From Lophium mytilinum (lineage: Eukaryota): a DNA stretch of 64,000 bases. Location: NCBI GenBank assembly GCA_010093605.1, contig MU004204.1:204959-268958 (forward strand), written 5' to 3'. The translations under genes and the position numbers were made by a program. The notes beneath the pieces are model-generated. The model was not told where the DNA came from. It did not search any database and saw only the letters and a program-made list of their open reading frames with translations. This document shows, piece after piece, positions 1 through 64,000 of this stretch; position 1 is the stretch's first letter, and every line of letters begins with the position of its first letter.

Positions 1-1113
1 CGAAAAACCTCCAGCGCAATCACACCTATAAACGCAACCACAAAGCCCCGAAGAGCGCAGTCACACCCCCTAACTCACCTGTCCATCCACCCTTCCCCTC
101 CGAAGTCAACTACAACCAAGGTATCATCCATCTAAAATGCCTCAATTTTCACCAAGTGTGTACAACACGGTCCAAAATCCGGCCTGGAGATGATGCACCA
201 CCATCTCCTCAATCATCGAGGGTCGTGCCTTTGTCTTCAGCGTCACGTTCCAGGCTACATCAAAGGGTCTTCGAATCTTTGCCATGTATGAGAGTCTCAT
301 AGTACAGTACCACGCCTCCTCTCCGTCTGACGTGAATTGTCCAAATGTTCGTTGTTCACCAGGCGAGACCTCGTGAATCGCAGTTGCCTTCGGCGCTAAG
401 CCGCATCAAGCACGCTTGCCTTGTTGCAACGTCGTGGATGTTGAGTTTCGCGCTAAGCCGTAAAAAGGGATAAACGCTATACAGCTTTAGCATCTCGGGA
501 CGCGGAGGATCGGTCGGCTCCACTTTTGATAAACTCCTAAAATGCCCTATTCGACCCCTTAAGGCAGTCAAGCTGAACAACTCCAAAATTTCTTCACGCT
601 AGGCAGGGGATTTATTTCACGGTAGGTAGGAGATTTTTTGACGGTGAAAGGATTTTGCTTCACCCTTTTGGCATTATGTGGATATAGGCCGACTCATAGC
701 AACAAATTGAAGCTTCAATATGTTCCTTACCTGATTCATCATGGGAAAGAACAAAGCAGCAAAACCTGACAAAAGCTCCCAGAAATTCCCCCCATGATAG
801 TGACCAAGAGAACCTCTTTGATATCGTGCCCAAACTTATCCAGCTTGAACCCACCCACCCTAGGATCGCTTAGCCAAGCTATCCATATTCCAGAACTCCC
901 ATCCCCGTTAAATACTGTACAAATACCGCCGTAGCCGTTGTTCCCGCCGTAGGCATGTCTCCTAGAGCGCCATTCCGTTTCCTTTCCATCCCACTCCGTG
1001 AAAGCAGAAAGCCGTTTCGTAATCGTCCATAAACTCCGAAGCCAGAGGCTCTCGTTGGGATGGCGCAGAATTTCGACAGGTGCCGAACCAATCTGACCCA
1101 ATCAGGTGCTCAT

Positions 1114-2532
1114 CTATGAAGCACGGTCCCGGTGACGCCTCCTGAGGCAGATGTCTCTGATCTCATGGCGCGAGGTGACGCCGTAGATGATGGCGTTCCC
1201 CAAGCCCTGCAGCGGTAGCACAATGGCGGCGGCAAGGTTCATGCCGTAGTTGGGCTCCTTGGGGTTGATCATGCCTTGAACGCGGTTAATGGTTGACGGG
1301 ATCTGTGCGATGAATTAATGCTGGCTCGAAAATGGTGGTCACGGGGAATGGACTTACCCAGACTACCAGTAGGACTAACCAGACAAGAGCTGCAGTCAAG
1401 AGATAGGTCCGAGCGTTCCTAGCCGCCTGCTCAGCGGGTGTTACGGCTTGGCCTCCAGAAATCACGATGTTGTGCATGGGCTGGACTTCTTCAATGATGT
1501 GTGTGTTATGCGCGCCATGTTGCTCAGCGGCGAATGATGTCAGAGGACTAGTGCTGTTGAACGACGAGAGGGTGGTCTCGTCAGCATGAGCACGCCTCTT
1601 CGTCTCCGTAGTAGTGACGTCGATGTTTGTAACGGCCTGAATCTCGCTGAAATCTTGCAAGTTGTTGTCAAATCCCAAGCCAAAGTTATAGAGTGGAACG
1701 GGATTCTCTATGTTGTGGAGGGCACGTGCATTCGTGCGGATGTACTTGACGAAGACAATGACGTAGAGCATGAACGTTCCCAAAATGATGGCGCTGGAGG
1801 GTGTGTTAGCTTTGGTATTTGGCGAGCTGCCTCATTGTGAGCTTACAGGACGGGTCCGTAGAAGAAAGCGAGCCGCATCCAATCGTACTCGCGGGTAACC
1901 CAGCACCAGATCTACCACCAATGTCAGCCAGTTGTCATAATGTCGGAGAGGCTCGTTGCTCACGGTCGCTGGCCCATATATCGGTGCCGTGGTTCTCGAA
2001 TCCGCGATGAGGAAGGAGCAGGAGACGGTCAAAGGGAGACCGTAGCAAATGACCATGTACCGCGTCTCGAACTTCTGGAGGCTCTGCGGGGTATGGTTAT
2101 GGAAAAAAGTAGTGTAAACATTCCAGGCCATACAGGCAGCCCACAGAGCATCGGACGGAATGAAGCTAGAAACGTTAGCCTTGGCCATGGCAAGTTTAGT
2201 TTGTCATTCTTGACGCCGTCTTACGATTGAATCAGGAAGCCTTGAGCACGACACGCGTTGGTCGGTCTGCCGTTGTCGTGGTTGAGTGCTAAGACGGAGA
2301 TGGAAAACATAGTGGCGGTATTTGCGAGGATGTTGCCGAACGAGGCGCAGAAAAGAAGACGGTTGATGGGCTTCTTGAACTCTGCCCTCCAGGCGAACGT
2401 CCCCATGATGAAGAGGGAGCCGAGGACAGATAGGACGGAGCCGACACGCTCAGCGACGACGATACTCCACATCTTGTGTGGTGGGAAGGCGTGGGTAGTG
2501 GCGTAATAGCCGTGGGTGACGTTCGAAGCCAT
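1114..2532 (-). CDS. cAMP-receptor-like (CRL) 7TM G-protein-coupled receptor, 5 exons
   Basis: Spliced from ORF pieces using GT-AG introns with GCTAAC/GCTGAC branch points (first intron 2224-2166). Motifs FKKPINRLLF, CRAQGFLIQ-FIPSDALW..MAWNVYTTFF, IWCWV..WMRLAFFYGPV and LPLQGLGNAIIY are typical of fungal CRL receptors. TAG at 1116-1114. Confidence 0.88.
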
Positions 2533-5500
2533 GGCGAAGTTATGTCTTCGATATCGCGAGATTGCGAGAAGATGGTGCCCGCGAGCACGACGGCGACCTA
2601 AACCACGAATTCGGGCGGACCGAGATTGAGGGACGGACGACGCAGGAGGTGATCCACAGCAGAGGCAGCTGCGGCGGGGCTTCAGAGGTGAAGTTGGCCG
2701 TGCGCACGAGAAGGAGGGCCTCCAGGGTGAAGTCTGGGTCGGGACGGGTGCGGGATGCAGGACCGCGGGACGAGGACGACGCGTTTGAAGTTTATCTACG
2801 TCGTTGCCAGGTGGGCGTAGGTCAGGCCGTTGAAGTGAAAGCCGTCACGTGCCGGCGCCTTCACCTTGCGCTGCCACCACTTGCGCCAGGCACCGTGCCA
2901 GCGCCAGCTACCAGCTCAAGAGTACGGCGTGGAACGAGGAGCTGAGCGTCTGAAGAGGGCGTGTCTGTTCCTGAGATGGCGGCACCGATGATGGCCCTTT
3001 GGCGCAACGTCGCACCGCGCAAGTCAACCAGCCCAGAAAACAGCGAAGCCAGGGCGTTCCGTGCGACGGGCCGAGTGCGGACGCGAGTGTGCCGAGGGAA
3101 TGCAGAGTACCAAAGAGCAATGTAGTGAAGGAGGTGAATAGGTAGAGACTTGTATTTCTAGGCTAGAGACGTCGAGTCGCATCGGGGGAAGGCGCCACGG
3201 CAGAGGTGAGATGGGAAGAGAAGCAGACGAGAGGCGCCATATCCTACCTGCAAACATACCATGTCCATCTACTTGTATGGCCGGCCGAAGCGCCACGCGC
3301 CTGCTGCAGAGAGGACCTTCGTTTTGCATGCATAATACCCGCTACCGGTCCCCAGGAAGCGTGAGAGGTGCGATTGCGGCATGAGCACAGGGACAAACAG
3401 CGGAAGGGAACGCGCCGGGTCCGACACAGCCCAGGTACTGCTCTGCAAGACGGATCGCGTAATGCTGCTTGTTGCTCGCCTTGCCAATGATCTCCTCTGT
3501 GGGAGGCCGCTCAGGGGGGCGCGGAGAGGCACCGACGATGCATCGCAGCGAGGGATGATGCTCGTCCGCCCGCCACTCCGCTGCGGGACTGGGGAAAAGC
3601 CCTGCCGTTTCTCGTGCACGCACCGTTTCTCATGGCGCCAGTCTCACATACTGGCGGCTGGCGGGGGTGGCAGCGGGGGCGCCGGGGAGAGGCTTCGAGC
3701 CATCGGGGCGTTTTGGTGAATGGAGGTGGGAGGAGACTAAGGGACGTCGAGGAGGGATCGGGCCCACAAAGCCTAGCAAGCAGTATGCACCCATGCTTCA
3801 CCTCCTAGCGGGCTCGGCAGCACTAGGACTCCCTAGCAGCTGCCATTCCATTGTTCCGACCTTCAAGTACAATGCTGCCTCACACGAGGAGCGTCCGTAT
3901 TCCAGTCGAGCTGGCGGCATGCCGTTACGAACTTTATCTATAGGATCGCCCGTTCGTAGGACCATGCTCCTGCACTCTCGCCTGTTGAAGTGGTCTAGCG
4001 TAGACAGACACGAGGAAGGAATTGGTGATCAACGCCCCCAGAAGGTCGGGGTGCTGCTCGTCGCCTTCAGCAGCCGACGCTGGCGGGCCGGTCCCGTTGT
4101 CAGTGAAAACTGACGGCGCTAAGCAGGAGGCAAGGTGCATAACACGGCGACGAGAATTAGCGGCAGCTCTCTCTTCGTCTAACTGCATCTCACAGGCTCA
4201 ACATCTCAACTCCTATTGCTCCGAGTACACTGCAAGACGTTGACCCCCGTCACTGACGATCTGTTCCCATGTGTCTCATACGCCTGGACCCCCAACCGAA
4301 TCTAGCAGTAGGCTTACCCCAAAACGCCGCCTGTGAGGCCATGCGAGCCGTTGGCGATGTCTGACCAACGACATCTGAGGTCGTCAGCAGGCGAATGGTG
4401 ATGGACCATGCATATGTCCCTGGCTATTGTCACACAGCGCTGCCGATTATACCGCCAGACTACTCCGTCTTCATACCGGCGTCGTTTGACCTCCTGGTCT
4501 CGGTCGCAATCGCCAAGCTGGACAAACTCAACTGACGCAAGGCTTGACCTTTTTGGAAGCCGTCTGGGGAACCTTGGACGCCCCTAGTGTCTGCACTCGT
4601 GGCTCCCATGTTACTGTGGGCAGAACACTGCTCACCGACAGAAGCCGCACTGCATAGGGCGTAATTCTCGAACGCTACCTACAGTACGTGCACAGTTCAG
4701 TCTTACTCATGTCTAATCCTAGCGAGATTTGGATCTGCTCTGCACCCGCTTTCTACGGGACAGTGCATCGCGGTACCTGTGCACGTTTTGGGTGTCGTCA
4801 GTACCACAGCCCTGTAGGGCCAGCAAGAAGGTAGTGATTAGCGGTGCGAATCTCTTACCCCAAGCCCACCACGCTTCTTTTTCTGCACTTGTTCTTCTCG
4901 CAAGACCCCCAAGTATTGATATGTCCTTGACCACCTGATGCCACCGAGCTCGACAACGCATCAGAAGCTCTTGATCACGCAGAACAAAGTTAACGCCAAT
5001 CAGTCAACCGATGTCTATCTAACAGCTCGCCCAAACGCTATCGCTGTATGGCTAGACCGCCGTATCTCGGCATGCCGCCATGAAACACCACGTGGGAGCG
5101 GCAGATCCCTTGGTCATGGCTTAACTGACTCGCAGCAGTAGCGTCAGTGCTCGCAAAAGTACCTCTGTTTCGAGCTCGCGTCTTAAACTCAGGAGCGTAG
5201 GAGCTCTAGATCTATTGGATTAGCAGTTTGACAGCGCGACAATTTTTCGGTATTGTGACTTGCAGATTCTGCGAACCTCCTGAGCGGCACGTTCCAGACA
5301 CTCGCCGCATCGAGCAATCTAGCGAACCATGGCGGCCACCACATGCTGGAAAAGTCTTACGGACCCCAACCTCCGCATTTTCTCCACATGGCACGCGCCA
5401 TACGTCCCTTGCTTAGACCACTTGGCAACCAGTAACGAGTGGCATAATCACGAAAACCTAGGCAGTAACTAGAAATACCAAAATGATCCCTGAAAGGAAT

Positions 5501-7346
5501 TGGCCAGTCAAATTTCTCCCTCTTGTGTTGAAGAAAGCGGCAAGACCGGAGAGCTACACTGAGTTTGGTGTCTGCGCGCCAGAACCATGGGAAATACCCC
5601 GTAGCGCTATCCATCCTCTATCCAGGTCTTCAGGCCTCCTCCAGGGGCACGAGCCTTCACCAGTCCTGGGACGCACGCTAGCCCCTGGGCCCCCCAGTGC
5701 TTATACCTCGGTTAGGGGGCTACTCTACGGTAGGCTTTGCTCGGCGATGATGCCAGCTTGAAGATCAACTAGACCGAGCGCGAGAGGGAACATCCTTCCG
5801 CCTTGGGAGAAGTAAGCTGTTACACTTGGAGGCAGAATGTAGCATGAATCATTAACCCTTTGTAACAACAATTCGAGCTTTCAGGGCTTGTCACGTCCGC
5901 TTCTGTGTATATCTCCTTGCCTCTGTCAAATCAAAGGTCCCTCAACATCAGATGGACGATCGTCACTCCCAGAGTCAGTAATCTTGTAAGTCAGGCTACC
6001 TCAGGCATCGGGGGTGACGCGCACGTAAACCAAACTTTGCTCGATAGTTTGAAGTCCCTGTCATTGTATTACAATAGTAGAAGCAGTGGTAGAATCTTCT
6101 GCAGTGATTTGCGGAGGTGCGCTGTAGTTTGCAACAACTTTGCTCGCCATTGGGTTTGAACATGACTCTTCATTCACCAATCTCCCTCTAGATCTTTCGG
6201 TCAGTATTCATAAAATCAAGGGATACACTGAGCTTACGGTATTGGGCCATGCACTCCGGACTGTGCCTCGCGCTTGAAACAACACCCTGATGCATGTAAG
6301 TGAGCTCTTTTCGCTTAAGTTAGCTCTCTTATTTCTCTTTTTTATCGTAAGAAGTGCTTCCTTCATAGAAATAGAATGGATTTTATACCTTCCTCGGGCT
6401 TTACAGCTATCCACTCAGGCAACTATCATGCGTCACAAAAGTTGCTAATTTTCCTGTCGATCGGTACAATACTTGTGATTCTGTCTGCTGTAGAGCGTCG
6501 AAAAGATCTGGAAAGATAAACATAGTTTGATTTCACTGTCCAGACATTTCAAGGTGACAACGGTGGGGTCGCCGCAATCTTTTCCAACCTACGACGTCGG
6601 TCTAAATCTAGTACCAGCTCGCTATCCTCTTCTTGAATACTACCAATACTACAACATCCATACACTCCCAGCACCTCGAACACTCAAACCAACCCTCTCA
6701 TTATCTATCCGACCTTCAGCACCCTTCATCCACCTCCTAGCAACTATCTTCGGATGCTTTGCCGAGTCCGTCCATCACGTGAGACGACCCCACTTCGCCC
6801 TACTAATCATCCTCCAACCTCCAACCTATCTTTCTAGCAGCCAACTCGAGCAATTATAGATGATGACTACCTTGCACCAGATTCCGTGATGGCTGACTAC
6901 CCCGGTCCCTCGTCATCACTAATCGCCCAATCCATGCACCACAATTACTAACCCTGCCTCAGCGGGGCTGAAGAACGAATCAAGGACGGGGTATTTGATA
7001 GTAGGGCTTGATGGCGTAACTACGAATGGCAGTACGCCATAAGCGAACTGATGGTGGGGGATGGTACTACGACTGGCGAGGGAGCTTTGGGCGTTGGAAA
7101 TGTATCTAAGTGGGGGAGGGGCTTTGTTTAGGCCTGGGCCGGGGGTGTTGAGAGCGACGGATTTGGAATTGGGGAGCTACCTGGAGGGATAAATAGGTTT
7201 GAATGATAAGCTCTCGCAGTATCGACTTCGTTTTTCTCAGCTCCTCCAAAATTTTTCTTGACAAACGTGCTTCTATCTGTTGTTCAAGCTTCAGCTTTAG
7301 TTCCTAATACTCAGCAACCACCACTCAAACCTACAACTCCGCAACT

Positions 7347-8401
7347 ATGCCTCTCCCCACCGACGAAACAATCGTCGAAACAGCCACCGGCCTCGTCAAG
7401 ACACTCCAAGCAGCAGCAGGCGAACCACACCCAGGCTACCGTCCAGGTAAGCCACCCCCCAAGCCTCCCTCACCACCGACCTCCCCCTGCCCAAACCTCA
7501 CCACCAACCTCCCTCTAACCCCCCTCCAGCCCACGCAAAAGGCCTCCTCCTAACCGGCCTCTTCACACCCTCCCCCACCGCCTCAACCCTCACAACCGCG
7601 CCGCACTTCTCCTCCCCCTCCAAAACCACCCCCCTCACCATCCGCCTCTCCTCCTCCACGGGCATCCCCACCATCCCCGACACCGACCCCTCCGCCAACC
7701 CGCGCGGCATCGCCCTCCGCTTCCACCTCGCAACCCACCCCCACCGCATCCACACCGACGTCATCGCACACAGCACCCCCTTCTTCCCCACGCGCACCGG
7801 CGCCGACTTCCTCGCCTTCCTGCGCGCCGCCGGCGCCTCCGCCGGCGTCGAGACGCACCCCACCCCCGTCGAAGCCTGGCTAGGCGAGCACCCCACCGCG
7901 GTCGCGTTCCTGCAGGCGCCGAAGCCGTTCCCCGCGAGCTTCGCGACCGAGACGTATTTCGGAGTGTCGGCGCTGAAGTTTGTGGATGCGGCGGGGAAGG
8001 GGAGGTTTTTTAGGTATAGAGTGCTGCCTGTGGCGGGGCAGAAGGATTTGGATGAGGAGGGGGTGAAGAAGGAGTCTGGGGAATATTTGTATGAGGAGAT
8101 TAAGAAGAGGGTTGGGGGTGGAGGGGAGCCGGTGGAGTTTAAGCTGGTGGCGCAGTTGGCGGAGGAGGGGGATGTGGTGAATGACGCGACGGTGCATTGG
8201 CCTGAGAGTAGGGAGGTGGTGGAGCTGGGGACGGTCAAGGTGGAGGGGTTGGTGGAGGAGGGGAAGCAGGTGGAGGAGCAGAAGACAATTATTTTTGATC
8301 CGATCCCGAGGGTTGAGGGGATTGAGGCTAGTGATGACCCGTTGTTGGAGATGCGAGCGGCAGTGTATTTGATTTCTGGAAGGGAGAGGAGGAAGGCGTA
8401 G
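7347..8401 (+). CDS. SrpA-like small heme catalase-related peroxidase, 2 exons
   Basis: ATG 7347, intron GTAAGC about 7447-7529. The spliced protein has GYRPAHAKG (distal His), RLSSSTG, PRGIALRF, FDPIPRVEGIEASDDPLLEMRAAVY (proximal RxxxY). Confidence 0.9.
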
Positions 8402-8917
8402 GGAGGATAGGGCGGGGATGTGGTGGAACAGAGACATTTCTTTTGGCAATTGAGTTTGTGATGGCAGAGGTCTTGATTCGCTTTTATGCTGGTACTAAAA
8501 CACTTTGAAGGGGCCTGATGCTCGTGATATCCCACTGCACACTAGTAGAAAGGAAAACATGGCTTGGCTCTTCCTTGTGATTGTCCACTTGCTCCTGAGG
8601 AACTTGTCAGATGAACAGGCCTTGAAATCTTTCCCCCACGTAGTTCGCCGGAAGAGCATCATAGAAGAGAAGAACAGAAAAGAAAAGTGAAAGAAACATG
8701 CCATCAGATGCCACTGAAACCCAGAGCAAAAAGGAAAAGAAGGCATGATCTGACATGCTGTGCCCATAACACCCCATATGCACAGGCTGATCGACAGAAA
8801 TATTTCTGTCAACTCGCAACCATTGATTAGCATCACAAAGATCAGAAGCAGGCTATGCTTGCTCGCATCGCTGAAAAGAATCCAGACGCCGCCACGACCA
8901 GGAACGCTAAACAGAGC

Positions 8918-9819
8918 CTAAGGGGAAGGGGAGGGAGGGGGCTGGTCCTGCTTCTCCATTTCCTCCCTAATGCCATCTCTCACAAGAGTAGTCCAGTCGT
9001 ACCAGAGATTGCCGGCCTGGAGCTGTGCTCGAGTCAGGCTCCTGAATTCGGCCATGGTCGTGATTTCGCGGGGTGCCGGAGGAGGGACCGGGAGCACGTG
9101 GTGAGGACGCGGTGCTCTTGGTTGAGGACCATAGGGTTCAGCAAGGAAAGGATGGAGATTGTGAACAGCCGCTTGTCCACTGCCCGTGGTTTGAACAGCT
9201 GCTTGTCCACTGCCTGTGGTTTGAACAGCTGCTTGTCCACTGCATGTGGCTTGAGTAGCCGCTTTTCCACTGCCGGTGGCTTGACGAGCCGCTTGTCTCT
9301 TCCCGGTGAAAGTAGGGGGCGGGATCGTCCACTCGACCACAGGGACTTGCGTTCCGTCTGGATCGTCTATCTCGAGTTGAGCTAAAGCATTCATTAGGTC
9401 GCGGATGGCGTCGAGTGTGGCCTGAAGGTCTTCGTCGTGAATATCCGCGGGGTCATCATCGTCGTTGCCAGCCGTATCATCGTCTTTGCCAGAATTGTCG
9501 GACTTGTCAGACTTGTCGTCCTTGCCAGACTTCTCGTCCTTGCCAGACTTCTCGTCCTTGCCGGAATTATCGTCGCTTCCATTCGGGGGTTCCTTAGGAT
9601 CATCGCCCTCGTTGGCGTCGTTCTGTTGCGGGGGATCGCTTGGTGCATCCGCATCGTTCCCGTCCTTTTCCGGTGGAGGATCGCTGGGCTCATCGCCATT
9701 GTCGGTGTCGTCGTTCTCGGCAGTCTCGGTGGGTGCAGCGTCACCGCTGTCTTGTGGAGCTTCAACGGGTGAAGCTTCGTCGTCGTCGGTAAGCTCTGTG
9801 TTACGGGTAAAATCACGAA
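8918..9819 (-). CDS. ATG-less acidic, repeat-containing ~300-codon exon; candidate alternative C-terminal exon of PHO85
   Basis: The open frame has no Met for about 150 codons. It is preceded by branch TACTGAT, a polypyrimidine tract and a TTGTAG acceptor (9821-9820). Internal in-frame 18-bp and 30-bp repeats. Confidence 0.55.
9160..9297. repeat. 30-bp tandem repeat (about 4.5 copies), encodes (A/T)TGSGQAAVQ on the minus strand
   Basis: aacagc(c/t)gcttgtccactgcc(c/t)gtggtttg repeated with a 30-nt period. Confidence 0.9.
9483..9565. repeat. 18-bp tandem repeat encoding SGKDEK/SGKDDK on the minus strand
   Basis: tccttgccagacttctcg units are visible directly. Confidence 0.85.
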
Positions 9820-9893
9820 CTACAAAAAGAAAAGAATCAGTACAACGCCAGCAGGACAAAGATAATTATGTTGTGTATGGTAACTCAGGGAGC

Positions 9894-10920
9894 TTAATAA
9901 GCCCCTTGAGTCCCTTGGAACACGCGACTACCTTCAACCTGTTGACCCTGCGACTGAGCGGCAGCCAAGGCGACCTGTTGGCGCATGGGAAGATCGTTGA
10001 ACCACGGGTGGTTGAGCGCGGACTGCGCAGAGGTCCTCATCTCCGGGCGGAGCTGCAGCATTTGATTGAGCAAGGACAGGCCGAGCTGGTCAATCTGCGG
10101 CAGGATCATCCGAAGATCCTGGGTGGCGTACACATGGAAGTTGGGCTTGTACTCTTGGTACTGGGAAATGCCCGGCCAGGAACGCTCGGAAGGAGTGCCC
10201 ATCAGGCGGAAGATCTTCTGCAACTGATCCTCGTTGGTGGTGCCGGGGAACAGAGGACGGCCAGTGTACATCTCCGCCATGATGCAGCCAGCGGACCAAA
10301 TATCTATACTCGTATTGTAAGTCCTACTGCCCAATAGAACATCTGGAGCACGATACCACAGTGTGACAACTTCATTGGAGAAGGTGTTCACTGGGATACC
10401 GAAGGCACGGGCGAGGCCGAAGTCCGCAAGCTTGAGCTGACCTTTCACATTGATCAGCAAGTTCTGCGGCTTTAAGTCGCGATGAAGAACTCGATTCTCG
10501 TGACAAAAGGCGATGCCCTGCAGCAGCTGGAACATGAAGGACTTGATCGTCGGCGGGTCGAGTTGGCCGCGGTCGCCTCTAGAGTCCATATATTTCTTTA
10601 GGTCCTTATCCATGTACTCAAAGACGAGCATGAGCTTGTTCTCGGTGTGAATGACATCGTATAGGGAGACGATGTTAACGTGCTTGAGCTCCTTCATCAG
10701 CGAGATCTCGCGGATCGCGGTGGACGGTGTGCCTTCTTCAGAGTCGAGGTGAATCTCCTTGAGGGCGACGAACTCGCCGGTCTGGCGGTTGCGACCTTTG
10801 AAGACCTAGACAGTTAGTATGTAGATCAATCATGCGGGTCAAGGAGCTCACTGTAGCGTAGGTGCCTTCACCGAGCTTCTCAAGCTGCTGGAACGAGCTT
10901 GGATGCTTGCGGTTGTCCAT
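9894..10920 (-). CDS. PHO85: Cyclin-dependent kinase Pho85/PhoA, 2 exons
   Basis: [23 protein letters not shown], then intron 10851-10806, then [33 protein letters not shown]...HRDLKPQN...[28 protein letters not shown]. Confidence 0.97.
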
Positions 10921-12677
10921 CGTGATCTGCTGGCCTCCGCCGAGATTTCTGACCGAAATAGACGAGTCGGTTCGCGCGTTCAGCGAGAGCGTGCCTACGT
11001 GTGTCGGCTGGAGTGTCCCTGGAGGCGGGCGAGAGGTGTACTTGGGATCCCAGAGGATGGCGCTGGCGGTGGTGAGTTGGTTGGCGATGGCCAGAGGTGA
11101 TGGCGGGGCTGTGTTGGAGCGCGAGGCCGGCGGCCGTGCGGCTGGTTGGGCCGTTTTGACGTGCGTGGAGGGAAATGTGGGCCGGCTCGTCCCGCTGCCT
11201 ACGACTGTCGAAGAGGATGTAGAGGAGAAGGAGGACGGAGGGCAAGGCAGGCCGCACGAAGTATTTATCTCGCCTACGGGTTGAAGGTGAGGAGGAAGGT
11301 GCAGGAGAGTGTGACGGGCTTTGGTTGGCTGTCGAGTGACTCTTTCTCCTCCATGCCCCGTGCGCAGGCGTCTGGCCGGGCGGCTCTCTGGCGCCTGACA
11401 TCGTGTCGCCGCTATTTGAGACCCACTACGCGCTCTGCCAGCGTGCGTGCAGGGCAAAGCATTGCAGCGGCAGGCTTCTATGGCCTTTTATAATATGAGG
11501 CGCTGCACAATTGTCCAGTGACGGGCGCGTCTGTCAGGCCAACATATGTATTGTGTTACGGCCACATGTGGCCTAATGTTTCCCTGGACTATTTTTACGC
11601 GTTTCCCAGTCGCGACGGCCACGGACAGGACAACAGAAAGTCGCAGAAGCTCTAGTCTGGCTTTGAACGCGAATTCTGATGTTCTCCGGGCCCCTGAACG
11701 CGCACTGCTACCGTATACTATCACTGGATGCTCTGCCCATACTCAATGGCCTCCTGCGCCTAGTTGTGCCTCTGCAGGACCCCTCCATGACTGCTCCCGA
11801 GGCTTCATGGAAAGGTACGCCCGCGGTGTGCCCGGTAACCCCTCGCGCCCCTCATCTGTCCGCCGATCCCTGGATAGTACCGCGGGTCAGGACAAGTGTG
11901 ACCCAGTTATCCGGCCCTATGCCTCAGCTGGCCCTGGGGTCTATAAAGCTTGATTTCGTCCCTGGATGTGCCTCTTGCATTGGGGCGCGTGGTGGAGTGG
12001 GCGGCGGGATGCCGAAGTCTGCAGCTTCGCTCTATCAAATCGCGAAGCCGGGAGTGCAGCACATGGCAGCGTGTAAAAAGGACGGGTACATGGAGCCAAG
12101 ATTGACTTGTAGAGAGCATCTAAATCTAAACGCCTTCGTTGCTGCTCGTTCTTCAGGTCTGCCGCTGTCTACTGAGAGCGCGGCGCCAACAGCCAAAGCC
12201 AGAACAGGCATGGGAGACACTGAATTTAATTATTGCTCCTAGTGGTTCGTATTGCGAATAGACATTCTCTCGTCATTCAGGAGCCTTTCATCGTGGGTTA
12301 CGCTGCAAGGTAGCTCTTGTATGGCATGCATAATACCAAATACTTGCGCAGTGGAACGCAGCAGCCTTTTTGTCCCCATTGGCCGCATTCCTAGTAGTTA
12401 GTATTCTAGTAGAGATGCCTTAGAGCTCCTTATCACGCCTCCGGGCTTTGTACTGGGCATTTATTATGCTACCTGGCTGCTATAGAGGTTTAGGAGAGTG
12501 GGGCAGTTCTGCCGAAGCGCGGGGCTCGTGGAGCTGTGTTGAAAACCACGAGGACTGACAGCTCTGCCCGCAGCTCCTCCATCACCTTGTCCTCATCGCT
12601 CTCCTTCAGATCGTCATCTTGCAGCTGAAGAACCGCTATGCGAGCACCTTTGGGTGTTAGCTCAAAACATTTTCCTT

Positions 12678-12984
12678 TGCTACTGGACTGAAGCTCTCCT
12701 CGAGAATCTGCGCCCAAGATCGTACCGCGTCGACGCGACCTTTGGCAGCTTGAAGCTTCGCATCCGCGTCCCTAGAGCTCCACGCACCTACATTGCATCT
12801 TCGGCTATCTCTCTCGGCCTCTCACACTCCTCCGCTGTCCAGTACATCACCAACCTCATTGTGTGCTGCTAGACCGAAGCTCTCCTCGAAACCTGCACCC
12901 AAGATCGTACTGCGACGACGCGACCTTTGACGGCTAGGAGCTTCCCATCCGCGTCCCTAGAGCTCCACGCACCTACACTGCATC
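12678..12984 (+). repeat. ~120-bp imperfect direct repeat, 2 copies (12678-12799, 12864-12984), in the WD40 gene promoter/5' UTR
   Basis: gaagctctcctcga...cccaagatcgtac...gacgcgacctttg...catccgcgtccctagagctccacgcacctaca occurs twice, offset 186 bp. Confidence 0.92.
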
Positions 12985-13005
12985 CCTTCCCTGTTGCCGC
13001 TCACA

Positions 13006-16000
13006 ATGGCGCAACCACACCTTGTTGACCGCCTCCTCCGACGAGAGCTAGGCGATGATCGATTCTCGCGATACTCGAGCGTCCAAGGCCTCTACGGGGA
13101 CCGGAGATGGATTAGCGAGCTTGATATCGTCAACAAGTTACGAGGACACACGGGCTGCGTTAATGCTCTCAGGTACGCCCGGCTGCAACGCTATATATAT
13201 ACTTTTGCTAACTCAGTTTGCCAGTTGGTCCCGATCAGGAGAATTCCTTGCGTCCGGATCCGACGACACCACAGTTATCCTCCATAGATACTCTCCCACG
13301 GAGTCCCTCCAGTTCGAAGAAGTCGGTAGCATCTTCACTGGCCATACACAGAACATCTTCTCCGTCAAATTTATGCCGCACTCCAATGATAGAACCATAA
13401 TTACGGCTGCTCGTGATAGTCAGGTTCGCATATTTGACGTGGAATACTCTGGAAGGACGAGCGCTACCGTTACACCATCGTCAAGTAGCTATCATTCAGT
13501 GGGGTTTGGCTCCTGGAGCATGACTGCAGGCGATGAAGATACCAACGTCAAAGTCTTTCGGTCCCATTCAGAGAGCGTCAAGCGAATCGTCACCGAAGGG
13601 TCGCCATTCTACTTCTTGACATGTTCAGAAGATGGTGACGTGCGGCAATGGGATATCCGCCTACCATCCACAGCATATCCATCGACCTCTGACTCCGGGA
13701 GTGCCCCACCGCCCCTTATCTCCTACAAGAGACAGGGCATACAACTGAATACAATTTCATGCTCTCCAAGCCAACCCCATTACATCGCACTTGGCGGGGA
13801 CCATCTGCATTGCTTCTTGCACGACCGCCGATTTCTTGGACGCAATATTCCTGCAGAGCAAGGGGCGCCAGGTTCCTCAAGTAGTGTCCAGGGTAGACGT
13901 TATGGGGAAGAGGTCAGCAAAGCCACAAACTGTGTGGTGAGGTTCGCCCCAGGCGGCCGGCGTCGAATGAAGAGCAGCGACAACAGGCAGATTACAGCAT
14001 GCAAGATCAGCGACGCTTACCCGAACGAGTTGATAGTCTCATGGACTGGGAATTCCATTTACAGTTTCGACATCATCCGGGGCCTTCCTCAAACCCAAGA
14101 TCGGCATGGTTCGAGAGAGTCGAAGCACGGAAAGCGAAAGCGGCAACAAGCCGGCTCGTTTGACTCTTACGATGGCCTAGAGCAGGCTACAGCTCGCCTT
14201 CGAACCGAAAGCACACACTCAGATTCGGACGAAGACATCGCTCTGAGAGTACAGAATGGCGGTAGCCAGCACGAGGATGACCCGATCGAAGCAGACACCG
14301 AGATTGACGTTACAAAGAACCAGCGCGCTCATCAGATAGCGGCCGAGCTTGTCAATATTCGCAACAAGATGTTCTTGCTTGAGCACCCTGCCTCAGCCAT
14401 CGACCTCACACGCCGAGAGCACATCTTCTCTTCCGTTGTACAGTCGTGCGCTCGAATAATTCCAATCGTGGATGCCGCCATTACCTCATGGCAGCATCCT
14501 GATTCGCCAACTACCTCACAGATCGCTCAGCGGAATGGCCAGGCCGCAGCTCGTCGATTTCTCCAAGCGACAGGTCTTCTCGCCCGTGTCCTCGGTGGAA
14601 AGCTGTCGGTAACTGGAGAGCTTGAAGACGAGAACCACAACGCACGCACAATTCAGCAGTACTACACTGTGATCGGACCTACCGCTACAGAGGAAGACAG
14701 CTGCCTCCTTCAGAACGAGCGGACCATTTCCACCCGCGCACAGTTCTGCTACGATTTCCTAAAGGCTATTTGCTTATGGCTCGACAGCGGCCTTGGGGCA
14801 CTACTCCATGGCTTTTCGACGTCAGCCGGTCGTGGCAAACGCTTTCCAGTGCGACGGAACGCGAGCATGACCGCGGTAGAGGCCGCACTCATCCCTTATC
14901 TCGAACGTCTCGCCTCAGACAGACCGATTATGGACGTTGACAAGTCTAAGTTCCATGTTCAGGAAAGTCGAGTCCTCTTCGAAACGGAGAAGGATGCAGT
15001 TGCCGCATTTGCAAAGGCGGTATTGATTCCATTCGCAGATTTGGTCAGCGATGAGCCTGGATCCTCCTCACAGAGTGGCGAAAACGAGACCCAAGCCCGT
15101 CGGACAGCTTTGGAGTTTTGGGCATTCAAAGTCGGACGCGGTGTCCTAATGAGTGCAGCCAGACTGGAACCAGAGGCGACTTTCCTAGACCACTCGTTCA
15201 CCAAGAAAGTGTTTGGTGGAACTGGACCTCCGAGTGCGCAGGTTGACGACGCGGAGAGAGACTTCTTGTCACGACACGAGGACATCGACGACTCGATACC
15301 TAGCGATAGTGACGATGAGGACACAGAGCCAGAAGACGACGACTACGGCGATTATTCGGACGAAGAGGAGGAAGAACGATACGCGAGCATCTACGAGCAG
15401 CACAGGAACCGCAGATACGTAGACGAGCACACGCCATGCCATAGTCAAAACCGCACGTATACGGGCCACATCAACGTGAAAACGATCAAAGACGTCAACT
15501 TCTTCGGACGCAACGACGAGTACGTCGTCTCGGGCAGCGACTGCGGAAACTTGTTCATATGGGACAAGAAGACCACACGCATCGTAAACATTCTGGATGC
15601 GGACAACGACGTCGCCAATGTTCCAGCAGGTGTGGCATTCTTCTCTTATAAACCAGAGTTTGTCCAAGTTGCAGGTATCGTATCTGCAAGACTTCCTTCT
15701 TTTGTAACAACTTCTGCTAACACTGACCCCTAATAGCGCACCCATACGAACCCATGCTGGCGATTTCGGGCATTGATCACACCATAAAGATCTTTTCCGC
15801 GGACGCAAAGGCCAGACAAAACGCACGCGATGGCGTCGCAATCAGCCACCCACCACGCCGCCCCCACGCGCCGCCACTGCCCCCTCGCGCCCCAAGAAGC
15901 ACCTGGAGCGACGAAGAAGAGGAGGAGATTGCGCGTAATGGCCTCAAAAGCCGCAAGAGGCTGCACGAGGAGTACACAATAACGGCAAAAAACGCCCAAG

Positions 16001-16182
16001 CGGCGTCCGCGGCGGAACACGAGCCGCGCCTCGAAGTACGTCCGGGTTCTTTCTTTGTGAATGGGTTCCAAGTGCCGCCCTATAGTTAGTTAACATATTT
16101 ATCCACGCAGTGGGCTCTTTTGGTGGAACTAGCGGCGAGGAGGCGGGCGGGGGAGGGGGAGGATAACTGCGCGATGCAGTAG
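13006..16182 (+). CDS. DCAF8/DCAF6 (Iqw1)-like WD40 protein, putative CUL4-DDB1 substrate receptor, with C-terminal CaaX
   Basis: GHTGCVNALSW..LASGSDD, GHTQNIFSVKFMP, TCSEDGDVRQWDIR (DWD), GHINVKTIKDVNFFG..YVVSGSDCGNLFIWDK, HPYEPMLAISGIDHTIKIFS. Three introns; the last exon ends ...DNCAMQ*. Confidence 0.88.
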
Positions 16183-16300
16183 GCGGTGGGGGGAGGAGGG
16201 GTGGGGGGAGGCCCCTTTTTGTACAATATATATACCAAACGCGGCCGTAAAAGGCCCTTCTTTGCTGCATTGTGTAGTTGCTCTTGGTGAAATTGTAATC

Positions 16301-16512
16301 AATAGTAGTTGTTTTAACTATAATAGTTATTGTAACTAACGCTTAGGGCTATAATGTAAGTAATACCAGTTATTCTAACTAACACTTAGAGCTACTAATG
16401 TAAATAATAGCAGTTATTATTACGAACGCTTTGGGCCTAAATATAACTAATACTAGTTGTTGTAACTAACGCTTAGGCTAGATCTTATAATTAGTAGTAG
16501 ATGTTATAACTA
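16301..16512. repeat. AT/TpA-rich minisatellite, 43-44-bp unit, about 5 degenerate copies
   Basis: Core taactaacgcttag (variants) recurs at about 16333, 16376, 16420, 16463 and 16507. Confidence 0.8.
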
Positions 16513-16613
16513 GTTGTATTTACTACTTCTTACCACATTTTTAGTAGCTATTATGCCTACCACGCTGCGTGGACCCCTACTTTCTACTACTCTACCCATT
16601 TGGCCACATTCAC

Positions 16614-17302
16614 GTGCGTTTTGACACTGCAGATAATGATGGAAGACACCCCTGGGCTAACTCGCCTCTCTGGAAAGTGAATGTAAAGGGTTTGATCCTG
16701 TAAATTAGACTGTAGACGCGTGACATGCATATTTACACCTTTTGCCTGCTGCATTCAATATCAGGGCATGTCGGGGTGCGTTTTGACAGTATGGACACCG
16801 ATGAAGACGCCCCTGGGCTAATTCGCCCCTTTGGAAAGTGAATGTAAAGGTTTCTACCTTATAAATTAGACTGTAGACATGGAACATGCGTATTTGCACC
16901 TCTTCTATGCTACATCCAATATTAGGGCATGTTGGGGTGCCTTCTGACAATATCGACACCGATGAAAGCCCCCCTGGACTAATTCGCCTCTCTGGAAAGT
17001 GAATGTAAAGGTTTGGACCTTGTAAATCAGACTGTAGACACGTGATATGCATATTTGCACCTATTTCCTATCATATTCAATATTAGAGGGTGTCGGTGCG
17101 TAATTTGGCTGTATGAACACCGATATAGGCGCCCCTGGGCTATCTCGAGTGCCTCCAGTGTCGATGTAAAGGTTCACAAGTCGTAAATTGGACCTCGATT
17201 ATGTAAGATGCATATCTGCACCCCTTCCCTTCTGCATTCAATATTAGAGGATGTTGGTGTGCGTTTTGACAGTATAAACGCCTATAAAAGCGCCCCTGGG
17301 CC
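16614..17302 (+). repeat. 161-bp tandem repeat array A (about 4.3 units), non-coding
   Basis: The ctgg(g/a)c anchor after cccc occurs at 16652, 16813, 16974, 17135 and 17296 (exact 161 spacing). Shared blocks gtgcgttttgacag, gacaccgatgaa, atgtaaagg, ttcaatattag. Confidence 0.95.
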
Positions 17303-17478
17303 TTACAGACTTACGGACTACTCAATGTCAAGAGTGTCACTACTCAGATTGAGCGGCAAGAGATAAGAAACATTTAGAAGGTTCATACCGCTGTTAGGGG
17401 TGCCCCCAGGTATCATAGAAATCGTATATACATTATCATCGTAGAGCTCATACCATAGCGTTGTAAACATACCCTTGC

Positions 17479-19450
17479 CTAAACAAACACGAACATGACC
17501 CCAACAGCGATACACAGCGCGAGCGTCTTCCCCACAGGGCCCGCTTCCTGCGCCAGCGCAGCAGCCGTAGAGCTTGTTGTCGCGACCGGCGCGGGCCCCG
17601 TCGCTGTCGAATCCGGCGTTGTTACTGTCGTCGCAGCTGTCTCCCCGGGCACCACTGTAGCGAGCGCAGTGGAGCTCATACTGTTGCTGCTAGCGACCGA
17701 ACTGCTTTCAGGCACTGAACTCGGTATGACCGTTGTCCCGTTCCTGCGCAGCGAGTCAACGGGGACGACAGAGCTGTTCGCCCAGCTCTCGCCGCTGCCA
17801 CCGACTGCTTCGGCGAAGATGAAGGAGCTGTAGTTTGCGTGCGTGAAGTGGGTCTCGAAGCCCTTTTTCGTCACGTTGCCTAGTATGTGGAAGGGGCCCG
17901 AGTCGGATGTGCTGCCCCACAAGCGCCAGGACTGGACCTCTGTCGCGCCATTCCAACTGATGTAGACGTTGAGAGCGGTGGATGCGTTTTGCTGCTGCGG
18001 TTGGGCTATGAGTGCGGGCTTGTCGTTTGGAGTTGCGACCCAGGGAGCCGTGTACGCGCGGTAGTTCATGACGGGGTATGCACCGAATGTGGCGTACAAG
18101 ACAGCTTCGCCGGCGGCATTGGTCTCTGAGATGGCGGGAAAGGAACCCCAGCCATGGAAGACTCCACCAGAGGCTAGAACTTGCGAGTTGCCTTGAGAGT
18201 CTGAGAGGATACCACCGGGAGTGGGCGCAAAAGTCTGGGAGACGAGGGTAGCGGCTTTCGTGTCAAGATTTATGGCAATAACCATGCCAGATGACTCGGT
18301 TGCGGTACGATTGAAACCGTTGCTAGCATTGTCGAAGAGTGAGATGATGGTGTGGGTGGAGTTTTCCAGAATGAAGCGTGCATCGTGTTGGAAGGAGAAA
18401 TTGAATCCGGAGGAGGTAAATGATGCGCCGGGCCCACCGCTGCTCAATTGCCAGATTATGGAGCCATCGTCGGGAGAGATGAGGTAGACGGATGAAGTGT
18501 GCCGTGCCGAGATGAGGTAGCGGCCTGTTGCGCTGCTCTTGTCGACTGCGTTGATGTGGAAGTAGTCCCAAGGAGCTTGAGCGCTACCATTACCGGAGAC
18601 ATCGCTGGAGCCGGCAGCAACGTACGAATTGGCAGGACTGACGTGATCGATAGAGGACCATTCGAAAAGTACGGTTCCAGTCTCTACCTCGACTTCTTGG
18701 AATACACCCTGCATGATCCATGTTGGGAAACCCGTGATATTGAACGCTGCAAGGTCATACTGGAACCAGTTGTAGGCGGTAAAAAGTGCGGACTTGCCGC
18801 CGTTGATGAGATTGAACTCGTGGATGTCCGCATGCTTGCCGTTGCCGCACGCAACCGTCTTGACAATCTGGTAGCTGCTGTTCATTATGATGCCGTCGCC
18901 GAGGCCATATCCTTGCTTTTGCGAGCCACGCCACATGCACAGGTGGTCGCTGCCGTCGTACGTGCAGACTTTGTGGTCCATGGTATTGTTCATTTGGTAT
19001 GCTGCATCATATCCGCTCCACACAAGGTCCTACGCCTGTTAGAAAAGTGCAATGGCAGCAAACCTAGATATTAAATTTACTGACGCCGAATTTGTTATAG
19101 ATATACGGCCCGCGCTGAATTGGGCCATAGGGAGCTATGAAAATGTACCCTGAGCTAGCCGTCAGCTATCCAACCTTTTGACATGGCGGTAAAGCTTTTT
19201 CTCGTACCAGGCGCGAACCCGTTTTCGATTTCAGAATTCTGCAAAGAGACATTGAGTGCGGGGGCTTGAATATCGGGTCGCTGTAGACGTCAACACTGCC
19301 ATTGGCTTTTGCAGCTTTACCACAAAAAACCCAGATTGTTCGTTAAATGCTCACGGAAAAGTAAGTGGAAGTGGGTTCACTGATGTTGTCATTGGCTAAC
19401 ACTGCTGCCAGCAACCAGGGAACGGCTGCAGGAATGGCGAAGCCATACAT
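17479..19450 (-). CDS. Secreted arylsulfotransferase (ASST)-domain protein with Ser/Thr-rich stalk and probable GPI signal, 4 exons
   Basis: Signal-like MYGFAIPAAVPWLLAAVLA; RPDIQAP, GYIFIAPY..GPYIY, DIHEF, WDYFHINAVDK, YLISARHT, FQHDARF, SLFDNA, NYRAY, YISWNGAT, GFET; hydrophobic C-terminus. Confidence 0.88.
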
Positions 19451-20993
19451 GGTGTAGAGCGAGAGAAGCAGAGACAACGCAAAGCTAAAAACGGGAGAAG
19501 AACGACGTTAAGAGGACTCGATGCACAACGACCCCAGTCGTGTGATGTGATGTGTTCTGGAAAACCTAGGATGCCCCTCGGGCTAATTGAGGCTTAATGG
19601 TAGCTGCAAGCTGTAGCGGGCGATGGGGCATATTGAGCATCTGGAGAATCCCGCCGAGCTCGCAGAAGCTCCAGTTGCAAGCTGGTGTGCTCCTGCAAGC
19701 TCTTTTGTTCGGCCAAACCTTGGAACACCGTGCTCCTCAAATCGGGAAAGCCCCAGCCACAACGTGGTTTTCGGGTATGCAAGCGGCGGCAAGCAGGGCT
19801 GGACCAGCCTAATAATGGAGGTAGCTCCGACACTGGCCTCAGAAGAGGGGCCGAAGAAGGCAGCAAAAAGTTGTTTGTTTGCCATCTTACGCGTCCGCCA
19901 AGACGAATGACGGCAACAAAAACTTCCCTTGTTCTTATTTTGACTGTGGGCCAATGGTACTGCCCTTTCACTGTCTGAAGAGAGCTGTATTGGCGTAGCA
20001 GCACGCAGGCCATGCATCTTGCATACACTAGCCACAGGAGTGAATGCGAGATGTCATGTTTCTCACCAATGACGGTTGTTTCGGGTAAGCTACGCATTGT
20101 TGACTTCGGTGAAGGTGCAAGTTTTGGCAATAGCAGGATCGTGCAGGTGGGTCGTTCCGGCGAGGCGAGGCCTTATCATCCATACTACCGAAGAGCCAAG
20201 CAGGGGGCCGTGCAGGATCGTGTGTTCGAAAACAGGTGTTTTGAGGCCGGGGTTTTTAGCTTGAAGAAGAGCATCTGAATAGGCACTAGTGGTTTATTTA
20301 TGAACGAAGTCGGTGAGAATGCTGCCTCTCCTGTGAGCCTCCGTGCTATATCTTGGTTAGATCACACATGTTTCAGCTATGCCTTGGCGAAGGCCACATG
20401 TTTTTGGCCAGTTTGGAGAAAGGTTGAAAGGCCAGTCAACGGAGAAAATCAGGAGGGAGGCGCCCGGATAGTGGGGAAATCCATGACGCTGGTAATGGCT
20501 GAGACTAAACAGATAGTCTCAGCAGCATGAAGACAAGCCTTTCCATACAGAGTAATAAAAGAGGTATCAAGCCCTTGGTACAACCTCTGAAAGTTATATG
20601 TCGAGGAGTTGAGAGCTGTAGTTGAACTTCGTGGTGGGGAACGCTTATTTCGACTAAATTCTAAGCTTAGGCCGAGGAAGCCCAGCATCACGCTGTCATG
20701 AACAAAAATCCTTGTCTCAAGGCCAGCGGTCTTGCCAGCGCTTCAAAATAAGACTATGTTGAGACTTATATAGCCATCTCGCTATAAAGTGTCGGCTGTG
20801 CACGTGATGGTCTCGTGACAAAGACATATCTTGGCGTCTTGGCGCGTCAACCTTAGAACGCGATGCACTTTCGCAAACGACCTCACTTCCGCAGCCTCAC
20901 TCCTACACCGTCAACTTCTGTCGTGGGCCGTGTAGCTGCAGTCGCTGAAGTCCACATTAGGGCCCTAACCCCGAGGCACAACATCTCCTCAAA

Positions 20994-23021
20994 ATGTGAG
21001 TCTTCAACATTCGCCTCAATCCGCCTTCATGAACCCCGCGCGTCGCGGTGTTTGGGGACAGCTGGCCTCTTACCCATACCTCTTGGGTGTACATTATCTT
21101 TTCTAATCGAATCACAGGGAGTCCTTCGAAGGTATATACCTCAACCTTTCGAAGCAGCCTGGCAGAACTCGAATCGCAGAAGCCGGGCTAGCATGGAAGC
21201 CCCCAGGAACTGGCGAGACCTTCACCCTAGATTCCTCTCAGCTCGTACAAGCACAATGGAGCAGGGCGGCACGAGGGTATGAAGTGAAGATACTTTCCAG
21301 GTCAGACGGCGTGGTTCAGCTAGACGGATTTCAGCAAGAGGTCAGTTCCCTAAGTCCATAGAGCTGGCTCCTGCTGACCTACTAGGACTTTGAGCGCATC
21401 AGCAAGGTTTTCAAGAGCTGGTACAGCATCAACTTGGAGAATCGGGAGCACGCGCTGCGGGGTTGGAATTGGGGAAAAGCAGAGTTTGGGAAAGCTGAGC
21501 TATCATTCAACGTCCAGAGCCGGCCTGCCTTCGAGATACCGTATACCGAGATTTCCAATACCAATCTTGCTGGAAAAAACGAAGTGTCTGTCGACTTCTC
21601 TTTACCCGCAAACGGCGAAGAAACAGGCACGAATGGCCATCTTGGAGGCTCGCGGAAGAACGGAAGAAAGTCCGGCGCAGCTAGGGACCAGCTTGTTGAA
21701 ATGCGCTTCTACATTCCGGGTACTGTGACCAAGAAGGAAAAGAAAGAGGACGGCGAAGACGTCAGCGATGGCGAAGACACAGAAGAGCAGAACGCAGCCA
21801 ACCTATTTCAGGAGACGCTCATGAACAAGGCTGAGATTGGCGATGTCGCAGGTGACAACTATGCATCTTTCCAGGACATTCTCCATCTCACACCTAGGTT
21901 CGTTCCTCGGGCCCTTTCTCATCCCATGAATGCTAACTTTTGTTCCAGAGGACGCTTCGATATCGACATGTACGAGAAGTCATTTCGATTGCGTGGAAAG
22001 ACATACGACTACAAGATCCAATACGAGGCTATCAAGAAATTCATGCTGCTACCCAAGCCGGATGACGTTCATATGCTTATCACTGTAGGTTTGGATCCGC
22101 CACTGAGACAGGGTCAAACACGATATCCCTTTCTCGTCATGCAATTCAAGCGGGACGAGGAAGTGAACCTGGACCTAAACCTGACGGATGAAGTCATCGA
22201 GGGAAAATACAAGGACAAGCTCAAGTCCCATTACGAGGCGCCAATTGCCACGGTAGTCAGTGATATATTCAGGGGCTTAACGAACAAGAAGATTACGAAG
22301 CCGTCGCTAGCATTCACTAGTCATCACGGGCAAAATGGCGTCAAATGCTCAGTTAAGGCGAACGAGGGCCATCTTTACTGTTTGGATAAGGCCTTCATGT
22401 TCGTACCAAAGCCTGCAACGTACATATCGATCGACAATGTTGCTTCGATTACAATGTCACGCGTGGGTGGAGCGATGGCTGCCAGCAGAACCTTCGACAT
22501 AACTGTCACCATGAAGAATGGGGCTGGAGAACATCAATTCAGCAACATCAACCGGTACGTTTCAATAACAAGTATCAACAAGTCAAAGAATCTGGTCGCT
22601 AATAATGCTATTTCCACAGCGAGGAGCAAGGGCCTCTGGAGACCTTCTTCCGCGCCAAGAGTATCAAGACGAAAAATGAAATGGTTGATGACGTAAGTAC
22701 TCCTACTTGCTACAATTAGATAGATACTTACCCGTCATTTAGTCCAGTGCGATCATCGCTGCGGCGTTGCAAGACGCTGAACTAGCTTCCAGTGAAGACG
22801 ATCGCGTTGTTAACAACAGGGGGAGCGCAGACGAAGACGACGAGAGCGTTGACGAGGACTTCCAAGCCGATTCTGATTCCGATCCGGCAGAAGAGTACGA
22901 CTCGGATCACAAGAGCAGTGGTTCAGACAGCGACGAAGAGATGGCAGACGCAGACAGCGACGGCCCCGCGAAGGAAGAGATGGTCGAGCGACCCAAAAAG
23001 AAGGTCAAGACCTCAAAATGA
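20994..23021 (+). CDS. POB3: FACT complex subunit Pob3/SSRP1, 6 exons (first coding exon is only 'AT')
   Basis: Spliced MESFEGIYLNLSKQPGR...GWNWGK..., LTPRGRFDIDMY..FRLRGKTYDYKI, LDPPLRQGQTRYPFLV; acidic tail with NLS RPKKKVK. Confidence 0.96.
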
Positions 23022-23837
23022 GTGCTGCTCAGAAGCGAGGCGAACTGGTAACGGAAATGGCAAAAGCGATCAGTCCAGGCTAGGACAGGGGGCTTCATTG
23101 ATATGCGTAATCCCCAGAGTCTTCAATCCCCAGATCGACGTGCGTCCAGAGAGCTGGGATTTGGGTTTGAGTTTGGAGCTTTCTTCCTGGCGCATAGAGC
23201 TCCCATTAATGCGCACAAAGGCAACATAACCGCCGAAGAGGCTTGTTGCGTGATATTTAGCACGTGGACTCGAGTCGGTAGGGCGAAAGCCGCCTTTATT
23301 AGTGCTGCCACAACTATACGTTATGCCGTATGGAGTAACCCGGTCGTTTTACACTTGGCTTTGAGACCCTTCCGTTCCCCCGTAAGGCATATTGTAGTTT
23401 AGCTTTCGCGTATCCTGGCTTGGATCGAGATTAAAAGTGAAATGTGAATGGGTGCTCGTAGCGAACTTCCCTGTGATGTGTGGAGTTCGATGCGTCCTAT
23501 CCCTAACAGAGCTACCCGAAGGCATCATGAGTCCGGTTCCCCAGGATTGAGCTGCATTTACCCCAGAGTGTCCGTGCTGGTCTGGTACACTGGTAGGAGC
23601 TTCTTCTGTGCTTTCTCTGCAGCTATCGGACCGTAGTACGCATAGTCTAGAAGATCTTCGTCCCCCCGCACCGCTCCGATTTCTCAACACACTACGGTCC
23701 AACAATCGGAGTAGACCCCTCAAAGCCAACCACGATCTTCTCTTCTGATCAGAACTTGTGATAACGCTCCTACAATACGGAATGCCTGTGGCGACGGGTT
23801 GGAGAATCGCAAAACAGCTTGGAGACCGGATATTGAA

Positions 23838-26238
23838 ATGAGGTCACGAACAGGATGGTATGAATATTGGGTGCTACTCTCAGGTAAACCTTACTGATAG
23901 TTCCCAGCTTGACTTGCCGGCAGCGAAAGCTAAAGTGCGATGAGATGAAGCCAGGCTGTGGGCAATGCGTGAAAGCCTCCAGAGAATGCGTCCCCAGCTC
24001 AGGGCTCATTTTCCGCCATCAGCACAATGCCTCTATGAATGGCGACGCTGACAGCGACGACAACAGTCTCAAGGGATTCTACGCGTACAAGAACACGTTT
24101 GGTGACGAGAGCGTGTGGGTCGACATACCCAAGACTGGTACGTCATAGTGCCTCAATTGACTGAGTAGAGTGCTAACGATGCCCCAGTTACGTTCATCAA
24201 CACCACCAACCCTTACAATGATCCTCCAACTCCCGAACCAGATCGCTTTTCTACATCCTCACAATCTCCTCACTCTATCAACCCAAGCTACAACGAATCG
24301 TGGCCTACTCCGCGGAGCGTTTCCCATACGAACAACACGCCAGGCGCAAACGGGTTGCAGGCGTTGTCTGCGGCTGCGGCAGGAGAGCCGTTCTTGTTCC
24401 AATCCCCTGGAAACGAGAACGAGGAGCATGTGCATACGTCCCTAGAGCACGTCCCCTCCATGCTTTCCCCAACAACCTCTGTAGAGCCCTTATACGGTTC
24501 GCCAATCACTTTGTCTAATAACAATCTCGAGTTCATCCTAAATCACCCACATACATCGTCTCCTCCCATCGATCCCAATCTACCAACCTCATTTCCTCCG
24601 GAAGAGAACGTTTTCCGTGGCCGTACAGCTTCTGGAAACCTCGTTCCGCCCAATGTTCAGTTTGATAATCACGGGGAGGATGACCACGAGATTGCGTTTC
24701 TTCTTCGCCATTTCTCTGAAGGGCCAGGTTACTGGATGGATCTCTTTGATCTTGATACATACTTCGCTTCTTACGTCCCTGTCAAAGCAGTAGATAACCC
24801 TCTTCTGAAATATGCCGCCGTTGCGTACGCAGCAAAAGCGCTAGCACGGAGGGGTGGAACAAAACCCACAATGGGCGGCAACTTCTCACGTCAGGCACGC
24901 ATGGAGCTATACCCAGATATACAGTCCGTGGATTGGTACCATAAAGCTACCCATTACTACGACAGAGCCGTGTGCCATCTTCGCCAAGCTCTCCAAGACG
25001 AGTCACATACACCGCTTGACTGCTCGGATTTGGAACCGAGCTGGGCATCAAACATGGACTTCCATGAAGAGAACAACCCACACAGCCACAAGAGACGCCG
25101 GACCTCCTCATATACTAGTCGGCGAGTGTCCAACCCGGACGAACTTCTCGCCGCTACGGCCATTTTGTCCGTATATGAGTTCTTAGACGCGTCAGTCCCG
25201 GAATGGTCAAGGCACCTGAACGGCGCCAAGTCGCTGATGGACATTGCTAAAGAGCGTATGATGCCTCTTCAGCTTCCATCTCCAGGAACTCATCTACTCT
25301 CGCCACACGTAGCTCGTCTCAACAAAGCTCGGAAAGCTACGTTTTGGAACATTGCACGGCAAGATATGCTAGCAGCGTGTAAGTTAATCACCCCTTTCTT
25401 ATCGTTCGGATGCTGACTATCCACAGTCATCAACGCAAGTCACACCCGCCTTGACACCGAAGACCTATCCCTATGGAGAGAAGCCGGCCTCCTCATTGAC
25501 TCGCGCGGTTTCATTCTCCCCTCGAACACTGAGCCGTCCGGATACCCAGAGGCCGACTGTCCCATCATGAGAGAAGACGCCATTTCAAACGCACTCATCT
25601 GGCTCATCTCCAAACTCGTCAACTTCATGGCTGCCGGCGACGATATGCCGGACTACTTCGGCGGGCCTTGGGCTGGCGTTCCGCAACGCACGCTCCTCGA
25701 GTACTGGTATAGCCTCCGCGAGCACTTCCGCGTCTGGTACGAAGGCCTCCCGATAACATTCAAGCCATGTGCACGCATCGAGCCCCGGCGCGTACCCGCC
25801 CAGCTGCGGACTGACGACGATGAGAACGTGTTCCCGGAGGTCTGGTTCTCAATCCCCATGTGTGCGTCTACGATGCAGTCATACCATATGGCGCAGATCC
25901 AGCTGCTAATGAACCAGCCGCACGAGTCAACGCAAGGGCGCTCGACAGTCTTCGAGCGGATGCACTCGTACGAACGGACGCTCTCAGCAGCGCTGGTGCA
26001 TTCGAGGGAGATTGTGAGCATTGCGCTGGCGCGATCGGATGAGAGTGTGAGGATACATAGCGTGCAACCGCTATATACGGCGGGTCAGTGTTTGAAGGAT
26101 CAGCGGGAGAGGAGGCTGATTTTGAGGCTTTTGAGAGATATAGAGAGGGACACGGGGTGGGCGACGGAGTATCGCGTGAAGCAGCTGTTGGTGCAATGGG
26201 GCTGGGCCGTGGAGGAGTTTGAGAGAGATGTGCCATGA
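23838..26238 (+). CDS. Zn(II)2Cys6 transcription factor with fungal-specific TF C-terminal domain, 4 exons
   Basis: Spliced [78 protein letters not shown]. Confidence 0.9.
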
Positions 26239-26279
26239 TTCCTGATTCTCGCCCTTTGGAACTTCACTTTATACCCCCA

Positions 26280-26516
26280 GCGCTTGAGATGGCCCAGGGG
26301 CACTTTCATCGGCTTCTTCATTGTCAAAACGTACACCGAAATCCTCTACTATTAAACGCAGAACGGAGGGAGTGCATATATATATCATATAATCAAGGTC
26401 CAGTTTACGACTTGTGGCCTTTTACATATTCACCCTGTAAGCACTTATGATGGCCCAGCGGCGCTTTCATCGGTATATGCACTGTCAAAATGCACGCCTG
26501 TATCTTCTCATATTGA
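26280..26516 (-). repeat. 161-bp repeat array B (about 1.5 units), inverted copy of array A
   Basis: ggcccag at 26291 and 26452 (161 apart). The stretch aligns to the reverse complement of array A unit 4 (ggcccagggg..tgtcaaaacg.acacc..atcctcta.tatt..gcagaa..ataatc.aggtcca.tttacgacttgtg). Confidence 0.9.
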
Positions 26517-26737
26517 TCACATGAGTGAAACGGTGCCGAAAAACTAGTCACAGAATCCAGGTCAAGCTTGAGCTGAAGAGAATCTGGCGAACTGTTCTTT
26601 TTGAGAAACTGCCCGACGGTCGGCCTCTGAACTACATCCACTGCCATAGTTCAATTAACGTTTCAAGTCAAGTCATCCATGTCTGGAAAGAAAGCTAGCG
26701 ACGTAGATCATCTCAACTGATTATTGGATATGCAGTT

Positions 26738-27660
26738 TCACCACGGCTTTCAGAGACACAACTTCATAAACTCAGCTTCTTCGTAAGGCGCATCCTTAGC
26801 TTCAGGTCGCAAATTCGCTCTTAGGGCTATAGCTCGATCTTTGCAGATTTGACTCTCTGCTTCCATTCCCTTGTGGTTATACAGTATGGCGAGTTTGTAG
26901 TTAGCTCGGGCTAGCTGGCCTTCTCCCTCGTTCAAGGTCTGTGCAATCGCAATGAGTTGCACGAATATTTCGCTGTTAGGAGTTAGTGTTGAATCGATTT
27001 ACCGGGATTCGAATGCTTACACAGCTTATGCTCTATTCTTTTGCAGTTGCAGCAGCTGTGCCACTCCATACAAAGAGTCACATGTCGTTTAGTCGGTTCG
27101 CAAGCAGAGTTTGACGGAAAGTGAGTGCCTTGGATGCAAGGCGCATTGCTTCGTCAGGGCGACCTTGATCGAGGCGCATCCGGGAGAGGAGTACCATATT
27201 ACCAGAAAACCGGTGATTTCCTGTCTGCAGGAAAGTATCATCCGTGAAATCCTTCAGCGAAGGGCACATTGCGAGCATTTTTTCCGCCTCGTCCGGCTTT
27301 CCCATGCGGAGAAGGAGGTTGGACATGTTGCTCTATGAGTTCCCAATTCGGTCACTGTTCGTTTGAGGAAGGATGTCAATTGCTTTTTTATGTATGTCAT
27401 ATGCTTTTTCTAGCTCGCTCATTTCCGTATAAGCAAGCGCGATGTTGTCCAGGCTGGAGGCGATAAGCGGATCACCAGGGCCTACTAAATTTTCGCGGAT
27501 TCTGAGTGCAATGTTGAAAGGGATCAAAGCTTTCGCTGCGTTGTTCATGTCGAGATCGATAAGACCAGAAAGATCAGTGGCACTTGCAAATGCCAGAGTG
27601 TTCTTTTGATGGAATGTCTCAAGAGCCATGTGGACTAGATTCCGGGCAGATATACCTACT
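26738..27660 (-). pseudogene. Decayed TPR-repeat C-terminal region, of the type found in fungal NB-ARC/TPR NLRs
   Basis: IASSLDNIALAYTEM..LEKA, MSNLLLRMGKPDEAEKML, LASKALTFRQTLL, LARANYKLAILY. In-frame TAG at about 27333 and further stops; no NTPase domain upstream. Confidence 0.75.
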
Positions 27661-27758
27661 ATTGGATAGTAATTTGATCATAACGATTTTCAGAGTTAAG
27701 ATAAATTGCCCGCTGCATCGCAGAAGGAGCTCTCCGTGTAACCGAGGCAATGCCTCAA

Positions 27759-28755
27759 TCAGACTGCACCCTCCATCCAGCTCTGAATTACGCCTTCCAT
27801 GGTCGGCTTGTACTCTTTGAAAGTAATTTCGTCTCCCGCGAGGAAGGTGTTGGCCTGAACGAAGACCCATTTCGGACCGCTCTTCACTAGAACAATTTTC
27901 CGCCATTCAAGATATTGGCCATCCACTCTTGAGAGCTTCTCATAATAGGTGCGGCAAGCCTGAACGTCAGCTGTGCATAGGTACATATGCAATCTAAAGA
28001 GCATCCTTCCCAGCGCCGATTTCCCATAGGTGTTGATCTTAGAACGGTCGACGCGCACGATGAGCTCCTGCCCATGAGAGTTGTATTCGATCGTCATGAA
28101 GCCGTCACCATCTGTCAATAGATGCTTAAGCATAGCGAGATGAGCCTATACTGATATATTAATACCCTAATCAACATTTCCATAAGGCAATATGGAAGTG
28201 CTCACCCTGCTATGCGCTTGTCCCCATTTCTGTAGTCATGGAATGTTAGCACTTCCATATTAGACGATAATGATTATTCGATAAGCCTCACCCCATCATC
28301 TATGTTGAAGTTTTGCAGCCCTCGAAGACCATCAACACCTAGCTGAAGATATGTATTGAATGTGACTATATACATTAGTAAATTGCGCCTAGTATAAGTG
28401 TAGGAAAACCTACGATCTTCGGCAGTGATATCTGCGTCACTAATGAACCCAAGCAAAGCAAGTAACTCTTGATCATGTATCAAGTATGCCCCACAAGTTC
28501 GGCCCTACAATCGTCAATAGTAGTTGCCAAGTCTCCGAACTGACCTGTCCAGCTTTGCCCAGGATTGTACATACCAAGAAGTGATTGGCTTTCCAGAAAG
28601 TGAATCAACCGGGGGATTGTTGATATCGAAATTGAACCTGATTTCACTCTCTTAAATTAACATTTTACCAGTCCCACGACCAAAGAGCTCATGCAGGACT
28701 ACCAACCAGTAGTAGGCTGAGAACTTGTGTTTCCGGAATGTCTCCGCTTCAGCCG
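27759..28755 (-). pseudogene. 5'-truncated dipeptidyl-peptidase III (M49) pseudogene
   Basis: VVLHELFGRGTGK (HELxGH motif altered), in-frame TAA, FNFD..PPV..GKPITSWY, frameshifts, DDCRAELV, KWGQAHSRAH, FVQANT..EY.PT.EGVIQSW. Confidence 0.88.
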
Positions 28756-29279
28756 TAAGATTTTTCGAACTGCTTTTTAGCGGAACCCGAATGCCTCTAG
28801 ATTCGCCCGCTTTGCTACCTCATTCACCATTATGGGCTACGGCGCTTGATTCCTGTCCTTCAAATACAGGGCCCAGAAATGTGGTTCCTGTTCGTCTTCA
28901 GATCTTAACTCAAGGTCAGCTCGCCCTACCTCAGCTACAGAACGCCTGCTTGTGAATGCACGACGGTGAAAATGTAGAGCTTGACTATCATCCCCTGGCC
29001 TAGATAATCGACACAACTGTCAGAGTGACTACGAAGAGCGGGAAGGGTTGAGAGGTGACAGTGATTTCACGCTGCCGAAGGAAGCATTGACAGAGAAAGA
29101 GTTAATGTTTAAAGTTTACAATGCTGTATGGTATGCGCCATCTACTATACAAACTTGACTGAGGCAAGCTTGAGATAGTTTTCTTAATCCCATTCGAAGA
29201 GTGCTCTGACCTAGCCTAGCCACTTCGCGAGGCATGTTTGCCAGAGCCTCGTTCTGAACCCATCCGTTGATATCGAACC

Positions 29280-29713
29280 CTAATTCGCCTTTTTCGCTTT
29301 CAGAGCCTTCCGCCTGTTGCTTCGGATCATGACGACGGAGAGGAACGACCCAATGACGGTGCTGAAGAGGATGATGAGAATTACGGGAATTCGAATGGCC
29401 CAGACGCGTGGTGGGAAGAAAGCGTGAGAGAAGTGGGGTTGGTCGACGAATGGCTGAGTGATGGTGTTAGCTGAAGTTTCAAGGTAGGTGGCCTGCTTAA
29501 GAGAATTTTGGGGGGTTGGAGAATCTTGGAGGAATGTTTCGTGTATGTAATGAGAAACTTACCATAAACAGCGTCCAGATTGTGTAGTAGAGGAAGATGG
29601 TAGTTGCTGCGATGAGCATCGTGAGGCCTACGAGACGGTCCAGCTGGAAATATGTTGTTAGTTGTGGTTCTCTGCAATCCGTCTCGAGCAAGGTATGGAG
29701 TGAGACGCACCAT
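29280..29713 (-). CDS. DPM2: Dolichol-phosphate mannosyltransferase regulatory subunit, 3 exons
   Basis: Spliced MLDRLVGLTMLIAATTIFLYYTIWTLFMPFVD..FFPPRVWAIRIPVILII..GSFLSVVMIRSNRRKALKAKKAN; first exon is ATG only. Confidence 0.93.
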
Positions 29714-30051
29714 TTTGATATCGAATGCAAAAGAGTGAAAGTGAATGGCTCTGGATACGCGTTCAGAGTGGTCTGTAGAGCGTTTCTGGAGTGCTGTTCT
29801 GGCCTCTGGCGCGAAGTTGATTCAATGGGTCGAGACAGGGGTCAGCTGAGTGCAGGGGTGCGCCGCAGCTTTCGCTCCGACACGTTTCGCCGACGCCGAA
29901 GAAACTTCAAAGGTCCGCCTAAACCTCATCATCACAACACCATCACCTCTTCCTCACCACCCTCACCACCCTGCTTCGCGCAGCGCCCTGAGGTGCCTGC
30001 GACGTAGATACTCTTATCCAATCCACGTGTTGACGGTTCCCAGCTCCCAAG

Positions 30052-32643
30052 ATGGAGATTGCCTCCGCAGTCCGCGTGCCTTCACCAGAGCCAGCGCCTC
30101 TTCCCCGAAAGCGCGACCGCTCGCCCGCCGAAGCAGGACCCTCGAAACGACCGCGCCCGACATCCTCACGGAATGATGACGATGGAGCTGTACAGGCGCC
30201 AGAACGAGAGCGAGGCACGCGGCCCCCGCCGCCGCGCGAGGACGACGACGCCCGCTTCAGACAGCTGCAGGAAGCCATGACGTTCAGGCGCAAGCCCGCC
30301 ATCGACGACTCGAAGACTCGAGCTGGTGGTGCCTACATCCCGCCTGCCCGCCTGCGTGCGCTGCAAGCTGCCTTCACCGACAAATCAGGCCCGGAGTTCC
30401 AGCGCATGGCTTGGGAAGCCCTGAAGAAGTCAATCCAGGGCATGATCAACAAGTGCAATACTGCAAACATCAAGCAGATTGTGCCAGAGCTGTTTGCTGA
30501 GAACTTGGTTCGGGGTCGAGGCTTGTTCTGCAAGGCCATCATGAAGGCGCAGGCGGCTAGTTTGCCCTTCACCCCCATTTACGCCGCCATGGTAGCCATT
30601 GTCAATACGAAGCTGCCACAGGTTGGAGACCTGCTCTGCCGACGTCTGATCATTCAGTTCCGGAAGTCTTTTAGGAGAAACGACAAGGCGGTCGCGGTAG
30701 CCTCGTCGACTTTTATGGCGCATCTGGTCAATCAGCAAGTGCTCGACATTCTTGTGATTGCTCAGGTCCTACTGCTGTTGCTGAGCAAGCCTACGGATGA
30801 TAGTGTGGAAATTGCTGTTGGCATCACAAGAGAGGTTGGACACTTCTTGGAAGAGATGAATGGGAAAATTGCGAATACCATATTTGAGCAATTCCGTAAT
30901 ATCCTGCATGAAGCAGGTATCGAGAAGAGGACCCAGTATCAGATCGAGGTTCTGTTCCAGGTTAGAAAGGACAAATACAAGGATAACCCGTCTGTCAAAG
31001 AGGATCTTGACCTTGTAGAAGAGGAGGATCTGATTACGCATCGCCCGGGAAGTCTTGACGACATGGCTCTTACCACTGAGGATACCCTCAACATCTTCAA
31101 GTATGATCCAGACTACGTCGAGAACGAGGCGCAATATCGCAAATTAAGGGCTGAGATCCTCGGAGAAGCTGGTAGCGACGATGAGGACGGTTACACCGAC
31201 GCCACAGACTCAGAGGACGACGAAGGACAACAAGAAGACCGCGAAATCGAGATCAATGACCGCACGAATGCTGATTTGGTGAATCTTCGACGAACCATCT
31301 ACCTTACGATCAAGAGTAGCTCCGGATTTGAGGAGTGTTGTCACAAGCTCATGAGAGTCAAGCTCCCTCCTGGTCTAGAAAACGAGATGACCTCCATGAT
31401 CATCGAGTGTGCGAGTCAAGAGCGAACGTATGAGAAATTTTACGGTCACATTGGCGAGCGGTTTTGCAAGCTCAACCGCATGTGGACAGACCTTTTCGAG
31501 TCTGACTTTGCCAAGTATTACGACACGATCCATCGATTCGAAAACAATAGACTCCGGATCATCGCGCAGTTCTTTGCCCATCTGTTGGCCTCAGATGCTT
31601 TGGGCTGGCACGTTCTGTCTGTCGTTCATCTCAATGAAGAGGACACTACATCCAGCTCTCGTATCTTCATCAAGATTCTTTTCGAGGAACTCATCCAAGC
31701 TATGGGACAGAAGACCCTTGTCGCGAAGCTCCAAGAGGATTTCCTTCAGCCCAGCCTGGCAGGCATCTTCCCAACTGATAGTCCAACCAACGCTCGCTTT
31801 GCCATCAACTTCTTCACAGCCATCAACATGGGTGTGTTCACGGAAGGCATGCGTAACTATCTCAAAAACGATGCTCCAAAGCCTGCGCCGTTGCCAGCAG
31901 TGGAGGATTCAGACTCGGAGAGCGTGTCCTCCTACTCATCCTACTCTTCGCGTTCGCGTTCCCGTACGCGATCCCGTTCACCGCGCCGCCGTCTTGCGTC
32001 TCGCTCGCTTTCCTCACGATCACCGTCTCGCTCTGTCTCACCTCGACGCAACCGGCGGTATTCATCCTCCCCGTCCCGTTTTCCATCACCCCCGACTCGC
32101 CACCGTGGCCGCTCACTCACGATGTCGCGCTCTCCTACTCCCCCTCCGCGTCATCGTGGTCGTAGGCACACATCATCTCCTTCTCGCTCTCCGTCCCCGC
32201 CTCCCCGCCACCGAGACCGTTCACTGTCAGACTCGCTTCCGCCTCGTCGCCATGCGCGCTCAATCTCCGACTCTCCCCCACGCCATCGTAGAGCTCGTTC
32301 ACCCACCTCTCCGCACAGGCAGCGATCGCCTCCACGACGTCACTACTCATCCAGTCGCTCGCGGTCCCCACTTCCGGACAGACGCCGACGCGAGTCCGCG
32401 TATTCTCGGTCCAGGAGTCCGCCTAGGCGGAGGGCGGGCCAGTCGAGCCCGCCCAGGCGCCGAAGACCCGGGACGCCTTCACCTCAACGAGGCGGTAGGA
32501 GGGCTAGGCGAGACTCGACGCCCCCGCCGCCCAGAAACAGGAGGAATACGAGCTCTGTTTCTGCGGCTGCTCCGCCGCCAACGCGTAGGAGGAATTCGAG
32601 CTCGGTTAGGGGCTCGCCACCGCCGCCCAAGAGGGAGAACTAG
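30052..32643 (+). CDS. CWC22: Pre-mRNA splicing factor Cwc22 (MIF4G + MA3, RS-rich tail)
   Basis: GGAYIPPARL, QRMAWEALKKSI, ENLVRGRGLF, PTDDSVEIAVG, LRRTIYLTI, TTSSSRIFIKILF, RFAINFFT. Confidence 0.97.
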   Translation: MEIASAVRVPSPEPAPLPRKRDRSPAEAGPSKRPRPTSSRNDDDGAVQAPERERGTRPPPPREDDDARFRQLQEAMTFRRKPAIDDSKTRAGGAYIPPARLRALQAAFTDKSGPEFQRMAWEALKKSIQGMINKCNTANIKQIVPELFAENLVRGRGLFCKAIMKAQAASLPFTPIYAAMVAIVNTKLPQVGDLLCRRLIIQFRKSFRRNDKAVAVASSTFMAHLVNQQVLDILVIAQVLLLLLSKPTDDSVEIAVGITREVGHFLEEMNGKIANTIFEQFRNILHEAGIEKRTQYQIEVLFQVRKDKYKDNPSVKEDLDLVEEEDLITHRPGSLDDMALTTEDTLNIFKYDPDYVENEAQYRKLRAEILGEAGSDDEDGYTDATDSEDDEGQQEDREIEINDRTNADLVNLRRTIYLTIKSSSGFEECCHKLMRVKLPPGLENEMTSMIIECASQERTYEKFYGHIGERFCKLNRMWTDLFESDFAKYYDTIHRFENNRLRIIAQFFAHLLASDALGWHVLSVVHLNEEDTTSSSRIFIKILFEELIQAMGQKTLVAKLQEDFLQPSLAGIFPTDSPTNARFAINFFTAINMGVFTEGMRNYLKNDAPKPAPLPAVEDSDSESVSSYSSYSSRSRSRTRSRSPRRRLASRSLSSRSPSRSVSPRRNRRYSSSPSRFPSPPTRHRGRSLTMSRSPTPPPRHRGRRHTSSPSRSPSPPPRHRDRSLSDSLPPRRHARSISDSPPRHRRARSPTSPHRQRSPPRRHYSSSRSRSPLPDRRRRESAYSRSRSPPRRRAGQSSPPRRRRPGTPSPQRGGRRARRDSTPPPPRNRRNTSSVSAAAPPPTRRRNSSSVRGSPPPPKREN

Positions 32644-34133
32644 AAGCTCGAGTGAATGTTAATTGTACATTCACACAGAAGAGGGGCAGGCGCGTGCGTG
32701 GGAATGAAGCTGAGCTACAGAAGGCTGAGAATATGGAGGAATGCGAGTGAATCGGAGTATTGGCTGCTGCTTAAGGTTGGGGGATGTGGAGATTATGGAA
32801 CTGAAGAATGAAGATTGGCCACGAGTGTCGAAATGGGGAGGAGGTGGTTTCAACTAGGGTTTACGGAAACTCCAAAGTGCAAGTTCAATGGGAGGCGAGA
32901 AATAGTCGTCAGGAGGCGATGTCTGAGAGAAGGCTCCTAGTGTAAACATAAAATGAAGCTATAGCAGGAGTAATTAGTCCAGTGTGTATTGCCTGCTAAG
33001 ATCTAGACCTCGAGTGAGCCGTCTGAACGACGCTAACCAACAAACAGTAGGTTTTTATCACTGAGACGGAACTGTCTGAAAACGCTCCGTAAGTCTGTCT
33101 AGAGCTTGCGTAGTCTCGATTGTGTGGATCACGAAGGAGATGTTTAGTTGGGGTGGGCAGTTCATTGATGGAATTGAGGTTGCGGCATTGCTGAAACTTG
33201 CATGGCAGTGATGTAATGAACCAGAGTTGGCTATGGAAGGTTTCGTAGGGTGTGAATTAGGGTACTGTGAATTTTAAAGTAGCACTCAGAGTGACAGGAG
33301 CTTGCTCAGCAGTGAATTCGACATCCTCTGATCTAATGTCAGTCACGTGACATACCTTTCATTTTGCCCATCTCAAATCCAACAGCACTAGCGAACCGAA
33401 CGACGATTATTAGATACAAGTACGGGAACAAAGGCTGAAAGGGGATATGAAGTGGCTAACAACACAGTTTCTACATATCCGAGACCATTCCAAATCGCTA
33501 ATGCAATGACTAAACACTAGTTTGCTTGAGCCTCATGATATTTGGAAAGCTAAGAGTTGGGATATATGCAAGAAGAAAATAGGGATAGATGATTAGTGTA
33601 TGGATGGAGCGCTCTGTTGCTTTGCTTCCTGCTGTATACGCCCGCGCTAATGCTCGCTTTCTTCCCCATACAGAACTCAGGTGGCGCCCTGATGCTCGGT
33701 CCGCCTTGAGTCTCGTCTTGGTTGTGTGCCGCATTTGATAGTAGCGATGCATCCGAAGCGGGAGGGTTACCGCTACAAAAGCCGCGGAGAACCCAGTGCC
33801 GTGCCGTGCCAGTCGAAAAAGTATTATGTAGCACTTCGTAACGCTTATGGATACGCCCTTCTAAGCTTAGAAAGTGTGTGCCTGTGCGACGGAGTACGAG
33901 GTTGAAAAGCTTGGCCGGGCGATAGACCGGTGTGGGGAACGTGGCGATGTCTGGATTTCCAATGCTCTCTGATCTGGGATCCCCATGCTCGAAAAGAGGC
34001 AATGAAGCCTCACCCGCCCTGATGATCTATTAATGGCGCTTTCAGGGGCCGTGATGCGCTGCACATGTGGAGACAGAAATAACCTTATGATTCGTATCTG
34101 TGTAGTCCAGCGACGTCACCTCTCCAATCCCCC

Positions 34134-36153
34134 TCATCCACCCAGTCCTGTGTCGATGGCTTCTTTCATTTTGCCCCCGGCGGCAACGATCGTCTGCGCA
34201 GCCGTCTGTATGGAGACGCTCTCGTCCCGCATAGCCTGCAACGCGGTCTCGAGCGACTGAGTCCGGGCCCTCAGCCGTCCTATTTCGGCCCGTAAAACAG
34301 CTACAGTCTCGGCCGAAGAGACCGACGGCGGCATCTGGCCTAAAGAAGCCATTGGCACATCGGACGACGATGAAGGCTGGCTCTGCACAGCTTCACCGGG
34401 GCCCGGCCGCTCCGTCCCCACCACCATCGCCTCCTCAAGCATCTTGATCCGACCCTCCAGTTCCGCCTTTTCCGCCTCCCACCGCCTCCTATCCTCAGCG
34501 CCCTGGGCTTGCAGGCGGCTCGCCATCTCCATTATGCGCATGTACTGGGCACCGTTGGCGACGAGCTGGCGGCGCGCCTCGTCGCGGCTCTGCTGGAGCT
34601 CCTCAACCTGGGCTTCGAAGCCGGCGAGCTGGGACTGCATTTTCTCCTTTTCGTCTGTGAGCGAGTTGATCTCGACGTCGCTGACTTCGAACTTCTTTTC
34701 GAGCGTCGCGCATTTGGTGCGCTGCCGCTCGAGCTTTTGGAGGAGGCTGTCGTACTCGCGCTGAAGGGTTTGGAAGGCCAGGGTCTTGATACTGACCTGG
34801 TGTTGGAGGTCTTGTAGATGCGACGCTTGTGCGGCATTCTGGGCGTGGGAGTGAGGTGGCGAGATCGGCGGCAGAATCGAGGAGGTGGGGAAGTTCATTG
34901 AGGACGGTGATGGTAGCATGCCTGTCTGGATTGCTTGGGAGGACTGCAGTGGCGATTGAGGGGGTGCGAAAGCTGATCTGGAATATGAAGTCGCTGCTGC
35001 ATGCGGAGAATGGGTACTGGCAGAGTACTCGCTGCCATATAAGCTTCTTCGACTGTCCTCTGTCATATTGGTGGGCGGTGGAAGTCTTGGATAGTCAGAG
35101 GTAGATGTAGGAAGTGACCGCGATGCAGGAGCTTGATCGTCAACCTCGGGGTAGTGTAAAGTACGCTTCATGACGTCGTAAGGTGTTAAGCTTGACGTCG
35201 ACTCTCTTTGCAAGATTTCCTGATCGAGGTTCGGGTGGAATAATCTCTCGGCGTAGTCTCGCAGCTGGAGGCTGTTCCATTGCACGAGATCAAGTGCCCA
35301 GTGAAGTGACCGCTCCGTGCCTATTGTCTCAGATTCGGGTGGCTATAAATATTGGTCAGTGTTGACGCAGAGAAAGCCAATGAACACAAATACTTGATAG
35401 CACAGGGGTCTAACCTCTCTCGGCGCTCGCGAATGAGTTCGCAAGATGTATTGCACTTTCAAGTCCAGCTCAATCAGTTCAGAGGCGAGCTTCTGCACCA
35501 CTGAACGCACGTTTGTGCATGTCGGACCCTGGCAATTGGGTGAGCAGCAGGAACCTTGTTGGTGGCGATCCGGGCGAGATGCATCCAAAAGGCCCGAGAG
35601 GTTCAGGGCGAGCGATTGCGAATCTTCACCAAGATTGAGCCCTGTCGGTGGTTCTGCAGTCGATCGTTAGCACGGGTTGGTTAGTCAAGAAGTTGTCAAC
35701 GTCTCATAAAAAACAAGACTACAACGTTACCACAGCAACAACTTGTCCACGAAGTGTCTCGTATCGTGCTTAGAAACCAAGAAAGCACACTGACGCACCT
35801 CTAGAGTATCCAGTCCTTGGACGTTTAGGCTGGGAAACATCAAACAACGACTGCGTCCGGAGTTTGGGGCGTTCGGAGCTGTCTGTGGAATCGCGGATAC
35901 CAGAGCCAAAGGGAGGGCTGGCACTGTGGAGAAGCTGCGAGGGAACATGCTCGGCTGATACGCCACTTGACGGGGGGTATATTGGAGGAAGTCTGCGGTG
36001 GTCTTGGTCCCAGCCGTCACGAGCCTGCCAGCCGGAAAGATGCGGCATGGGTTGTTTAGATCGGTCGTTAGCAGCGGAGGCTCGACGGCTGTAGTCCTGA
36101 ATGGCCGCATTGTCTTCTTCCCATGGTCTTTTCCTTGGAGGCCCGGAGTCCAT
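34134..36153 (-). CDS. Conserved-looking fungal coiled-coil protein of unknown function, 3 exons
   Basis: ORFs 35770-36153, 35343-35655 and 34134-35340 join at canonical splice sites. N-terminal RKRPWEE; long heptad region LQDLQHQVSIKTLAFQTLQREYDSLLQKL. Confidence 0.75.
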
Positions 36154-37595
36154 GAGTAGCACCAGCCCGTGAGAGACAAAAGCAAGCTACCCTGTCCGCC
36201 ATTCGTTTCTGTACGGCTTGTCAGGGCCAGAAGTACCGTTGTCAGAATTGACAAACGCCTAACGCCGGTAGTCCCCGCAGACTCGGCAGATTAGTAATTG
36301 GAGAGTTTGTTGGTGTGGAAAAGGAGTGGACTGGCGAAGCCTAATGGAGACCAAAAGAGTGCGGGATTATGAGCGATCACAAAACAGGTATATGAGTCGT
36401 CGTGTGTGCAACTGAAGGGACAGACGAATGGTCGCAGGGAACTCAAGAGCCACTTGCTGACTGTCGAGCCCAAAGGGGTGGGCCGAGAGTGATGAAATGG
36501 TGTGGCTGGCGACGTGGAGTTGCACGAACGGGAATGCGCCACTCCCGCCGCAGGTCGACCGTGATGCAGACACTGACGTAGGCCGGCAGCAGTCTTCCGC
36601 GAAGCCAAGGCGGCTACGGCACGCAGGCTGGAGAACAGGAGTGGACGGGGAAGCTCGATTCCAAAAGCAATATGGAAGCAGTGGTTCCAAAAAGGGTTGC
36701 AAGTCAGAAGCAAGAGGAGGCTTGGCGAAAGTAAAAGGACAACTACCAGGACCAGTAGAGAGCGACGAACAGGCACAGAAGCGTGCGGCGGGCGGGAGAC
36801 GGTGGGCATTTGAGGGCTGAGTAAGGACTGCGTTTCGCTGACCTGGCTGATGATCCGCTTGGTAATGAGAACACGACATGGGCCCACGCGCTGCTGATGC
36901 TCAGCGGCTGCTCAGGGAGGTTTCCATCATGGCCTTCTGCAAGCAGTATGGCGGCACCAGAAGACGGTAGTCGGCTTGTTACTGCGGCATAGAGTGCCCG
37001 GCGGATGCTTGGAATCTGTGTGATGAGGACCCCCGGGCATTCCGAGTGTTATTTTCTGGAAGGGCCGTCCTGGCGTGCTAGCGGATATAAGAGAGTGCCA
37101 CAGCAACTCCAGCCGGAGACAAGACTGTGTCTAATGGGCCAGGGCTCAAGCTGGGCAGAGGAGCGCGCAATGGTTGACGGCGTGAAAGTGCCAGGGTGCT
37201 TTATTCCCACATAATGCTGAGTAAGATGGGAGCTTCGGCCGATATATGTACGACGTTATCACCAGCACTGCACAGTTAAGGACTTGTCAAACAAGCTTTT
37301 GCGAGACGAAAACAGTGTGTATCAGTGCATATTTGCTTCTTAGTAGCTTGGAGGTATAACATCTCCTGCTTGACGCCCTTGTCCACATTCGTACAGCCCA
37401 ATTCTGATAGAGTGCTATGTGCGGCCATGTTGCTTACTGAATGCTGCATCAAAGCTCTCCGAGTAACCGCCCACACAGGCGCCAGGGGTGGTGTTGCTGC
37501 TGTCCAAACTCTATACTGGCAGTACGTAATTCTCCGCTACAAGTATGCAACAGACAGCATCCCAGCCCAGTCGGAGCAGAGGATACCCCATCAGA

Positions 37596-39224
37596 CTAGC
37601 CGCGCCACGATTCGTAGCCGTCCTGTGCAACCACTAGGTGGGAACCGATATCCTCAGCTATGGCAAGCAAGCCTTGCTCGATCCATTCTCTCTCTTTTGA
37701 CACAACATCTGTCTCTACCTTGCGCATCATCCCCAGCTGCTGCAGCATGCTGTCCAGTAATGCTCGACAGCTGTCGACCATGACCGCGATACTTGACCCG
37801 GGTGTTGGATCGGTCAACTGCTCAACATCGCGTGAGAATGCAATCACCTTGCGTAGCAATGCTTCATTCTCAGCCACCCATTCATCTCCAATTCCTTCGG
37901 CGGAGCTAAGATCCATCTTCCCAGTCTCGCGTCCCTTTTCCCTATTCTCCCAGAGTTCTTCTACCCAGGTGATCCAGTCCTCGAATTCTTCGACGTGCTG
38001 CCGAAATCGACCGCCCGCATCGCCCAAACGAGGCAGTTCGTGGAGAGGGCCCGAAAGTAGCTGCAGGTTCTCTGCAAGCGCAAACGAGCTGCTGCCACTA
38101 GTCCATTCTTGCAAAGCGAGCAGATTTGCGTGTTCCTGGACCTGTCGTTCGTTATCTCGCATGACTTGGCGCAGGCTCGCTACTTCATCGAACTTCCTAT
38201 GCAACGCCCTCTTGGCACTCGTGCGCCATTGCTGACTACACGCTTCCGACGATTCATGCAGGAGGTTAAGCTGCAGTAGTTCGGCTTGAAGCCGCAACAC
38301 TTCAAACGGTAATCCATTCGTAGAAGGGTCGGGGGCTGCAGGGTGGATGAAAGTCGACGTTGCCGCTTTCCCCGTCTTCCTTGGCGTGAAATGCTGCTGC
38401 AGTGTTGAAAATGCCGGTCGGGTTCGCTTCAAGGGGTCTTCTTTCGACACCTCCCGACGACGTGTATTAGACGTGGCATGCAGAGGTTCCGTGTCCGTGG
38501 TCTTGGTAGAGCCCGCACTTTCAGGCCTCTCGGGCTTAGATGCAGCACTTGCAGTACTTGCAGTACTTGCAGGGCGCTGAATCCCGGTCTGCATGGATGC
38601 AATCCTCTGCGAGGTCCTAGTGCCGCTAGATTTCTCTTCCACAGGCGCACTAGCTTTTCGCAAATGAGAAGTTGGCTTTAGGGTAGCAGACGGTTCTCTC
38701 AGTCTGTCATTAAAAGTTCCAGCTGCCGTATTGTTGGCCGCAGAGGCTGAAGGGAGATGTGCTGATCCATTCCTGAGATGCATGCGGCTGGATGGTTTTG
38801 ACGGCTGCGTTGTAGGGGTGGGTCTACGCAGTGATAGAGACCTTCCAATTCCCGATGGAGGTAGCATAGCAGTCTTCTTAACCGGCTCAGATGTCTCGAG
38901 GACTTGGGACCTTCGTTTTGACTCAATAGCCTCTTGTTTTGGCGGAGCGGTCTGGTACATTGACTGTGGTCGTGGTCGAGCAGCCCTCTCCGGGCCAGAC
39001 AGATCGCGGCGTGCTGCGTTCATGCTTGTAGTACCAATGCTATTGGAGCTAGTGGCTTCAATACCAGTTGAAGGTTCAGGTTGCTGTGTCTCTTCCCCAG
39101 ATCCACTCCGTAAATTTATAGACCTCGTTTCACGTCTTTGTGGGAGTAGACTAGCTCTCTTCGCTGCTTGATCCTGACGCTGTGGTATACCCGAAGGTTG
39201 TGGTAGACGAGTGGGTGACTGCAT
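37596..39224 (-). CDS. 542-aa protein: basic disordered N-terminus plus helical C-terminus; candidate augmin HAUS8/Aug8-like
   Basis: Intronless ATG ORF; RPAFSTLQQHFTPRK motif followed by a coiled-coil region. The family call is inference only. Confidence 0.8.
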   Translation of the reverse strand: MQSPTRLPQPSGIPQRQDQAAKRASLLPQRRETRSINLRSGSGEETQQPEPSTGIEATSSNSIGTTSMNAARRDLSGPERAARPRPQSMYQTAPPKQEAIESKRRSQVLETSEPVKKTAMLPPSGIGRSLSLRRPTPTTQPSKPSSRMHLRNGSAHLPSASAANNTAAGTFNDRLREPSATLKPTSHLRKASAPVEEKSSGTRTSQRIASMQTGIQRPASTASTASAASKPERPESAGSTKTTDTEPLHATSNTRRREVSKEDPLKRTRPAFSTLQQHFTPRKTGKAATSTFIHPAAPDPSTNGLPFEVLRLQAELLQLNLLHESSEACSQQWRTSAKRALHRKFDEVASLRQVMRDNERQVQEHANLLALQEWTSGSSSFALAENLQLLSGPLHELPRLGDAGGRFRQHVEEFEDWITWVEELWENREKGRETGKMDLSSAEGIGDEWVAENEALLRKVIAFSRDVEQLTDPTPGSSIAVMVDSCRALLDSMLQQLGMMRKVETDVVSKEREWIEQGLLAIAEDIGSHLVVAQDGYESWRG

Positions 39225-39794
39225 GTCTTTTGAGCTAGAGTCTGGGTCCGAAGGGTCTGAGGGCTTGTTGACTCGAGGTCTCGGTGCAGCAAGCTTCTGT
39301 GCGGTGAATCAGCGCCTGGGAACAATAACAGAGCAACAGACGCTGGTCAAACTCACCTCTGTTGCACGACCACCATCCCGGCTTACGCTGGACTCATATC
39401 TGAGCCGCAGCGAGGACGAGGGTGGCTGTATAGGCATTTTGGTGGTACGCAAACGTTTGTTTATTTGTTGCAAGTCGCGAGTTGGAGATAAGTCGGCTTT
39501 AACTATCGGTCTTGGCAAATACGAAAACGGAACAGCCTTTCACTGAATCATCACTTGAACATAGCATGTAAAGCCTTTGATGCTGTAGTTTGTATTTGGT
39601 TCGACGTCAGTTGTGAACTATGATCACCATCGCAAGCGACACTGTCCTTTCCCCTCATCTATGAACCAGAGAAGCAAACTTGCCTCCCGTGTGAATTGGA
39701 TATCGCTGTGCTATCGCACAAAATCATTGCCCCCAAACTCCGTGGCTGTCGTCCATGCCCCATGCTGTCGTGATGTCGTGTCGTGGTGTGGATA

Positions 39795-40583
39795 TCAGAG
39801 ACTACCACGACGTGCAGGGAAGGCGACACCTTCCACGGCGGGATAGTCGACGAACCAGCTCACTCGTTCTTGACCCAGACCGTTGACAAGTCCGCATGGC
39901 AGCTGATGACCCTCCTCCGTATCAAATATCTGCCTCATGATCTCCTTCTTGCCAGCACCAGTAGCAACGAATCCGATCTTGATGCCGTGTCCGGCAACGG
40001 GAAGAGAGAGGGTGATTCGCTTCGGCGGGGGCTTTGGAGAGTCGCTGATCGGAAGAACCCACGCACTGTCGTCTCGTAGAAGAGGGGAGCCCGGGAACAA
40101 GCTGCAGGTATGGCCGTCGGGACCGCAACCGAGAAGGAGTAGGTCGAACATTGGGGTCCTAACGCTATCTCTGGCGGCGAATGACCGCACCAGGGTCTGC
40201 TCGTACTGATCGGCCATTTCCTGGATATCGTCCAGATACTTCACATCAATCGGATGCACGATGGGAGTGCCTAGCTCCGTCGGGATCTTGTCGAGCAATT
40301 CCTCCTTGACAGCCTTGTAGTTGCTATCATCATGATCGAGAGGTACCGCACGTTCGTCAGCGAAGAAAATCTCCCATTTCGAGAAATCGAGAGGATTGTC
40401 GCCATCGACCTTTCCGAGCAGTGCCTTTGCGAGGACTTTGGGAAGAGATCCGCCAGAGACGCCGACCCTGAAGATGCCGTGACGGTCGAGTGCGGAATTT
40501 TGGGCGTCAATGACGAACGCGCGGAGACCGACTGCGAGCTCATCGGCCGTGTTGAAGGCAAAGAGATTTGGAGGCTTTCCCAT
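39795..40583 (-). CDS. 6-phosphogluconolactonase (Sol1/Sol3 family)
   Basis: VSGGSLP, WEIFFADERAVPLDHDDSNY, FDLLLLGCGPDGHTCSLFPG, DSPKPPPKRITLSLP. Confidence 0.96.
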   Translation of the reverse strand: MGKPPNLFAFNTADELAVGLRAFVIDAQNSALDRHGIFRVGVSGGSLPKVLAKALLGKVDGDNPLDFSKWEIFFADERAVPLDHDDSNYKAVKEELLDKIPTELGTPIVHPIDVKYLDDIQEMADQYEQTLVRSFAARDSVRTPMFDLLLLGCGPDGHTCSLFPGSPLLRDDSAWVLPISDSPKPPPKRITLSLPVAGHGIKIGFVATGAGKKEIMRQIFDTEEGHQLPCGLVNGLGQERVSWFVDYPAVEGVAFPARRGSL

Positions 40584-41579
40584 TGTTGCGGTGCGGATCG
40601 AGGATGAGATGGTGTGGTACGTGTAAGTTGTTCAGGGTAAAGTGGAAGTGGGATGGTGGGAGGGAAATGTGGTGGATGATCGCCCTACAACTTTGACATC
40701 ACAAACCGGCGGGGAGGGCGGCCCTCGCGCGAAACATCTTCGGCAAATCACAGCACAGCCCAATCACCACACACCCGCCGTGACGGTAAGCTGTCTTCGG
40801 GCATCTATGGGTCACTGAAGGATCCAAACGGATTCACTCCGTCGAAGCCCGCAGACGGCCCGGATTCCGGTCTGTGAAAGCTTGTCTTTGGTGGCAGGAG
40901 CCTTCACGGTGGCCTCTATGGGACGCACAAAGCGCTGCCCTCTCAAATTGATATCTGCATAGTGGGGCATGATCTTTCGTATGTCTGCATGCTCGTACAT
41001 CACCCCAGGCCTTCTATGGATAACAACCTAGAAGCACATTTCTGCCTAGCAGGCGAGGCGCATGGTGGCACAGGTGTGCAGTGGCTTAGATTAGGTAGAT
41101 CAATCGTTCCGCGGAGTTTAGGAGTCCACTAAATCAGCCGATTTGATATCCATGGTTTGCGTGTACCGGAGCCTCCATAGAACTGGAACTATGACTCCAT
41201 AACCCGATTTCCGGGATACAATTTACAGCTGATAAACAGACGACATCCGTACCAAGCTTCAGGCTTTCACATGACTTGATGAGAGCACCTATTTCCGAAG
41301 ACTTTTATTTTGTGACCTAATGTAGTAATTTTAAAGCAAATTGTTTTCAGCGTCTAGATGCAGTACCCCTTAAGGCAACCTTCAATTAAGAGCATGCTCT
41401 TAAGAGTCTAGAGTTCCCTAGGAAGATGGCTGTTGGTTCCCTTCAGCTCCTGATAGGGCGGTATATAGTTTTGTGTAGTCAACGCCCTGTGTGAACGCCG
41501 ACTCCCAACTGTTGCTTTGCTAAGGCACCTGTACTACAACTATATCTACCAGCCGTGACAAGATCATGCAACCTACAGT

Positions 41580-42177
41580 TTATGTAGGCCGGCTCTCTTT
41601 CAATCGCTCAGTCTTCTGCCACTCCTTCAGCTCAGCCTGGAACACCTCTTTCCTTGCCAAATATCCCTCGTGCTTCCGGCACCTATTCCACACCTCCCTA
41701 AACAACTCCGATGCCTCCAGCTTCTCAGCCGCGCCCTTATGCGTCCCACTCTTCGCCAACTCTTCCCCAGTGTCTTTATCATACTTCCTCCCGCCCGCAT
41801 GATTCGCATACCGTTTCGCACGCGTCATGCCCTGCAATCATCAGCGTGAGCATCACCGTCTAAGAATGCATTGTGACCAGAGTGAAGCCCAGGCATCATA
41901 TATCCAGAGAGAGGCAGTGTGAACACACCATTTGTAGAAACTTCCGGCACATATCCATACCCACAAAGTCGCCCGCCTCGTCGTATGCCTCAAACCGCTC
42001 CCATATATCCTGGGCGCTTTTCCGTGCGAGAGTAGGCGTACGGAAGCGCCAGAGGGGGAGTATGGTGGATTTGTAGGGCTCGAAAGTCAGGACGCCTTGT
42101 TCACCGCGGCCGATGCGGTAGCTCATGCGGAGAGCTTTCGAGGTGGAGGAACTGGTAGGGGGAGGTGTATGCTTCAT
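41580..42177 (-). CDS. DUF4385-family protein, 2 exons
   Basis: YRIGRGEQGVLTFEPYKS.ILPLWRF, DFVGMDMCRKFLQM then intron then GMTRAKRYANHAGGRKY. Confidence 0.88.
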
Positions 42178-42759
42178 TGTGAATTGTATATCGAGACATG
42201 GACATTCATCGGTAGGAAGTATATAGGTGAAACTACATGTTGAAGCACTTCCGTCGAGGGCAAAGATGTGATGTTGGCGGTCATTAAAGGCCTGGGTCGG
42301 GAGGGCTTTTAGCGTCTCCGCATGACGCAATGCAAGTCTGTAGTTACACGTATCAGCATCAAGTTCCAATATTTCGAAGAGAGAAAGCTGATTGCTTTGG
42401 AGGGTTACCTGAACGCGAAGCAGTTGGGCGCGAAGGTTAGCCTGTAGTAGTCGTGACGCGTTGTGCCTACAACATCAACAACGAGTTGCAGTCAGGGATA
42501 AATCCTAGAGCATGGAGACTATGGAGTGGCTAAAAGCAGCATCACTCGAACAGGAGAGCACGGTATGCATTCGTTTTTTTCGGTGTCGAAGATGGGTAAC
42601 AGGAGCATAAAGCGGTACCTAGGGCTAGGAGGTGAGTGATCTTATTTTACCTACGGCCAAGACACGCTAAGCCGGGCCCCCCAAGCAACATCTCACCATC
42701 CGATGTTGCTCCGACTTGCACAAATTGTCTTAGGAAAACACCGGGAGGGTGCTCTAAGA

Positions 42760-43060
42760 CAGGTGGCTATTATCTTCCAAGCACTATAATATATAGCTAG
42801 GTAGTAGAGAGTTAGCTCTAAGCAAGCCTCTATACTCTCTTAAGAGAGGGGGTGCTAAGGTCTATCTTACTAAGGTCTATAGTAGCTTTATAGTGTGCTG
42901 CCGTAGATAGTTGCACCTTCATATTGAATATGCTGGCTAGATAGACATATTCTAACGGCAGGCCTAGGGTTCTTTTAATCTGGGGGGCAGATAATACCTT
43001 AAAGAACCTCTAGCGCAGTGGTAGTAGTGACAAACTAAGGCGGTAGATAACAATCTCTTA
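42760..43060. other. TpA-rich, CpA-poor tract resembling RIP-mutated repeat relic
   Basis: Dense TAG/CTA/TATA words (ctataatatatagctaggtagtagagagttagctctaag); ctaaggtctat duplicated. Confidence 0.5.
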
Positions 43061-43646
43061 CTACGGAGACGCGTCCTTGTCGGAAACAACGCGCAGGTGG
43101 TGATGCATGGAATATCTCTGCATAGATTTATGCGCTGCTAGGCCCCCCTTGCAAGTGCCCCGCGCCGGTGTTCTTGGCCGTAGGTAAAATAAGATCACTC
43201 CTAGGAGGTAGCTGTCATGCGGCGAAGCCCACCAGCCGCCCCGCCTCCTTGCAAGCCGATCCCGATCATCCACTCAGCTATGACCAATGGCACTTTCGTC
43301 CTCAGGGCAACGATTGTCGTACATTTCTTCGGCCGGCTCAGCAGTCCTAGGCTTATATTCATTGCAGTCAACTGATTGTAACGATCCGGCTTGCGGACGA
43401 CTAAGCAATGGCAAAACTGCTGGTCGCTACAACAACACGACTGATACTGCGTCGGACACGAGCTACACAACTCAAAACACTCCACACTAGCATTACTTCG
43501 AAACCCCAGAGCCGAAAGAACCGTCACTATTCTCCGTACCTAATCAAACCCATAGATATCACCTGGTGAGTTCAGTTCTTTCCATTTCTCCTCATCATCT
43601 GTACTGACTTCTCAGGGACAAATGGGATGGGAAAACCTGGGACTCC

Positions 43647-44687
43647 ATGAGCTGGGTCTGGGGTACACGACGCCGAAAGGAGAGCCTGGACGAGGACATC
43701 AGAAAGCTCGAAGAAGCGAAATACCTCTTCGACTCGGGACCCATAGACAAACAACAAATCCGACAATATGAAATCGCTATACTGCGGGGTCAACTCGCTT
43801 CTTCACAATATTCCGATAGATTCTCTCGCATCGCGGATGATTTTTCAATCATTCTACGCCTCCTGAATACTTCTAGATTTAGCCAGTTGAGATACTTAGT
43901 GGGAAGAGCTGACATTAATGACCGCTTCGACCTCATGGTGGCTATCAAACGGTTTAGGGCGTTTTCTGACTGCACTTACATGCAAGATATCAACCCTATA
44001 TTCTACCGCGAGAGATTAGCTTACGAAAAAGCAAACTCCTAAAGAGGCTTTGAGGAGGACTTCATACGGTTGGAAATCATGCATATCCAGTTCGACCTGC
44101 AGCAACCTTACGCCAACAAGAAGGATCTTAAATGGAGACTAAAGGAACAGAAAGAGCGCCACAGGAGAATCGCGAAGGAAAAAACACACTTCGTTATCCA
44201 GAGCCGTCTAAATGAGCGTTCACAGGACCGAAGACGCCTTTTACTTTACGCAGCCACAGATGCTATTTGGCACCAGATTGTTACAATTAGTCCATTAGCG
44301 ATCAGTACCATAAACGTCGCCAAAACAATTTCGAAATACCAGGTGCGCAACCAGGCTGGCCGTATCTGGAAAACAACAGTAATTGTGAACCTGATGGGTA
44401 CGGTTGCTAGTTTACAACAGATAAGAAGTGATCTTACTAGGGACTTGAGAGGTTTAACACTAAGCATCGCGTACAACATCATGGGCATGTCAGATTCTGA
44501 GGTAGAAGAGGCTATTGACTCTGCGGAGATACGGGGCAAGCATCATCAAACAAGGCTTGCAGAGCTTCAGAAAACAGAACCAGTTCGTCGCAAGCACCCC
44601 TCGGACCTACCCCGTCAGATGCCAAAATGTCAGGGAGGGTCGCTTGAGGGCTCGGGCAGTCGCACTGTCAAATTCCACTCGATTTGA
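43647..44687 (+). pseudogene. Orphan ~346-codon helical protein interrupted by one in-frame TAA (44040-44042)
   Basis: ORFs 43647-44042 and 44070-44687 are in the same frame with 9 sense codons between them. Upstream canonical intron GTGAGT..TACTGAC..CAG (about 43566-43615). Confidence 0.5.
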
Positions 44688-45630
44688 TGTTATTGCCAAT
44701 GGTATAAAACTATCAAGATCTCAGTAGTAGTTCAGAGTGCCAGCCCAGGAAGGCTTCAACATGGTTCTAGTGTTTCTATACCGTCGACTACAACGCAGTG
44801 TTTTATAAGCACCTGCCGCGCGTCAAAATGGTTCTTTCCTCGTCTATCAGGAGACCTGACAAATTTAAAACATAGTATTTCCCTACAATCTTCGGGTCAA
44901 ACATGCTGCATTCCCATCGTCGAACGCATGTTGTGTAGCTAGATGAAGGCTGATTGGTTCACTGTCGGAGCAGCCTTGCCTGGGTCTTTCTGAATGCTGT
45001 GGAGGCCCCGCAGTTTTATTCGAGCTGCAGGGTCTCTACAGTGCATAGAAGGTGTCACCTGTCAGCCAAAGGTTTTGGCGGGGCAAGTACGAAACGTCAT
45101 GCTACATGCGGACACAACATTAATTGGACTGGGCTTTCCACTTCTGCTGATCCCACAAGTCTTCAAACAAACGACTTGCGGGCATATATACATCTGACTC
45201 ATCGCTCCCGTGCATACGCTCAGCTCTTCTTCGAAATTCCAGAGCAGCTCTATAAACCTGTCTCGCGCCCTAAGCTTGATCTCTCGCATCGACCCCAAAT
45301 CCGACCACAAATCTCAACCGCGAAACCCGAATTCTTCTGCATGATCCAGATCTTCGAGTCCGCCCTTTAATTATCTTCGTCTTCGAGTGGAAGTACAAAA
45401 ACACGACAGTCTCGCACTGTCCGGACTGTCCGCACTTCATCCCAGCCAGCAAGCTTCATCGACCCTATTTCACTATTTTTTCGCACCAAACCTCAACCTC
45501 CACGCTTCAATTTCTACTCTTCATTTTCAGACTCCCCTTTCTTCAGTCCTACGACCTTGACCGTCTTCGACCCATCTGAAAAGTCCGCCGTCCTCAGCAC
45601 CACTCCTCCTGTCCCCCAACACGCATCAAA

Positions 45631-46521
45631 ATGACCGAATGGCTAAGCCGCTGTGACCGCCCCGGCCAAACACTGGCCCAATGGGACCCCACAAAGCGCT
45701 ACAACTTCCAACCGGACTCAATCCCCTCCATCTTCAAAGACGCCATGTCAATCCGCGAAGCCGTCTACGTCGACGAGCAATCCGTGCCCCTGGCCCACGA
45801 ACTCGACGACGACGACCCCCGCAGCTTCCACTTCGTCATGTACGCCTCCATCGCTACCAAAGGCGCCTCCGCCAGCTCGCACCCCGCCGTATCCGCAGCA
45901 GAAGAAGAGCGCCGGCGCTCGATCCCGTCGGCTGTGCGCACGCCCATTGCCACGATCCGGCTGATCCCGCCCCCGCATGGTCCCAATCCGTACAAAGAAG
46001 ATCAAAAGAAGCATGAGCACCCGCACCCATGCTCGGCTCCTACTTCGCCAACGGGCGACGAGCACCCCGTCGAGCCGTATATCAAGCTAGGCCGGCTGGC
46101 GACGCTGAAGACGTTCCGCGGCGGGGGCCTGTCGCGGCAGCTGATCCGCGCGGCGCTGGACTTTGCGGCCGCGAACCCGGACCTCATCCTTGCACCGCGG
46201 TCGCCGGTGGCGCAGGAGCGGCTGAATCTGGAGCGGGTGGGGAGTCATGAAGAGAAGGAGGAGAGCAAGGGGTGGCAGGGGCTGGCGATGGTGCATGCGC
46301 AGGCGATTGTGGAGGGGCTGTGGAGGCGGCATGGGTTTGAGGAGGAGCTTTTGAGGGAGGATGGGACGGTTGAGATACCGAAGGAGGAGAGGTGGTGGGA
46401 GGAAGGGATGGAGCATTTGGCGATGTGGTGTAGGGTGCCGATTACGCATGGGAAGAAGACGCAGACGTTGGGGGGGAAGGAGGGGAAGAGTGAGTTTCAG
46501 ATGGATTGGGAGAACCTTTAG
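45631..46521 (+). CDS. GNAT-family acetyltransferase (ElaA/YjcF-like)
   Basis: IREAVYVDEQSVP..ELDDDD..SFH, IKLGRLATLKTFRGGGLSRQL (acetyl-CoA motif A), VHAQ..LWRRHGF, EEGMEH. Confidence 0.88.
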   Translation: MTEWLSRCDRPGQTLAQWDPTKRYNFQPDSIPSIFKDAMSIREAVYVDEQSVPLAHELDDDDPRSFHFVMYASIATKGASASSHPAVSAAEEERRRSIPSAVRTPIATIRLIPPPHGPNPYKEDQKKHEHPHPCSAPTSPTGDEHPVEPYIKLGRLATLKTFRGGGLSRQLIRAALDFAAANPDLILAPRSPVAQERLNLERVGSHEEKEESKGWQGLAMVHAQAIVEGLWRRHGFEEELLREDGTVEIPKEERWWEEGMEHLAMWCRVPITHGKKTQTLGGKEGKSEFQMDWENL

Positions 46522-47304
46522 GGGGTTGGTTCCGGGTGTGAGGGTCTTTCGGCCCTTTGATAGATGGGAAAAGGGTACAACATAACTTATGATTTCGATG
46601 CCCCATTCGCTGCATCGTGATATTCGGGGCTTGATAGCAATGACTTGTCTGGCCTGATATGATGCATCCCGATCTGGGCATGGCTTCTGTATTGATGGTG
46701 ACAGCGTTGAAGTAGCTTTGATGTACTGCACACATGTGTAAATACTGAACTTTCGACCCCAAGACATCTAATATACATCTAGTCCATTTTACATCCTTGA
46801 CAGCATATCATATATACTTATCTACCACTGTCTATACAATACCATCACTCCTACAGTTTCAATATTTCAGTATCCAAAATGGGAGCACTAGCCCATAGTG
46901 AGTCCTGATTGGCTTCGGCGGGATAAGGAGGCGTGCAGAGGCGAGCGAGTGATATGAGAGGGCCAAAATCTCATACTCTGCTTAATATTAGAACCTCGCC
47001 ACTACGTTTATAACAAAATATCAAGCACACAGAGACAACCCCGATTTATTCACAGCAACGCACCCCCACAATGTCAAGGTCTCACTCTCACATTTCAGAC
47101 TACTGAATTTCATATACTATAGACATCAAGACCCCATCACGGCCACAATCAGGACTTCACCCCAACGTCGCTCACACTATACGGCGCCATCAAAAAACCC
47201 ACAGCGTGGTCCCAAAATCCAACTCCCAGTGTCAAGCCCAACCCCAGCGTTAATCAAAATAACAACCTCTCCATCCCATCGGCCCTCCAGCCTCCGGGCA
47301 ACCC

Positions 47305-49850
47305 CTACAACCTCGCCCCCTCCTCCCTCCTCAACCCCTTCGCGATCCCCCTCGACACCCAATCCGAAATCGCCATATTCGTCACCATCGGATTGACCCC
47401 ACTGGCACTCGGAAACACACTCGCATCACTCACATACAACCCCTCGGTCCCCCAAACCTTCCCCCTCGGACCCACCACACTGCCATTCTCGCTCGGCCCC
47501 ATGCGACACGTCCCCATCTGGTGCGCGCACACGAACTGCGTCTGCGGCGCCGGCAAGCCATGCTTCCTGAGCGCATCCAACCACTCATTGAAACCAAGAT
47601 CGTTGATACCCGCCTCATCCACCTCTGCATCGAGCGCGGAGGGAGCACGGGAGCGAATAAACGGCTCCACGCCCGGCAGCGCCGCAAAGATCTCGCTCGC
47701 GCCGGCCGCGTACTGGATCTTCGCGAGCCCAACGAGGCCCGCGACGATGTTCGCCTTATCGAACGCACTCGTCGAGTACGCGATGCGCACGCGGCCGTCC
47801 ACAGGATCCGGGTACACGTAGCCGGTGTCGCGGTCGCGGCAGATGGCGATGTAGCCGGCCATGTGTTTCATCCGCGCCGCGGACATCTTGTAGTCCAGCC
47901 CGGAGTTCCAAGGGAGGAAGGTTAGGAAAGAGGAGGGGATCATGTTTGTGGCTTCGAGCTTGCAGCCGTGGCCGCGGCCGTCGAGGTTCTCGAATTCGTT
48001 GCACACGGATGTAAGGATGCCGCCTTCCCAGGGGCGGACTTCGGAGGGGTAGACGGCGCCGAGCATGCAGACGGGGTGGAGGTAGAGGTTGCGGCCGATT
48101 TGCTTGTTTTTGAGGCCGGAGCGGAGGAGGATTAGGGGGGATTGCATCGTACCCGCTGAGACTATTACTCGTTTGGCACGAATGATGACCTCCCGTTTGG
48201 TAGTTGGGGGCCCTGAGACGCCGCCGTTGAGGTCGCGAGACGCCCAGATGCCTTTGACGCCGATTGCAGTCTGTTTGCCGTTCCTAGATTCGAAGAGAAC
48301 CTTTTCAGCGTCGAAGCCTTCCATGAACTTAGCGCCGGCTCGGGAGGCGTCCGGGAGCCATGAGACGGCGGGACCTTGTTTCTCACAGGAACCGCATCCG
48401 AAGGTGCAGTGGCCGCAGTAGTGAGTGCTTCCGCCTGTGTTTTGCGGAACTGCTTTGTGGGCCCAGCCAAGCTTGCGAGAGCCTTCTAATAAAGCCCTGT
48501 TGGAGAAATTTTGGTTCACGTGGTCGGCTGAAACACCCATACGCTCGCAGACTCGGTCTAGGGATGTCTGATACTCTGCTGACGTGAAAAAAGGGAGACC
48601 TCGATCTGCCCATTCTTTACGAACGTAGCCTTGTGTTTGCAAGCTAGCGGACCAGTTGACTGTACCTCCTCCGCCCCAAGTCTGGCCTGTAATCACACTT
48701 ACGGAAGTATCATCGGCTGGTCATGATCAGCAACGAGTTCGCTGAGCGTGAAAGCTGCGATACTCACTGGCTAGATATGCAGCATCTGTGAATAAATGGC
48801 TCCAACCTTCCGCTTCAGTCATAGGGAAATGTTCTGGACTCCAGTAGTACGACTTTTCAACTACTATCACTCGATTTCCAGCTTCTGCAAGGTTCTTTGC
48901 ACATACACCTCCGCCACACCCACTCCCTATAATTACAATATCTGTTTCAAGCATTTCAGGCCCGACGCCAGGCGGGACTTGAATAAAATCGTAGGGAAAG
49001 CTTTCACCTGGTTTCATGTTGATAGGACCACGGGGCACACCGAGGACGGTACGGATGGTAGGGCTGATTTTGCACCATGTCTGCTTTGTGAGCAATGTTA
49101 ACGATCGGTGTACTTTTCTTAGTAGTGGTAGTCTAGCAGCTTTCCAGCCTATGATGATGGATTCCCGGATGTGCGCTGGTTGGTCTCCAAATGGGGTGAC
49201 GTATCCTGTGAGCAAGAGAGAGCCGGCACGAGTGCTAGTGGGCGTTAGCTGATATGATTTAGCGTTTTGATACTTCTTGCACATGAGATATGTAAGAAAG
49301 GTAAGATTGAATTCGAGAACTGTGAAAAAAAGATCATGCCTCAGGCCCAACTTTGGTAGAAAGATCACAAACCGAGATTTCACCCCGTAAAAAGGCTTGT
49401 ACTCGTCGACAAATTACTGTGTGCACATACAGACTGCGAGATGATCGGAAGGCAACCTCAAAAACTTGCCACTTACTTTAGAACATTCAACACCATCCTC
49501 AACTCATCCCTCGCCTGCTGCGACAAATACTGCCCCACAATCCTTGTAAACGCCTCTCTGAAAGCCGGACTCGACGACGCGCTCTCCTTCAAATACGCCT
49601 CCAGCACCACCTCATCCGTCCCCTTGGGCGCAAGCTCCCTCAACGTACTCAGCGCAGTGGAGTACGCGTTATCCGGCACCGCTAGCTCCAGCCTCGGCCG
49701 CGCTTTCGTCACCGGCTGGATAGCAGGAATGACCGCATCAGCAATCGCAAGAAGCGTCTTCCATTGCGGTGCTGCCAGAGGATCGATCTCTGGGAGCGGA
49801 GGAAGCGGCGCCTGCTTGGGGGATATGGGTTCGACGGGTGAGGCGGCCAT
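47305..49850 (-). CDS. Long-chain fatty alcohol oxidase/dehydrogenase (GMC oxidoreductase), 3 exons
   Basis: VIIGSGCGGGV (FAD), GGGGTVNWSA, CGHCTFGC, IGRNLYLHP, AHQMGTCRMG, DASVFPSASGVNPMVT. Intron 1 is 49476-49235. Confidence 0.93.
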
Positions 49851-49957
49851 ATTTCGCTAAACGCTATCTTGTAGCTAGGGACGTGGCTCCGAGCCCATAA
49901 GATGAGTGATGTTTGGAGATGAAAGTGATAATTGAACTCTGTTAAGGAATTGGAAGT

Positions 49958-50500
49958 CCGAGGATGTACTGTAGATGCCCCAGCATCAATGGGTATGAGC
50001 GCATCTTGTTAGCTGCTGATTGGATCCCCGCGTTTTCACAAGCCCACCGTCTGCAAGGAGCAAGACGGGTCGGTAGATCATCTGCTGTTCTGAATGTTAT
50101 GTGAGGCCCGTTTCGTAACGGCCGTTTCCGAGGAGATCCAGCGCCAGCGAACAAAGAAATGCCGATGCTCCACTGCATTTACTAAAGGGCTAAAGGCCCA
50201 CTCATGTAAGTTTAGCATCGGAGCGGCACACTCTAGCTTTATACTTTGGTGTTCATATATGCCCGTTGCTGACGAGCACTGAAATAGGTAATCTTCATCA
50301 GATCGGCGACTCCCTAAAACCATGTACGGTTCTGATCTTTCACGGATTATTGAAAGAGTACTATGTAGTAAGAACTCCCCCTCCTTGTCAAGGCGATGAT
50401 CTACTTTACCTAGGCACAACAGGGTGGTCAGTGTGCCAGTGGCTAGCTGATCGTTTTGGCTAGTGGGCGAGCGGCAGACCGAGGCATGATGTCGCCGAGG
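49958..50500. promoter_or_regulatory. Four CCGAGG (CCTCGG) FarA/FarB-type fatty-acid response elements upstream of the alcohol oxidase
   Basis: CCGAGG at 49958, 50128, 50479 and 50495, all in the same orientation. Confidence 0.7.
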
Positions 50501-51339
50501 GGCCCGCGCCGGGGAAAGCCAAGCCACCTTGGATAAAAGGAGAAAGACGGGAGAGTAGCAACGCGCTTGGCCCGTGATTTTGCCGTGGGGCTGTTTTCAC
50601 GTGGCGCGGATGAATTACATCGGGACGCTTGGACGGTGGGACTTTTTACGGACGTATTGCAGAGTGGTAGGAGCTTCGGACTTGACGACTTCTCTTCCAC
50701 GAAGCAGAGCAATGATCAAATTGCATTCATGTTGACTTTATAAGAACAGCACCTTGAAAAGAGGGCGAAGCCAAATACGCATGACCGAATATCTTCTGCC
50801 GCCTCTCACACTAGAGCGTGGATAGATGATGTATTCATGTATACACACCTCCCTCTGTAATAGCTTGCTGTGGGATAGCTATATATTCGTATAGCAACAA
50901 CGCTTAGCACAACTTTATAGAACCTTACTATTCGGACAATACCCTTCCTCATCTGTGATTACGTAGAGTAACTACCGGTCGCATGGCTTACCTTCACTAA
51001 TAGCGCTACTAGAACCTACTCCACATCATCTCATTCTACTGCGCAACGCTTTTCTTTTATTTCTATATATCTGGACTTTTATTTAAGATGTAGTTACACT
51101 TACAGCACTATAAACTTTAGAAGTCTTATACCGCAAATCGGTAATAACATAAGCATAAGAGGAGTAGAGTAAATACTCGCTTCTTCAAGAAAAGCGCGAT
51201 GCGCTATCATGCTGTAAATCGCGCCTCTCCGCTCCTGCCAATACTCGGTGGCCTGTTGCCGCATTCGTCATTTCCTAGCCTCCGTTTTTCATCACTCGTT
51301 ACATTTCATCTCACTCACCAATGCTCCTGGTCCCCATCC

Positions 51340-51590
51340 CGCCGTCTTGCGCTGCGACTACCGCATCATCCACCGCGTCGTCTTGCCTCAACCACCTCAA
51401 TCCCGCGGTCCTGCCTCAGCTGCGACCACCGCATTATCCACCGCTTCGTCTTGTCTCAACCATCTCCATCCCGCGGTCCTGCCTGCGGTCCTGCCTCAGC
51501 CACCTCCATCCCGCTATCTTGCTTCATCTTCGACTACCGCACCTCCATCCCGTCGTCCTGCCTCAGCCACCTCCGTCCCGTGGTCCTGGC
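51340..51590 (+). repeat. C-rich ~68-bp degenerate tandem repeat (about 3.5 units) in the leader of the orphan gene
   Basis: gctgcgac(t/c)accgcat(c/t)atccaccgc..cgtcttg..tcaacca.ctc.atcccgcggtcctgcct at 51351 and 51419, plus partial copies. Confidence 0.8.
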
Positions 51591-51650
51591 ATCGATGACC
51601 ACAAGCTCCGGCCCGTCCTGTTGCCCAGGGTCATCGCTCCGGCCGCCTAC

Positions 51651-53289
51651 ATGGAGCAGGATGCTAGGGAGAAGCAGGCTGCTAGGGAGCAAGATCTAAA
51701 GGCTATATCAGTCTTACAGGAAGCGTATTACGACAACCACATGACCATCGAGGACGTTATTAGTAGCGGGCTGCTTGGATGGTACACGACAGATGGTAAT
51801 AGGATTAGGGAGCTTGCAGTCGCACGGAGCCTTAACCCCAATCCTCAATTCAACCCATTCCGGTCATTACTATGGACACCATGGGAAGATACAAAGTTGC
51901 TACTAGACCATACAGTACCGGTCCCTAACAGATCAGCAACTGCATGTGCGGACCGCCGTCGAGTAATACGTCAGTCCAGGCGGGCAGCCCCATTGTCTGC
52001 ATCCCCACGTCCAGCAGTACATACCAATCCGGGAACCCCAGTGCTATACGCACCTCCTACAACATATCCTCTCCCGGGACTCTTAGCACCACCGTCTCTG
52101 TCTGCACCCCCACTTCCAGCAGTACATACCAATCCGTTCACCCCAGGGCTAAACGCACCTCCTATAACGTATCCTCTCCCGGAACTCTTCGCACCACCGT
52201 CTCTGTCGATATCGGTTCATCCTGAAACCTCAGCACTTCCTGTCACGGTGTTCCCACCGTCCACCCACAATGCAGCCTCTTTACTATATGGTGCCCCCAT
52301 TATGTCGTTGCGATCAAACCCATCACCGTACAAGGCACCACGATACAAGTCATCACAACACCGTTCACAAGCACCGTACGAGCATACGTTCCAGTCCTTG
52401 GCGCCGCGACCCCCACCAATATCCGCCAACCCAGAAGCCTCAGCGCTGAACGCTCTCTCAGATGCCCTCTCCGCCGGGCGGGGACCTGTTGCTGGCGACT
52501 ACAGTCTCCCGGCGCCGCGACCCCCATCAATATCCGCCAACCCAGAAGCCTCAGCGCCAGACGCTCTCTCAGATGCCCTCTCCGCCGGGCGGGGACCTGT
52601 TGCTGGCGACTACAGTCTCCCGGCGCCGCGACCCCCATCAATATCCGCCAACCCAGAAGCTTCAGCGCCAGGCGCTTCCTTCACAAGGCGGGGACCTGTT
52701 GCTGGCGACTACAGTTTCCCGGCGTCCGCACCTTCAGCAATGTTCGCCAACCCAGAAGCCTCAGCGCCAGACGCTTCCTTCACAAGGCGGGGACCCCGCT
52801 CGCTTTCACCAGGGGCATTGCTCGCAGATGACTACGAGGTTGTTTCGGATGAATCCCACAGTATACGGCCTTTTCGCCCGGCACGAGAAGTATGTAACCT
52901 TTTCATACATTGCCTTGATGCTTGCTAACCTGGTACAGGTGAAAAAATACCCATACACCAACCCGTACTCTCGCCTTGATGAGTGGAGCGGACCTGTCGC
53001 GGCTCCATGGAGCAGTCGTCGAATCCTATCCGACGACCACCTAGACATCATACTGCTGGAGCCTGTTCGGATATTCAGTCCTTTACCAGAGGGGTACACA
53101 TGCAGAGATGAAGCGTTGATAGCGATTGAGGTGTTCTTACAAGAGAAAGCTTTTCTGGTGCCGCGCCTATCAGGATATACGCCATCGAGCTTGCTCAGAT
53201 TGCTGGCGTGTCGCATGCTTATGACATACTTTCCGAGTATCGTCGTTAGCTCTACTTCTCGGTCATCTCATAGCGTTGCAAATTCATAG
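51651..53289 (+). CDS. Orphan Pro-rich protein with truncated Myb/SANT-like motif and internal 35- and 37-aa repeats, 2 exons
   Basis: Long open frame (alternative ATG at 51321); intron GTATGT..GCTAAC..CAG at about 52890-52938 joins it to the frame ending at 53289; WTPWEDTKLL..PNRSATACADRR. Confidence 0.55.
52400..52795 (+). repeat. 111/99-bp coding tandem repeat (about 4 units: APRPPSISANPEASA..RGPVAGDYSLP)
   Basis: Units start at 52400, 52511, 52622 and 52721; near-identical DNA. Confidence 0.93.
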
Positions 53290-53537
53290 AAAGGCGAGAA
53301 CCCAACCGGGTTGATGTATGAATATGGCATGTGAGAGTAGACATATGTGGAAGCATGCGGGGCATGCAGAGAAAGTCTGATACTTGATGTATACTATGAA
53401 GGGTATACAGCAGTTGGAGAATCTCAATTCCATCTGAGCATTCCATCTCAGCTCCCATCGCCCGTGCTAAGCACGACAGATGCAGCCAATTCGAAGCAAA
53501 ATCAATCAGGTATCCCCGCCATAAATCCCGCCGAGAC

Positions 53538-54086
53538 TTCTGCCATCGCTGATCTCAAACTCAAACAGCTGAAGAGCTCCAAATCTGTCGGCAGGTAGGA
53601 GCTGCAGGAGAGGGCGGATGTGGTTGAGATGGCGAGAGAGAGTGGGGTGGTGCCAGGGGCAAGGTTGATGGTGCACGATTTCTTGACGGAGCAGCCTGTG
53701 AGAGGCATGTCTTAAACTCACATCTCTACGGGATGCAGCACAGCTGACGGGTGCGCGCAGGGGCGAAGGCGTACTTCCTCCGCATGATCCTGCACGACTA
53801 CGCGGACAGCGTGTGCGTTACTGTTTTCTCGCAGCTTGCTCAGGCCATGGCGCCAGATTCGCGGGTCCTGATCTGTGAGATGGTCATCCCGCAGAGGGTT
53901 GGCGAGGCGGACTTGGCGGCTGCGGTGTTGGATCAGGCGGTCATGACGATGGGCGGGAAAGAGAGGACAGAGAGGACAGAGAGGGGTTTTGTGGGGCTCT
54001 TTGAGCAGGCTGGGCTGGAGTTGGTGAAGGTATGGAGGGCGCCGGGCGTGCCAGGGGCGTGTGTTGAGGGGGGGTTGAAGCGGTGA
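53538..54086 (+). pseudogene. 5'-truncated class II O-methyltransferase relic
   Basis: HDFLTEQPV.GAKAYFLRMILHDYAD, DSRVLICEMV, GGKERT..LFEQAGL. Upstream in-frame TAG; no DxGGG SAM motif; GC at the intron donor; TER codons duplicated. Confidence 0.8.
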
Positions 54087-55654
54087 TATGGCTCTTTGTG
54101 AGTAGCCCGCGTGAATGGGCTCTTCTACTGACGGTTGACAGACTTGATACATTTTTAGAAACGTGAGGCAGTGTACCGCCAATACCTCTTTGATTGGTAC
54201 CCATTGCGATCTGGGTAACCCAGCAAGCACACCTGCATGTTTACTCGAGTGAAGACTTTTGGTCTTGTCCAGACTCGCGAAGATGTATTGAAGCACCCCT
54301 GACCTTGACATTGGCGGTTAGTGTATGCAGACTAAGAAGCTGGCGGTGCAGAACAAGATGTCCTTTTATCTCACGACAGCGAGAGCTGCCTCAGCGATAG
54401 CAGAGAGCGTAAGATACACATAAATTGCACGTCGTAGCATATACCACCTGCATGTTACAGTCGCGATACCACGCCGTGCACGCATCACAAGCCAGCGCCA
54501 AGGGTGACAGTCGGGCCGGAATGGAGTTTCTGTTGTTCCGGGACGCGCTTGCCGGGTTGAGACCATGCAGCCGACTTCGCGAACGACGCACTTGCCATGC
54601 TTGGATGCGGCGGGCTGCGATTGGCCAGCGGTTTTTCTTATCTATACGCTAGTCCCGCTTCGCTGCGCGGTGAGCAGGGATGCGGATCAACAGGCTGGGA
54701 TATCCTTGGCCAGGAAATGGCCACCCTGGCCACCGCCGGCGATGCGGGCAGCAGCGATGCGGGCGGCGTGTTGACAGCTGCGACAAAAAAGCAGTCAGAG
54801 GTGCAGGCTGCAGCTGTTGGAACTTGGAAGGAGAGACATGGAGACTTGTAAAGCCTGTAGAGTCATAAATCGGTGGCGATGTCTCAGGGCCGCATGGTGA
54901 GCAGCCGCGGCAAAGCGTGCTCAGTTGCCCAAGAAAGCAGAAATTAACGGCGCTGGGGTCAACGGGTTCGCGCCCCGACGGTACCCACAAACGCGCAGGC
55001 AGGAGAGGCGACCGGCCGCCCAGAGCGTTGCCCTCCAGTGCCAGTGCCATCGTCGGAGAGGCCTAGCGGGCTCTTGGGGACCTTAGGGACCCTTCAGCCT
55101 CGATATGGGCGAGTCTTTCTGTGCCGTATCCCGTCCCTCTTCGACCGTTTGCTGCCCACCTCCACCACGATTCACGACACCGCTCACCCCGCCCTCCTCT
55201 ACCTACAGACCAGACGCTTCTCTTCCCCGCGACGACATGTGCTGCCAATTGCCGTGAGCCGCTCCGTGGTCTGGGCACCGCCGTCACCGTCTCCGTCTCG
55301 CCCGTTTGCCGTCCTTATCGCAGGTCACCCTCCACCTGCACGTCAGCGTCGCCAATCGCCCGTTTGATACAATCTCGACGCGCAGCCTCACTGCGACTCG
55401 CAGGCGCACCCACGTCGACCGCGCGCTGAAACGGGAGTCTCCCAAGCCGCGCCTAACAACTCCGGCCTGTCGATCCGTACCGGCTATCTCAACGAGCCTC
55501 AAGATAACACACCGCCCGATTCACCCAGCCCTGGCCTCACTCCTTCGGACGCCTCCGCCCATATCACCGCCCCGCCTCCTCACCTCCTCGCTCGACCTCA
55601 GTCCCGAGCCTCCTCTCTCCGCTCCTCTCTCCGCGCAGAGCACCACCCCCCAGG

Positions 55655-57016
55655 ATGGCCGACTTCTCGACAGCACCGGCTGTGGTTTCCCCTCCGCCCT
55701 TCCAGCCGGCATATCAGCATCCCTTCGTCCAGCAGCCCTTCCAGCCACAGCGCCAGCAGCCGGCACAGCAGCAGACCCAGCAGTCGAACTACAGGAAGCC
55801 TGTCCCATACACTGCGGCTCAATCGGGCACCAACACGCCCGCGAACGTCTCTCCCACGTCGCCACGCACCACCAATGTCCACCCCAACCACGCCCGACAG
55901 CTGCGTCCGCCTAAGCTGCCCATGTATGTGCCCGCCGTGCTGAGGCCGACCGAGAAGCCCTCTCGCCAGTCGCCGCCCAAGACAGGCGAATCCGGCATCG
56001 ACAGCGCCGAGTCCAGCTTCGGCTCGGTGGTTCGTCGCGCAACCGGCGACAGTGTCAACTCCGTTGGTGGCACCGTCTCCAGCGAGGAGTCGAATATCGA
56101 GGGTAAAGGACCGGTAACTGGTCCGCCGTCGCGGAATCACTGGCAGGTACGTTTGTCGCGACTTTTCCTATGTCCCCCAGACTCGGTCAGCATCATGCCT
56201 GCGATCAATCGGCCTGTCGCGTGCCCTGCATTACCACTCCCGTCTGGGACATCCCGCTTTCCGCAATTACTGGCCGTTACGTACATTTATTTCCTGGCGG
56301 ATCCCGCACGCTCTAGTTAGCGACGGGCCGACTCGGCATCCTTCGTGTACCTCGCCGTTGCTCCGGATCGCGGCGTCGAGGCAGAAGCGTGAAGGGTCTG
56401 AGAGTCAACGCTCGAAGTTTGCGCGTGCGGCACACGCAGACCCTTTATGTGGTGCGGCGGCAGGTCGCGAGAGTATATTATTGGATTGCGCCATCTTGCG
56501 TTTGGTCCCGCGCTCCGCCGTCTCACGCTGCCCGCTTGGACCCCCACGCTGGCTGCAGAGTGGATCGCCCGTCACAAACCGCTTTGCCCCACGCTCCCGC
56601 AGCGTCCTTGCTTCTGTCTTAAATTGCTCGGCCAATCGCTGACTTTTGTTTTACAGCCCGACAACTCCACCTCTGTATGCACCGCCTCGTGCTGCAAGCA
56701 GCCTTTCTCGTTCCTGAACCGCCGCCACCATTGCCGACGATGTGGAGGCATCTTCTGCGGAGCTCACAGCAACAATGCTGTCAAGCTGAACCAACTCGCG
56801 CTCTTCCACCCGCATGGCGCCCTCTATCGAGCTTGCGATCGTTGCCATACTGAATATCGCCAATTCGAGGCCAACCGCCACAGCCGCTCCAACAGCGAGA
56901 GCTCCAGCGGCCCCGTTGCAATCGACGCTCCCCCCGCTGCTAAGCGTCCCCAAGGCCTCCGTGTTGGTAGCCTGGTCAGCAGTGCGCCAGCAACATGGGC
57001 CTGGAGCACCTTCTGA
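55655..57016 (+). CDS. PIB2: FYVE-domain protein, Pib2-like, 2 exons with a 510-nt intron
   Basis: YVPAVLRPT; HWQ|PD..C..C...F..RRHHCRRCGGIFC..RACDRC; C-terminal PATWAWSTF resembles the Pib2 tail motif. Intron 56147-56656. Confidence 0.8.
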
Positions 57017-57951
57017 ACGACCTCTACCTTCAACCCCATCATAAAACCCGGTTCGATCTCGTAACGACGTTATGGCATCAGATATACCCCCTGCACAGAT
57101 GCGCGGCATTAGATGCGTGTCCCCCGATCATTGCATACCAGTCTCAACGACTGGCACAGGAGTCTTTTTGGCTGGCGTTTCTGGCGTGCATACTAAGCAC
57201 TCAGCATTCGCTTGACTGTTTGTTTGCTTAATAGGTAACCTTAGATTCTCACTTTGATTTTTTCTGGTTTGGAAGTTTCATCATAGCGTTGCGATATCCC
57301 CCTTGATGTTTGGTAGAAGCCCGTATCAAACACTGTCTAATTCTCTCCGCCGGGTCGGCGGAGAGGGTAGGATTGGTCATGGTGGTCGGGCGTCTGGCGT
57401 TTGGCATAATCTGGCCTTCAGTTTGGACTTTACGTTCGTCTCGGATGGCGACATCTGGGGTCGAATGTTGGTAATGTTGCTGTTATTACGGCCGGCAAGG
57501 CATGCGATGCGAAGCGATGCGAGTAGTAGATGACAAGGCTTTAGGGCTGTCGTAATGCGATGCAATGGTATGACTAATATGCTTACCTTAATTATGTGAA
57601 CTGCGCTGTGACGGTCGAAGAGAACATTTGAGATTCGGAAGGAGTTAAGGCTTCGTATAAAGCATTGGACATCGAGTGGGGTGGGGAAAAATATAAAACG
57701 CTGTAATTACCAAAATTTCGTGGGCCTGTCCAATCACATCACACGTAACTCCAGACCATCAAGGTCTGAACTTCAACATTTTCTTTCCCGAACACTGAAC
57801 AATCAACCTCACCCCGCCACGAAATTCCCTGCCACTTCAGAAGCGGAATAGAGCAACCATAGCCATACGGGCTTTACATCGCACAGCTTCGGAGGTCATT
57901 GTTTCCTGCCGCTGGATCTCACGCCCTCAGCAACGACGATTCTTCTCCGCA

Positions 57952-59776
57952 ATGACCTCCGAACTCACCCCCGCGGCGCCAGCCATACAAACCGACAGCC
58001 ATGATCCACCTCCAAACCCATCAAAACGGATAAAACTGCACGGAAGGGCATTCTATGAAAGTATAGGCAGCCCAAAAATGGTCCTGGCGCCTATGGTGGA
58101 TCAGTCAGAATTTGTGCGTAGATTTCTAGAATTCCCTACCAAAGAGAATATACTGACTTTGCGTATAGGCATGGCGTATGCTAACCCGCTCCTTCCTTCC
58201 ACCGCCCTCCTCGACCTCCAGCCCGCCTCTCCTAGCATACACACCCATGTTCCACTCGCGTCTCTTCGCTGACACGCCCAAGTATCGTGAACAACACTTC
58301 CAACCCCTCAGCCTCAAGCCCGGCATCCCTGGATCCCCACCGCAAGACTCCTCTGAAACTACTCCCCACCTCGACGGCAATCCTTCTATAGACCGTCCCC
58401 TCTTCGTCCAATTCTGCGCCAACGACCCTGACGAGCTGCTCCAGGCCGCCCAGCACGTCGCCCCCTTCTGCGACGCCGTGGACCTCAACCTCGGCTGCCC
58501 CCAAGGTATCGCGCGGCGCGGCCACTATGGCGCCTTCCTGCAAGAAGACTGGGCGTTGATCGCGCGCATGATCCGCACCCTCCATGCCTCCCTCGACGTG
58601 CCCGTGACGGCGAAAATGCGCATCCTCGAAACCCCCGAGAAGACGCTCGCGTACGCGAAAACAATCTTAGACGCTGGCGCGAGTGTGATAACCGTGCATG
58701 GGCGGCGGCGGGAGCAGAAGGGGCATAATACGGGGCTGGCGGACTGGGGCGCGATTCGGCATCTGCGGGAGAATCTGCCGAGGGAGACGGTGATTTTCGC
58801 GAATGGGAATGTGTTGGGGTATGAGGATCTGGGGACGTGTCTGAGGGAGACGGGGGCGGATGCGGTGATGAGTGCGGAGGGGAATTTGCACGATCCGACG
58901 ATCTTTGCGGAGGAGGTGCCGGTGGGGCAGGAGGGGAGGGAGTACTGGAGGGGAAGAGATGGGAGGGGCGGGTGGAGGGTTGATGCGGTGTTGAGGCGGT
59001 ATATGGATATTATATATCGGTATGTTTTGGGTGTTGAGCCGCCGACACGGGGTCTGCTGTTTGTACCCGCGGACTACGTCCCCGAAGCAGCCACTGGAAA
59101 CGGGAAGGCCGATCTCGACACTGCTCCTGCGGATGATTCCCCCGAGCGCCCAGCTAAGCGCCAGAAACTCTCAAAGAAGCAAAAGAAGGAACTGTCGAAG
59201 AAAGGCGAGCGCAAGAAGTTCGAGAACGCGAATAATGCGAATATGACCGCTATGCAGCCGCATCTCTTCCACCTCCTCAGGCCACTAATCACGAAACACC
59301 ACAACGTTCGCGACGCGTTGGCGCATAGCCGTGCCGGGGATATCGAGGCCTACGAGAATGTCCTCGCGCTTGTTGAGAAGGCTGTGAAAGACGGGCTCCT
59401 GGAGTATGAGAGGGAGCAGGGCGAGAACGGCAAAGTGCAGGAGAAGAAGACCATTGAGGAGAAAGTGCAGGCCGGGGAGAAGATTAACGGACAGCCAAAG
59501 GACTTGAACCCCTACGAATCCTCGCTTCTAGCGGTGGAGAGGTGCAAACGGCCCTGGTGGATCTGCCAGCCGTACGTGCGGCCGTTGCCGAATGAAGCGC
59601 TGGAGAAGGGGGCGATGACGTTGAGTAAGAAGGAGAGGATGGCGCTTGAGAAGGCGGAGAAAGAGGTGAAGGATGCTGGGCTAGAGCCTGAGGGGAGAAT
59701 CGAGAGGGAAGATGTTGGGAGTGGGCTTGGGCGGGGGGAGGTTGAGGTGCCTAGAGAGGGTGTGGTATGTGGATAA
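57952..59776 (+). CDS. DUS1: tRNA-dihydrouridine(16/17) synthase, 2 exons
   Basis: LAPMVDQSEF|AWRML, DRPLFVQFCANDP, VDLNLGCPQGIARRGHYGAFL, TVHGR, FANGNV, VMSAEGNL, WICQPYVRP. Confidence 0.95.
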
Positions 59777-60238
59777 GGCAGAACGATGGTATGAAACTTC
59801 CAGCATTGAAGAAGCAGACCAAGCGAAAGCCCTCCTGCTCCAATGGAACTCAAGTCTTCACATCATGGATCGTGCGTCTTAAATAACCACCTGCCAGGCC
59901 TAGCTGAAAGTACACTACGTCTGGACATAGAAAAGACAGTAGAGCCAGGGGCCGTGAGAAGCATCCGCAGAACTCTCTGTCATATCAACAGCGATGGACG
60001 GGTTTGAATGACAGTGCCCAGCGCTCAGCCGTGGGTACAAGTGCGACAAGAAAGACCACAAGCACCTGTTGAGCCATTGAATCACGTCCCGTCAAGTGGT
60101 CACCAACGTCATTAGGTATCTCTACTAACAAGCATGCCTTCTTCAAACAATCATTCTGCGCCTTATATATCAAATATCTCGATCCAAAGCTGTTAGAATA
60201 CAACATGCAAAGCTCTAAATCCCACGCATAGGTTCCAT

Positions 60239-61768
60239 CTATTTGCTTACCTTGACTTCCCCGATCATGGATACGCCCTTCACAGGTGCGAAGTTCGATA
60301 CATCGTCAATACTACAACATTGTCAGCCACTCGTACCCTGAAGGTACTCCACGATCCTGAAATACATGAGGAATCATCGACTTACATGATCTTCGCGCCC
60401 GGCGCCTGCATCGCGATTCCCACGCTCTCGAACCTGTCCCATTTCATAATCAGCTGCGCGCTGTATAGCAGCTTTTGCCCAGGTATAGGGGCGTATTGGG
60501 TCACTTCGTAGCCCTTGAGCCCGTACTGCGCCCAGTGCGTCATTGCTAGCGGCATGTGGGTGCTGATGAGGTAGTCCATGTCGAATTTTGCACCCTCTTT
60601 GGCGGGATAGAGGACTGTAGTGGAGAAAGGTGTGGCCGCCGTGGCGCTGCCAAATTCTCCTTTCAGATCCATTTTGAGCAGGTCTCCCTCGATGATTTCG
60701 GTCTTCCTTGCTTCGAGATCGTCTACGTCCCAGTTGGCAGACATGTAACGCCCGCTCAAGAACTGGGCCTGCGGCGAGGCTAGGTACACTGCTGTGCCGG
60801 CGGCGAGTTCGACTATGAGTCCCAATGTTAACGAATTAGCCCGGTCGTTGGAAATAGGGAAGAAATAGAAGTTGGGGTGACAAGAATAATAACGTACCAG
60901 TATCGCCGCAAAAGTGTAGGACTTCCGGGTGACTCTCTGCCATATCGGTGACGATCATTCCAGGGTGATAGTTCATCGACGAGACTTTCGAATATGCCGA
61001 AGGAATAGCTTCCGATAATCTCCCCATCGCTAGTTTGCTGATTGGGTAACTAGTGCCTACCGGCCCTGTCGTCAGCATTCCCCAGGTATTGACGTTGACG
61101 ATCGTTGCTTCTCGCTCCGAACCGACTAGTCGGAGAAATGCTCTGCTCATGAGGTAGCTTCCTTTGACGTTGACTTCCTACATCCATTCAAGTAGCCAGT
61201 TAGTCTTATACTTCATTCTATGGCTTACATTCAGGATGAAGGTATCTTACAAAATCCGCCCACCATTCCTTCGGCTCACTCTCTCCAATGATAGTCGCGG
61301 CGCCCGACCAAAGACCAGCGCCGTTCACTAGCACATCAGGAATCCCGAAACTGGACTTGACAGTCTCTTCGAGATGGTTCACGCTCTCTTCGGAAGTCGT
61401 GTCGGTGGGAAGAACCAGGACGTCGACTTTGGGATTGACCTTGAGCAACTCTCGTTTGGTTGCCTCTAGCTTTTGGCTGCTACGACTCGCAAGGACGATC
61501 CGGGCCGCATCTGCTTTCGCGAATGCAATGGCAATAGCCTATCCGAGCTTTCAATAAATATATGGACGTATTTGCTTAGGAAGGGAAACCCGGTTACCTT
61601 GCCTATACCCTGGCTGGCACCGGTGACGATGACAGTTTTTCCTTTCTGCGACAGCTTGGGCGAGGCCGGGTCTATCGAGGGGTACTGGTCACGATGTACC
61701 GTTTTCGTAAACTGATGTGTGGTGACGAAGTAGTCAGCAGGCAGTAAGTGACTAGAAGCCGAAGTCAT
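60239..61768 (-). CDS. Short-chain dehydrogenase/reductase fused to a C-terminal EthD-like domain, 5 exons
   Basis: TGASQGIG, DVLVNGAG, SYPISK (YxxxK), YHPGMIVTDM, FLSGRYMSANWD, then in the same exon TVLYP..FDMDYLISTHMPL..W, and a final exon DDVSNF. Confidence 0.85.
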
Positions 61769-62250
61769 GATGTATGGATATAGCTAAAGTATGGTTAATT
61801 CGCGGGTGAGGTAAGGTGAGGGACGTTTGATATTATAATGATTCTGGCGCTGGACGGCTTTACTTATGTTCCTTTTCTCTTCTGTCTAAACACCGTAACC
61901 CATCCTTGTTCTCGCCGCGCGTACTGCGAAAGTCCAAAGCATTGTCCCAGAAGGGTAAAAGGCTGAAGAAATTCGGCTGCTTTTGGATAAGTAGGCGAAG
62001 GGAGCCTGCACTGACTTGGGGTCTGATTGGCTGGGTCACACACTATCATATAACAGGCTAGAGCGTTTTGTGGACGACATAAGAATCCCATCCGGGGCTT
62101 CCTAACCCCTCCGCAGTATGCAGCCCTAAATACAACGCCAATCACACTTACCCAGTTGAACCCATTTCTTGAACGACCGTTACCCCCTTTGGATACTCTC
62201 AACCATACACTCGCTTTAAGCCATCGAGGCACTAGCCGCAAGCTTGCCAG

Positions 62251-63990
62251 ATGATGACGTTTTCTCCGCAGTTTCTAGTCTTTGATAGTAAGACGGGGCC
62301 AAAGAGCGAAGACCGGGGACTGATCTACTGCTCGTCTAAAGAGTCCAAAGTCCAATGGCCACCATCAGTTCGAAGAGGAAGACCGCGGAAAGGCGGGTGC
62401 TCGCCGAAGACCCCGTTGAAACAGGTTGAAAGATCTCCAAAGCAGCGCTATGAATTCGTCCATTGTTCGGATAGAAAACCACCCAATGACGCTTCTAGTC
62501 GAAAGCTCGTTCGGACCCATGTCATGCATAATCATCGAAGGGCTAAGATGCGTGGGGTCCAAGACACCGAAGTCGAGGGTCAAAATAGTCCCACAGAACC
62601 AACCGTTGAGCTTGCCCATTTCCCTATCCCCTCCCCAGGGCGCTGGAGCCGTGACCCCTTCGATAGCTTCCCCCTGAAAATGCGACCGCACATGCACGAG
62701 CTGCTTTACCTCTGTAAGTCCTATAATCTTCGCTCGCCAGATCATCAATCTCAGGCATCACATGACATCTTTAATTGATGCGACGATCATAGACGTCTCC
62801 GCCGCATCCACCTATCTCTACCCCATCGAAGCTCTCCACGGCCTCAATCCAACATCAACCCTCTGGGTGCCCCTCGCACTCACTGACCCGGCTTTGCTGA
62901 GCTCGCTCCTCTTCTCCAGCGAGCAGTTTTCGGCGAAAGTTCATGGTCAGAGGGTGCCGTCCTCCGCACTTAAACACCTAACGCAAGCGGTACGGATCCT
63001 CAATGCGCGGTTGCAGAATCCTGGAGAGGAGATCAGTGATTCGACCATCGCTGCAGTGGCTGGTCTAGCCTTGACAGAAGTGAGTGGTGCTCCCATAGCT
63101 TAACCTTGAGTACACTAACGTAGCTATGCTGGCAGCAAGCAAGTGGTAACCAGGCAAACTGGCGCATCCACATGAGGGGCATACAGCGAATGGTCGAGAT
63201 GCGCGGGGGCATGCAGGCCTTCCACAGTAGGCCAATCCTGCATGACAAGCTGTGCCGGTAATCCCAAAATGCTTCTACCTTCAGCCCCAGTTAGCTGTTG
63301 CTAAATCAGTGCAGTGCCGACATATGCGGCTCTATATATTCCCTCTCGCAGCCCTACCTTCAACCTCAGCTCGAGGCCCTTCCCAGCTACGACAGGTCAG
63401 AGCGGCCTCTCCCTCCAGGCTTCCGGGTTCTCCACCACGCGTACGGATTCGACGCTTATTTCCTAGACATTCTCTATGATGTACACAGCGTGACTGAGCA
63501 CCTCAAAACCGCCGACCTAGTAAAATCAGACATCATTCCCTCACGGCTCCGCTCCCAAATCCGCTCAGTCCAATACCGGCTTCTCTCCGCCCAGAACGCT
63601 GCCACTAGCACATCTGACGATATAGACCACCTCCTCGCCACTTGCCATCTATCCCTCCTTCTCTATACCGGCATCGTCCAGAATGAGTTCTGGGCGTCGC
63701 CGGTAAGCGCGCAGTTCGTAAAGCAGCTGCAGTGTTGCCTTGGGAGGAGGGAGTTGTTTGTTAGTGAGGCGATGCGCGCGATGAGGGTGTGGCTGCTTTT
63801 TCTCTCGGGGGCCGTTATTAGTGAGCAGAGCGAGAGGACTTGGATTGCAGAGGGTATTGAGAAAGTAGCAGAGGAGCTGAAACTAAGGAGTTGGATTGAG
63901 GTAAGGGGAGTGCTGGAGGAGTTTGCGTGGGTTCCGAAGGTGATGGATAGGGGTGGCGAAGAGCTATGGGGAGAGCTTGTGAGAATGTGA
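62251..63990 (+). CDS. Fungal-specific TF-domain (PF11951-like) protein without Zn cluster, N-terminal AT-hook, 4 exons
   Basis: RRGRPRK; FV..RKLVRTHVM; RDPFDSFP; ALTDPALL..AVRILNARL..SDSTIAAVAGL; HMRGIQRMVEMRGG; W.EVRGVLEEFAW. Start codon uncertain. Confidence 0.8.
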
Positions 63991-64000
63991 GGGAGACAAG

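What the first reader, a model, noticed from the sequence alone, without database searches (positions are those of the whole stretch)
16614..26516. Dispersed 161-bp repeat family: two inverted arrays 9 kb apart, each just downstream of a gene 3' end
Seen: array A (16614-17302) has an exact 161-bp period over about 4.3 diverged units. Array B (26280-26516) is its reverse complement with the same period. They bracket the ASST, POB3 and Zn2Cys6 genes. Both have the same orientation relative to the adjacent stop codon (about 180 nt after the ASST stop, about 45 nt after the TF stop). Each borders decayed DNA on its outer side: a TpA-rich minisatellite for A, the TPR/DPP III relics for B. Length is conserved despite many substitutions, and 161 is not divisible by 3. 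Inference: unit length is constrained (close to the short fungal nucleosome repeat length), suggesting a nucleosome-phasing or boundary element, internal repeats of a non-autonomous mobile element, or a multicopy small RNA.
Basis: partly seen in the sequence, partly recalled or inferred. Interest (0 to 1): 0.75.

Follow-up and report, generated by a model that had tools for sequence, protein, structure and literature searches.

The report
MITE-linked satellite-like arrays in a fungus
The two 161-base repeat blocks are real but are only two of dozens of old, non-coding tandem arrays in this fungal genome that are built from one 97-base module, also found inside a small jumping-DNA element, so they look like transposon-related satellite DNA whose partly kept core and stepwise spacing may, or may not, reflect a bound protein.

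Summary
Observation confirmed: array A (16614-17339, five cores 161 apart) and inverted array B (26242-26565). They are not a local pair. A 31-bp bipartite core matches 168 places genome-wide (control 1). Of 40 loci examined, 31 are arrays on 13 contigs, built of one ~97-bp module plus a linker; spacings cluster at 98, 106, 130, 140, 153, 161, 171 and 202, so 161 is the commonest class, not a fixed length. The module resembles the left arm of a 227-bp TA-flanked Tc1/mariner-type MITE (209 matches, control 0). No ORF, fold, Rfam hit, intron or 10-bp periodicity. Arrays favour gene 3' ends (42 of 61) with no polarity, as MITE copies do (35 of 53). Relatives give no support for a 9-kb inversion. 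Best reading: MITE-related satellite-like arrays, spread by duplication and grown in register (0.55). Unexplained: six slow boxes ~27 bp apart and length classes in ~10.5-bp phase (p 0.001-0.025; period 8 fits equally well), hinting at protein binding (0.25). Earlier scan notes describe similar arrays and a TA MITE elsewhere in this genome; identity not verified.

The parts
16216..16604 (+). Non-repeat 'head' of array A, duplicated with the array at other loci; holds a short inverted repeat (16214-16281) and the minisatellite
   Evidence: 63-69% identical to the head of array E on contig C7 (E 1e-14 to 1e-20); 68 nt 71% identical to the head of array D (E 1.5e-6 in 512 kb); last 30 nt shared with array C
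16325..16477 (+). 43-bp TpA-rich minisatellite inside the head, RIP-like
   Evidence: TRF period 43, 3.5 copies; TpA/ApT 2.04, (CpA+TpG)/(ApC+GpT) 0.44 over 16286-16560; its motif recurs in the heads of D and E
16614..17339 (+). Array A: 4 full 161-bp units plus a partial fifth; each unit = ~97-bp module + ~64-bp linker
   Evidence: 16816-17339 lies in an ungapped spliced-RNA contig of the ASST gene
16680..16710 (+). First of five 31-bp bipartite cores of A (others start 16841, 17002, 17163, 17324)
   Evidence: the core pattern matches 168 places genome-wide against 1 in the reversed control
17479..19029 (-). Main exon of the arylsulfotransferase (ASST) gene; array A is in its 3' UTR region
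   Evidence: PF14269 E 1e-62; RNA contig 16816-19028 with further spliced exons
21386..23021 (+). POB3/SSRP1 gene (main part); ordinary host gene, syntenic with the TF in relatives
23906..26238 (+). Zn2Cys6 transcription-factor gene; its RNA contig runs to 26399, into array B
   Evidence: PF00172
26242..26565 (-). Array B: unit end (66 nt), one full unit (core 26398-26428), and a decayed module ending at the TF stop
   Evidence: its full unit groups with A4 (bootstrap 99)
26741..27747 (-). Broken TPR (NLR-type) gene relic; array B begins ~180 nt behind its 3' end in the same sense
27762..28789 (-). Broken DPP III (peptidase M49) 3' fragment, transcribed with its old introns still spliced
   Evidence: joints at 28144-28205, 28229-28292, 28365-28414
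13052..16182 (+). WD40-repeat gene whose 3' end faces the head of array A (stop position inferred from the sequence)
   Evidence: spliced RNA contig 12948-16135

Best explanation
Arrays A and B are old satellite-like short arrays of a genome-wide, non-coding family. The repeated thing is a ~97-bp module of fixed geometry ending in a 31-bp bipartite core; arrays are module-(linker-module)n, with linkers of a few discrete lengths, 161 bp total being the commonest. The same module forms the left arm and loop of a 227-bp TA-flanked Tc1/mariner-type MITE. Shown: the family, its size, the length classes, the resemblance to the MITE, copying of head+array as one piece between contigs (A, D, E), and local in-register growth (A1-A3 clade; dimer repeat in C). 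Inferred: the module spread through an older relative of the MITE (or the MITE captured it, as the arrays are more diverged than the MITE copies), lost its ends, was amplified head to tail by slippage or unequal exchange, which keeps unit length, and survived mostly in 3' intergenic DNA where insertions are tolerated. The partly kept boxes are taken as left over from binding of a transposition or host protein during spread; no present host function is needed.
For: Core 168 vs 1 control, MITE variant 209 vs 0. MITE: 20 of 30 fetched copies full length (212-235 bp), TA on both sides in 18 of 20, 27-bp TIRs, mean identity 0.80. A matrix from 110 array modules scores the MITE's sequence upstream of the core, which was not used to find it, above shuffles in register (p 0.005-0.012); the MITE profile hits several arrays at MITE positions ~25-113. 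Other arrays on C24/C19 (periods 139, 151) are tandem MITE fragments. 31 of 40 loci hold two or more units. Tree and identities show array-wise growth. Indel/substitution ratio 30/630 = 0.048, like other non-coding arrays here (12/267) and like the neighbouring pseudogenes (3 frameshifts, 3 stops; about 0.04-0.05). 3'-end bias equals that of MITE singles (42/61 vs 35/53). Precedent: MITE-derived tandem repeats in Xenopus (PMC12628747, passages).
Against: Full-length consensus-to-consensus alignment of unit and MITE is not above shuffles (69 vs mean 63, max 87); the link rests on ~65 nt. No MITE termini or target duplications around the arrays. No transposase with these ends among 14 DDE_3 relics. 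In MITE copies the core is no better kept than the rest of the interior (0.67-0.73 vs 0.66-0.68), whereas across array loci half-sites are 0.70 and flanks 0.29-0.39 (inflated because most loci were found by the core). Rates within the unit are uneven beyond a neutral model: 25 unchanged columns vs 9.1 expected, six slow boxes at 26.7-nt period (p 0.007), repeated in two independent unit sets (Spearman 0.34, p 1e-5). Indels are three times rarer than in relatives' intergenic DNA (62/424). The arrays are not RIP-like.
Confidence: 0.55

Rival explanations
1. The module is a host-selected docking platform: a DNA-binding protein (or pair) recognises the bipartite core, copies must sit on the same face of the helix, and arrays near gene 3' ends act as terminator, insulator or chromatin-organising sites; the MITE merely captured one module and spreads it.
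For: Eight length classes with two or more spacings share one phase at 10.5 bp (R 0.76, p 0.001; best period in a 10-11 scan is 10.5, p 0.005). First half-site 82-97% invariant at seven positions in 150 cores. Slow boxes reproducible. Compensating indels keep 161 in B2, C1 and array E. 161+/-2.5 in 11 of 17 loci with near-random linkers. A and B lie in transcribed 3' regions.
Against: With all nine classes p is 0.025, and period 8 fits as well as 10.5 (R 0.77-0.78); classes are related by descent. Core conservation is partly a product of how loci were found, and 317-322 spacings imply decayed cores. No polarity, and the 3' bias is the same as for MITE singles. ASST RNA reads through three units. 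No core in 80 metagenome fungal loci (0 in 870 kb vs 13 in 512 kb), but only 2 of these are near relatives.
Confidence: 0.25
2. Nucleosome-phasing or boundary element whose unit is held at the nucleosome repeat length.
For: 161 is the commonest class (13 of 40 loci) and 317-322 and 482 spacings occur; measured repeat lengths in four fungi are 161-172 bp, 161 and 166 in two Leptosphaeria species (10.1101/2021.04.16.439968, passages).
Against: 47 of 88 spacings are below 147 bp, often in the same array as 161-bp units. No ~10-bp AA/TT/TA periodicity in the consensus (p 0.81) or in any of 10 units. Other tandem arrays in 512 kb span periods 35-207.
Confidence: 0.08
3. A and B are the inverted ends of one element, or breakpoint duplicates, that carried or inverted the 9 kb between them.
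For: Inverted orientation; B2 groups with A4 (bootstrap 99); B lies in an interval where gene order differs from relatives (DPM2-CWC22 is reversed); inverted duplications mark inversion breakpoints in Drosophila (PMC1885836, abstract) and inversions are frequent in Dothideomycetes (PMC3516569, passages).
Against: In L098 and L099 the TF 3' end is still next to the CWC22/DPM2 pair, so an A-B inversion is not the simplest history. B lacks the head, and no target duplication above chance was found. Dozens of unpaired arrays exist.
Confidence: 0.05
4. Multicopy small RNA, or relic of a coding or exon-intron repeat.
For: Alternating kept and variable segments; one frame shows 29 synonymous to 36 non-synonymous single changes; both arrays are partly transcribed.
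Against: No consensus fold on either strand (-0.2 and -2.0 kcal/mol; mean z +0.6 and -0.2), no Rfam or tRNA hit, stops in all six frames and no codon phase (p 0.81), no intron in the RNA contig across A and intron-signal counts at shuffle level.
Confidence: 0.04

Closest known systems
MITE-associated tandem repeats of Xenopus: Xstir and the Tc1/mariner MITE miDNA4 (as reviewed in PMC12628747, passages read)
   Same: A Tc1/mariner-type MITE whose interior also exists as dispersed tandem arrays of a few monomers without element ends; direction (derived from, or captured by, the MITE) open in both.
   Different: Here no MITE was seen with a multi-unit array between its TIRs; arrays use only the left arm and loop; linkers fall into discrete length classes; arrays are far more diverged than the MITE copies; host is a fungus.
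Satellite-like short arrays carried by Helentron HINE elements in Crassostrea gigas (PMC7492417, passages read)
   Same: Dispersed arrays of 2-9 monomers of 100-200 bp; A, D and E share a left flank with an inverted repeat and a short tandem repeat.
   Different: No shared right flank, 3' subTIR or palindrome; the head is found in only 3 of 32 arrays.
mimp MITEs of Fusarium (impala-derived, Tc1/mariner; PMC5579170, passages read)
   Same: For the 227-bp element: size near 180-220 bp, non-coding, TIRs opening with CAGT after TA.
   Different: Its TIR does not fit the published 16-nt mimp pattern beyond the first bases, so it is a separate family; mimps are not described with tandem arrays in the passages seen.
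Satellite DNAs with conserved boxes, e.g. Meloidogyne Box 1 / CENP-B box-like (PMC3694981, passages read)
   Same: Uneven variability along the monomer, short motifs kept among otherwise diverged monomers.
   Different: Short euchromatic arrays between genes, bipartite core with a 9-10 nt variable spacer, no known binding protein.

Membership tests
Dispersed satellite-like short arrays | Head-to-tail non-coding monomers of 100-500 bp in short arrays at many loci | tested here: met
   31 of 40 loci, 13 contigs; stops in all frames
Dispersed satellite-like short arrays | Uneven variability along the monomer | tested here: met
MITE-derived or MITE-borne tandem repeat (Xstir / miDNA4 type) | Monomer homologous to the interior of a MITE | tested here: met
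   in-register likeness upstream of the core p 0.005-0.012, shared core; whole-consensus alignment not above shuffles
MITE-derived or MITE-borne tandem repeat (Xstir / miDNA4 type) | Some arrays still enclosed by the MITE's TIRs | tested here: not met
   no MITE profile hit on the heads of A, D, E; no shared tails; only 40 loci examined
Tc1/mariner-type MITE (the 227-bp element) | Under 500 bp, non-coding, TIRs, high copy number | tested here: met
   212-235 bp, 27-bp imperfect TIRs, 209 pattern matches
Tc1/mariner-type MITE (the 227-bp element) | TA target-site duplication | tested here: met
   18 of 20 full-length copies
Tc1/mariner-type MITE (the 227-bp element) | Autonomous partner with the same TIRs | tested here: inconclusive
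   14 DDE_3 relics, all with stops, none with a convincing MITE match in about 1.5 kb of flank; other transposase families not searched
mimp (Fusarium) | TIR fits the published 16-nt mimp pattern | tested here: not met
   pattern in PMC5579170 compared by eye with the consensus
Helentron HINE | Left flank with subTIR, inverted repeat and microsatellite | tested here: inconclusive
   inverted repeat and 43-bp minisatellite in the head of A, D, E only
Helentron HINE | Right flank with 3' subTIR and palindrome | tested here: not met
   (arrays A-D)
Nucleosome-positioning repeat | Unit equals the nucleosome repeat length | tested here: inconclusive
   161 class matches 161-172, but 47 of 88 spacings are under 147; repeat length of this organism unknown
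Nucleosome-positioning repeat | ~10-bp periodic AA/TT/TA | tested here: not met
Nucleosome-positioning repeat | Phased nucleosomes on the array | not testable with these tools
   needs MNase-seq
Structured small-RNA gene family | Conserved secondary structure or Rfam/tRNA match | tested here: not met

The most novel reading that the evidence does not exclude
The genome carries a network of dozens to hundreds of helically phased arrays of one bipartite protein-binding site, placed near gene 3' ends, kept by selection, tuned in 10.5-bp steps (with 161 bp fitting one nucleosome) and still being redistributed by a MITE that captured one module: a transposon-spread chromatin or termination element not described in filamentous fungi, which would unite many 'separate' repeat families noted in this genome.
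Probability: 0.15. Interest if true: 0.78.

Novelty: new variant of a known kind. Interest (0 to 1): 0.45.

Why it matters
If the plain reading holds, this is a fungal case of MITE-to-satellite traffic, which my searches showed only for animals and plants, and it gives one module that may explain many of the ~98, 107, 140, 151 and 213-bp arrays noted separately in this genome. If the core is a selected, phased binding site, it is a directly testable genome-wide cis-element (a 31-bp probe is enough for a footprint or pull-down) and an example of a MITE wiring gene 3' ends.

Tried and rejected
BLAST-type searches of the own genome with A, C and D found only 4 loci and a 19-mer from the first box only those 4 (9 of 16 hits, control 6): I first read the family as low-copy, which overturned. 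A 41-nt consensus pattern found nothing. The single partial hit at C19:529167 was not accepted. RNA fold, Rfam, tRNA: negative. Coding or exon-intron origin: rejected. Pol III B-box: 1 match in 4 arrays. RIP as cause of the divergence: no CpA bias. Kinship of the RIP-like 164-bp array on C24, and of the 149, 207 and 115-bp arrays: not above shuffles. Link of the head to the 567-bp element's TIR: not significant (1 of 4 comparisons at 0.035). Target duplications around A and D: chance level. Exact pattern in metagenomes: 0 hits. Unit, module and MITE profiles on 80 metagenome POB3 loci (870 kb): no hit; this says little, as only L098 and L099 are near. No run was on record as RNA; X3 was judged RNA from its GT-AG joints, and its contig ends are not transcript ends; run X4 covered no array. 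A first gene-calling model was too weak and was replaced (7 calls on shuffled DNA of 27 kb, and short 5' exons are under-called, for arrays and MITE singles alike). One search failed in part and was redone. 68 of 168 and 109 of 209 pattern matches were not listed, and 15 more listed core loci could not be fetched, so counts of arrays are lower bounds.
Full report
Observation. Both arrays are real. TRF reports period 161, 4.1 copies, 75% matches, and the repeat finder gives 161-spaced copies in A and B with inverted arms of 70-81%. A unit profile extends A to 16614-17339 (4 units + 82 nt) and B to 26565-26242 (66 nt + 1 unit + 95 nt). The window is G000:C24:204959-268958 in a 43.4-Mb fungal genome. 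Pfam confirms the neighbours: WD40, ASST, SSRP1/POB3, Zn2Cys6, TPR, peptidase M49, DPM2, CWC22-type MIF4G/MA3. Spliced RNA contigs (run X3, judged RNA from GT-AG joints) cover 16816-19028 without a gap and run to 26399, so parts of A and B are in the 3' regions of the ASST and TF transcripts; no intron falls in either array (15 of 17 joints and 16 of 34 pieces were shown).

The family is genome-wide. DNA searches first gave four loci: A, B, D (C24, 2 kb before the window) and C (C19). A pattern from the middle of the unit found two more, and a degenerate core pattern (RATGTMAAG, about 10 free bases, YGTRAAYNRGAC) then matched 168 places against 1 in the reversed control. I examined 40 loci (the first 4, 16 brought fetched): 31 hold two or more units, on 13 contigs; shuffled loci give 0 hits. 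All share a ~97-bp module of fixed geometry that ends in the core, followed by a linker. The 88 spacings of 210 or less fall into classes at 98 (10 spacings, 5 loci), 106.5 (24, 12), 130 (2, 1), 140 (10, 6), 145 (1, 1), 153 (2, 1), 161 (30, 13), 171 (5, 3) and 202 (4, 3); several arrays mix classes. Spacings of 241-322 were left out as probable sums over a decayed core.

The link to a MITE. A uniform variant of the core matches 209 places (control 0). Thirty of these loci define a 227-bp element: 20 full-length copies, 27-bp imperfect TIRs, TA on both sides in 18 of 20, mean identity 0.80, a long hairpin (-103 kcal/mol). This is a Tc1/mariner-type MITE, mimp-like in size but not matching the mimp TIR pattern (PMC5579170, passages). 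The core sits at about +80 to +112, and the sequence upstream of it, which was not used in the search, fits a matrix from 110 array modules in register (p 0.005-0.012). The evidence is modest: whole consensuses do not align above shuffles. Two other arrays in the 512 kb scanned (periods 139 and 151) are tandem MITE fragments. No autonomous partner was seen among 14 DDE_3 relics. The arrays have no MITE ends; A, D and E (C7) instead share a unique head of up to ~390 nt with an inverted repeat and the RIP-like minisatellite, so head and array were copied as one piece at least twice. Tails are not shared.

Growth and decay. A1-A3 form a clade at 80% identity, A4 groups with B2 (bootstrap 99), and C is a dimer repeat (C1/C3 76%, C2/C4 77%): arrays grew in place and in register, which by itself keeps unit length. 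Over 17 units of A-D there are 30 indels per 630 substitutions (0.048); eight other non-coding arrays in the 512 kb give 12/267 (biased, as TRF favours few indels); relatives' non-coding DNA gives 62/424; the adjacent pseudogenes give 3 frameshifts and 3 stops, about 0.04-0.05 (small numbers, one uncertain junction left out). Across loci 161+/-2.5 holds in 11 of 17 loci with spacings of 145-177, although non-core identity is 0.29-0.39 without gaps; this is highly significant under the relatives' indel spectrum (p 1e-5 to 2e-4) and unremarkable under the family's own (p 0.27-0.89). Length constraint is therefore open.

What remains unexplained. Change is uneven: 25 unchanged columns against 9.1 expected (maximum 19 in 400 simulations), in six slow boxes with a 26.7-nt Fourier peak (p 0.007), repeated in the A/B and C/D sets separately (Spearman 0.34, p 1e-5). 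Uneven variability is common in satellites (PMC3694981, passages). The eight classes with two or more spacings share a phase at 10.5 bp (R 0.76, p 0.001); with the single 145 spacing p is 0.025, and period 8 fits as well. In 37 MITE hits the core is no better kept than the rest of the interior, so any constraint is on the arrays, or is an effect of finding them by their core. I know of no factor for this site; likenesses to forkhead or yeast origin motifs are recalled, partial and untested.

Position. With a self-trained coding model, ends facing 32 array entries are 3' in 42 of 61 calls (p 0.004 against 0.5): head side 22 of 30, tail side 20 of 31; MITE singles give 35 of 53. So there is a 3' bias without polarity, shared with an ordinary MITE, and partly due to under-calling of 5' exons. 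B and E end at the module end right at a stop codon, but C and D point into the 5' ends of an EXPERA and an MFS gene. In the two nearest metagenome relatives (L098, L099; about 72% coding identity) POB3-TF is followed by CWC22(-) and DPM2(+), so that pair is reversed relative to the window, while the TF end stays beside it; an inversion between A and B is not the simplest history. B shares that rearranged interval with a decayed DPP III-TPR pair.

Negative tests. No fold, Rfam, tRNA, ORF, codon phase, intron, 10-bp periodicity or RIP signature in the arrays. Nucleosome repeat lengths of 161-172 in four fungi (10.1101/2021.04.16.439968, passages) match the main class, but 47 of 88 spacings are too short for a nucleosome.

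Comparison and verdict. It works like MITE-associated tandem repeats of Xenopus (PMC12628747, passages) and short dispersed satellite-like arrays of oysters (PMC7492417, passages); it is not a HINE by its right flank, and no array was seen inside TIRs. Ten paper searches were run; some searches showed, in listings and abstract starts, no such family in a fungus; the library lacks most subscription papers, and Dfam and Repbase could not be searched. PMC1885836 (abstract) and PMC3516569 (passages) were used for the inversion rival. No supplements were read. Earlier scan notes describe ~98, 107, 151 and 213-bp arrays, a 38-base core family and an abundant TA MITE in this genome; they may be this family, but they give no coordinates and sequence look-ups returned nothing. 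Verdict: a new variant of a known kind, most likely a transposon-related relic (0.55), with a real chance of a selected, phased binding array (0.25). Interest 0.45.

Noticed in passing
window 42634-43200: 567-bp element with exact 29-bp TIRs and the same 9 bases on both sides (Mutator-type target duplication), TpA-rich middle; no second copy in 512 kb.
   Followed up: partly
window 27762-29750 (-): RNA contigs run from the DPM2 gene region through a broken DPP III fragment whose old introns are still spliced, at high contig depth.
   Followed up: partly
window 26741-28789 and P0083: The DPP III and TPR relics match one Pseudogymnoascus gene model in the same order, suggesting a linked accessory gene pair; the only other DPP III match in the own genome is 41% identical.
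   Followed up: partly
window 29280-32643 versus L098/L099: The divergent DPM2-CWC22 pair is reversed relative to POB3-TF between this genome and its two nearest metagenome relatives.
   Followed up: partly
L205 and L210 (C12, C18): Modules in inverted, tail-to-tail or back-to-back arrangement, a possible intermediate between arrays and the hairpin MITE.
   Followed up: no
L195 / L196 (C3 ~461 kb and ~479 kb): Another inverted pair of arrays about 18 kb apart that share a 155-nt head at 80%, like D and A on C24.
   Followed up: no
L098 1826-2282 and L099 622-2136: The relatives carry their own inverted and repeated non-coding family about 8 kb upstream of POB3.
   Followed up: no
G000 C19 ~729415-729674: 53-bp tandem array (4.9 copies, 77% matches, no indels) whose unit holds 5' splice-like and branch-like words.
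   Followed up: no
G000 C24 22756-23237: Heavily RIP-like 164-bp array, not detectably related to the 161-bp unit.
   Followed up: partly
window 51351-52795: Cluster of 68, 105 and 111/99-bp tandem repeats with open frames, probably coding.
   Followed up: no
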